DNA of 64,000 bases from Geosiphon pyriformis uo1 (Eukaryota > Fungi > Glomeromycota), in NCBI GenBank assembly GCA_016748015.1, contig JAAOMT010000235.1, positions 1 to 64,000 of the forward strand, written 5' to 3'. The notes below the pieces were generated by a model. The model searched no databases. It was not told the origin of the DNA and was given only the letters and a program-made list of their open reading frames with translations. This document shows positions 1-64,000 of the stretch, one piece after another. The number at the start of each line of letters is the position of its first letter. Positions within the stretch are counted from its first letter, which is position 1. Position numbers and translations under genes: made by a program.

Positions 1-124
1 GAAAGATACATATTAATTATATAGTTTAACAAAATTTCCAATTTTAAGTACTCCATTGCCTTCAGCAGTCTCAATGAGGTTTATTTGATAATTATTGAAA
101 ATAAATTAAGTTATACCGGGATAT

Positions 125-3100
125 TCATCCATCTTGCAGAATTTCTTTTCCCTGCTCATTTTTCCCCCGATTTTCCCTCTTTTTTTCCGATGCTAAATAA
201 TTTCCCGTGAGAAAGTCTGTTTCGGGATTTTTCCCTAGTGCTTGATATAGGTGGTAAGGAACCAATAACTTCTTTGGTTGACCCAAGGGGTTTTCATTTT
301 GGGTCTGTAACATCATTGATAAACCCTCACCATCATCAATATCATCGTTAAAATCCAATAGCAACGATCGTTCCTTATTTTTCTTCGTTATAGAGACATA
401 GTTTCCGAGTAGGCTTGAATTATTTTTCTCCTCATTTCTATATATCTCTATAGATTTGTTTAAAATATCTTTCAAAAATATTCTTGTCACCTACATTTAA
501 GACAATAAAATATTAATCAGAGATAAAAATCCCCAAAATAAAAAAGCTAAAATTTTACCTGAGCTATAAAATTTCCGGCCACTAAACGCTGTTGCACAGT
601 GATAGACGTGTCACCATTTTCAATTTCTGTACCTACAAAACTCTTCAATCGAAGCTGAAAAATGACATCCCATACCCAACCAATAACATTTAGGTCTGAG
701 GTAAATATAGTTGAAAACCATTGATTTGAATTGTCAGCGGGATTTGCCGAGTTACTTGATGTCGATGGAATATCCTGGAAAGCGGAATTGTTATAATCTA
801 AAACATCAATGTCCATATGTTCCTCTGAAGACCGGGTTATTTAATCATTAATAATTCTCGAGTGACAATAAGCTGATCCATTAACATTAGAGGACCATTT
901 CTTACCATGAGATCCTGCACCGCCTAGGTCGTCAAAAATTTCTTTTGCCAATTTTAAGCTACTCAGTTTGCCGTTTTTCTTCCGCATAATACGCGGCTTC
1001 TTTTTGCACTTAAAAGCCATTGATCCATTATCCTCTAAATCTTTCTTATGCCAAAAATTGGGACATCCACAATATTTACAATATGTCGTGTGCGAAGATT
1101 GGGGCTTTTTGAAAGTAATTAAATCTGATCCTAATGTTTCTCCAATCTCTATGGGGGTGTAATTTTTCCTTCGACACCAATGGACAACATCTTGAGTTGT
1201 TAATGATTTAGCAACTTCGTGGATTTTAGGATTTGACACAGCTTGAGACATCGATTGGACCATCATTCGCATTGCGCGAGCTCTTTGCCACTCTGTGGAT
1301 TTTCGATGTCCTATTTCCCAGGTCAAAAATGTCTCGGCAGAGGCAGCAAATGAATAGGGTAAAGGTGACAGGGAGCAATCTTCAACAACCGAGTTTATAA
1401 TTGGGTAACATCGGACTGCTTCGGTCAATAATGGCTCTAAGAAATCAACATCTAATTCCATTAATTTGGGAGTATTATCTTGAAATTTCGTCGATTCGGC
1501 AAGATCATCGATCAAGGCAGAACTTTTTATTTTTCCAACAACCGTCTGATAGGCGACATTCTTTATTAAATGTGAAGAACTTCTTTCTAGACTTTTTTCT
1601 TTGCGTGGTTCCACGAATTCAGTATTTCTATCTAGCTCAAGATCATACGCTCGTTCGTCTCCCAACCTTTGTTTTCCGCAATGTGTTTCATCCAGCTATA
1701 TTTTCAGTGGAAATTTTATGTAATTAATGTTTTCTTTGAGGTTAAAGCTCAAGATAATACCTACCTTCATTAAATGAATTAAATCTACAGGTTTATTTTT
1801 TTTATCCAAAAAGAACAACTGGGCTCGAACAGGAAATTCCCCCCATCCGTACCGTGTAAGCTGGAAAGGTGGTTCAGTAACATCAACTATATCGTGCGGT
1901 CGATAACTAGGATGTAAGTAGAATCGAACTTTACGGATAAACGACGTAACATTTAATGAATGAGGCGGACCAACTACATAAATCATCCATTTATGTGTAT
2001 ATTTTTGCAGTTTTAAATGCCGTTTTTCGGCTGAGATCCATCTTGACACATTTCCAATCACTATGCGTCGTTTGACATAAAAACGAGAACCCGCGTCAAT
2101 TGGATCAAAAACACTACTACACGCTGGTGTGGTAAATGCCACTGCGGATATTGTTTTGATTTCTTGCGGTAGGCTAATTTGATCTGGAAATTTATTTCCG
2201 CGAAATTTCAAAATAGAGGAGAAAAACGGTTGTTTTCCTGTTAAGGGTATAATTTTTCCAACGTGACCCGATTCTTCTGAACCTTTTCCTACTGCATCAT
2301 ATTTGTCGATTTTCGTGTTTAATGAACCTTTTGTTTGAAATCCACTTATATTAGATGACGCATTGATTGTCACTCCAAAATTCCCCTCGCGTGATTGAGG
2401 GGTTTGTTGACTCGATATTCTTAGCATAGAATTTTCAACAGACTGAAGCATATTAGAATGCATGTCCAATCCATTGAATCGATTATATTGCTGAATCTCT
2501 GCTGAAATATCTATGCTTTCTGAGTCGGATTCACTATATGAGGAAAATGAATCGGTAACATTTCCAGAAGCCAGGTCTAGTTGAGTGAGCGTCAAGTCGA
2601 CAGATACAGGCAAAGAAGCGACCTGAATAGGGCGAGATGTTGTCGTAGGACTCGTAGATTCTAAATTTTTATCCCCAAATAATTCAATGGATGAAAATCT
2701 ACACCCGTCATTAGTGAGGTCATTAACAGACAATTTTGTTGCAGGCTTGCAAAGGTCTTGCTCAGGAATCACGCTTAAGCTGGAACTGGTTTCTTCGGAA
2801 TGACTTAAAGCATCATCTAATCCTAATTCAATATCTTCAATATTCTCATCGTATTCTTTTATTTTTGGCTATAAAAAGTTAAGAATTTGAGGCCTTGAGA
2901 GAAAATGAAAATATCAGATTAAATTTTCCTTACCCTGCATCCGATTGAATATTAATAAATTGAATATTTTATAACGGTAAAAAGAAGGCGGTCAATATAT
3001 TTTCAAACCCTATACCACAAATAAGAAAGTATACCTAGGAGCTTGTTGGGTTTTTTCGCTTTGACTTAAAATTGAGCGGAGAGACGGTGGCCCGGTCAGG

Positions 3101-4238
3101 ATCTTCGATCGAGCTGGATGATCGGGAGGAACAATACTTTCATCCTTGACCGCAAAATGTAAAATCGAGTTTTGATAATATCCAATATAAATTTCCAATT
3201 AATCGCAATTAAAAAAGGTATATTTACCACAGGAGTGCCACATAATAGAAGGGCTTCTTCGTGATTAGGGAATTCGATCTTATGTGACAAACGGCAGTGG
3301 TTAAGAAAGCCTTGAACATTAATAAATCTGGAACGATGACATTCTGGACAAGTTAATCTAGATTTTTAGATAAGAAAAAGTATTTTTAATAAGATAAATA
3401 CAAGCAATAATGAAAAACTGTAAATGGGTTTGGATACACACTTTACAAAAGTTCCATCGTTTCTTCTTGAAAACAAATCTCTACATGGATCAAAGTAAAG
3501 ATAATCTTTGTCTCGGGTCGATACAATTTTTCTAGTCGATTGCCGCTTTGGTATAATTGATGGCATTGAAGAGCCTCGTTCATATACATACGATGTGAGT
3601 GATGAATCAAGCGGAGGTGTATTCGATGGAGCTTTACAAACGATTTACCATTGTTGGTGAAGATATTATCAGGGATAAGGGTCATATTGACACTTTCATT
3701 GGATTATAATTGTACAAATAACAATGATTATAGCCTTGTAATTGGGCTTATCAAACACAAATATCACTGCTCTTTGGATATCAAATCTGACTAAAAAGAA
3801 AACTTTAAGTGATTCGGACGAACCATACTTTGATTCTCTATGAAACAGCGCTTTGTTCCTCTAAGAAGAAAGAAATCTTACCTTCTAGCAAACATTGTTT
3901 TAAATTCAGAAGTGTTTCTTCTACTTTTTCAACCTCTTCTTGAATTTTCTGGAGCTCGTGTTGTCTTAATAATATCTCTAGATCAAACTCTCCATCTATT
4001 ACTCTAGCGGCTTTGGAGATGGTCTTTTCATCTAAAGCCCAAGTGGCAAGAACCGAAGTAATAGAGGTTATTTTAGAAAAGTGAAAGGAAGCGACTTAGG
4101 TAGACGCTGGAGGCATTTGAAACCACCTCTTGGTATTGGCCGTCGTCGCTTTCTTCCCTTAGTATCACGAGAGCTAGAAATCTGATTATCAGTTGTAAAA
4201 TTTTGGTCGCCTTTCTCTGGGGTTGTAAAGAATGACAT
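125..4238 (-). CDS. YEATS2-like chromatin protein, multi-exon (N-terminal coiled coil, Ahc1-type C2H2 finger, YEATS domain, helical domain, C-terminal histone fold)
   Basis: ATG at 4238. Exon peptides: IDGEFDLEILLRQHELQKIQEE; LTCPECHRSRFINVQGFLNHCRLSH; YEATS core THKWMIYVVGP...VRFYLHPSY...PPFQLTRYGWGEFP; WEIGHRKSTEWQRARAMR...WCRRKNYTP; LLVPYHLYQAL...DFLT. GT-AG introns join the ORF-track pieces; stop at 125. Internal exon boundaries are approximate. Confidence 0.88.
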
Positions 4239-5514
4239 TGTACCTTAACAAAAAAAATGCAACTTTTTCAATTTCAAATAGATTCCGAGAATATTTTTAA
4301 ATTCCCATTTTTTATAGCATATTCTGCAAAGCATATCTTCGATTTGAAATTTTTAATGCAGATTTTCCATTTATATTTTTTTCATTATAATAAGTAGCTA
4401 GACCTCCGACAGATTGAACTTTAGTTTTTACAATTTGTGAAAGTTTGTTTATAATTATTAAAGTTTTATTATTATTATTATTATTTTTCTTCTTTTTTGC
4501 AAATATAACTATTTCCAAAAATATTTAGCAAATATCTTGGAAATTAATGATGATAAATAAAAATTAAATTAAATATGTTTAAAAAAAACACAATTCAAGA
4601 TATAACTTATTAACTTATAATAAAAAACTATAATTAAATTTATTAATTAAATTTTTGTTAAATTAAAATAATTTATATTTCTTAAAAAAGACTTAATATG
4701 AATTACAAAAACAGATATTAATAAAGATTTCTAAAAAAAATATGCATTAAACTTTTTTTATATTTTGTTAATAGATAAGTGAAATTTGCTTTTAAAAAGA
4801 AGTAAGATCTAAAGCCAGTTTATCACATGATTTTCCAGTTAAAATGATTTATTATCTTTTTTTGTATGATCGAAAATCTTTCAAACAAGTTTAAACTAAG
4901 AATAAATTTGTATTGCTGCTTTTATTTTCCAATTACTGTAGTATTTTGGACTGATTGTTCAATTATAAATGTTTAGACTTGTAAGTTTTAAGTTAAATAT
5001 TCAGAAATTTTTTGCAATATTTAGCTAAATTAAGTGTTAATTTTTTGAACAATTTTTTGGTTGAAGTTGTTAAAATATTTTTGAATTGTGATTTATTTTT
5101 TGTAAACAATTTTTTTAAGGCTTTTTTTTATTAGAAGTATTTTTATGTTTAAAGTTTTAAGCAATACTGTTTATTCTAAAACAATACATTTTTTAAAAAA
5201 TAAAACATTATTTTTATAAATTAGTTGTTAAACAAAAAAAATTAATGTTTTAACTAAAAGTTTTTTTATTATTAGAAAAAACTAAATTTTAAAAGTTTTA
5301 TGTTTGTATAATTTATTTTTGCTATAATTTTATAAATATTAATTATTTTTATAAAAATAATAACTTTTTTTAATTACTTTTATTTTTTTAATATTTATAT
5401 ATCTAATAATTTTATGGTAATTATTTATATTATAAAGATAATATATTAAAAATTGTTTATTATTGTTAAGAAATATTTATATAATAAATTTTATTTTAAT
5501 ATTATATATATATA

Positions 5515-6205
5515 TTTTTATAATTTATTTAATGAATATAGCTCAGTTACTATTTAGTATACAGAATTAATTAAAGTAATTCTAATTAAATACAACTTAT
5601 ATACTTACTACAGATAACTAATTACTTAAACCAATTTAGACAATATTATACCTATATAAATTACTAAATTATTATTAATACCAAAAAAGAAAACACAAGA
5701 CATATACTTTTTGAAACTTACTGTTACAGACTTGATTATACCAAATATATAAACTATTTCATTCAACAAATCTGCACTTGATCTATCAGCCAACATAAAA
5801 ACCATATTATTATCATTTATTAATTTAGCTTTTTTTAATTTTGACTTATGTTTTGTTCTAATACATTATATTTTATGACAATAAAAATCAATTAACTGGC
5901 AGAAAAAATTTACCAAAACAGAAACAGTCTTTTTTTTATTGTTATAAAATTTTAAAACATTCTTAACCCAGTTTTTAAGAACAAATTTTTTGCAAAAAAT
6001 CATATACAACTTAACATTAAACATACAGAAAAACAAAAACTGCACAAGCTAAGAATATATGAATGCTTTTCTACCAGCTAACAATGACCAAAATTCAATA
6101 TAATCAAGAATTAAATCTCTTTGCCAGTCTATATTATTTGAATACATAAACAAATAATCCCCAACTTTTTATTGCATATTTAATATTTTTCAATTTCACA
6201 CAATA
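5515..6205 (-). mobile_element. Decayed 5'-truncated LINE 3' fragment
   Basis: Minus strand gives degenerate LINE ORF2 C-terminal text (CKKFVLKNWVKNV, resembling LAKEFVLKSWVVN in L-1 at 21.1 kb), then a 3' UTR ending in an A-rich tail near 5515. Boundaries approximate. Confidence 0.6.
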
Positions 6206-6209
6206 ATAA

Positions 6210-7271
6210 ATTAGAAATGAGCACACTAATAAACTGGCTAATTTGGCTTTTTGTTCAAATTTGGTTCTTTTTATTCTGATTAATAAGAAAAATGTTTGTG
6301 CTAATAGAGTGGTAGTGTTTAGTAATGTTTGTCATTTTGTCCAGAATGTTTTTAGAGTTGTTCATTATATGCATTGAAAGGTTGAATCTGGATTTAATGT
6401 TGTAGATACAAATATGTCAAAGAACATAAATTGAATTCAGATTGTCTTAGTTTAGCACTCTAACTTACATATGACAGCTAATTATATGAATAAAATCTTT
6501 GCTGATCTGCATTTGTATTTTATAAAGACTCTGTATTGCTATTTGCCAGTTGTTATTTGAAAGCATTTGTATAATAGGAGATATCTCAATGTGTCATGCC
6601 TCTATTGTGGAAATATGGAAACTTCTGATCATTCTTTTGTGTATTTATTTGATTTTGGTGCTTGTGAGGACCTGGTTGGTGCATGTTCAATTGAGTAAAG
6701 AGCCTTGTTAAGTTTAAGTTTACTGTCATCTTATGTTTTATAGATGTTCTTTTTGTATGCTTTCAACAGCACTGTGTATACTGTTTTGTATAAGGGCTTT
6801 GTGTTTAAAGAATAATGTTTAGAGACTGTGTTCTTTTTCAATAGTGTCAAGGTTACCAATATTAAGATGGTTGATTTTGTGTGAAGTTTAAAGATGGTTT
6901 ATCAGACTGAAATATGGATGGTTAAGGCTAAGTACAGATTAGTAATGGAAAAGAGAGACCTAATTGCACATGATAGTTCAGTATCTTCTGTGGTTCATGG
7001 TTTGTTGATCTTGCTTTCTGGTAATGTTGTCAAGTTGTTTAGAATTATGGAGACACATAGTATCAGTTTTGGTTTTCAAAAGCCATGTGGTTTTTTTTCT
7101 AATACTGATAGTACTGTGGCTGTAATTATAAATTCATAGTGTTGCCTTGATTGGTCTAAGTGACTGGTTACATGTAGAAAGTACATGATTTGGACTTAGT
7201 TTAAATCACTTAGTTTGATGTATTGTGCTAAGTAGCTTTTGGGCCTCACTTATAAAATGATAAAAAAAAAA
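6210..7271 (+). mobile_element. Decayed 5'-truncated LINE 3' fragment with poly(A) tail
   Basis: Remnant of the RNase H end (NEH-T-NKLA for GNEHADKLA), YFIKTLYCYLPV, Cys motif CLYCGNMETSDHSFV, ORF 6894-7139 as C-terminus, poly(A) at 7262-7271. Confidence 0.72.
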
Positions 7272-7611
7272 TTAGAAAATAATTTTCAAAGAATAGATAA
7301 TACTATTTTCTTAATCTTAGAAATAAAACAAATTAAACAAAACAATATTAAAAAAATTATTATTTTGAATTTTAAGCTTGAAAAGTCTAAATATACAAAA
7401 ACAATTGCAATTGTATAATTAACATTAAATATGTAAAACAACATATTTGAAGAAAAAACCAAGGTTAGAACCTATTAATTATTTTTAATTTTTCTATTTC
7501 TTTGAAAACCATCATCCGATACAATGTTAGTCTAAAAATCAGGTGATTGTAGGTAGATGTTAACTGAGTCACATTGAGATTTTTGCTATCTGCACGACAT
7601 GATTCTCTAAT

Positions 7612-10600
7612 ATGATTCCTAACTCTCCCAAACCCTTTACTCGCAAGTTTTCAAAACGGTTTTTAACCTCCAGTGGCATTTTCGGGCCTTCCCGTTTCAA
7701 ACAAAATGTCAACTTAATTATAAAAAAGTCCACTTTTTTCACTTCTGTTACCCGCCGTACCCGTAAAACTCAATCCTCTTTATCTGAGAAAACACGAATT
7801 AGTTTACCCAGTTCCCAGGCTCCCAAGCACCCACAAAAAATTCGCAGAGTTTCGGCACCTCATCCATTGGTCAAAACAGAAAAGTCCACTTCAATTTCTC
7901 CAGTAAATTCTCACTCAACAAAAAAGACACCTTCAGGAAATTATCCGCAAATTACTCAATCTTCGTTTCAGAAAATAGCCCCACCAAGGTTCCCGAATAA
8001 TATAAATAATTTTTTGCCTGAATGGGTCAATCTTGCAAAGCATGAATTGTTACCTCAGAGTAGAAAGCCTGACAAGCGAAGCTTACCGCTAACTACTTCT
8101 AATTCTACAACCACCATTTCTCCCATTGGAACGCCGCCATCTCTGGATTCGAGTGAAATAAAAAATGATGAGAAAGTTCTAATTTTAGACGCTGAAGGAT
8201 CAGACACGAAAATGGAACTTCAAATAGGAGATTTTGTTGAATTACGAAGGCATTTTTTAATTTAAATTTTCTTTGCTCTTTAACATTAAAGGCAAATTTA
8301 TTGATTTTTGTTTCTATAAAAATGTCCAAGAGCTGGGAAAGTTTTTATAGGTATATTGATAAAGCTTCGGAATCGTAGCGAGAATATTCTCAAGAATACT
8401 TCTCTATTACCTAATGGCCATGAAATACTTCATCGAGACGATGATGTTGCTTTTCGTGTTCCTGGTTATGCCTACTCAAAGATAAATGCTTGTGCTCTCG
8501 CTCCGTCTTCACCAATTCCATCAACTTATGGAAGGACTGCATCTAACTTTTTTCAGGCAAGTTTAGCCATGATGCAACTTAAGAACATGGAGTTTCGAAA
8601 AGTTTATTCTCATTATGTATCCCCCAATGAAGATGAACATACTACTGTGTCCATAGCAGATGTTGCTCGATTTGTCTTTCAAACGGATCAACCTCAACAT
8701 ACACAACTTTTTGCAGCACATATTCACCTATTGAAAGATAACATTCATTACACGACTGATCCTTCTTTACTAAGACGTGGGGAAATTCTCGTGAGACCCA
8801 AGTTTGACGTGAGAGCGATTGAAACTGTGCTCAAGTCGATTCGATTAAAGGATGCAGAATTCCTCTCTTTTTTATCAAAATCACAACATATCATTAAAAC
8901 AAACCGTTCTTTGGCAAAACAAAACTGTATCATGCCTTCTCTGGAAAAATCGACAAACATCGCTGAATTCTCCCCTATAGACCAAATGTTCATCAGATTT
9001 ATTCGAATTTCGATTTTCTCAAAGGATTCTATGTCCCATGTCTTATTTGACGCTCCTGTATCAGCGATCCTCAAACCTCTCAAAATTTATAATGGCTTGC
9101 TCGACAGAGATTGCGCGATTCAATTCTTAATGGATATAGGAGTTTGGGCTCCTTGGGAAAATTTAATTGTTTATGAGCCATCGATTGGATTACATGGACA
9201 TGGAAATTCAACTACGAGTGACGATACACATAAAAAATCGTTGGAGTTGGCTCAGAGATTTCTCAAAACTCAACCTCCCTTTGTATATAATGCTTTGGAA
9301 AGTAAAAATAATATCGGCTCGAACAATGTCCCGCCGGGGATTAAAGCTTTATCATTACTTATAAGATCATCACCATCTGTTCTGGGCGCCGAGGAGTTTT
9401 ATCCACGTGACATTTGCCAAGAGATTCGTCATGATTTCGGTAACTTGCGGGTGTATACGATTGATGACATAAACGCTCATGAAATTGATGATGGGATTTC
9501 TATAGAAAGAATTGAATCTACTGGATCAGAACCAGAAAGTATATGGCTGCATATTCATATTGCTGACCCTTCAGCCTATATTCACCCTGAACATCAATTT
9601 GCAAAGGAGGCGAGTATTAGAGGTCAAACCCTTTATTTTCCTGAACGTGTATATCCTATGATGCCCGGGATCTTGAGTGAGCAAAGGTTTAGTCTGGGAG
9701 CTGGAAAAGAATCAGGTGGTCACTGTGTTTTGTCTTTCAGCATTCGGTTAAATAAAGATGGGAGCTTTTTAGAGTACAAGATTCGACCTGGAATAGTTCG
9801 GCAGGTGCAAAAGCTAAATTATGATTATGTAGACACCATTTTGTCTTGGGATAATATTCCTGGGGGCAAAGAAGAAGCAGAATTGATTAAGAAGCATTGT
9901 TACTTTCATCCATCACCGGTCAGTACACCCATGAATAACGAAGGAATATCAGAAATACCCCAAGATACTCGTCGTGATCTTTTGGATTTACAAAAGTTTG
10001 CTACGAATCACCTGAAACATCGTATCAGAAATGGAGGTTTCAATTTCCAATTACCTAGCCCCGTAGTGAGCGTATCACCATTTCCACTACCTGTAACATT
10101 TCCATACCCAAATACACCAACGATATTTTCTGGTTTGCCTAGTATACAAATAACTCTTGATAACTCTGGAACATCACCCTCACATACAATGATAGCAGAG
10201 CTAATGATAATGGCTGGCCGTGCAGCTGCCCAATTTTGTTCGGAACGTCAAATTCCGATTCTATATCGATGTCAATCTATCCCTAGTGAAAATCTAACTG
10301 AACAAGTGAATGGCAGCGTGGACCTAGAGACTGGTTGCATGCCCATTACTCAGGTTTTAAAGACACGTGGATTTATGGGACCTGTAGAGATTAGTGATAA
10401 GTCAGGTCCTCATTGGCTAATGGGTATTCCTAATGGATACTCTAAAGTTACATCTCCATTACGTCGTTTCAGTGATTTAATTGCCCATTGGCAAATCAAA
10501 GCTGCTCTACTTGATCTACAATTCCCTTTTTCGGAAGAACAAATACTGAAAATGGCACCTGTAATTCAAAATCGCGAAAAAGAAGCTAAAAAATTGAATA

Positions 10601-10848
10601 ATACTAGTCTAAAGTTTTGGATGTGTATGTTGATGAAACGGCTGAAGGAATCTGGAAATCTCCTTGAATTCTCTTGCATTTCGCTGGAAGAAATTACTGG
10701 TGAGAAACCAGCATATCCTGTATTAGTAAAGGAGCTAGGGATACAAGCTAGGCTAAAAACTGATCAAAAAAGCCAAGTTGGAGATATTTTAAAGGCTAAA
10801 GTTACTGATGTATTTCCTTATCATCCTAGTCTTGAATTGGCAACGTAA
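7612..10848 (+). CDS. DSS1: Mitochondrial RNase II/RNB-family 3'-5' exoribonuclease (Dss1/Cyt-4-like), 2 exons
   Basis: RNB motifs TIDDINAHEIDDGIS, HIHIADP, RGQTLYFPE, AELMIMA, VTSPLRRFSDLIAHWQIK; basic Ser/Arg-rich N-terminus resembling a mitochondrial presequence; intron 8250-8330 joins the two ORFs in frame. Confidence 0.88.
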
Positions 10849-11117
10849 AAAATATTATCAAAGGGAAATTTTGAGAATTTTCATAAATCTCGTGACTATG
10901 TAAATGATAAACAGTATATATACAAAACTTTTAATTTCAATCGGATATCTTAGGATTTGGTAAGGCTAAGTTAGTATTTCTTTTTCGACATTATATTAGG
11001 CTTCAAGAAGCAAATTTCAGTACACTCAGTATAACCCTAACATTATTCTCTATGTAAAGTTTTGCCTGGGTTAACCAACAAAAAAGTTTCGGTTTATTTT
11101 TTCCCAATTCTCTCTAA

Positions 11118-13129
11118 ATGACCAGTACTCAGAACGTTCATTGTCCAGGTATTGACTACCTTATTGTCATAGATTTCGAGGCTACCTGTGATGAGAACGC
11201 CAACCCACAGGCACTTCAGGTTACCAAGGTAATTTAACACAAATGAAAACCCTATCGTACTTGGTGTTGGTTTGGTTTCGGTCGCTGGGTGCGTTCTCGA
11301 GCCGAATCCTGATTTCTATTTTTTTTCGTACTCCTTGAGAGGTTTAATACATCTCTAACGAGCCTTGAATGGACTTGGCTTCCACCTGTGCTATTCGTTT
11401 TCACCTAACTAGGAAACGGCCGAGATTATTGAGTTTGCTTGGGTTATTGTTGATACCAGCTCCTTGGAAGTGGTGAGCTTCTTATCATCGCTTTATAACA
11501 AACTCATGAGAAATAATTACCCAGTTAATTTATCTTTTTAATAATGCTGGCTATCTCTAGGTATACCAACACACTCAACATGTCAAGCCCGAGGTTACCC
11601 CCTTAACAAATTTTTGTACTACGCTCACCAAAATTACCTGGGAACAGTTAAATTCAGCTGGCACTCTCCAGGAGGCCATCACATCACTAGACAGCTATAT
11701 TCAATCTTTCATAATTGCCGATTCGAAAACTTTTTGTTTCTGTACACATGGAGCTTGGGATCTCAGAATTCAATTACCGCGGGAGGCTAGAGATAAAAAT
11801 ATTGATTTACCCTCATATCTAGCTCATTGTAGAATGTTTGACCTAAAACAAGAGTATCAAAGGTGGCAAGTGCATCATCCCGATGTAAAATTAAAAACTC
11901 AATCCTTGGGGGAAATGTGTGAGGCTTTCGAATTGCCGGTTGTCGGCCCACAACATTCTGGTTTGAATGACTCTTTGACAATGGTCCATATCATTAGATA
12001 CTTTTGCTCTTTCAGTCATCCGGATGTTTTCGTAAATCCAATTGACACCAATGCAGACTTAAATCAATTCAAGAAGGAACAATCGAAAGTGATTCATTTG
12101 GCGGGGTTGCCATTTGATGTCACTCAACCTGAGTTGGAGGCATGGTTTTCTGGTCAAGGGGTTAGACCCCAAATGTTATGGATGATTCGTACTCCAGATC
12201 ATCAGAAACCGAGCGGTTCTGGATTTGGTATATTCGCTACACACGATGATGCGATGGCGTGTTTGAATATGAATGGCCGAACTTTAGGAGATAGAGCTAT
12301 TGAAGTTAGTCCAAGTAGTGAGAGGGTCATCGAGGCAGCGGGAGCAATTCTAGCTCAATTTCCGGTATTTACATATTAATTAGCAAAATCATTGAATTTT
12401 TTGTACCTTTTTATCGATACTCTTATATGATTAAAGATGACGAAAACTCGTCTACGTCCTGGGGATTGGGTTTGTCTTGCCTGCCAATTTCATAATTTCG
12501 CTTCACGCAGAACTTGTTTCAAATGCAATGTCATCAACCCTCATCCTATACCAGTAACGCCCCCCAATTTCACTATCGGTGATTGGATGTGCCCAACTCC
12601 ACAATGCAATTTCCACAACTACGCCTCAAGAACGCAATGTTTACGGTGTGGGAATTTCAAACCACCCAACCTATACGGACCAGCTCCTTCCAACAATGTT
12701 GCCTTTAGACCTGGAGATTGGATGTGTCTTAACCCTAATTGTCTCTTTCAAAATTTTGCATCGAGAAGCCATTGTATGAGGTGTGGTTCCGCCAATCACA
12801 TAGGATTCGAAGCCTACCCAACTGGGGATCATGGAGGGTTTGGTGGTGGTGGACACCCTTCCTCATCACCAGCAGCAGCTCCATTTCGACCTGGTGATTG
12901 GTATTGCCCTGCATGTAATTCCCATAATTTTGCTTCACGATTTCAATGTATTCGTTGTGGAATAGCAAAACCCCCACAAATACCAGGTAGTGTTGCAACA
13001 GCAACTAACATGAAGCCCGGTGATTGGTTGTGCCGTAATGAGATGTGTGGTTATCACAACTTTGCCAAACGGACGCAGTGTGCTAAATGTGGAATGCCTA
13101 ATAGCGGAGATGGCTCCAACGGCTACTAA
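11118..13129 (+). CDS. DEDDh (ERI-1-type) exonuclease + RRM + five RanBP2 zinc fingers (Nrp1/Dri1-like RNA-binding protein), 4 exons
   Basis: ATG 11118; VIDFEATC, EIIEFAW, THGAWDL, HSGLNDS; RRM VIHLAGLPFD...GSGFGIF; five GDWxC-x2/4-C-x3-NF/YA-x-R-x2-C-x2-C repeats; introns start at 11229, ~11473 and ~12365. Confidence 0.88.
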
Positions 13130-13970
13130 GGAAACATGCTGTTGGTAATTAACTGGGAAATCATGAGAATGTGTGTGTGGGTGCTGGGTGAATAATCTAG
13201 AATATCAAGTGTTTTTTTATTTATATAAAGAAATAGTCAAATGTTGGAGTGTTATCCTATTTCTATGCAGTTATTTGGCTGAGTGTGAGCGAAAATATTT
13301 CATTGGGATTTTTCATTTTTAACAACCTCGTATATGGAGCGTGGAGTAACGTGATCAAAATTTTTCTGTGCATTATATATTATTTTTTATTTCGTTCCAT
13401 TATCTCCCTCACATTTGTATATATCCCTTCTTGCTGTCTATTATTCTTAAGTCTATGCTTCTTTTTCATCTATGGAGATCTTTCATTCAATTTTCATTAG
13501 AGAATGGTTAAAATATGTTCCTTAACCGTTGTGACTTTCTTAAACATTGTTTTTGCTGGCTTTGGTGTTTGGTGAATTGCTCTGAAATTACGATTTTTGC
13601 TTAAACTTGCAATGTTTTTAAAGAGTTCAAAAGACTTCTTTGGGCCCCAAAAGCTTTCTTAAAAAAAAGGTGAAAGAGTTGCAATAGACAAGGTAAAGAG
13701 ACGACGATTAGTAAATGCACAAGTTGACACAAATATTTTTTGACCCAATAGGTTCGGTCGTATTCCACAATTCAAGGGCATTGGGATTAACCCAAATAGT
13801 GATGATATCGTAGTTTGGAAAAACAGGATAATTAAGAGTAGATGAGTTGTTATTATGATTGATGTTTAGGGCGAAGTTACCAAGGTAGAGTTTCCAAGCT
13901 TTATGTGTAAACCTGCATAAATTTCTAAAAAAATTTCGATGTTCAAGTTTTCAGTTACCGGCTCGAAAAC

Positions 13971-15539
13971 CTAATCAACAAATACACGTTGATCGATCTC
14001 ATGGAAATCCTCAAAAAATGTCTAAAAACAACAATGGGAGAACAACATTAATCCAGTCATAAGATTATAAAATATTCCAATGATACGTACTTCAAATAGG
14101 TTGATTGCGTGAACAACATCCTCCGTGCCTGATACCTCCCGAATGGAATGCATACTCAGTTGTGGATTACCAACGTCTAAAGAACGAACTTCAATAAGAT
14201 TCTCAAAAAAACAAATTTGGTAGAAATTACAATATTTTCACTTGCCAACAGTACGTAAGCCCAAGTTTGTACTAATCATTGGTCCAATAGTTGAACCACA
14301 GGAACTGTCTGCACGGACAACAAATTCTTGTAGTGGCACCTTTCTTTTCTTGGCGATCTCTCGCAAAATGAATGAAGTAACAGACGTAGTTGCGTAACGC
14401 TGATTAGCGTTTAACTTGATTACAACGCCTTTGTGCATCTGTGGACGATGATTTTCTTCATGTTTTTCCGCATAATTGGGATGAACAGCATGTGCCATAT
14501 CTGCGCTGATCAAAAAACTCTTTTGTACGGTTTCTTGAAAGATAGTTCCAGAAGTCATCACATGATCCCCAATTTTGGACAAGGTCAATCTTCGGATAGT
14601 GTGTTCTAAAAGGCTTGAATCTGCCCCATGGGCTGTCGCACTTCCGACCTCCTCATTATCAAATAGGGCAATCATTCGAATATTTGGCTCATCCAGCAGA
14701 GATCTACCTTCATCTGCATTAGTGCTGTTGATCAAAGCAACCAATGCAGTATATGACATCATTAAATTATCGAGACGGGCAGAGAAAATGAATTCATTGT
14801 AAGCACCACCAATCGTTGCGGCATGGACATCATAAAGACATAATTCAAAATCTTTAATTTGCTCGACTTTTATATTTAATTCTTTTGCCAATATATTAAG
14901 CAATACTGAGTGATGATTGGGTGGCTCAGGATGGTCACCGTTAACAATGTTAACTGAGGCGTCTAAATTCTTGGTGACAGTAGCTAATAATGGAGTCAGG
15001 TGTGTTTCCTTGTTGAATTTAAATCCATTGGTGTTTACCTCCCGGTCGAGATGAATTGCCAATGTGGGAACACGAAGGATGGGTCTCGATATTCGAACAA
15101 GTTTACCATAATAAGTATTATTATTCGACTCAATAATTACACGGCCGGCGACACTCAAATCACGGTCGAACCAGGTATGCCATAGCCCTCCTCCATACGG
15201 TTCTACACCTACTTGCAAATATCCAACACTTTGTTTCTTTGATATAGGTTTCAACTTAAGACAAGGGGAATCTGTGTGGGCACCGACTATTGACAGACCA
15301 TTTCCAGGAACATATTTTCCACCAATGGCAAAAGCAACTAACGTGCTTTGATTTCTAGTGAAATAATATTTACAGTTTGGCTTTAAAATCTTTTCCCAGC
15401 TCTCACGTTCTTGAATTTTCTCATAGCCTGCAGCAGCTAAATGCTTTATAGCTTCTTGAACTGCGTGGAAGGGAGAAGGTGAACTATCAACAAATTTTAT
15501 AAAATCCTCAGCTTCCTTGGGAGGCTTAATTTCTGTCAT
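13971..15539 (-). CDS. APE4: Aspartyl aminopeptidase (M18 family, DNPEP/Ape4), 3 exons
   Basis: SPSPFHAV, GAHTDSP, WFDRDL, RLDNL, FDNEEVGS, SADMAHAVHPNY, CGSTIGP, spliced DVGNPQLSMHSIRE; introns 14245-14177 and 14090-14022; stop at 13971. Confidence 0.95.
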
Positions 15540-15991
15540 CCTGGCTAAAAGTGGAAATTATTGTTAAATGTTGCTTCTTAAAATGATTGGGCTACTGATT
15601 CTATAGTCTGAGTAATATAAATTTATATATAATTATCAATTAATATTTAAATTAAAATTATTTATTATTATATAAGGTAAGAGGGAGAATGGAGGTATTG
15701 TGGCGAAGTTAGAAAATGGGTATACTTTCACGCATCTTATTCTCGCACGCGAATTTATTGGCACAATATCTCATTCACCCTTTACTTTATTTGAACATTA
15801 AATTTAAAAAATATTACATTTTTTAATTATAAAATTTGATTTTTGCATTTTAAATATTATTTTAAATTATAATATTAAAAAAGATTATATTGATCAATAA
15901 CATACCAATATTAGTCACGTAATAAAATTTATTTATGAGTCATCATATCTATTAAGTCTAATATTTTCTTTTTCATCTCACACCCATAATC

Positions 15992-16629
15992 ATGGCCTTG
16001 TATGCTATAAACGCTTCACGGATTTATTTTCACGTTTCAAAACCCCCCACTTGCATGCAGGATTCACGACGAGTATTCGATTATTTTGCAAAGAAAGGAG
16101 AATTGACTATTTACTCTTTTGTAAAGGTTTGTTCTTTCGATTGAGCGCTTTTCAAAACCAACCTTCCCCATTCCCAAACATTTGGTCGTTTAAGTCAACT
16201 TCCAACAAATATTTGTCTCCCTTCCAATCATTATCGATTACTAAGAGTTAATTTGAAATCAATTCAGTCTCCTGATTCAAAAAGTTACAATCGCTATGGA
16301 TTCCTATCCTTTAAGGATGAATCAGTTACCAAAGAGGTCCTTGATACCAAATTTCATAAAGTAGACTTTTTGGAACTGCCTATCGAAGTTTCACTTGCAG
16401 CTCCACAGTCATGCACGGGTCGGTTATAACTTAAACCCCTATGTTAATTTTAATTTGACTCCTCAATATCCTCTAATATTTTATTTGAACGGATCACACT
16501 ATAATAGGAAAGAAAAACGTACCATATCATCTTGGAAGAGCCAATCCCAATGCCATATGGAGTGGTTTCTATAAAGATCCAGCTTCACGATATCTTCCCA
16601 ATCCTCCAAACAACAAAAGCTCTACTTGA
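15992..16629 (+). CDS. Small single-RRM protein (spliced; absent from the ORF track)
   Basis: Exon 15992-16126 (MALYAINASRIYFHV...VFDYFAKKGELTIYSFVK), GT-AG intron 16127-16267, exon SPDSKSYNRYGFLSFKDESVTKEVL (RNP1-like)...IEVSLA. Either stops at 16429 or splices 16419-16507 to a last exon ending at 16629. Confidence 0.65.
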
Positions 16630-17105
16630 TTCTAACATATAATCGAACACTCGCAATTCTTTTAGGATGATGCGAGTGTTCTATAATTTCAGAGGGAAAT
16701 ATTATAGGCAAAGTTGAAATTTGAAACTGTAATGATAAACAGAGATTAGTTGAACTTCATCTATTTCAAGGTCTTGATGGGATCAGCTAGAATTCACCAA
16801 CTATATGGAAATCAGGTTAAGTAATAACATAGCCACCCTTATTAAAGGATTTAAAATCAAAAAGCGTCGATTTCTTTGGAGATTTGGGAGTCTCGAAGCT
16901 ATGCGTCAAATGCTTGATTGAATATTGTTTTCATTGTTAAAGGGTGGCGAATCAAATTGGAAATAGGCAGGTAGAAAATTATAATACGAGTAATCTTGCA
17001 TTCACTTTCTCTGGATCTCCATATCTGGATGTTTGTCTCAATTCAAATTCATGACATTTACGCATATGTAGTATCTTATTGAAATTGGTTTTTTATTCGG
17101 ATTAA

Positions 17106-18089
17106 TTAATTTTCGTTACGTTTTTTTGGCACTCTATATCCGAAACACATAAAATACCCTTCGGTTGATTTTGCACGTGAAGCGCTTGGTTTTTCATTTT
17201 TTACTGTTGTAAACTTACTCCTTAATATCGTTTTAAAATCATGCTCAGTACCTCCCATCAAGAACTATGGATCATGTAAAAGAAAAACTGAGCATAATTA
17301 TCTCTGATGAAATGACTTCAATTCCTAAATATATTACAAACCTTACAAAGAAAAGTACCCCCCTGTTTCAAACTTTGCTCTGAGAACCTCAATGCAGATT
17401 CGCACAATTCCTTTCATATGAAGTGGGAAATGTAAAGATAATATTATAAACAATTTGTTTTCATCATTTTTTGATTCCATTATCAATTTACCATCGATCT
17501 GGCATGATCCGCGGTATGTTGGCCTGAGAAATTCGGAGCCATGTCACTAACAACAACATCTGCCATCCTTCCCTCTAATAATTCCATTACTCTTGTTTGT
17601 ATTTCACTTTCATTAAAATCACCTTTCAGAATATTGACCCCAGTTATAGCTTCTATAGGCAGCAAATCTATTGCTATTATACGACCTTCATCAATCGGGA
17701 AAGTATCATGTTCTTGAAGTTTGGGAAACACTTTTTGTGCAATGTATTGACTCCAGCTACCGGGGGCTGCGCCACAATCCACTACTATTGCTTTTGGTTG
17801 TATAAACTGGTATTTTTCGTCGAGCTGCATCAGTTTATAAATACTACGGGCCCCTTAAATAATTTGCCGTTATATTAGCCATAAATAATCCAACAGAGGA
17901 AAAGTTGGAGGTATTTATTAACACTCTACGATAATTTTCTGCCATCGCCTTCTTTACATATTGATCTCTTGTTTGCCGTGCAATCCAATTTTTTGAAGAG
18001 ACAGACGAAGCGAAACGTGCATTAATCGCGAAATTATGGGCGATGGTTGACGAAATGCATTTTGAAAATGAATGTATAGCGATTTTCAT
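17106..18089 (-). CDS. MRM2: Mitochondrial rRNA 2'-O-methyltransferase (FtsJ/RlmE family), multi-exon
   Basis: WIARQTRDQYVKKA, spliced YRARSIYKL, VVDCGAAPGSWSQ, IDLLP, VVSDMAPNFSG, KPSASRAKSTEGY; stop at 17106. Confidence 0.92.
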
Positions 18090-18352
18090 TATGTTCAAAC
18101 TGTACTAATAAAAGAAATACGTATAATAAAAAAATTGTTTGTAATTAATAAAAAACAATGAACTAGTAAGTTTATATTAATATGGATAATTATTTTATTT
18201 TATTATATTATGTATTTTATTAATAAAATAAAATTGTTTTATAAAAGATTATCGATATAGTTTTCATCAACTTTGTGATTAATTAGATTAATTAGATCAC
18301 ATTTCATATATCGAGTTAGACAACTTGAAAGTAAGACTTTTACGTTTGGCTA

Positions 18353-20218
18353 ATGGACTTTACCGGTGCCTCCATTTGTAAGGAGTCTCCCGATTCTCCC
18401 CTTCCGAAAACTTGGGACATTCTTTTGCCCAACCAGGCCGAGTACGTTTCTCGAATCGCAGTTGATGTAGGTTTTTTAATAGCTTTGATGTTGGAGTCAC
18501 ACTGATTTTCAGGTCATTTAAATTTAATACCTCAACTCCAAGATTGGCGGCTCCTTAGCAAAATTAGTTTATTTTTCTCGCGATCCAGCGACCTCTTCGA
18601 CAACAGGTGGTCGTTTAAATTTCACCAAATTTGAGACGGAAAAGATCCATGAATGCATTGATTTTATTGCAAAGCTTATTTCAGCCCGAAAGCTAGCTGG
18701 TAATAAAGACAAGGAAGAGGTTGTAATAAAAGCTACTGGTGGAGGTGCTCATAAACATTATAAAATGTTCAAGGAATATTTACCAGAAGTTAGAGTGGAA
18801 AAGGAAGATGAAATGAATTGTTTAATCACTGGTAAAGTCAAATTAATTTTCCCTTTTTGAAGAAGAGATTCTAATTATTTTAATTTTAAAAAAGCAATTT
18901 TAATTTCTTTGGAATTAATTCAATAAACTAGGTGGGAACTTCTTAATTTCTAAAATTCCATATGAAGTTTTCACCTATAGCGATAAAGATCCCATGCGCT
19001 TTGAAGAGCCCCCGGAAAATATTTTCCCATATATGGTAAATTAGCTTTTGTCGAAAAAAATTGTTAAGTGATTTCGATCAGTATAAAAATCAAGTAAAGA
19101 TTATCGGGATAGATTATAATCGAAATCTTATTTTTATTCAATTGCTCTTCTCATCCCAATTTGTCATCCCATTTCCCCTCGATTTATAACCTTATTAAAT
19201 GATCTCTCAAAGCTGGTTAACATTGGGTCGGGTGTGAGGTAAATTGTTTTTTTTTTGACATTTTAATTTATAAGAAATAATAATTTTTTTGATAAACTTG
19301 AAAAATAGTATACTCAAAGTTACAGGAACAGATAAATTTGAACGGATATCCGGTACCCCTGTAAGATTAACATGATGAACTTTTGTTTTGGAAACTTTAA
19401 AACCCTATTTAACATGATATTATTTTAAATTTATATAAAGTTGGGAGGTGGAACTCTATGGGGCTTACTTTCTTTATTAACCAGCGCAAACTCGTTCGAT
19501 GGTAGATTTTTCATTTTTTTTATATCAATTTAATTAGAGAAAATAATCCTTTCTAATAAATTTTGATCCAATATATGAGTCTATCTTAGAAATGTTGGAT
19601 ATGAGTAAACATGGAGATAATAAGAATGTGGTACGTGTTGATTCAAAAGACATTTTAAAAATACACATTTTTGATTTGATTCTTTTGAATAGGATATGTT
19701 AGTTGGGGATATATACGGGACAGATTATACTAAGATTGGTCTTGCATCATCAGTTACTGCTTCTTCAATGGGCAAGGTTTTTCGAGAGGAAATAAAACAC
19801 AAAACTGAAGGTATCAGGAGTGAAGATATCGCTCGATCTGTTTTGCTTATGATTAGGTAAGTAGATCAATTAGTTTTTTTCTAATAAATTAATATTTTTT
19901 TCTTTCCTTAATTTCGATTATATTAGCAATAATATAGGCCAGATTGCTTATTTAAATGCTCAAGCACATGGATTGAAAAGATTATATTTTGGTGGTTATT
20001 TCATACGAGGTATTGAAATTTTGTTACTATTTCCTACCTTAAAAAAGATAATAAAAATAAACCTTCTTTCATTGAATTCATTACAAGGTCATTCTATTAC
20101 TATGAACACTTTATCATACGCAATCGATTATTGGTCTAAAGGAACGATCAAAGCACTCTTTCTTCGCCATGAAGGATACTTGGGTGCTGTTGGTGCTTTT
20201 CTTGAAGGTAAAAATTAA
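18353..20218 (+). CDS. CAB1: Type II (eukaryotic) pantothenate kinase, many short exons
   Basis: [87 protein letters not shown], separated by GT-AG introns. Confidence 0.93.
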
Positions 20219-20613
20219 GATTAAGTTTAAAATCGATCCACCTTGAAAATCATGTGAATCCGATTTATAATAGGTTGTATCAATAAAAAGTGATAAATAT
20301 TATAATATATACATATGATCAATATAAATAACAAATTTTCTTTGTTTTTTTATAATGCTTTATTAAGTGAGATTCAATCATTATTATTGTTTTATTTTAG
20401 CAATTTTTAGAAGAATTTTTAAGTTTTTATTTAATAAATTACAAAAACAAACAAATAATTTCTTAATAATACAAATTAAAAAATAAATAAAATAAGAAGT
20501 ATTTGTTTTTAATTTAATAAATTTTTAATGTTATATAAGTAAAATTTTTGGTTATTAATCTAATTTTATTTTTTTAAAAATTATTTACAAAAAATTATTA
20601 AAATAGTTAAACA

Positions 20614-23512
20614 TTTTTTTTTTATTAAAATTTTACGAATACAATCCAACCACTACCTAAATATATAAAATCAAAACAGATCCTAAATTAAGTATGGCTC
20701 ATGTTTTTTCTACATATAACCAGCCACTTGGACCAATTAAGGCAGCATTACACATCCAGACTATTTACTATAGAAATACTATTCAAAAAACCAAAATCCA
20801 ACTTGAACAGACATAAATACAATCTAAAGCATACATAAATACCTAACCTAATACCAAAATCTCATACCATCTCAAAAGACCACAAGGATGACAAATCAGA
20901 CACTAAAGGGAAAAAAAAACCATTATGTGACAGGAAATTGTGTTTTTCATAGTAAGATCTCAACTTAGCTATAGGTAACCAAATGGCAAATTTGTAACTT
21001 TTAGCAATACCTTGAACCAATTTGACAACTATTGCATTACCCTCAGAACCAGTGCCCAAACAGCTTACTGTGTTAACCACCCAACTTTTCAAAACAAACT
21101 CCTTAGCCAGAGCCATATATAAATTAATAAAAGAAACAGTCTTACTCAGAAAATAAGCAATTACATTCCTACTGGCAAAGTTGCCTAATAATACATCTCA
21201 TTCTAGAACAGTATTAGACAATAAGTTTTCCCTAATTTTGCTATTATAAGCACAAAAAAATATGTAATCAGAGTCTTTTATCATCTCACATTGGATGTAA
21301 GCAATACTTAAATATTTAGAGTTATATATTCTCTTTCTTTTAACCATTGACAAGTAATGATGTAGTGCTTTTATAAAGAAAAACCAAAGTGTTGCCAACA
21401 CAGAACTGGTAAAGCTTAATTGGATCTTTCTGTTAAGATGCTAAACATTAAAAGTTTTAACCATATCTAAACCACCACAGAAATTTATATTCACAACTTT
21501 ACCAACACACCTGGCTTTTCATTTAACAAAATTAACTTGCATTAAATAATTTTTTAGCAAAATAACAAGCATTTCCAGAAACAGATCTGCCTTCAATACT
21601 AAAAAAATAATATAGCACCACAAAAGGCAGAAAGAACCTAAAAGTGATTACAGTATTGACATAGAAATCAGCATGCTCATTTCCAATATTGCCAAAATTA
21701 TTTTTGATCTTTTTCTAAATAACCAACAAACTTTTTCTTAAAATGATCTGATAAATATGTTCTTTTTCAATTCAGCATTTGTTATAAAAGTCAAGACCAA
21801 ATACATTATTGTTAGATTTGCACATGTTAAGCAAAGCTTGGCTGTCTATAAACAAGGTAATTAATCAAGAAACAAGTACACACTTTAAAGCAAGAGTAAT
21901 AGTCTGCAGCTCTACTAGAATTAAGGATAACAATTTATTCACCTTAACTTTAACATTAGTGTTTATATTCAAAAAATAGACAGCAATATCACCACAAGCA
22001 CTTAATGAACCCAGACCTTTGACAGAGCCATCTATGTAAACAGTTACAAAACCCAACCCAGAATTCAGCAGACATTTACCAATATAGCTGAAGTTACAAA
22101 AAATATTAGCAGAGACAGAATAAGGAAACAACAGCACACCACTCAACAAACTACTTTCACTAATAAATTTAACCAAAAAAACAAACCAGACAAGAACTGG
22201 GTCTCTAAAGTCTAGTTTTTTTTACCTGTGAAAAGTATTCTACATGAAACACATGCCATAATGATCCAGAAACTGGTCTACAAACATAATATTGTACCTT
22301 CTAAAAGATTTTACCATACCCAAATAAGACTATGAGCCCAGCACATCCAGAACTACAATTCTATTTCCAGCCCAAAAAACATTAGACAGATTATTATCTA
22401 AAAACAAGTTGTACAAATTAAGAACACATGTTGTACCAGTCAGAAAACAATTTATTAGATCAATTAGCAATTTGACCAGAATTTGGAGAAAATGCTAAGG
22501 TATTCAGCTAGTGGTCTATAGCTCTATGGCTTTGTGTTTGAATAACTTGCTAAGAATTCTACCAGTGTTAGTAAAATTAACTAAACCAGCCAACAGGTTT
22601 TCAGTCAGCACTTGTTCAAAAGTCCTTAAACCATACAACTCAGAATAATATAAAGCTTTATTCAGAAAATTCTTAGACAGATTGGCCTTAAGTTTTAATT
22701 CTTTTTTTAATATTTTGTTATATTTCTTATACACACTTTTTGAAACACAACTAAACTGCAGTTTATAGCCAATTATAGACTGCAAAACAGCAAAAACCAA
22801 ATACAAAAACTGCTTTTTAATAATGGTCTTTCTCAAAACCATATTTGAAAAAAATTTGACATTAAAATAAGCTTTGGCTAAGCTCAGCTTGAATATGTTA
22901 TTTGTTGAAAAAAAAATCCTTAAGTATTAATGAGCCTCACATCTTTTTGCAATAGAAATACTAAAACCACTAATAGACAGCAAAGCATTTTTGGCTCTTT
23001 GATTAATAGAAATAGTGACTGTTTTGTTTGTATTAATGAAAATGTCATTGATTGAAAAAAATCTATTTACAATGTCCAAAATACATTGTGTAACTGCCAT
23101 GCAATTCTCAACCCAAATAGTGTCATCTACAAAAGCACTAGCTACAAAGAAGAAAACTTTACTGCTCTTAGAATCAATCTTATCAGTCTTTTTAAAAATT
23201 TCAAACTTAATTTGTAATTACACAATTTTTTATGTCTTTTGACCTCACAAAGCAAAATATTTTCCATAGTAATGATAAGAAGACTTTTTCTTGATCCAAC
23301 TCATCATAAACAGTATATCTATCAATCAGTTCAAAGTTTGTCATTACCTAGTTGGTTCAGCCATTCTGTATACTTCCAAAAAACTTTATAAAATAAGAAT
23401 AACTTTTTAATTTTAGCTAAGATGCTCTGCAAATAAAACTATCTGACTGAGTTATAAGCTTTTTACATGTCTTGCAAAACCAACCACAACTTTCTATTCT
23501 TTTCCAATGCAT
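20614..23512 (-). mobile_element. LINE L-1, 3' part (RT, RNase H, C-terminus, poly(A)); decayed
   Basis: LWLVLQDM*KAYNS, FFVASAFVDDTIWV, RNase H VYIDGS...VELQTI, poly(T) at 20614-20623 on + strand; many stops. Confidence 0.85.
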
Positions 23513-24465
23513 TGTTACCAGAGGTTTTTGGTCTCTTTTCTTGAGTGTTGTAACTGTCTGTTGGTTGCAAATTCACGTTTTTTAGAAGTAGTTGAACCTC
23601 CAATAACTGAATTTATCTTCAAATTATCTTCTATAATTTGAACTGCTGGGCTTATAAGTGAAATGGCCAATTCCTTGCCAGTTGCTTTATGTAGTTATAT
23701 TGTAGTAAATGTCAACTCTTTCCCAGGAATTGCTCGTCTGGAAGCTCACTAAAAATGTGTAGTTATTTTGCTGTAAAAGTTAATTCTTCTACAGGAATCT
23801 TGTCTGTAGGCTACTCTAATGATTATAGTAAGAAAAATACAAGAAAATAAAAGAAATGTAAAAGAAATAGAATTTTGTCAAGAGAAATGTTTTCTATCCA
23901 GGACTGGAGTCACTAACAGTTTACTGAAATTGGTAGCTAATCAATTTCAAAACATTAGTTGGGTTTTAAAAATTTTCCAAGTGCAATAATTAAAGAATTT
24001 GGTTTTTCGAATTATTTGATATTTATTTCTTTTTGTGTGTGTAGGAATGGTTCTAAGTGATAAATCTAAAGTAAGATACATTTTCCAGAAGAGAAAAGCT
24101 CTTCTTTTATACAACTTGTTGTAGTACTAGTTTATGAACTTGCACTTTTTTTCTCTTTGCCCAAATTCTGGCAAACTAAAAATACATTTTGATGAACTAC
24201 AAGTTATTTCACTGAACTATTGATTAATTTGGGTGAACTATTCATAATTTCGGCGAATTTTTGAATGTTACAAAGTTCAGGGTATTGTGTAATTTGATCA
24301 TCTTACTTTCTGTTATACTAATTAGATTATTTTACTTGAATCGTGATATGTGATAATTGATTAAATAATAAATGATAATTTGAAATGATATTAATATACT
24401 AATGAATTATAGAAATTATAAGGGTAATTTCATGCTAATTAATAGCTAAAATTCTACTGGTAACA
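23513..24465 (-). repeat. 3' LTR of A
   Basis: Direct repeat of 39336-40305; preceded on the minus strand by PPT GAGGAGGAGATTA. Confidence 0.95.
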
Positions 24466-24830
24466 TAATCTCCTCCTCAAAACTGAGCTCTATCAAAGTC
24501 CAAGCACTATCTGTAATATTGAGATAGTGATCTAAAATGATTGAAGTAATCTGGTCTGAAAATTGTTAAAATTTCAGTTCTGTGAATTTGCCAATGTATT
24601 GGACTTTCATTGATTGCAGTATTGGATTTTGTAGAACATTTTCACAAGTATTAAACAAATCATAGAGTCTAAAAGCTGCTCTAAGTTTGTAGCAAGTGTT
24701 TGTTGGTCCAGCTGCTGTTTTGAATTCATTGTAAATTTGTTTTTGTATAACTTCAGGAGTGAGATTTGTTGCTTCAAGTTCCAGTTTTCGTTTATAAAGT
24801 GTTTTTCCAATTTGAAAGTATCTATAAATA
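24446..24830 (-). pseudogene. Element A accessory ORF3, C-terminal part (start hidden in the N gap)
   Basis: Hand translation IYRYFQIGKTL...KLRAAFRLYDLFNTCENVLQNPILQSMKVQYIGKFTELKF*...IELSFEEEIMLPVEF*; one internal TAA; stop lies inside the LTR. Confidence 0.72.
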
Positions 24831-24987
24831 NNNNNNNNNNNNNNNNNNNNNNNNNNNNNNNNNNNNNNNNNNNNNNNNNNNNNNNNNNNNNNNNNNNNNN
24901 NNNNNNNNNNNNNNNNNNNNNNNNNNNNNNNNNNNNNNNNNNNNNNNNNNNNNNNNNNNNNNNNNNNNNNNNNNNNNNNNNNNNNNN
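24831..24987. other. Assembly gap (others at 26972-27001 and 39316-39335, all within element A)
   Basis: N runs. Confidence 0.99.
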
Positions 24988-25029
24988 TTTCGGGGAATAT
25001 CTTCAGGATTAATTAAAGGGGAATGTGTA

Positions 25030-27480
25030 CCAATTTGTGGAATTAATGGTTCAGAATTGTTTCTGGAATGATAGTGTTTCAGTCTGTCTCCATGTACAAC
25101 TTTTGCTAATATTTTGTTATCAAGTCTTAACTTATATGATCCATTGCCTAAAATTTCGTGAATATAAAATGGTTCATCCCATTTGTTTTCAAATTTCCCA
25201 CTCCATTGTTTTTTAGCCTTAGTTCTGTGTAAGAGAACTTTATTTCCAACTTTAAATTCGTTGGTAATAGATGGTAATTTGTTGTCATGTCTTTCTTTTT
25301 GTTGAGCTTGGGAATATTCAATATGAGCTGCTGCTATTCTTCTTTTTCCTTCCAGTGTACTAAGAAGAGTGTAGGCTCTTCTTTGGAGTGTTTCTTGAAA
25401 GTTTTCTTCATTGATTGGTTGTACTGGGTATGTTTCCACTGTGAAATTAATTGGTAATGTTGCTGTCCTTCCATAAGTAAGATCAAATGGTGTGTGTTTC
25501 ATAGTATCTTGTTTTAGTGTTCTGTATGCTAGTAACACTAATGGAATAAAGATATTCTATTCTTGTTCAAAGTCTGTTGAGACTTTGGCTAAAGATTCAC
25601 ACAATGTTCTGTTGAAATGTTCTACAAGTCTATTTGTTTGAGGGTGATAAGGTAATGATAGAGGTCTTTTGACATTGAACCATTCACAAATTTTTTGTAT
25701 CAAGTTGTTCACAAAATGTGTTTCTTAATCAGATAAAAGTTCAATTGGGCATCCATGTCTACAGATAATGTCTTCATAGATGAATTTTGCTACTGATTTT
25801 GCATCTGCTCTTTGGATAGCTCTAGCTTCAAGCCATTTGGTAAAATAATCCACTGCAACTGCAATATAACAATTTCCTTGGGTTGTGATAGGTAATGGTC
25901 CGACTAAATCAATTCCAACTCTGTCAAAAGGTTGTCCAACTTTGATTGGATTTAAAGGTTCTGTGGGGCAAATTCCTCTTCTTCTTTGGCAGTTATCACA
26001 AGATTCTACATATTGTCAAATGTTTTTTTGCATATAAGGCCAAAAATAATGTTCAAGGGTTCTTTGAATTGTTCCCTTTTTTTCCAAGTGTGCTGAAGAT
26101 GGATCTATGTACATGTTGTATAAAATTGTTTCTTTTTCATTCTCTTGTACTAATCTGAGTGGCTGGTTTGGTTTTCTGTAATTTTTATAATAAATTTTGT
26201 TCTGGTGTATGAAATATTGTTTTGATTGGTGTTGTAAGTGGTGTTTTTCACTTGGAGACCTGTTTTTTGGCATGGTAAAGGTCTCCAAATAATTTTTAAG
26301 ATTGCTGTAAATTCTGGGATCTATTCTTGTTTGGTTATTTTGTTGGTAAGTTGGTAAGTTGTAGTGGAATTGTAGTTGGTATTAATCTTGTCTCATTCTT
26401 GAGAGGCTATCAACATTGGTATGTAGTTTTCCTGGTTTGTGGTGTACAATATATCTGTAGTCTGTTAGGAAGTTATTCCATCGAGACTGTTTGGCACTTT
26501 GTTCAGTTTTCTTTTTATTGAACCATTTGAGACCAATGTTGTTCATTATTATGTCAAATTCTTTTCCATTTTTCAGATATTGTTGAAAATGTTTAAGAGC
26601 CCAAATAACTGCAGCAGCTTCTAATTCAGTTGAGCCATATTTGAGTTCTGTTGGCTTGAGTGTTCTGCTGGCATAGGCAATAACTTGTTCTTGGCCATTT
26701 TCATCCAATTGTGATAAGATGGCACCAAATGCTATGTGTAAGACATCAGTGGCTAATTGGAATTGTTTGTTGAAGTCTGGGTAAGCAAAAACTGGGGCTG
26801 TTGTCAATTTTGTTTTGAGAATTTCAAAAGCTTTTTGTTGTTCTTCAGTTCATTTGTATGGTACGTTTTTGTTGGTAAGATAATTGAGTGGTTTGGCAAT
26901 TTCTGAGAATCCTTTTATGAATTTTTGATAGTAAGAGGCTAATCCCACAAATCCTTTTAGTTCTGTAGTATNNNNNNNNNNNNNNNNNNNNNNNNNNNNN
27001 NAGTAAATGCTGTTTTGGGTCGGTTTTTTGGGTCCATTTAGACTTGCCAGTATTCACTTTTCAAGTTTAAAGTTGAGAAGAACTTGGCTTTTCCTAGAGC
27101 ATCTAGCATGTCATCAATTCTTGGAAGAGGGTAGGCATTTCCAATTATAACACTATTCAGTTGTTTATAATCAACACAGAATCTGATTTTCCCATTTTTC
27201 TTTTTAACTAAAACTACTGATGAGGCCCAAGAACTTCTTGATGGTTGAATCAATCCGTTATTGAGCATTTTTTGGACCTCTTCTCTGATGAATTGGTGGC
27301 TGGCAGGTGGCACTCGATAAGCTTGTTGATGTTTTGGTGAAGCATCTCCTATATGGATCTGATGTTGAACAATATCCATTTTTCCCAAGTCATTGTTGTC
27401 TTTTGCAAATATATCTGCAAATTCAGCTATCAATTGTTTCAATTGTCTTTGTTGTTGAGGTTCTAAGGGACCCATATTGA
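25030..27480 (-). pseudogene. Element A RT, RNase H and integrase (disrupted; part of RT lost in the gap at 26972-27001)
   Basis: RFCVDYKQLN, YPLPRIDDML, LATDV...VIAYASR...ELEAAAVIWA, VGIDLVGP, YHPQTN, GPF-like WDEPFYI...GSYKL. Confidence 0.9.
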
Positions 27481-27913
27481 TTCGAGAGAGTTTTTCTTCT
27501 AACAAGTGGTAGTTTTCAGTAGTGGGAATGATATTTGGATTTGAGAATAGAGTGTGCTTTATAATTTCGATAAAATTAGAGACAATTTGAGGGTTTTCAT
27601 CTTGAAAGATATTGCTGTGTATGATTCCAATTTCTAATTTGTTTAATAAAACAATAGGGTAATTATTGGGATTGTAGAATGTAACTCGAAATTTTTTCAT
27701 TTCTTTGGGAATATAAACATTTGGAATTGATATTTCATGCTTCAAACAGATTTGTTCATTGGATTCAAAGATTTGTTGTGTAGTGGTGGGTTTTGAGCAA
27801 GTGTAAATTTTGTGATGTTCTCCAAAAGGTGAAATGGTAATTGGCTGAGGAAGTTGAAGAATCTGGTGAAATTCATTTTGTGTATTAAGAACTATATTTA
27901 CTGGAACTGTAAA

Positions 27914-28340
27914 TCATCCAGTTGAACCAAAACCTTGAGTTTTTCTTTCACTTTTTCCCAATTGTTCTCTGTTGTTTACTGATTGTAAACCCGAAATGTT
28001 GATTAAGGGTAAGTAAATTGCTTGAGCAATTTTTTCAGCATGTTCAATTTTGAATGGTTTGTCTGTCTCATTCTGTAACATGATGGTAATGTCTCCAGTG
28101 TATCCTGCATTTATAACTTCTCCTCTAATATTGATTCCTTTACTTGCCAATGATGATCTGGAGGCAATTTGAACCATTGCTCTTGGTAGAATTTCAAGAG
28201 CAATTTTGAGATTGATTTTTGTCAAGGACTTTGGTTGGAGAACCAAAGTATCTTTTCCTGGGTATCTTAGGTCATATCCAGCATCAATTTCGTGTGCTTT
28301 TTCTGGTCTGATTCCTTGGCCATGATTGTCAAAATATTTA
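27914..28340 (-). pseudogene. dUTPase domain in pol of element A
   Basis: All five trimeric dUTPase motifs are recognisable: DAGYDL, SRSSLA, GEVINAGYTG, KIAQAI, RKTQGFGSTG. Confidence 0.92.
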
Positions 28341-28595
28341 AGTTGTAGAAGTAGTTGCTTTTCAAGAAGATAGATGGGAGTGGTTGGTAGTTTTTATACT
28401 TGTTCAAATACTCCAAATTTGATTTCATTTTTATCATTCTCATCTGGCAGAGGAATGCTAAGAGCATAACATTTTAAACACCATTGGTCATCACAAGGCA
28501 TAACACATTCTTCACACAATTGAATGTTCATTTGCTCTAATTGTTGAATTTGAGCTTCTTTGGTCGGATATGTGTGGCTTGCAATTTGGTGGTAG

Positions 28596-29213
28596 TGTTA
28601 TGGGTTGGAGTAACAAGCTAATGGATAGCAAAGGAGAACAGTATTGTATAGTGATAGAAATAAACAAAGAAGGAATTACAATAAGGGAGCGAATTGAATA
28701 AGTAAGAATTCAATGTACGTGATCAGTCTCATAAAAATCACAGTTGCTAATCTTTTCTTAAATCTGAAGGTAGAAGAATAGTCCATGATTGTCAACAAGA
28801 TAACACTGCTGCTATTATTCTATGCCTCAATTCGGCGATTCTTAGAATCAATAACAGATATCATTGTATTTTTCAATCGTTTCTTTATTCAATGAATTAC
28901 AAGAGCAAGCCAATTGCTTCTCAGGCTAATTCTAACAAATACAAATCAAGAAGGGGAAAAGATAAGGTATGTGAATGCCAACAAGTAGATACTTAAAGGT
29001 AAGGAAAGGAGAATAAGCGATTATGAGAGGAAGTAATTGATATTGTTTATTTCGTTACTTTGATCATATCTTTCTACAGCTAAGGGAATCATCGCTTATA
29101 TAGTTATCTAAAGTGGTCAATGATCACTATCTAAAAATAGAGTGGCTAATTATATGACATCAGTGGTTAATACATGTGATAATTAATAAAAACTATGTGT
29201 TTCAACTGTAACA
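28596..29213 (-). repeat. 3' LTR of B
   Basis: Direct repeat of 35547-36224; PPT GGAGAGAATAA adjacent at 29214-29224. Confidence 0.95.
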
Positions 29214-29839
29214 TTATTCTCTCCAAAGAGATTGAGCTCCAGCAAAATCAAACTATTTATGAGATAGTCTATGTGAAGGGTTTTGTCTAACTCAAAACTA
29301 ACTAGTTTGTTGAAGTCTTTTGTGGATAGAGTATATAGTACTTGAGGCAAAATAAGCTTTGTATCCAAGAGACCAAATCTTTGTATAAGAGTTCTGGCTC
29401 TTCTTGCAATAGTCAAAACTCTTGGGACATCCAATTATATAATGCCCAAAATTTCCACTTGTATCTTTGAAGTTGTTTTCTTTATGAGCTTCATGTCTTC
29501 TATGATTTCACCAAGACAACCATAGAGTTCTAGTTGTCTTCCATATGACAAGTTTTTGTCTATGAGCAAAATTTTTTGTATTGTTTTTCCAATTGTGCTG
29601 GAAGGTGAAAGTATCGCTGCTGTTATGCTTTCCAGCAGATATTTATCCATTTTGCCACCAATTCTTTCTCTTCTGGTAGTTGTTTTCTTTGGTCTAATAA
29701 CAGTATAAGTTCCACTGTTGTCTGTTATAGTGGTTTGTTTTCCAATAGTCAGAGTAGCATTTGGATAGTTCTTGATCCAGTATTCATGGAGAGTATAGAA
29801 AGCGTTTTGAATGTTTTGATCCAAGAAATAATTGTTCAT
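29183..29839 (-). pseudogene. Element B accessory ORF3 (one in-frame stop at 29435)
   Basis: ORFs 29435-29935 and 29183-29434 are in the same frame and match the open copy at 62627-63379. Confidence 0.85.
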
Positions 29840-32800
29840 GTCGATTGAAGATATCTCTGTTTTGGGAATGGTGCATTTATTTATATCTAATTTTTGCTGA
29901 TTATTTGGGCCAGTATTACCACAACAGATAACCAATCAGATCGTTTGTAATATTTCTTGAGTCATGTGCCATGAATAGGGCGATCACTGAATATTGTTCC
30001 ATATTGATCTTGTAAGATATAAGAACCATTGTTTAAAACTTTGTTGACTATAAAGGGTCCTTTCCACTGGCTAGAGAATTTATCACCATAGACATTGTCT
30101 CTGTCTGAACGGTATTCCAAAACTAAGTCACCAACATTTAAGGAAAGTGTTTTATAGGTCTTTTTCTTTTTGAGCTTCTCTTGGACCTGTTTTATCTTTT
30201 CAAAGGCAATTATCCGTGCTTTTACTAATGAGTCAAGAATGGTACCAAGTCTTCTTTGCAAAATGTTCTTGTAATCTCCTATTGTTATTTCTTCAAAAGG
30301 TATTGTTTCTATATTTGTTTCTATTGGTAGAGTTGCCATTCATCTATAGAGCAGATAAAAGAGTTCATAACTTGTTATGTTATGATTCACAGTTCTGTAA
30401 GCAAACAAGACTGAAGGCAATACTTTGTCCCATTGGTTGGTTTCTTTACTGGTTTTGGCTAGGGTTTCACATAGTGTTCTATTGAAACATTCCACTAGGC
30501 CATTTGTTTGGGGGTGATAAGGGAAAGAGAGTTTATGACGTATTTCCATTTTTCTGCAAAGTTCTTCAACCAGTGTACTAAAAAAAGCTCTTCCTCTATC
30601 AGATAAAAGTTCTTTGGGGCAGCCATGGTGACAGATAATATCTTCATAAATGAAATTGGCAATTGAGACTGCTGTTTGATCTGGAGTGGCTCTTGCTTCT
30701 ACTCACTTTGTAAGATAGTCGGTAGCTGTGATAATGTATTTGTTGCCATCAGGAGTTATTGTTAAAGGTCCAACAACATCTATACCAATTCTATCAAATA
30801 GTTGACCAACAGAGATTGGATGGATATCTTCCTTGTGATTGGGTTTTCCTCTTTTTTGGCAGGTATTACAGGTTTTGATGTATTCAGCAATGTCTTTTCT
30901 CAAGGTAGACCAATAATAGCGAGCTAAAGTTTTCTGAATTGTTTTTGTTTTTCCAAAGTGTCCAGCTAATGGATCAGTGTGCATATTGTAGATCACAATT
31001 TCTCTTTCTTCAAATCTAATGACTCTCTAAGAGCAGTCAGGATTTTTATTATTTCTTTTATATAACTGGTTCTGGCAAATCAAATAGAAATTTGATTGTT
31101 TGCACAAATGTTCTCTTTGCTGTCGAGTATAGTCCAGCGGGTATTGTCTTTTACCCAAAAATTTCATTAAAGCAGAGTAGTTGTCCAAGTTTATTATCAT
31201 GTTTGTTTGTGGGGGAGTTACAAATAATTAAGTTGGTTTGGTTTGAGATGGTTTTACTATTACTGAATGGTAAGTCTGAAAAAAGCATTGGCGTTTTGAT
31301 GATTAGCTCCTTTGTGGTGTTGAATGTCATAGTCGAATTCGTCCAAGTGAAGTATCCAGCAAGTTATCTATTTATGTTCCAGGTTTCTTTTATTGCATAG
31401 CCAAACCAAAGCTTGGTGATCTGTTACCACCAAAAATTTCACACCTTTAAGATATTTGTCTCAGTAGCTGATAGCCCAAACTACTGCTAAACATTCCTGC
31501 TCAGTAACTGAGTAGTTCCTTTCTGCTGGTGTGAGAGTTCTACTGGCATATGCTACGATGTGTTCTCTGTTATCTTCATCTTTTTAGGAAAGAACAGCAC
31601 CAAGTCTATAGCCAGATGCATCAGTGTGGAGGATAAAAGATTGATCCAAATTAGGTTGCATGAGGATGGGTTCTATAACCAGTTTTTCCTTCAGAATTTC
31701 AAATGCTTTTTGTTGATGAGTGCCCCAGTGATAATTGATGTTTTTTCTAAGTAGCTGATTAAGAGGAGCAGCAATTTTGGAGAAATTCTTGACAAACTTG
31801 TGATAATAAGAGACCAAACCAAAAAAAGAGTGTAGTTCATGAACATTTATTGGTTGTTTAATGTTTTGAACTTTTTCAATTTTGGCTGAATCAGGGAAGA
31901 TTCCATCTTTTGTAATAAGATGGCCAAGGAACTGGGTGGATTAACATCCAAAGAATGATTTGATTGGATTAATCTTGAGATCAGTATTTCTAAGGAGGTC
32001 AAAAACCTTTTGCAAATGTTCAAGGTGTTCATTCCAGGTTTTTGAGTATACCATTATGTCATCCAAGTAGACTAGAACAAAGTTTTCTTTTACTGATTCA
32101 AATACTTTGTCCATTAAGCGTTGAAATGTGGGAGGAGCATTTGTAAGACCAAAAGACATAACTGTGAATTCGTAGGTACCATACTTGGTGATGAAGGCAG
32201 TTTTTTTTCTGCTTTCTGGATCTATCTCTACTTGCCAGAATCCAGCAGTTAAGTCAATGGTTGAGAAGAAAGTGGCACCATAGAATTGGTCTAGCATTGC
32301 ATCAATCTTGGGAAGTGGATACATGTCTCTTTCAGTAATGGCATTTAATTGGTGATAGTCAACACAAAAGCATAGGGTTCCTTTTTTCTTGGATACCACT
32401 ACAACTGGGAATGCTCATTTACTCTTGGTTTCCTGTATGAATCCAAAGGTTTTCATTCGGGTTATTTCCTTTTTGATAAACTCATCATTGTGCCGGTAGG
32501 ATTGATAGGGCTTCAAATGGATGGGACAAGTTTCTCTGGTGATGATGGTGTGTTGTATCACATGTGTATGTCTAGGAGGTTCACCTTCTTTTGAGATAAC
32601 TGGGCTGTTTCTAGCCAGCAGGTTTTCAATGTCTACTTTTCTTTCTTCTGGAGAGGGTTTTCTTTGTTCTACAACCAGTGATTGGATTTCAGGTGGTTCA
32701 TTTTCAAAGGATTTTTGGACTTCTTTTATTTCCTCTCGGGATATCAAGCTGATTGGTTCCCAATCTTTGTAATAGATCAGGCAGGACATGCATTCATCAC

Positions 32801-33904
32801 TAGGAGAATACAATGGTTTGTCACACCAGCACTGGGCACAAAGACCATGCTACCAATAACTGTATTTGGCTTTCTTGCCTGGCTTTCTGTCAAAGATTCT
32901 TCTGAGCATGTCATAATAAGGCCAGCAAATCAGCTTGCCATTGACAATGATTCCTTCTTTATCTGTCTTGACATTATCCAGTGGTTTGCCATTGCTAGTG
33001 AAGATGATATAGGCGAGTTCAGCAATTTCTTCTTGTTCTTCTTGTTTTTCTTCTTCCTTACTTTCTTTATTATCTGATTCATCTGATTCATTTTCTTCTG
33101 GACTCTGCTTGTGTACTGGGGGAGTTGTCTAATGGTGACACTTAATCACAATGGGTTTCTCACCACATCTGATGGTTAGTTCACAGAGTTCATAATCAAG
33201 CAAAGCCTTTGCTTTCTTGAGCCATTCATTGCCAACAATGATGGTATATTCTTTTGCTTCAGACACTTCCATATCAGTTTCAATGCTGATGCCATTGATG
33301 CGGACAGGAATAGCTTTGGCTATGCCAAGCCCTTTTTTCTTATCACCATGCACATTGGTTATTGGTCACGTGGATGGTTCATCAATTTTTCTGCCAATTG
33401 CTTCAAGAAAGTGTTTGGCAATAACACTAACAGATGATCCACTGTCTAGAATCAAATCGATGAAGTAGCCAGCCACTTGGGCTTTACAAATTAGAGAAGT
33501 GACATTGCTATTGTCAGCAAGTCCAGCTTGACAAGGGTGTTTGTTGGTTTTGGGTGTTTTTTTCTTTAGAATCAGGGATTTGCGAAGATTTTTTCTGAAT
33601 TGTGGATGGGTCATTAATTGGCCAAAGGTTATATGTGCTGGGGTTTCCATAAAGTCTTTGATAACAGAATAGGGACCGGATTTTTGTACTATTTCTGGGG
33701 GTTCTAACTTTGGAGGGTTCTTGAAAACTTTGGCTTTTGGGAGCTTATTGTTGTCAGCAGTTGATGTAAAAGCTTTATTGGGGTCTAGAACGAAATCAAC
33801 TTTGGCTTTCTTCTTCTTTCTTGTGGATTCAGAGGAGTTGATTGCTAATTCATCCATATCATGGTCATCATCAGTTAAGTTAAAAGCGTAAAAAAGGTTT
33901 TCTT

Positions 33905-33953
33905 CTGGTTGGCTTGCACTCTCACTCTTTGGAGGTGCGCCTACCAGTTTAAA
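33905..33953 (-). promoter_or_regulatory. Programmed -1 ribosomal frameshift signal (T TTA AAC + hairpin) at the gag/pol junction of B
   Basis: gag reads CCT TTA AAC TGG TAG; the -1 frame is open into the protease ORF; hairpin GGCGCACCTC...GAGAGTGCAAGCC starts 5 nt downstream of the heptamer. Confidence 0.8.
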
Positions 33954-35523
33954 GGCTGATAAACAGTGGCTTCAACTAGGGGATCCTCTCCAAAAAAATT
34001 GATGTTGGCATGATTGGGTCTTTGGTTGGGCACATTGTTGTTGTTGATCCTGTTGTTTTGAGCATCATTGTTTCTGGGGACTGGTGGAGGCAGTGGAGGA
34101 TTGTTGCAATCTCTTGAAAAGTGTCCAGTTAATCCACAATGATAGCATACAGGTGGGCCACGATTTTGTTGTCTTTAATAAGGTGGTTGCTGGGGCTGAT
34201 TGAAGCGTGATTCAAATCTGGGTCTTTGTGGTTGCTGATTTTCTCTGACTGCTTGGGCTAAGGGTTCTAATAACCGAGCAAGATTTGCTGTGAGTCTGTT
34301 TATTAACTGTTCATTTGGATCTTAAGTGTGAGTGGCAAAAGAAGTAGCAGCCATTTGAGAGGCAGGAGCCATGACAGGAACAGGAGCAAAAACTGGTAGT
34401 GTGGATCCCAAGTGCATCCTTTGGTTGTCTTCAATTCTTTGTGCTAATTCAATGGCCATATCCATGGTGGAATTATCTTTCAGGGCCAGAAGGGGCCAAA
34501 AAGCATACAATAGATCAGTTCTCAATCCTTTTGTGAAGAAGTGAATTTTCTGCTCTTCTGTCCAATTTCTTCTAGTGTCTACTTGTTTGATTAACTTTCT
34601 GATTGCTTTGGCATATTCGGTTACAACTTCACCGGGATCTTGGGTTCTTCTTTCCAATTCCATACGCCATTTTGATATTAATATTGGGTTTTTGAACTTG
34701 TTTTCAAACCGGGTAGTAAAAGAAGTGTTGATTTCTCCCACATTTGCTGGTGTCCATCTAACGATTCTTTGCTGGGCATTGGCATCTGTTTCTTGTGAGA
34801 ACCAGGTAGCAGAGGATCCTTGAAGGTAGCCACCAACAATTTGGAACTTGTACTCATCATCATATTGATTGGCTGTAGCAGCTCTTTCAAAGTCATCCAA
34901 CCATTCAATTGGATCTTGTGCATCACCTCTAAATAATGGTATTGGGGTGTTGTTTTTTTGCCCTAGAGCAGTTTGTATACCTTGGAGGGCGGCCAGAATG
35001 TTTGCTTGCATGGGGTCATTAGCCATTGGTTCAGGGGTAACTGTTTGTGTAAACAAGTCTGATTCACTTGATAAAAGATCAAAAACAGAGGCAGTTTGGT
35101 AGCTTTCTTCTTCTGTTTCAAAGGGAGTTTTAGTTGCTTGATGGGCAGCAATTCAAATGTGGATTTGATGATTCAGATATTTGAAATCAGGGGGCTGTTG
35201 TTCAAAGGTTGCAGAATATAAGAGCTGATTGATACTGTTATTTCTTTCTTCAAAGTTGTTTTCAAAATAAGCTTGGTTAAAGTAATAGGTTGTATAAGCT
35301 GTGTAGGTTTCAGCTGAATGCTTGTTTAGGAACCAGTTCTAAAAGTCTTGGAATTGTCTACTTGATTGTTTTTCAAGGGGAAAGCAGATCAAGCAGGAGA
35401 GCAGAGGATTAAGTTCAATAAAACTTTGGTCATTTCTGTTGTGTGCTACAAAGTGTTCTTCTGATTGCTGTGGCAGATATGAGTAATCACCCATACAATG
35501 AGGGAATAAGTGAATTTTGACAA

Positions 35524-35540
35524 CCTCACAGGGAGCACCA
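35524..35540 (-). promoter_or_regulatory. Primer-binding site of B (tRNA-Ile(UAU)-like)
   Basis: TGGTGCTCCCTGTGAGG, 6 nt after the 5' LTR. Confidence 0.75.
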
Positions 35541-35546
35541 CTTTTA

Positions 35547-36224
35547 TGTTACAGATTGGAGTAACAAGCTAACGGATAGCAAGGGAGAACAGTATTGTAT
35601 GGTGATAGAAATAAACAAAGAAGGAATTACAATAAGGGAGCAAATTGAATAAGTAGGAATTCAATGTGCATGATCAGTCTCATAAAAATCACAGTTGCTA
35701 ATTTTTTCTTAAATCTGAAGGTAGAGGAATAGTCTATGATTGTCAACAAGATAACACCACTGCTATTATTTTATGCCTCAACTCGGTGATTTTTAGAATC
35801 AATAACAGGTATTGTTGTACTTTTCAATCATTTCTTTATTCAATGAATTACAAGAGCAAGCCAATTGCTTCTCAGGCTAATTCTAACAAATACAAATCAA
35901 GAAGGAGAAAAGATAAGGTATGTGAATGCTAACAAGTAGATACTTGAAGGGAAGGAAAGGGGAATAAGCAATTATGAGAAGAAGTAATTGATATTGTTTA
36001 TTTTGTTACTTTGATCATATCTTTCTACAGTTAAAGAAATCATCACTTATATAGCTATCTAAAGTGGTTAACGACCAGGTCAATGATCAGGTCAATGATC
36101 AGGTCAATAATCAGGTCATTGATTAGGTCAACAATCATTATTTAAAAATAGTGTGGCTAATTATATGACATCAGTAGCTAATACATGTGATAATTAATAA
36201 AAACTATGTGTTTCAACTGTAACA
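35547..36224 (-). repeat. 5' LTR of B
   Basis: Matches 28596-29213, plus extra 12-bp CAGGTCAATGAT units at ~36075-36135. Confidence 0.95.
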
Positions 36225-36228
36225 GTAG

Positions 36229-39200
36229 GTTTCTACTTCATCTTCATAATCAAATCCAGCTAATTCTATAGTGTATTCAATATATTCAGCTTTTTTCATT
36301 TAGCGAACATCTTCTTGAGTGGCTCTATTGATTAATGCCATTGCTAAGTCAAAAATCATTTCAGCATCATAAGGGTAGTGGTAAAGTTTATTGAGAGCAC
36401 TGTTGTATGCTGCATCAAATGGTGTCTCTCTTCTGACTTTTTCCAAAATTGATAGAGCATATTGACAGGTTTGATCACATACTCCTCCTCTCATTGCTAC
36501 ATCAATTCAATTGCATTCTTCTGGTAGTATTTCTCCACATGTAAGACAAGATGTGTTGTCCCATTTTCCACTTCTTTTTGGAGATCCAAATCATTCTCTA
36601 TGGCATGTTTTGCAAAAGTAACAGGTACGAGTTTCATATTCCTCTTCTGGAGAAATACATGCTCCCATTGATGAAAGTTTTTTGTTGCAATCTTTGTATT
36701 TAAGTGGAATATAGAATGGTTGTTTCTGTGGTTCTGGTGTAGAATATCTAACCTTCTTTCATCTCCTTGATTCTTCGAAAATCTCTTGTTTGGTTTCTTC
36801 AGTCCAATTGGATATTGATTCAAGAGCCATGTAGGTTTTAGTAAGTGGGATTTCTTTCTCCTCTTCAAATTCAAATACTGGAGCTTTTTCTGATCGTTTG
36901 TTAAAGGTACCACAGGTTGCAGGTACTATGATATATTGTCCTTGGTATGAGATTTTAAGTTCTTGAGTTTTCCAGTTCAGGTTTGCATTGGCCTTGAGAA
37001 GCCAATCATTTCCGACTAGAGCTTGGTATTGGGGTGCATTCATAACAAGAACTTTAACTGGAATGGTGATTCCATCAATTGAAAAAGGGAAATCATCAAT
37101 TTCTCTTACTAAAGTCTTCTTCATATCATCAGCTGTAACAATAACTGTTTGAGCTGGTCTGTCTACATTTTGTTTAAGTTGTTGCATCAGCTGGTAAGTG
37201 ATGATACTTCCAGCTAATCCACTATCTAAGATTAAGCGAATGGATTTTCCTTCCACTGTAGCTTCTATGTACATGACAGTAATTGCTTTCTGTTCATTGA
37301 CTGCTGCATTACTAAGTAGAAATGATGATTCATTTGCCTCAAATTCAAATGGAAATATATCTGACAGATTAGCATTTTGGGCAATTTGAGCTGGGGGAAT
37401 GGTGTGGTTGAAAGAGTTTGATCTTGGTGCTGCAATTTTACCTTCAGAAAGTGCAGTTTGTTGAAAATCCGATTCCTCTGGTATTGTAAAATAACTGGGT
37501 TGAGTGTGATAGTGATTGGGTCTTTGCTGGCCTGAATTTTGGGAAACCAACTGGTTATTTGGATTGATTCTGTTGTGGTTATTCTGCAATTGATTTTGGG
37601 GTGTGAATTGGTTATGTTGAACCAATCTTCTTACTGGTACTTGATATTGTTGAGTGGGTGGTGTCTGATATGGCTGAATTGGTAAAGGTTGCTGATATTG
37701 TTGCTGCATTGATTGTGGAGCTGGTGGATAGTAACTGTTTTGATTTTGTGGTCTTGGTGAATAATAAGTTGGTGGTGGAGATTGGTAATAGGATTGTTGT
37801 GGTAAAAAGTAACGTTGATTACTCCTGTTTTGTTGGTCTCTTTGTAATTTCCTACAATCTTGTTTCTAGTGTCCTGGAATTCCACAATAATAGCAATTTT
37901 GAGATTGGTTGTTGGATGATAATCCAAAATTGTTTTGGTTGTGTTGTTGTGGGGGTTGATATCTTTGTGGTTGTTGTTGCTGTTGTTGTTGGTTTGTGAA
38001 GTAGCTTTCAACTTTTTTTGTGAGTTGGTCTATCTTTTTTTCAGCTGCTGAACTGGTTTCTCCAATTGCAAGATTTACAAGCTTGGTGTGATTTGCTTCT
38101 TCTATTGCCATTTCATAGCTTTTTGCATGTCTAATAGTAGTTGCTAAGTCTGCTAGAGCATGTGGATGGACTTTCTTAATCAGTTTGTCTTTTAACCCTG
38201 CTATAAACTGATCCAGAATTTAAGCATCAGAATAGTAGTCATTGGTTTCCAATTGTCGGATTTGTCTGAGAAGTTTGTTAAATCTTCCAAGATAGGTCAT
38301 AACAGATTCAGATGTTTCTTGTTTGATATTGTGAAAGTGGTTTCTGAGAGTGATAGAGGTATTGTTGTCAGTGAATTGTTGTAGAAAAACATCTTTGAAT
38401 GCTTGCCAGTTTTCAAATGGTTCTTCTAAATTTTCAAACTATTCTCCTGCTATTCCTTGGAGAAAGTAGGGAATTGCTTTGAGCATTCTTGCTGCAATCC
38501 AACCATTTGTATCTTCAGCTTTTTGAACTTTGTCAAGCCATTCTTGGAGACTGGTGTCATTGTTTTCACCAGTGAATTCTGGGATTTTTGCAATGTAAGC
38601 AGTTGCCATTTCTTCTTCGTTTTCTGGAATTTCTTCTGGTTCTGATTCAGTTTCTTTACTTTCCAAGCTTTCTGAGTGATTACTTTCGTTTTCCTGTAAG
38701 TAATCAATGATATTGGCACTTGTTGATATTGGTTCCTGCTGTTTAGTAGGATTTCTAGGTGACTGAAAATCTTCTGGTCTGAAGAAACAGCTAAGTGGTA
38801 AACTTGGTGTTTGTGGTTGAACAAGTAAAATTGGAAATGGTGTAATAGAAAGTGGTAATTTGACACTGGTTCCTTGTTCAGGTGTTTGCAAGTGTTTGGC
38901 AGTTGTCTTTTGTAGTGTTGGAGTGTTTAGAGTGGTTCTTGAGTATTGCTTCAATTTTTGTTTGCCTTTATTGCTTGTTTCTGTCTCTGATTCAAAGTCA
39001 AAAGAGTATTTAGACTGTACTGGGTATTTTTCTTCACAATACTTAATAATATTAAAATTAAGTTCTTGGAAATAGGTAGCAAGTGTTTCACTGTTCAGGT
39101 TTTCTGTTTCCAAATGTGAATAATGCACTAAATTATTGTAGAGGTTGCTTCTAACTTCTGAAATGTTGTAGTTTCCAAAAAGATAATTGTTGATGTGGTT

Positions 39201-39315
39201 TTTAATGTATTGGTATACTGATTTCTTTACAATTTCAATTCCGTCTGGAATGTTGAATCTTTGCTTGCAGTGGGTGTAAATTGACTGGTAATACTCTAGA
39301 GTTGCTGTGTCTGGT
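36229..39315 (-). pseudogene. Element A gag, protease and first part of the Cys-rich domain
   Basis: AYIAKIPEFTGE capsid start, CYYCGIPGH*KQDC knuckle, LILDSGLAGSII protease; knuckle, protease and Cys domain are in one frame broken by point stops. Confidence 0.88.
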
Positions 39316-39335
39316 NNNNNNNNNNNNNNNNNNNN

Positions 39336-39640
39336 GGAGGTTTTTGGTCTCTTTTCTTGAGTGTTGTAACTGTCTGTTGGTTGCAAATTCACGTTTTCTA
39401 GAAGTAGTTGAACCTCCAATAACTGAATTTATCTTCAAATTATCTTCTATAATTTGAACTGCTGGGCTTATAAGTGGAATGGCCAATTCTGTGCCAGTTG
39501 CTTCATGTAGTTATGTTGTAGTAAATGTCAACTTTTTCCCAGGAATTGCTCATCTGGAAGCTTACTAAAAATGTGTAGTTACTTTGCTGTGAAAGTCAAC
39601 TCTTCTACAGAAATCTCGTCTGTAGGCTACCCTAATGATT

Positions 39641-39671
<31 letters not shown>

Positions 39672-40305
39672 TAAATGTAAAAGAAATAGAATTCTGTTAA
39701 GGGAAACGTTTTCTATCCAGGCCTGGAGTCACTAACAGTTTACTGAAATTGGTAGCTAATCAATTTTAAAACGTTAGTTGGGTTTTAAAAATTTTCCAAG
39801 TGCAATAATTAAAGAATTTGGTTTTTCGAATTATTTGATATTTATTTCTTTTTGTGTGTGTAGGAATGGTTTTAAGTGATAAATCTAAAGTAAGATACAT
39901 TTTCCAGAAGAGAAAAGCTCTTCTTTTATACAACTTGTTGTAGTACTAGTTTATGAACTTGCACTTTTTTTTTCTTTGCCCAAATTCCGGCAAACTAAAG
40001 ATACATTTTGATGAACTACAAGTTATTTTGCTGAACTATTGATTAATTTGGATGAACTATTCATAATTTCGGCGAATTTCTTATAAATTTTGGCAAATTT
40101 TTGAATGTTACAAAGTTCAGGGTATTGTGTAATTTGATCATCTTACTTTTTGTTATACTAATTAGATTATTTTACTTGAATTGTGATATGTGATAATTGA
40201 TTAAATAATAAATGATAATTTGAAATGATATTAATATACTAATGAATTATAGGAATTATAAGAGTAATTTCATGCTAATTAATAGCTAAAATTCTACTGG
40301 TAACA
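39336..40305 (-). repeat. 5' LTR of A (inner end and PBS lie in the N gap at 39316-39335)
   Basis: Direct repeat of the 3' LTR at 23513-24465. Confidence 0.93.
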
Positions 40306-40786
40306 GCATCTTTAATAATATAACCAATAACAAAAATTGAAATTTGAGTGGATATATCCTTCAGAACTAAGAAATTGTTACCACATAGAACATTAAATTC
40401 ACTGCAAGCTAAAAATATCCTGTTAGAAGGGATTTTGGACAGTATTTTCTGAACTGTCTCAATTAATGTTATAAACTTGGTATTGGTAAGTATCTCTTTT
40501 CAGTCATATGGCTTTGGTATTATAGAAATCCAAACTTGCTTCCACTATATAAGCACTGTATTTAACACTAAATACACATTAAGAATGTCCAACAAACCAC
40601 CTAGAACTTGAGCATCTCCATGCTACTAAAGCTTGTTAGAAATACCAGAAACACCAGCAGCTTTTTTATTTGGCAATTCTTTGATTACTAAGAGAAATTT
40701 ATCAGACTTAATATTACACATAATATTTGAAAATATATCATCATTAACATAGTCCAAAAAAACATATTGATTAGACCAATAAGCAG
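40306..40786 (-). mobile_element. LINE L-1, middle segment (start of RT)
   Basis: FLLVIKELPNKKAAGVSGISNKL and *KQVWISIIPKPYD*; contiguous with both flanking L-1 segments once A and C are removed. Confidence 0.85.
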
Positions 40787-41607
40787 TATTACAGATGATT
40801 ATTTGGAATCTCAAATCAAATAACAAACCTATAACTTGGTGCTTAAAAACTGCTACAATTAATATTATCTGAAGGTTTTGGTTGAGTTCTTTGTATAATG
40901 AACAAAGATTTTTATGTTGTTTTATTCATAGCTTTTTAGAATTACAATTCCATCAAATTTTTTTCTTTAGCATGATGGCTGGTTTATTCTGGCAGTTATG
41001 CTCTTCTGGTAAGCTATTCTTAATTTCCAAGTTTTCTACTCTTGTTTCACAGGTCTTTTACCAGACTATTTTTAACATCAATAACTCAGTGCTTAATCTC
41101 TTTAATCAGTTAGTAACAAATAAAAATAAAAATAAAATAAAATAAAATAAAGAAAAGAAAATAAGCCAAGACAAGTAAGTTAGTATCTCATTAATAGCTG
41201 TAATCAAGAGTTATTGTTCCAGTATGATTAAGTATTAGATACTATCAACATATAGTGTTAATAGTAAAAAGAGTAATTTGGATAGAAAATAATTATTTTA
41301 TTAATATTGATGATTCTATTCTGTGAGATATTTGTAGTAATTCTGTTTTTTTGTTTTTAACACTCTTGTTATATATATATAATTTGGGTTCTACAAAATT
41401 GCTCATATTTCCAAACAATGTGCTATAATTTCTTGAGCAATTTGCCCTAATTTTCTAATATTGCTCTACATTGTTGAACAATATGCTATAATTCCTAACA
41501 ATGCTCCATATTGCTAAGCAATATGCTCATATGTTAACTACTATTCTTTTATTGGTCTATCTGTTTTTTTTACTTATTTTCTTGTATGTTTTTTTCAATA
41601 AGTAACA
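40787..41607 (-). repeat. 3' LTR of C
   Basis: Diverged direct repeat of 59944-60781. Confidence 0.9.
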
Positions 41608-42253
41608 TTATCTTCTTCTTTTAATATTAAGCTTTATTGAAATTTTTATTTTGAATTAGTTCTATGACTTCTTTTTCTAGTATCATTTGTTTAACTCTGG
41701 TTCTTATATCTTTGATTTATGAGTTGTTTATTTTTTTTTATTGGTTAATGGTCATTGTCTCTATGTTAGAGTGTAGCAATATTTCTGGGTAATTTTAAAA
41801 TATTATGTGTATTTAATAGATTGTTTTAATATGTAGTGTCAGATTTGGTTTTTTTTTAATAATATCTTCAATATTCTGTATTATCTTTTGATTGAATATT
41901 CTTTTAGATTTATTGAGATATAACTTTTGAATATCCAATTTTTGTTCCAACTAATAGTAACAGTATAATATTGATAGTTGTTTTATTCAATTTTCTTTTG
42001 AGGATTCTTCTGTTGGAGCTATAATAAATATTTTCTTAAAAGTGTTTTTTACTTTTTCTATTATTTTATCCAATCAGTATTTTGTTTGGTTCTGTGGTCA
42101 CTAATATGGTGTATTTTTTGCTTTTTTATCTTGTTTGGTGTTCTAATAGCAGATTGTTTGGTGGTTGATAACAATTTCTATGTTTAATTGTTGTTAATTT
42201 AAGATCTGAAATAATTGTTAAGTTAAAGTGTGAATATGATCCAGTATTTCCAT
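41595..42253 (-). pseudogene. Element C accessory ORF3 (decayed)
   Basis: MEILDHIHTLT*QLFQIL...IEIVIN and LYCYY*LEQKL...LTLHIKTIY*IHIIF*NYPEILLHSNIETMTINQ align by eye to ORF3 of D. Confidence 0.65.
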
Positions 42254-45200
42254 TTTTTTTGTTGCTTTTGTTACATATATCATGTTTTTATATAGTTTTT
42301 AGTCAATCAACTTGACATGTTTGAATTAATAATTATAATTGGTTCCAGATCTTGTAGAATTTTATCTGATTGGATTAGTATTTATTGTACTCTTAATTGT
42401 GAAATATTACTAATAGCTAATAATACTATATTGTGATATGGTTTTAGTTGATCATTATGTACTGCTTTGGCTAAGATTTTGTTGCCTCATCTTAATTTAT
42501 AAGCTTCATTTCCTAGAATTTTTTCTATGTAGAATGGTTTATTCTATTTGGGGTTAAATTTTTCACTTCATTGTTTTTTCACTTTGGTATGATATAAAAG
42601 TACTTTGTTTTCAATCTTGAATTTTACTGGTTTATTTAATAACTGGTTATTATGTCATTTTTTTTGTTTTTATTGTGACTTTTGAATGTTATCAGTTGCT
42701 TTTTATTAGTTGTTTTCTAGTGTTTTTATTAAGTCATATGTTTTTCTCAACAAAGTTTCTTGGAAATTATCTTCTGTTAGTTCTGTTGAATATGTGTTGA
42801 CTTTTATTTCAATTGATAATGTTGTTGTTCTATCATATACTAATTTAAATGGTGTTGTTTGTGTGATATTTTGCTTTATTGTTCGATAAGCAAATAGTAT
42901 TGATAATATAAACAAATCCTATTTGTCCTGGTTTTCTTAACTGATTTTGGCTATTGTTTTATACAATGTTCTGTTAAACTTTTCTATTAACTCATTTGTT
43001 TGTAAATGATATAGTAATGATAATGGTCTTTTGATTCCAAATTTTTGGCTTAATTCTGTTAATATTTTGTTTACAAAATGAGTTCTTTAATCTGATAACA
43101 ATTTTTTTGAACATTCATGTTGACAAATCAAATCTTGGTGAACGAATTCAGCTATGAATTTTGCATCTGTTTTTTGAATTGCTTTTGTCTTCAGCCATTT
43201 TGTAAAGTAATCTATGGCTACTGCAATATATCAGTTGCCTTTGTTGGTTATTGTTAATGGTCTGACTAAGTCAATTCCAATTTGATCAAATGATTGTTTT
43301 ATTTTAATTGGTCTTAGTAGTTCACTAGGTCTCATTTCTTTTTTTTTTGACAAGCATCACAATTTTGAACATATTGGATGATGTCTGAATATATTAATAG
43401 TCAATAATTTTTTTTTCTGGTTTTTTTCATAGTTGTTTCTTTATAAAAGTGTCCTGTTATCAGATCTGAGTACATGTTATATAGTATTGTTTTTTTTTCT
43501 GATTTTGTAATTATTCTAAGTAGTTGATTTAGATTCTTTTTGTTTTTCTGATATAATATATTTTGGTGGATGATAAAATATTTGAATTGTTGTTTTATAT
43601 TGTTTTGTTTTTTTGGAGATAATTTTTTCTTAAACTGCTGGGTATTAATATAGTGTTGAAATTGTTGATATTTTTGTGTATTCATTTTTTGTTATATTTT
43701 TGGGTTAAAATGTTTTTAGATTTGTTTTATTTGTGACAAACTATTAGTATTTCCATTTTTTTTTCCTTTTTTATAATATACTGTATATTTAAATAGTAAA
43801 AGTTCTATTTTCTATCTGGTGTAGTGGTCATCTCCAAATTTTTGCTTTTGAATTGATGTCAATTCTTTGTGATCAGTGTATATGTCAAATTTCTGGCTTA
43901 AGTATTCCTTCCATTTTATGACTGTTTAATAGATGGCTAAGTGTTCTAGTACTAGTGTTCTATAGTTCTTTTTAGCTAAACTTAAATTTTAGCTAACATA
44001 TACTACTGGATGTTTTTTTCTATCCAGTCTTTTCTGCAATAAGACTGCTCTTAATGCTTGATCTGATACATTGGTAGTAATAATGAATGGCTTGCTGTAA
44101 TCTAAATAGATCAGTACTGATGCTTGAATAAGCTTTTCTCTTAAAGTGTTAAAAGCTTTTTGTTGTTTTTTAGTCCATTCATATTTTATATTCTTGGCTT
44201 GAAGCTGGTAGAGTGGTTGGGCCAGTTTGGAGAAGTTTTGGATAAAATGGTGATAATATCCAGTAAATTCCAAAAATGCTTGTAGTTCTGTCAAATTTAT
44301 TGATATTAAAAAGTTTTTGACAATCTTAATTTTGTTTGAATCTGTCTTGATGCCATTTTTGTTTACAACATGTCCTAGAAATTTCAATTCCATTTTGCCA
44401 AAAAAGCATTTAATTGTATTCAGTTTTAATCTTGCTCTTTTCAATCTTTTGAATACTTGCTGGAAGTAATACAAATAATCATCAAATGTTTTTGAAAACA
44501 CATTGGTGTCATCCAAATATACAACTACTAATTTTCATAGCAGTCTGATATAAACAATTTTTATAAGCCATTGAAATATGGCTGAAGTGTTGATTAAGCC
44601 AAATGATATAACTTTAAATTCGAAATTCTCTTTTTTGATAGTAAATGTGGTCTTTTCTTTATTAGCTGAATTTATGACTACTTATTAGTAACCATTATCT
44701 AGATCCAATATTGAGAACCATTTTTTTTCTCTAAAAGCATTGAATAATTCTTGAATATATAGAGTAAGATAGCTGTTTCTACAAGTTACACTATTAAGTT
44801 TTCTATAATTTACACAAAAGTGAATTTTTCCAGTTTTTTTATGAATTAGTACTACTGGTAATGACCATAAACTCATTGATAGTTAAATTAACCTATTGTC
44901 CAATATTTTGTTGATTTCTTGTCAAATGATCTCATGGTTAGCTGGTGGCATTCAATATGCTCTCTGTTTAATTGGCATTATATCTCCAGTCTTGATCTGA
45001 TGCTGGATAATATTAATTTGGCCAAATTTGTTTTTACTGGCAAAGATGTCAATGAAATTGTTAAGCAACATCTTGAGCTGCATCTATTGGAGTGGGTCTA
45101 AGTTTCCCAAGTTTATTTGTTTCAATTGTTCTGGTTGGAGCATATAATATTTTTTTCATTCATATATTGTTTGTAATATTATGTTTACATATCTACACAG

Positions 45201-45544
45201 TTGTGGAAAATCTGAAATAGTGCTTGGTGGTTGGTTTTTGACTTCAGTGCTTAAATATCTGATGATAGTTCTTTTTGATATTTTAAGAATCTCTTCAGTT
45301 GTATTGTAAATAGAAATTTTAATGTGTTTAGAGTTTTTGGCTGGTATGTAAAAATTGATAATTCCAATTTTTCTTGATTTACAAATGATAGCTTCTATTT
45401 TGAAAATTTGAGCTTGATTCTTTACTTTTCTTTTTATGATTAATATGTACTGGTTATATGGTGGGATGGAAATTGATTAATGAGTAAAGATAATTTTTTT
45501 TTTGTTAACAACTTCTTTTTCGGCCATATTGACTGATACATCTA

Positions 45545-45960
45545 TTCTACTTGTGGATCTAAATCCACTTATTTCTCTTACTGTTATCCCTAAATTTTTT
45601 TTTTCCTATTGATACTAACTAAGCTATTTTAACCAGAGATAAAAATATCATCTGTGCTATTTTTTTATTTGGTTTAATGATATATTTTTTTTTCAAGTCA
45701 TTTTGTAACATTGCAATAATATTTTCCACATATTTTGCATCAATTATTTTTTCTCTAATGTTGATACCTTTTTTTGCTAAACTATTTCTAGATGCTTGTT
45801 GAATTATTATCATTGCTAAAATTTCTAGTGCTACTTTTAGATCAATACATATGCACAAATATGGTTCCAATTTGATGGCATTTTTCCCTAGATATCTAAG
45901 ATTAAATCCAGCATCAGTATCATGTACATGTTTCAGCATAATGTTTTTATCATTATTGCT
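45545..45960 (-). pseudogene. dUTPase domain in pol of element C
   Basis: DAGFNL, ASRNSLA, IIDAKYVE, KIAQMI, REISGFRSTS. Confidence 0.85.
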
Positions 45961-46898
45961 GAACTATTTCAGTTCTTGTTTTTTGTAAGATCAGAAAGTG
46001 TAATGTATTGTTCTGGATTTAAATTGGAGTCTGAATTGTTGTTAACAATATTGTTATTTTGGACTAAACTGAAACTATTGTTTTCATTGTCATTGTTAGA
46101 GTTTAAATCAGGATTGAATTTTGATTTTAATATGCAGCTGTTGATTGGTTCTTCTTCTTTAAGAATTAAATAAATCATTCATAATGGTGAATTGTAAATA
46201 AAGTCACACTTATTACAATACTGAAAGTCATAGAGAATCAGACAGTATTGATAAAGTCAAGTATTTAGCCATTTTAGTTGTTGTTCTTGTTTTTTTTAGT
46301 CAAGTTCTGGTAATGTTCATGGAATTGCTTAGGATTGTCCTTGACATTATTCAAGACATTAAAAGTTAGGATGTATTCTGGTTTAAAGAGTATTAGAGAA
46401 TTATTCTTGATTTTCAGTATTTCACTGAGTAAAGCACCTTCTGCTTTTGCACTTACCATTCTCCAGATTTTGTGTCTGTTGTATAAGTAACTTTTCAATT
46501 TTTTTAGTGCTCATTTCCAGGCATTGTTGATGGACATTTTTTTTTGTACCCAGTTATTGATTAGAATCATGTATTGACATGATTCATCACATGTTTTTTC
46601 TCATTCAAGAATATAATTCCACATTTTTTTGTCAGACAAAATGGTTCTACATGCGAAACAAAGTTTGTTGTTTCATTTTTTTTGTCTTTTTGGTCTTCCA
46701 AATTGCTTGAAAACACATGGGCAACAGTAATATTTAGTGGCTATTGGCCATTCCTTATTGTCACCATAACACGTGCCTATTGTTGACAATTTTTTGCCAT
46801 AATTGACACAAATTAGCCTGGGTTGACAATAGTTTGGCTGTGGTTGAGTGATAGTGGTATATGGTATATAAGTAGAGGTTGTTGCTTGGGGTTTTTTT

Positions 46899-46903
<5 letters not shown>

Positions 46904-46950
<47 letters not shown>
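46904..46950. repeat. 47-nt T homopolymer inside pol of C
   Basis: Directly visible in the sequence. Confidence 0.95.
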
Positions 46951-49093
46951 CCTCTCATGTAGGCACTGGTAGTAAACTATTGTAGTTATTGTCAGCCTAC
47001 AAGACTTGATAGGCTTTCCAAGTAGGTCTCTCTTTCTCTTTTTCTAATTTAATTAGTGGGATTTGAATAGTATTGGTTAGTTTGAAATGATTACACATGA
47101 CTGGTACTTTAGTATGCTAACTATTTTGGCTGATTTGCAGTTCTTGAATGGTCCAGTTAAGCACAGCATTTGTTTTGAACAACCAGTTATTACTAACTAG
47201 AGCTTGGTATTAAGTGGCTTCTATGATAAGAACTTTGATCAGTATACTGATGCTGTTAACTTTGATTAGAAAGTCATTGATTTCGCCAATTGTGGTCTCA
47301 TCAGCAGTGATAATTTTGGCACTGGCAGTGCAATCAACTTAGTAACCTAATTGGTCTATAAATTGCTTGGTAATAATGCTGTCTGCCAAACTACTATCTA
47401 GTATCAGTTTGATGAACTGATCATTAACCTTGGCATTAGTGTATATCACAGTAATGAGTTTTGTGTTTAAAGCAGCTTTACTAAATAATGGGGTTATTAA
47501 GGATTTTTCAAGTTCAAAGAGAAAAATTGTGGCTAATAATTTGTTGTTAGTGACAGTTGCTGAAGATATGTTGTTGGTAAATGGCTTTTAGTTGGTTTCC
47601 TAATAATTAGATTGGGTGTTTTCTGAAATAACCAAAAGACTTAAATAGTATTGGGCAGTTGGGTTTTGGGTGAGTTTCCAAATTTTGCTGTTGCAATTTA
47701 AATTTTTGGGCTATTAAACTGGAAATTGGTTGGTACATTATTATCACCAATTACCAATTTTGACAGATCTGCATAGTTCTTAGTTTTTGGTTTCTGTTTT
47801 GAGGTAAGTTCTATAACAGTATTAAAATTGGTTGGGATTGATAAATTAGCTGAGTTTAGAGTGGTTAATAAATTACTTGAGCTGAATGTTGATAAATTAG
47901 TGCTTAATAAATTGGCTACATTATTTGAAAAAAATGAGGCTGATATTAGTATTGTTTATTTAATAGATTATTGATATAGTTCAGAGTTTGAAATTTACAA
48001 TCATGGTTTTGAAATTGAGTTTCTGATTATTGGTTATTTAACCTTAACTGGCAATCAAATTTTAGATGCTCTTGTTTATTATAATAGTAACAAATACATG
48101 TTTTTTGCAGCTATTTTTGATTTGAGAAAGCTGGCCATGATTAATGCTGGAGTTAATTGGAATTTCCTGGGTTTCCATAATATTGTAATGGCTGATAAAT
48201 AATCTGATTGCTATTATTATTATCTAAGTACTTTTCTAGTTTCTGATTAATCAAATCACTAAATTGTTTCAACTTAGAATCCAATTCAAATAATCTATTT
48301 ATTACTAAATTCATAGCTTGAACTTGTCTGGCTTTTAGCTTAGCTAATTCAAAATCTTTGACATAAGTGACTGTGTTTTGTAGTATATCTGGGCACATTG
48401 GCCATACTTATTGTAAGATAGTGCTGCATAAATCATAAATGAATTGATTCAAAATTTGGGGTGTTGTAAAATAATTCATATCAATTGCTTGAATCTGGTG
48501 CAGATTCCTATAAAAACATCTCAGATAAGTGATAACTGCTTCAATTTCTTCTTGCTTAATAGTAGTGAAATGGACAAACAATCAATTGATGCTGTTGTGA
48601 TTGTTAAAATACTATAGAAAAGCATTTTTGAACACCTTAAATATATCAGATTTATTTATGAGACTTTAATACCATGAGTTAGTTGTATTTTGGAGAAAGT
48701 AGAAAATGGCTTATAGCACTCTTGTTTTATCCCAACTGTTGGTTACAATTACTTTTTCCATATTGTTGAGTCAGGCTTAAGTGTTTTCTTCTTCACCAGT
48801 AAATTTCTTGAATTTAATGATAGGTACATATGCCATTGGTGCTAGCTACTGTAGTTGCTGTAGATTTTGTTGATGCTAAAAAACAGGAATTGGGGCTTCT
48901 GGTAAATAGATCCATATAACTAGAAATAGGTTTTTCTAACTAATAAAAACAGAGTTTGGATTGTTCAGGTTTTGCAGAGTTGAAACAATCAGGGTTTGTA
49001 TTTCTGGGTTTTCTAAGATTGAGTTTTGATTATTAATTTTCTGATCACTATTTTTCTCTTCTTTAAAGTTGGTTATTTCTCAAAAGCTAGTAG

Positions 49094-50025
49094 TATTACA
49101 GTAAATTATTTGGGATCTCAAAGCAAATAACAAACTTGTAACTTGGTGCTCAATTAATATAATGATGTTGGTTTTTGAAGATTTTTGTGATCTAAAGATT
49201 TTGGTTGAGTTTTTTGTATAATAGACAGAGAATTAATAGTTGTTTCAGTAGCCTTTTAAAATCACAATTCCATTAATTTTTTTCTTAGCTTGGTGGCCAG
49301 CAATCCTCTGGTAAGCAATTTGTAATTCTTATGCATTCTACCCACTTGCAGGAGTCTTTTACCAGACAATTCTTGATGTTAATAACTCAGTGCTTAATTC
49401 TTAATAAGTTTAGTAAACCACCAACAAGATCTAAAATAAAATACAGAAAATTAAACCAAGGCAATGCAAGTTAGTATCTCATCAATAGTCATGATTAAGA
49501 GCTATTGTTCTCATGTGTTTTAAGTATCAATTACTATCAACATTTAGAGTTGATAGTGAGCAATTAAATTTGAGATTCTGAATAAGAAATATTTATTGAT
49601 ATTTGGAATAATATGGTTTCTAACTAGAAAACAGTAACTAATGAATTTTTGTCTGGGGATTCTTCTTCTTTTTGTTTCTAATACTATTGCTATATATACA
49701 TATTTTCTAGTTTTACAGGATTGTCTTGGATCATCTATTCTTGCTAGCTATCACTTTGTTTTCTTATGTTATACCTAATTATTCTATGTTATAACACATT
49801 ATTTGATGTTATTACACATTATTCTGTGTTATCCTGTATTATAACACATTATTCTATATTATAATGCATTACTCTATGTTATCTTGTATTATAACACATT
49901 ATCTTATATTAAACACATTATCCAACATTATTGCACATTATTCTGTGTCTTTTTATGTTTTGTCATATTTTTTTAGGTTATGTTTTTCCTTCTTTCTTTG
50001 ATCAGCTTTCCTTCTTTAAGTAACA
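49094..50025 (-). repeat. 3' LTR of D
   Basis: Direct repeat of 58395-59256 with a longer internal 10-11-bp tandem array. Confidence 0.9.
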
Positions 50026-50808
50026 TTATCTTCTCCTTTTTAATATTGAGCTTGTGTGAAATTGGTTATGTTTGTTAATAGAACTTTGTTTATGTAATGT
50101 TCAATGATTATGTTAACTATGGTTTTGTAGATCTTCAAACTGTTAATTGGTTATTTATCCTATGTTGTTAACTGTTATCTTTTTTAAAGATCCATCCTAT
50201 AGTATATTTGGACAATATCAAAAAGTGATATATAATTGACATGCTGTTTTGTAGTGTAGTGTTAAGCTGTTCTTTCCTACAAATTCTTTCACTTGTTATA
50301 TTGTTTCTTTGTTGAAAGTTTTTTGGTTGTAGTTTCTGTATGGGTTTTTTAAGTTTAGTTGTTTCCCAATTTTATAAAACCAATATGTTAGAAGGAGTCT
50401 TTTTTTCCACTCCTGAGTATTGTCTGGTGTCCACTCCCTTGTTTCAGGGAGTTTGGTTTTATAAGCTAAAGATTCTTTAATTTTTTCTAGCTCAAGAGTC
50501 AAGTATGTTGTATATAATTGTTTTTGTCTTCTATTTAATTTTCTCATTTTTTCTTCTTCCTTCCCTCCTTTTTTTTCATGTCCCATCCAAAAAGTATATT
50601 TAATTCCTTTTTGTAAAATTTTTTTCCCAAGTGGAGTATAGGAATGAGAACAATTAGTTCTAGTTGAACTTTTGTCTATCCCTCTTTTTCTTTTATTTCT
50701 ATATCTTATCTCTTTTTTATCGATTATAATCTCTATTTGAGATGCAGATTTTTGAATTTTATCAAATAATTGTTTAAATAATTTTAAAATTTTGTCTAAA
50801 AGATCCAT
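50016..50808 (-). pseudogene. Element D accessory ORF3
   Basis: ORF 50296-50880 (MDLLDKILKLFKQLF...YWFYKIGKQL) continues through a stop and a frameshift as LTLHYKTACQLYITF*YCPNIL*DGSLKKITVNNIG*IT. Confidence 0.75.
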
Positions 50809-53800
50809 GTTTGAAATTTTTATTGTTTTTTTCTTTGTGATCTTGAGGCTTATATGTGCATAATATCTAAATTTCGGCATGTATATAACTACATTTTGAT
50901 GATTATGATTGGTTCCATATCTTGTGGTATATCTTTTGGTCTGATTAATGGAATTTGTGCTTCTAGTTGTGATACCAATGATGTCAATCCTTGTGTTGTT
51001 TGATAAATTTTTAAATGATTTCCATGTGCTGTTTTTTTCAGAATTCTGTTTTTTAATTATAACTTGTAAGATTTATTTTCCAAAATTTTGTATATGTAAA
51101 ATAGTCTGTTCTATTTTAGATCAAACTTTTCATTTTACTGTTTTTCCACTTTGGTACAATGTAATAGTACTTTGTCTCTAATTCTGAATTCAACTGGTTT
51201 TTCTGGTAGTTGGTTATTATGTCTTTTTTTTGTTTTTTTGTGACTTTTAAATGTTATCAGCTGCTCTTTGCCATTTGTTTTCTAGTGTTTTTATTAAGTC
51301 ATATGTTTTTTTTAACAATGTTTTTTGGAAGTTGTTTTCTGTAATTGGTTCTATTAGATATGTATTGATTTTTATTTCAACTGGTAATATTACTGTTCTA
51401 CTATATACTAATTTAAATAGTGTTGCTTGTGTAGTATTTTGTTTTATTGTTTGATAAGCAAATAATACTAATGGTATGAATAAATCCCATTCATCTTGGT
51501 TTTTTTGGCTGATCTTGGCTATTACTTTGCACAATGTTTTATTGAATCTTTTGACTAATCTATTGGTTTGTAAGTAAAATAGTAATAATAATGGTCTCTT
51601 TATTCCGAATTTTTGACTCAGTTCTGTTAATGTTTTATTTACAAAGTAAGTTCCTTGGTCAGATAATAATTCTTTTAAACATCTATGTCAACAAATTAAA
51701 TCTTGATGGATGAATTTGGCAATGAATTCTGCATCCACTCTTTGAATTACTTTTGCTTCTGACCATTTAATGAAATAATTCATGGCTACTGCAATATATC
51801 TGTTCCCTTTGTTAGTTATTGTTAATGGTCTGACTAAGTCAATACCAATATGATTGAATGATTGTTTTACTTTAATTGGTTTTAATGGCTTGCTGAATTT
51901 TGTTCTTTCTCTGACAAGCATCACAATTTAGGACATATTAGATAATATCTGGATACATAGATGGCCAATAGTATCTATTTTTGGTTTTTTCTATGATTGC
52001 TTCTTTATGAAAATGTTCTGCTGTTGGATTTGAGTGCATATTGAATAGTATTGTTTTTTTTTCTGATTCTGTGATTACTCTGAGTGATTGTTCTGAATCT
52101 TTTCTGTTTTTTTGATATAGTATGTTTTGGTGGTTAATAAAATATTTTGATTTTTGTTTTATGTTGTTTTGTTCCTTTTGAAATAATTTCTCCTTAAACA
52201 ATTGAGTATTTATATAATGTTGGAGTTGTTGATATTTTTGTGTGTTTATTTTTTGTTATATTTTGAGTTAAAATGTTTTTAGATTTGTTTTATTTATGAT
52301 AAACCATCAGCATTTCTATTTTCTTTTTTCTTTTTATAATGTACTGTATACTTGAATAGTAATAGTTCTATTTTCTATCTTACATGGCAATTGTCTCTGA
52401 ATTTTTGTTTCTGAATTGAAGTCAATCCTTTGTAATCAGTGTATACATCAAACTTTTGGTTTAAGTATTCCTTCCATTTGCTGACTGCCCAATAGATAGC
52501 TAAGTGTTCCAATACTGGTGTTCTATAATTCTTCTTAGCTGGACTCAAACTGCGACTAGTGTATGCTACTGGGTATTCTCTTTTATCTGGTCCTCTCTAA
52601 GATAGTATGGCTCCTAGTGCTTGACCTGATACATCAGTAGTGATAATGAATGACTTGCTGTAATCTGGATAGATTAGTACTAGTGCTTGGATAAGCTTTT
52701 TCTGCAATATATTAAAAGCTTCTTGCTGGGTTTCAGTCCACTCATATTTGACATTCTTGGTTTGAAGCTGGTGAAGGAGTTAAGCCAATTTGGAGGAGTT
52801 TTTAATGAAGTGACAGTAATAACTTGTGAATCTCAAGAATGCTTATAGTTCAGTTAAGTTGGTTGGTACAGAAAATTTCTTTACTATCTCAATCTTATCT
52901 GGATCTGTTTTGATGTTGTCTTTGCTTACAACATGTCCCAAGAATTTTAGTTTTGTTTTTCCAAAAAAGCACTTATTTGCATTTAATTTTAATCCTGCTT
53001 GTTTGAATCTTTCAAACACTTGCTGTAAGTAATGAAGATGATCATCAAATGTTTTTGAAAATACGTTTGTGTTATCTAGATACACTATGATAAATTTTTA
53101 TAGTAGTCTAGTGTAAACAATTTCTATTAGCCATTGGAATATGGCTGGAGCATTTATTAATCTAAATGGCATTACTTTAAATTCAAAATTTTCTTTTCTT
53201 GTTGTGAATACAGTCTTTTCTTTGTTGGCTAAATTTATGGCTACTTGCCAGTAACCACTATCTAAATTCAATGTTGAAAACCATTTTTTTCACCAAAAGT
53301 ATCAAATAATTTTTGAATCTGTGGGGTTGGATAACTGTCTCCACGAGTAACTCTGTTGAGTTTTCTATAATTTATACAAAAGCAAATTTTCTTGTTCTTC
53401 TTACAGACTAATACCACTGGTAATGACCATGGACTCATAAATAGTTAAATTAACTCGTTGTCTAGCATCTAATTGATTTCCTGTTGGATGATTTCATGGC
53501 TGGCTGGTGGTACTCTGTATGCTCTTTGTTTAATTAGCATGGCATTTCTAGTCTTGATCTAATGCTGAATGATATCAGTTCTGCCAAATTTATTTTCATT
53601 CACAAAGATATTAGTGAAATTGTTGAGTAGCATCTTGATTTGCATATGTTGCAGTGGGTCTAAGTTTTCCAAGTTTATTTGTTTCAATTGTTCTGGTTGG
53701 AGCAAATAGCATTTATTTTGTCTGTATATAATTTGTGATATAATGTCTACATATCCACATAGTTGTGGAAAGTCTGAAATGTGGTTTGGTGATTGGTCCT

Positions 53801-54099
53801 TAACTTCAGTGGTTAAATATCCAATGATGATTCTTTTTGGTATTTTGACAACATCTCTAGTCGTGTTGTAGATAAGAATTTTGATATAATAGTAGTTTTT
53901 GACTAGTATATAGAGATTAGTAAGTCCAATCTCTCTTGACTTACAAATAGTTGGCTCTGCTTCAAAAATCTAAGCTTGATCCTTCACTTTCTTTCTATCA
54001 TTAACATGTACTGGTCATATAGTGAAATAAAAATTGGTTGATTAATGGAGATAATTTCCCCCTTGTCAACAACTTCTTCTTCTGTCATATTAACTAGTA

Positions 54100-54535
54100 T
54101 GTCTATTCTACCTGTGAATCTAAATTCATTTATTTTTCTTGCTGTAATCCTTAATTTTTTCCTATTTCTCACTGAAACTAACTGAGCTACTTTAACCAAA
54201 GGCAGGAATATTGCCTGTGCTATTTTTTTATTTGGTTCTATAATGTAAGTTTTTTCTGAGTCATTTTGTAGCATTGTAATAATATTTCCTACATATCCTG
54301 TATTAATTATTCCTCCTCATATATTGATTCTCTTTTTTGCTAAACTACTCCTAGATGCTAGTTGAATCATAATAATTGCTGAAATTTCCAGTGCTATTTT
54401 GAAATCAATACAAGTACACAAATATGGTTCTAATTTGATGGCTTCTTTTTTTGAGTATCTTAAATTAAACTCTACATTGGTGTTATATGCATGTTTTGGC
54501 ATAATACCTTCATCATTATTACTGAACCACTTAAG
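54100..54535 (-). pseudogene. dUTPase domain in pol of element D
   Basis: NVEFNL, LASRSSLA, GGIINTGYVG, KIAQAI, RKINEFRFTG. Confidence 0.85.
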
Positions 54536-57500
54536 TTCCTGCTTCTTAGAAAAATCAGAGAGCACAATGTCTTATTCAAGATTTGAATCAGAGTTTGAAT
54601 CATTGTTATTTCAGTTGCTATATTGAATGAAGCTGGAACTATTATTATTGTTGTCATCATTGTTAGAGTTAAAATTGGAATTGAAAATTGATTCCAATTT
54701 CAATACACAGTTACTGATTGGTTCTTTTTCTTTGGAGATGGTGTAAATTATGTATAGTGGTGGATTGTAAATGAAGTCACACTCATTACAATATTGAACA
54801 TCACAGGAAATTAAGCAGTATTGACAAAGTTGGGTGTTCAGCTGTTCTAGACACTGTTCTTGTTTTTTTCAGGTGGGTGTTAGGTTCTGGCAATGTTCAT
54901 GAAAATGCTTTGAATCTTCTTTGACATTGTCGAAGACATTAAAAGTAAGAATATATTCAGGTTCTGGAAAAGATAGAAGATTGTTTTTAATTTCTAGTAA
55001 TTCATTGAGTGTAGCATCTTCAGCTTTGGCATTCGTTATTCTTCAGATTTTGTGCTCATTATGTGGGTAATTTTCCAAACATCTAAGTACTCATTTTTAA
55101 GCATTGTTAATTGGAGTTCTTATTCTTACCCAGTTGTTTATAAAAATTGTGTATTGGCATGTTTTGTCACATGTTTCTCCTTGTTCAAGAATGTCGTTCC
55201 ACATTCTTTCATCTGGTAGAGTGGTTTCACATGTAAAACAAGATTTGTTGTCCCATTTTTTCTGTCTTTTTGGTCGACTAAAGCATTCAAAAATGCATGG
55301 ATGGCAATAGAACTTTGTTGTAGTTTGCTATTTCTTATCATTATTACAGCATGTATTCATTGTGGACAATTTTTTGCCATAATCAACACATATAAGCTTT
55401 GGTTGATGATAATTAGTTTGATGAGTAATAATGTACAGTGTATAAGTGGAAATAGTGGTTGTTGTTGACTCTTCCTCTCTTTCTTTCTCTTTTCTTTCCT
55501 TTTCCTTTTTCTTTTCAAGTTAAAATTGGTGGTAGCTTATTGTAATCATGATCAGTCCACAAGACTTAGTAGGCTTCTTAGGTAGATTTCTTTTTTTTTT
55601 CCTCTAATTCGATTAGTGGTTTTTTATTGGTAGTGGTCTTAAAATGTCCACACATTACTGGTACTCATATGTGTTGCCCATTTTAACTGAGTTGTAGTTC
55701 TTGGGTGTTCTAGTCAAGTATGGTGTTAATTTTGAACAGCCAGTCATTACTAACTAGTGCTTAGTACTGAGTAGTTTCCATGATAAGAACTTTGATTGGC
55801 ACAATGATGTTACTAACTTCAAAGAAAAAGTTGTCAATTTTGCCTATTAGAGTCTTTGTTGCCCTATTGGTGGTGATTATTTGTGCATTGGCAGCATGAT
55901 CAACTCAACAACCTAAGTGATCCATGAGTTGTCATGTAATAATGCTGTTAGCTGATCTACTATCTAGGATCAGTTTAATGGGCTGCCCATCAACTTTAGC
56001 ATCTGTATACATTGCAGTAATAGGTTTTGATTCTAAGGCAGCTCTACTGAATAGTAGCGTTTCAACTGGTTTCTCAAGTTTAAAAAAAAATATGGTGGTA
56101 AGTGATTCATCTTCAGTAATGGCTGCTGACAGTATATTATTGGTAAGTGGCTGCTTTTGTTTGGCTTTTAAGTTGTTGGATATGGCATTTTCTGGGATAA
56201 TTAGAAGACTTAAATAGTTTTGGAAATTCAGAGGTTGAATATATTCTGTTTTTAAACTCTGCTGTCATGATCCTGAGGATTGAGTTAAGGAACTGGGAAT
56301 CAGTTGATGCATAACCATCACTGATTTTTAGTTTTGTTGAGTATGAGTGACCCTCAGTTTTTGGGTTCCTGTGATTAATTGAACTGAGTTGGATGGTGGT
56401 GTTTGAATTTGTGGGAGCTGATAGATTACTTGGGGCTATGACTGATAAATAGATTGTGGCTGTAGTTGATAAACTATGAGTACTGGAGGCTAATACATTG
56501 GTGGTTGATAGATTGGCTGTTGTGTCATGAATAAGTAATTTGATTGATATGGTTCTGGGTTTGATTGATAATTTGGAATTTGAAATCTGTGATTGGGGTT
56601 TTGGTATTGATTTCCCAATTATAAAATATTGCTATAGATTTAACAGTTAGCTCTAATGTGACCTTGTTTGTTACAATTGTAGCAGACACATGCTTCTGTT
56701 TGTCCTAATTGATTAGTTGATGCTAATGGATGTGCCTGATTTTGAAAATAATTTGAGTTTCCTAAATTATTATATCATTGTGGAGATTAATAGATGGCTT
56801 AATTGTTAACTAAATATTCTTCTAATTTCTGATTGATTAAATTACTGAACTGCTTCAATTTAGAATCCAGGTCAGATAATTTATTCATTACTAGATTTAC
56901 AGCTTGAGTGTAGTTGGCTTCAAGTTTGGTGGCTTCAAAATCTCTGGCATAGATGACTGCTGCTTGGAAATCTGCTGGATGTAATGGATGTACATGTTAA
57001 AGAATGCTACTATACAGACTCCTGATAAATTGATTTAAAATTTGTGATACTGTGAAATAATCAGCTTGTATTGTCTGTATTTGGTGCAAATTTCTGTAGA
57101 AGTATTCTAAGTAAGTAGTAACTGCTTCAGTTTTTTCTTGCTTAATGGTGGTAAAGATATTGGCCAATTGGTTGATGCTATTATTATTACTAAAGTATTG
57201 CAGAAACTCAAGCTTAAATGTGTTGAAGTTTTGGAGTTTGTTGACTAAGCTTTGATATCATAAATTGGCAGTATCCTGAAGAAAGTATGAAATGGCTTGA
57301 AGGGCTCTGGCATTGTTTCATCTATTGGCTGTGATGGCTTTTTCTATATTATTCAGCCACACTTACATGTCATCCTCTTCACCAGTAAATTTTTCAATTT
57401 TGGCAATTGGTATGTATGCTATTTGTTGTGGCAGTTGTTAAAGTGATTGTTGTGATTATGGTTGAAATAGTATTTACGGCTGTTGAATTGTTTTAGCAAT

Positions 57501-58394
57501 TGGTTCAATTAGTGGCTGATTGATCATGATTACTGGAGGTAAGTATTGCTGATTAATAATGTTAGAATTTGGATTGTTCTGATTTTCTGGAGTTTGAATA
57601 TTTGGGGTTTCAACTTTTGGGTTTTCTATAATTGGGTTTTGGTAATTGAATACTTGATTGTCATCTTTCTTTTCTTCTGATTCCATTACTTCCCAAGGAC
57701 TTGTGATTCCAAAATCTGGTGAAGATAGTGGTGATCAGAATTCTAATGGTGTCAGTGATTGTGATTTAAATTCTTCAAAATATTTGCTATAGGTTCTTAA
57801 TAAGTTGGCTTTTGATTGTTTCCTTTAAAATGATATTTGTGCTAATAGTGTTTTTGTGTTTGATGTGAATGTACCTGCTGATGAAATGTTGATGGCACTT
57901 CTGGGTGTATAATAGTATGATAGATAGGTTGGTGATTCAACTCTTGTTTTCTTCCAAATAAGTGGTTGTATTTTCTGAAGGGTTACTTCTGGTGTTTGTA
58001 GTTTTCCTTTACCTTTGGTTGTGTAAGTGATAGAATATTTTTGTTGAGTGTAATGTTTAATTTCTCTATTTATTTCAGTAAGGATTGCTGTAAAATTATG
58101 ATTTGCTGGTAGACTGGTGTTTTGAATTAGTTTGTTGTAGAAATTTTCTCTTACTGAGTCAGTTTTTACTGGTACTCCTAACAAATATAAAATTCTTTCA
58201 TTGATGTAGAAATTGAAGGCAAATTCTGCTAATAGGTAATTGTTGGTTAATCCCAAGTGTTGACAATAATGCTAAAATAAGGATTTAGCAAATCCTAAAT
58301 AGTTTGTCCCTATTTTTTTTGATTCTGTCACTTTTGAATAATTGTTTGTTGATGCTAGTTCTTTGTAAGATTATACTTCACAAGGAACACCAAA

Positions 58395-59256
58395 TGTTAC
58401 AGTAAATTATTTGGGATCTTAAAACAAATAACAAACTTATAACTTGGTGCTCAATTAATATAATGATATTGGTTTCTAAAGGTTTTCATGATCTGAAAGT
58501 TTTGGTTGAGTCCTTTGTATAATGAGCAGATAATTAATAGTTGTTTTAATAGCCTCTTGGAATTGCAATTTCATTAATTTTTTTCTCAGCTTGGTGGCCA
58601 GCAATCTTCTGGTAAGCAATCTGTAATTCTTATGCATTTTACCCACTCACAGGGGTTTTTTATCAGACAATTCTTGATGTCAATTACTTAATGCTTAATT
58701 CTTAATAAGTTTAATAAACCATTAACAAAATCTAAAATAAAATACAAAAAATTAAGCCAAGACAATACAAGTTAGTATTCTGTCAATAGTTATAATCAAG
58801 AGCTATTGTTTCTATGTGTTTTAAATATCAATTACTATCAACATTTAGAGTTAATAGCAAGCAATTGGATTTGAAATTCTGAATAAGAATATTTATTAAT
58901 ATTTGGAATGATATGATTTCTAACTAGAAAATAGTAATTAATAAATTTTTGTCTGAGAATTCTCCTTCTTTCTGCTTCTAATGTTACTACTATATATACA
59001 TATTTTCTAGTTTTACAAGATTGTTTTGGATTGTCTGTTTTTACTAGCTATTATTTTGTTTTCTTATGTTATACCTAATTATCTTATGTTATAATATGTT
59101 ATTTAACGTTATTATATGTTATTCTGTGTTATTCTACATTATAATACATTATCCAATATTATTGCACATTATTCTGTGTCCCTTCACGTTTTATCACATT
59201 TTTCTAGGTCATATTTTTCTTTCTTTCTTTGATCAGCTTTCCTTTTTTAAGTAACA
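58395..59256 (-). repeat. 5' LTR of D
   Basis: TGTTACAG...GTAACA termini; followed by the PBS on the minus strand. Confidence 0.9.
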
Positions 59257-59943
59257 ATGGCTTCAAAATCTAGTTGTAATAGTAGTAATCAAACTTCTGA
59301 TGGTGTTAGAGATTGTAATTTAAATCCCTCAAAATAATTGTCATATGTTCTTAATAACTCTGCTTTCTTTTGTTTACTTTGAAACAGGATTCTGCTTAGT
59401 AGTGTTGTCACATTTGTTGTGAATATGCCTATTATATTAATAGTACTTTTGGGTATGTGGTAATATGATGAATTTACAAGTAAATTAAATTTCTGTTTTT
59501 TCCAAATAGGTAATTGTATTTGCTTTGGAGTTTCTGCTGGTGTTTGTAATCTTCTTTTTTCTTTGTCAATAAAGATAATAGAAAATTTTTGTTTAGTGTA
59601 CTTTTCAATTTCTCTATTTATTTCTGTAATTATTGGCACAAATAGATGATTCTGTAGTAGTGTAGTGCTTTAAAGTAATTTACTGAAGAAATTGTTAAAA
59701 ACAGATTCTGAATCTCCTTGACCTTTCAAGTAGTATACAATTTATTTGTTGATATAACAATTGAAAGTTGATTTTGTTGGCCAACTGTTATCTGTTAATC
59801 TCAAATAATTTTTATAATGCTGGAATAAGGATTTTGTAAATCCCAAGTGGTTTGTTCTTATTTCTTCTGATTCTGCTACTGTTTTGAATAGTTGTTGTTA
59901 GTGCTGGTTTTCTGTTGGATTATACCTCATAAGAAGCACTAAA

Positions 59944-60781
59944 TATTACAGATGATTATTTGGGGTTTTAAATTAAATAACAAACTTGTAACTTGGTACT
60001 TAAAAACTGCTACAATTGATATTATCTTAAGGTTTTTGTAATCTAAAGATTTTGGTTGAATTCTTTATAATAGACAAAAATTCTTATATTGTTTTATTTG
60101 TAGCTTCTCAGAATCACAATTTTGTCAAATTTTTTTCTTTAATATAATAGTCAGATTATTTTGGTAGTTATGCCTTTCTGGTAAGCTATCTTTAATTTTC
60201 AAGTTCTCTACTTTTGTTTCATGAATTTTTTACCAGACTATCTTTGACATCAATAACTCAGTGCTTAATCTCTTTAATCAGTTAATAACAAACAAAAAAT
60301 AAAAAAAAAGTAAAATAAAATAAAGAAAAAAAAATAAACTAAGACAAATAAGTTAGTATTCTGTTAATAGCCATAATTAAGAGCTATTGTTTCAGTGTAA
60401 TTAAGTATTAAATACTATCAACATATAGTGTTAATAGTGAAGAAAGTGATTTGGATAGAAAATAGTTATTTTATTAATATTAATAATTCTATTCTGCAAG
60501 ATCTTTGTAGTGATTCTGTTTTTTTTGTTTCTAATGCTCTTGCTATATATACATAATTTGGATTTTATGAGATTGCTTACATTCTCAAGCAATGTGCTAT
60601 GATTTCTTGAACAATGTGCCCTAATTTTCTAATATTGCTCCACATTGCTGAGCAATGTGTTATAATTCCTAACAATGCTTCACATTGCTAAAAAATGTGC
60701 TTATATGTTAACTATTATTCTTCTATTGGTCTATCTGTTTTTCTTAGTTATTTTCTTATATGTTTTTTTCTATAAATAACA
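59944..60781 (-). repeat. 5' LTR of C
   Basis: Direct repeat of 40787-41607; followed by a decayed PBS. Confidence 0.9.
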
Positions 60782-61134
60782 GTAGACAGAGAATTAAGGA
60801 CAACATATTTCCTTGTTTATCTCTTCATGATAATATCAACAACAGATTTAACCTTATTAAGTACCAGAATCAAGTTATTATTCACTATTAGATGGTTAAG
60901 CACTATTTTCCAAAATGGCTGCTCCAAAACACTCTTGATTATATGTCTTTTGTCAGAACAAAAGTTTTCCATGTATTTGTTTATTGTTTTTTTGATAAAA
61001 ACATCTTTGACAACCTTAAACTTGTAATACTTGGACTTGCAGTACATTTTTTTGACTTTTGACAAATAATGCATAATTCTTTCTCTATTTTTACTATTAT
61101 CAAACATGATGCACACTTTGAAAGCCTTTTTATC
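60782..61134 (-). mobile_element. LINE L-1, upstream segment (linker before RT)
   Basis: ORF 60817-61116 (KTINKYMENFCSDKRHIIKSVLEQPF...) joins ...YWSNQY at 40786 across the TSD of C. Confidence 0.78.
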
Positions 61135-62002
61135 TTTTTTTTTTGTTAATGTGTAGCCACACTAGTTTTTTATTAGTTTAGTCATACTTAAAAAGCATGG
61201 CTTTTTCATAAAGCCAACTCATCCAATAATTTAAATTACAAGATGTGGCTAACTACTATGTGGTTATGTCTAACTACATACTAGTATAACCAAAAAACCT
61301 AAGGGGTATCACACTATTACTTAAAGTAATTCTATTATCCAAAACATCAGTCAATATTTTATTACAACTTTTGTATTCATTACTCTTTCTAATATTGAAA
61401 TTGCCACTACCATTAATATTATTCTTTGGTGTTTTGCACACACTAATTACTTGTAATAAGCTTTTCTTAACTCTGTTATTAATGCCTACTGATTTTTCTC
61501 ATTCAGTTTGTAACTTGTAACATTCTTTTCACAATCTATTTCTTGCTTGAGTTACTGCCTATTTACACACCTTAATTTAAACATTATTGTTAGCTCTATG
61601 ATCAATGTCAGAAAAAACATTGATTCTTCTGAATTGCTCATTAATTAATCCTTTGCATAATAGATCTATGTTGGGTGTTGACCAGATGTACTCATTAGAC
61701 AGAAAAATCTGCTTGCCAGGGTCCAAAATTTTACATTTCCCTTTCACAGTCTTTGATAAGCACTGCATCCACTTATTTCTCACATCATTTATCAGCATCT
61801 TGCCCATTTGAGTATTCAGAAAGTATTTCCAAAAGTGTTGGTTGGTTTCTACTTCTGTGTGGCATGTTTTGCACAGATTGTTCAAATACACCAAAGAATA
61901 TCTGTTGTATAGCACCTCTGCTGTTGGCAGCATATTATGGAATGATTTTATGATAAATGTATGCATTGTTGAAAAACCAGCCAAGGTGAGACCTGATAAC
62001 AT
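61135..62002 (-). mobile_element. LINE L-2 (different family), 3' end, inserted in L-1 and interrupted by E
   Basis: FIIKSFHNMLPTAEVL...LCKTCHTEVETNQHFWKY (zf-RVT-like C-terminus), 3' UTR, poly(T) at 61135-61144 at the junction with L-1. Confidence 0.75.
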
Positions 62003-64000
62003 TGTTACAGATTGGAGTAACAAGCTAATGGATAGCAAGAGAGAACAGAATTGTAGGGTGATGGAAATAATCAAAGAAGATTCAACTTTAATGAGCGAAT
62101 TAAATAAGTATGGATTCAATGTGTGAGATCAGTCTCATAAAATATCTCAGTCACTATTCTTTTCAAAGGTAACTGGGGAATCTGAAGATAGAGAGATAGT
62201 CCATACTGTCAACAATTAATTACTGCTGGTATTAATTCTATGCCTTCACGTCAGTGCTCTTAGAATTCAATATTAGGTATCAACTTGTGCTCTTCAGTCA
62301 CATTTATACAAATAGTCTTCAAATACTACAATTATTCAAACAGAAAAAGGCCAACAAGTAATCTTTTATTCTAAGATGTTTGGATACTTGAAGGTAGGAA
62401 AAGAGAAATTAGCAATAAGAGAGTGATTGAGATGAAAGTTGTTATTTTTATTTATTTGATTCTTGTCTAAAAGATGATTTTCTACAGCTAAGAGACTCAT
62501 CACTTATATAGCTATTGAAAGTGGTCAATGACCAGGTTAATGGTCAGATCATTGATCAGGTCAATGATCACTATCTAAAAATAGAGTGGCTAATTATATG
62601 TCATCAGTGGCTAATACATGTGATAACTAATAAAAATTATGAGTTTCAATCATAACATCATCCTCTCCAAAGAGATTAAGCTCCAGCGAAATCAAGCTAT
62701 TTATAGGGTATTCTAATTGAAGGGTTTTGTCTAACTCAAACCTAACTAGTTTGTTGAAGTTTTTTGTGGATAGAGTGTATAGTACTTGAGGTAAAATAAG
62801 CTTTGTATCCAAGAGACCAAATCTTTGTATAAGAGTTTTGGCTCTTTTTGCAATGGTCAAAACTCTTAGGACATCTAAACATATAATGCCCAAAATTTCT
62901 ACTTGTATCTCTAAAGTTGTTTTCTTTATAAGCTTTATTTCTTCTATAATTTCACCAAAACAACTATAGAGTTCTAGTTGCCTTCCATATGACAAGTTTT
63001 TGTCTATGGGCAAGATTTTTTTAATCATTTTTCCAATTGTCATGGAAGGTGTAAGTATTGTTGCTGTTATGCTTTCCAACAAATACTTATCCATTTTGCT
63101 ACCAATTCTTTCTCTTCTGATAGTGGTTTTCTTTGGTCTAATAACAGTATGAGTTCCATTGTTATCAGTTATGGTGGTTTGTTTTCCAATGGTCAGAGTA
63201 GCATTTGGATAATTTTTGATCCAGTACTCATAGAGAGTGTAAAAAGCATTTTGAATGTTTTGATCTAGAAAATAATTGTTCATGTTGATTGAAGATACCT
63301 CTGTTTTGGGAATGGTGCATTTATTTATATCTGATTTTTGTTGATCATTTGGGTCAGTATTACCACAACAGGTAACCAATCAGGTTATTTGTGATATTTC
63401 TTGAGTCATGTGCCATGAATAAGGCGATCATTGAAGATTGTTCTATATTGATCTTGTAAGATATAAGAACCATTGTTTAAAACTTTGTTAACTATAAAGA
63501 GTCCTTTCCACCAGCTAGAGAATTTATTACCATAGACATTGTCTCTGTCTGAATGGTATTCTAAAACTAAGTCATCAACACTTAAGGAAAGTGTTTTATA
63601 TGTTTTCTTTTTCTTAAGCTTCTCTTGGAATTGTTTTATTTTTTCAAAAACAATTATCTGTGCTTCTACTAATAAGTCAAGAATAGTACCAAGTCTTCTT
63701 TGCAAAATGTCTTTGTAATTGCCTATTGTTATTTCTTCAAAGAGTATTGTCTCAATGTTAATTTCTATTGGTAAGGTTGCCATTTGTCCATAAAGTAAAT
63801 AAAAAGGTTTATAACTTGTTATGTTATAATTCACAGTTCTATAGGCAAACAAAGCTAAAGGCAGTACTTTGTCCTATAAGTTTGTTTCTTTGCTGGTTTT
63901 GGCTAGGGTTTCACATAGTGTTCTATTAAAATGTTCTACTAGGCCATTTGTTTGGGAGAGATAAGGAAAAGAAAGTTTGTGACATATTCCCATTTTTCTG
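62003..64000 (-). mobile_element. Ty3/Gypsy LTR retrotransposon E (relative of B): 3' LTR 62003-62657, ORF3, integrase end; runs out of the window
   Basis: TGTTACAGATTGGAGTAACAAGC start identical to the B 5' LTR; PPT at 62658-62668; integrase C-terminus closely similar to that of B. Confidence 0.92.
62627..63283 (-). CDS. Open accessory ORF3 of element E (~218 aa from ATG 63283), function unknown
   Basis: Uninterrupted frame downstream of integrase, ending 31 nt inside the LTR. Confidence 0.8.
   Translation of the reverse strand: MNNYFLDQNIQNAFYTLYEYWIKNYPNATLTIGKQTTITDNNGTHTVIRPKKTTIRRERIGSKMDKYLLESITATILTPSMTIGKMIKKILPIDKNLSYGRQLELYSCFGEIIEEIKLIKKTTLEIQVEILGIICLDVLRVLTIAKRAKTLIQRFGLLDTKLILPQVLYTLSTKNFNKLVRFELDKTLQLEYPINSLISLELNLFGEDDVMIETHNFY

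Follow-up and report, generated by a model that had tools for sequence, protein, structure and literature searches.

Accessory genes in LTR elements

LTR retrotransposons are thought to depend on host factors for their transcription, and a transactivator encoded by the element itself, together with an internal promoter, characterizes the complex retroviruses. For fungal Gypsy elements, extra ORFs have been published before: in its available text, the paper of Novikova et al. (2010, PMC2864245) describes an "add. ORF" of unknown function in such elements, and also a dUTPase between protease (PR) and reverse transcriptase (RT) in PosPlaTy3-5. The accessible sections on rotifer elements (PMC5408684) list ORF3 products that are TM/env-like proteins, GDSL esterases, DEDDy nucleases or coiled-coil proteins, and these ORFs are typically spliced. 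Sense-oriented extra ORFs of plant elements have been reviewed, according to the accessible part of PMC7264820. In foamy viruses, Tas (Bel1), a protein of ~250 amino acids, is expressed from a promoter located internally, between env and the 3' LTR; it binds both the LTR and this internal promoter (PMC4929722, available sections).

The fungus Geosiphon pyriformis has an expanded complement of LTR elements (PMC11952901, accessible part). We analyzed a stretch of 64,000 nucleotides from its contig JAAOMT010000235.1 (hereafter the window), in which we distinguish five LTR elements, A to E. Each of them carries a same-strand ORF, here called ORF3, between integrase and the 3' LTR (5/5, all on the minus strand), as had been proposed in a first-pass annotation. 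The available parts of PMC3248453, PMC11952901, PMC13465315 and 10.1101/2021.03.30.436303 make no mention of this ORF3, and a full-text literature search, thin on subscription papers, found no description of it.

The closest described elements, those of PMC2864245, resemble the Geosiphon elements in having an extra ORF in a fungal Gypsy context and a dUTPase as in A, C and D. Their add. ORFs, compared by description alone, could be the same proteins or different ones; in the accessible text, the species of the genome table include no Glomeromycotina, and selection, fold or promoter data are not given for the add. ORFs. Rotifer elements, as far as the available part of PMC5408684 describes them, share with ours the slot, the orientation, conservation throughout a family and, in some lineages, a dUTPase. 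Unlike the ORF3s described there, the Geosiphon ORF3 is predicted to be soluble, lacks a Pfam match and is preceded by its own candidate promoter.

LTR elements of the window

Elements A to E belong to the Ty3/Gypsy group (Metaviridae), as indicated by TG...CA LTR pairs, a polypurine tract (PPT), gag and the gene order PR-RT-RH-IN, and Pfam domains occur in the order Retrotrans_gag, protease, RVT_1, RT_RNaseH, Integrase_H2C2 and rve (Table 1). Element E is represented within the window by its integrase tail, ORF3 and 3' LTR only. The pol regions of A, C and D include a dUTPase, and none was found in B by Pfam or by tblastn over the window. The translated Gag of B shows a zinc-knuckle pattern.

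Table 1. Positions of elements, ORF3 copies and associated features in the window
Feature	Position	Strand	Remarks
Element A	23521-40305	minus	LTRs 23521-24465 and 39337-40305; hosts nested B (self-comparison)
ORF3 of A, 3' part	24446..24829	minus	one internal stop; 5' part lost in N gap 24831-24987
Post-RNase H stop region of A	26417-26380	minus	
dUTPase in pol of A	27914..28393	minus	PF00692, E 7e-22
Element B	LTRs 28596-29213 and 35547-36224	minus	nested in A
ORF3 of B	29183..29839	minus	218 codons, one internal stop
Post-RNase H stop region of B	31292-31200	minus	
Array in 5' LTR of B	36076-36131	minus	4.7 copies of 12-nt unit
Element C	40787-60781	minus	LTRs 40787-41607 and 59944-60781; hosts nested D
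ORF3 of C	41621..42253	minus	heavily decayed, many stops; ends before PPT
Post-RNase H stop region of C	43751-43680	minus	
dUTPase of C	45574-45975	minus	between protease and RT (tblastn over window)
Element D	LTRs 49096-50025 and 58397-59256	minus	nested in C
ORF3 of D	50040..50808	minus	heavily decayed; frameshift near 50130-50160; ends before PPT
Post-RNase H stop region of D	52314-52240	minus	
dUTPase of D	54110-54538	minus	between protease and RT (tblastn over window)
3' LTR of E (TG...CA)	62003..62657	minus	first 31 nt overlapped by ORF3
U3 array of E	62525..62570	minus	12-nt units, just upstream of LTR TATA box
PPT of E	62658..62668	minus	encodes part of ORF3 tail
ORF3 of E	62627..63283	minus	open, 218 aa and stop; B/E family
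Candidate TATA-like box of E	63324..63329	minus	46 nt upstream of ORF3 ATG; overlaps integrase stop
Integrase C-terminal part of E	63325..64000	minus	decayed, runs off window edge; stop 41 nt before ORF3 ATG
Further U3 tandem array	24213-24257		
Further U3 tandem array	41433-41527		
Further U3 tandem array	49789-49920		
Further U3 tandem array	60629-60705		

RNase H is followed by a stop codon in four of four elements (A, B, C and D), and a fresh ATG stands ahead of integrase in B and C; A has no ATG within 150 nt. The stop together with the new ATG makes integrase look like a separate ORF, so that the elements appear to be polycistronic. Among the integrase tails, those of A, B and a metagenomic relative described below (contig L001) gave no chromodomain match in Pfam; they match SH3_Tf2-1 or nothing before an early stop. 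By the C-termini of these integrases, the elements are not chromoviruses.

The two LTRs of each of A to D are 86-96% identical, and C/T or G/A changes make up 89-98% of the differences and lie mostly within CpA and CpT. This excess indicates that the copies are decaying by cytosine mutation; a process akin to RIP, or one driven by non-CpG methylation, is suggested for this member of the Glomeromycotina.

Distribution and conservation of ORF3

The ORF3 of E was first described as open, which is correct for all of its 218 codons, and the ORF3s of B and E were said to have stayed close in sequence as the middle of their LTRs diverged. Our alignments agree, with 87-92 identical residues per 100 columns in ORF3 versus 47-72 in the middle of the LTRs, the latter partly reflecting gaps. 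C>T and G>A changes have degraded most genomic copies of ORF3.

Searches with the B/E family recovered 130 relatives at E<=1e-3 among 523 candidates. G. pyriformis is the source of all 120 B/E relatives among the matches listed (of 130), one of which is 100% identical to the E protein, and 20 of the best 60 are exactly 218 amino acids long. The A/C/D query found 199 relatives among 5977 candidates; A-type proteins, typically of 221-239 amino acids, account for 111 of the 118 clustered A/C/D gene calls. Where a gene call joins both, the integrase piece comes first in all 33 calls of the B/E family and in 11 of 12 of the A/C/D set. Well over 200 "hypothetical" Geosiphon gene calls (at least 120 from the B/E search and 119 from the A/C/D search) are explained as transposon accessory genes, even if the function of ORF3 differs from that proposed below. 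Many of these "hypothetical protein" calls (P0001-P0261) are spliced chimeras of integrase tail and ORF3, and the call at the E locus (P0002) is one such chimera.

A wider sequence search yielded 28 matches, five of them metagenomic proteins at 29-35% identity, and a profile search added at least two more. The metagenomic contig L001 is undecayed and presents, in order, an integrase tail, a stop, 47 nt, an ORF3 of 197 amino acids, a PPT and the start of an LTR; it is 53% identical to B in the integrase tail and 28% in ORF3. No relatives of ORF3 were found in viral contigs or prokaryote genomes, the ESM Atlas held no usable match, and sequence searches of Pfam, NCBIfam and PDB with ORF3 gave nothing near cut-off. 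Another contig, L002, was rejected as an ORF3 relative, being an unrelated phage contig with a 14-residue chance match.

Codon models give an omega of 0.32 for ORF3 of B versus E (p 3e-5; 0.44 for the integrase tail), 0.18 for C versus D (p 1e-4) and 0.19 for B, E and L001 together; the fits for A-C and A-D were saturated and were left out. The ratio is thus well below 1, rather than near 1, within both B/E and C/D. Third codon positions hold 39 of the 70 differences between the ORF3s of B and E (p 1e-4) and 10 of the 14 transversions (p 0.004). For E we took the 40 best-supported of the 197 variants seen in other genomic copies, and for A all 25; among these, seven of seven transversions inside ORF3 are at third positions (five for E, two for A). 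The changes by which each copy has itself decayed are spread over all codon positions. A single-difference transversion ratio of 1.37 for C versus D runs contrary to a reading of selection, but it is outweighed by the likelihood model because this pair is saturated and decayed.

The prevalence of copies decayed by C>T and G>A would be compatible with a neutral or chance open frame. However, such a frame should not show so low an omega or a confident predicted fold, nor should its start and length be conserved or intact relatives of 28-33% identity occupy the same position, and we regard this explanation as exceedingly improbable. ORF3 is almost certainly a real gene under selection.

Overlap of ORF3 with the LTR

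The ORF3 frame had been described as crossing the PPT and stopping inside the LTR in A, B and E, and as likely doing so in C and D, in the manner of 3' genes such as HIV nef, MMTV sag and foamy virus bel2. Such crossing is seen in A, B and E, where ORF3, stop included, overlaps the LTR by 20 nt (A) or 31 nt (B/E), and also in L001 (16 nt), but C and D stop before the PPT. The family frame of C has its stop at 41621-41623 with the LTR starting at 41607, and that of D, after the frameshift, has its stop at 50040-50042 with the LTR starting at 50025, which places these stops 13-14 nt short of the LTR. A GAQY/GAQF terminus at this pre-PPT site is found in four of the five C/D-family gene calls that reach the end. 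The register in which A reads through differs from that of B/E. All three full-length metagenomic ORF3 proteins end in a PPT-encoded tail, and the predicted structure has pLDDT under 50 in the C-terminal tail (residues 183-196).

In HIV nef, MMTV sag and foamy bel2, the U3 overlap amounts to hundreds of bases. The frames of A, B, E and L001 are like these genes in crossing the PPT, but they reach 16-31 nt into U3, and C and D have no overlap at all. The comparison fails because an overlap of 0-31 nt is short or absent, occurs in two registers and involves the low-confidence tail alone. Read-through into the LTR is incidental, and the tail is the PPT region read as protein.

An AGCT(C/T)A motif is located ~20 nt before the LTR, ahead of the PPT, in all five elements of the window (3' LTRs at 24465, 29213, 41607, 50025 and 62657). 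Because the reading frame across the motif varies between elements, a constraint at the DNA level is indicated, and it is possibly a cis signal for plus-strand priming.

One ORF3 family or two

The first-pass annotation treated the five ORF3s as one shared protein that defines a single clade. Profile comparison by HHalign establishes homology within A/C/D (C-D, E 7e-23; A-D, 1.8e-7; A-C, 1.6e-4; reversed controls, E 0.035-0.81), and the B/E family matches the metagenomic set at E 2e-28. Between B/E and A, C or D, by contrast, E-values are 0.17-0.55, and merged profiles give 0.28 and 0.16, all from shallow profiles with low power. Column shuffles reached the score of B/E versus A/C/D in 4, 6, 13 and 13 of 40 trials, and then in 29 and 42 of 60, so the link between the two sets does not rise above shuffles. 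The shared ORF3 therefore stands for A, C and D and not for their link to B/E, and a single family marking one clade finds no significant match in a comparison that has little power at the 42% integrase identity of A and B. Non-detection is, moreover, expected at this distance because ORF3 diverges much faster than integrase, as the comparison of L001 with B illustrates.

The same results could mean that two unrelated genes were captured separately into one slot, one in the B/E lineage, which has no dUTPase, and the other in the A/C/D lineage, which has one; this would be so whatever the function of either protein. Three profile comparisons without a significant match and the difference in dUTPase content make this quite conceivable, as does the variety of unrelated ORF3 types that, in the available text of PMC5408684, occupy the slot in rotifer elements. 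However, the size, position and TATA spacing of ORF3 are alike in both lineages, a forced global alignment is collinear from end to end at 15-16% identity and pairs the motifs picked out in the first-pass annotation, and the best local match (E 0.16) coincides with one of them. The fast divergence of ORF3 also leaves the missing profile match without much force against common descent. On balance, the B/E and A/C/D ORF3s are somewhat more likely than not to be homologous. ORF3 defines one or two new protein families, one of which has a confident model with no significant structural match.

Predicted ORF3 protein

The maximum hydropathy over 19 residues is 0.35-1.28 in eight of the nine ORF3 proteins tested, indicating no TM segment; the E copy reaches 1.93, likely because of private substitutions in its central helix. 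The proteins contain 0-3 cysteines, and the metagenomic ones, with pI 5.7-6.9, are not basic. An env-like or spread protein might be expected from the position of ORF3, which is that of env, but the lack of a TM segment in eight of nine proteins, the few cysteines and the failure to find an env match in Pfam or against viral structures make this very unlikely. ORF3 is accordingly not a typical env, as was first proposed, and Pfam, NCBIfam, PDB sequence and Foldseek searches were all negative for a confident match to a described env. The related view of ORF3 as an old, kept, non-env protein is sound within each of the two families, given the selection on it, its divergent intact relatives in the same position and the lack of TM or env matches.

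AlphaFold produced a model of pLDDT 37 from 26 near-identical copies, and one of pLDDT 81 (pTM 0.62) when divergent relatives were added. The model covers the B/E protein; the A/C/D protein is known from sequence alone, and many hypothetical proteins of other arbuscular mycorrhizal fungi may contain a helical motif like that of its C-terminal part. In the model, one helix and a region with a short beta-hairpin (residues 8-46) precede a helical domain (residues 58-184). Although the model is confident, it has no significant structural match: Foldseek returned no matches at E<=0.001 against PDB and BFVD, and VIA-align found none at Z>=5 among 48,161 chains, nor among 994 in a second pass. All VIA-align matches have Z of 4.9 or below, where Z 7-8 is, according to the tool, typical for unrelated models. 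Weak matches to helix-turn-helix (HTH) proteins over residues 75-190 include Spo0J (Z 3.5, rmsd 4.9, 91 residues aligned), SopB (3.4), KorB (3.0), a CENP-B type domain (3.0) and DeoR (2.8). The modelled arrangement of helices over ~90 residues thus resembles HTH domains of the ParB/Spo0J/KorB type (Z 3.0-3.5), but the scores do not exceed background, with 7-12% identity, and ORF3 has no Pfam HTH match. Proteins of other kinds head the list of structural matches, and viral nucleoproteins reach similar scores (tospovirus N, Z 3.2).

Candidate internal promoter and U3 arrays

The gap between the integrase stop and the ORF3 ATG is 41-80 nt, and out-of-frame ATGs are present within it in five of five junctions, which would hinder simple re-initiation. 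A TATA-like box is found upstream of the ORF3 ATG at -46 in B and E, -39/-41 in C, -46 in D and -52 in L001, and part of this box is contributed by the integrase stop codon in B/E and L001. Comparable boxes occur in 1-3% of 20-nt windows (9% in the short body of E), a background to be read with the fact that the pattern and distance window were set after seeing the sequences and that C and D are related. No such box is in the same range before the two integrase starts that were checked. The simplest reading of this junction anatomy is that ORF3 is transcribed from its own internal promoter, which we consider likely on the arrangement of these motifs.

Tandem arrays are ordinary in the U3 of LTRs, and may bind host factors. 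Every element of the window has such an array just upstream of its LTR TATA-like box, with periods of 12 in B/E, 20-21 in A, 40 in C and 10/20/50 in D. The array unit of C holds a perfect 19-nt palindrome (60641-60659), and the number of copies differs between the two LTRs of B.

Possible functions of ORF3

A regulatory or anti-silencing role had been suggested for ORF3; the regulatory one is also our best guess, from weak structure hints and promoter anatomy, and the anti-silencing one is speculative. We tentatively propose that ORF3 may be transcribed separately and encode a DNA-binding protein that regulates the LTR of the same element. Transcription from an internal TATA promoter, situated where the integrase gene ends, would produce a subgenomic mRNA ending at the poly(A) site of the 3' LTR. 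This mRNA would encode a soluble protein of ~200-240 residues, with a small alpha-beta-beta domain, a helical domain of loose HTH resemblance and a disordered tail; those of B/E and A/C/D may go back to a single, very old family or may have been acquired separately. The protein might then bind the family-specific arrays of 12-21 nt repeats just upstream of the LTR TATA box, and binding would raise or protect transcription of the element, in the manner of the Tas feedback loop of foamy viruses. The resemblance to Tas would lie in the way of working, that is, in a 3' accessory gene with a candidate internal promoter, and would be a functional likeness, not membership. The Geosiphon elements differ from foamy viruses in being env-less fungal Metaviridae, our searches brought up no link to Tas in sequence or structure, and binding and activation are proposed by analogy.

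ORF3 could instead work together with the stand-alone integrase and direct integration towards chromatin or other elements, as the chromodomain does in chromoviruses. This would suit integrase tails without a chromodomain match (A, B and L001), the nesting of B in A and of D in C, and the regular succession of integrase and ORF3 in joined gene calls. However, any repeat-rich region should show nesting, the structure searches matched no chromatin-reader fold and a partner of integrase would not need a separate promoter, so we judge this role to be distinctly unlikely. An RNA-binding or particle-associated protein, which would chaperone RNA, suppress small-RNA silencing or assist re-initiation of translation on the polycistronic RNA, is fairly unlikely. 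It would be consistent with helical viral nucleoproteins that score like the HTH proteins, with the polycistronic RNA implied by the stop after RNase H and with the accessible text of 10.1101/2021.03.30.436303, in which Gypsy elements are the main sources of small RNAs in a related fungus, but no RNA-binding family was matched and Gag of B already has a zinc-knuckle pattern.

If ORF3 is a DNA-binding regulator, a selected, soluble protein of this kind poses a concrete question, namely whether the protein of each family binds its own U3 array. In a more ambitious version, which we think rather unlikely, a fungal Ty3/Gypsy clade would have independently evolved the design of complex retroviruses, with a stand-alone integrase, an optional dUTPase, an internal promoter and an ancient HTH transactivator that binds and co-evolves with its own U3 arrays and shields the element from cytosine-targeted silencing.

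Other features of the window

Between C and E, two reverse-strand frames (61577-62128 and 60817-61161) resemble by eye a fragment of a non-LTR reverse transcriptase and a zinc-binding tail; frames within 60817-62128 gave no Pfam match. Positions 841-15557 are occupied by compact host genes, which encode a YEATS/3HBD protein, an RNB exoribonuclease, an exonuclease-RRM protein, a protein with RanBP zinc fingers and an M18 aminopeptidase.
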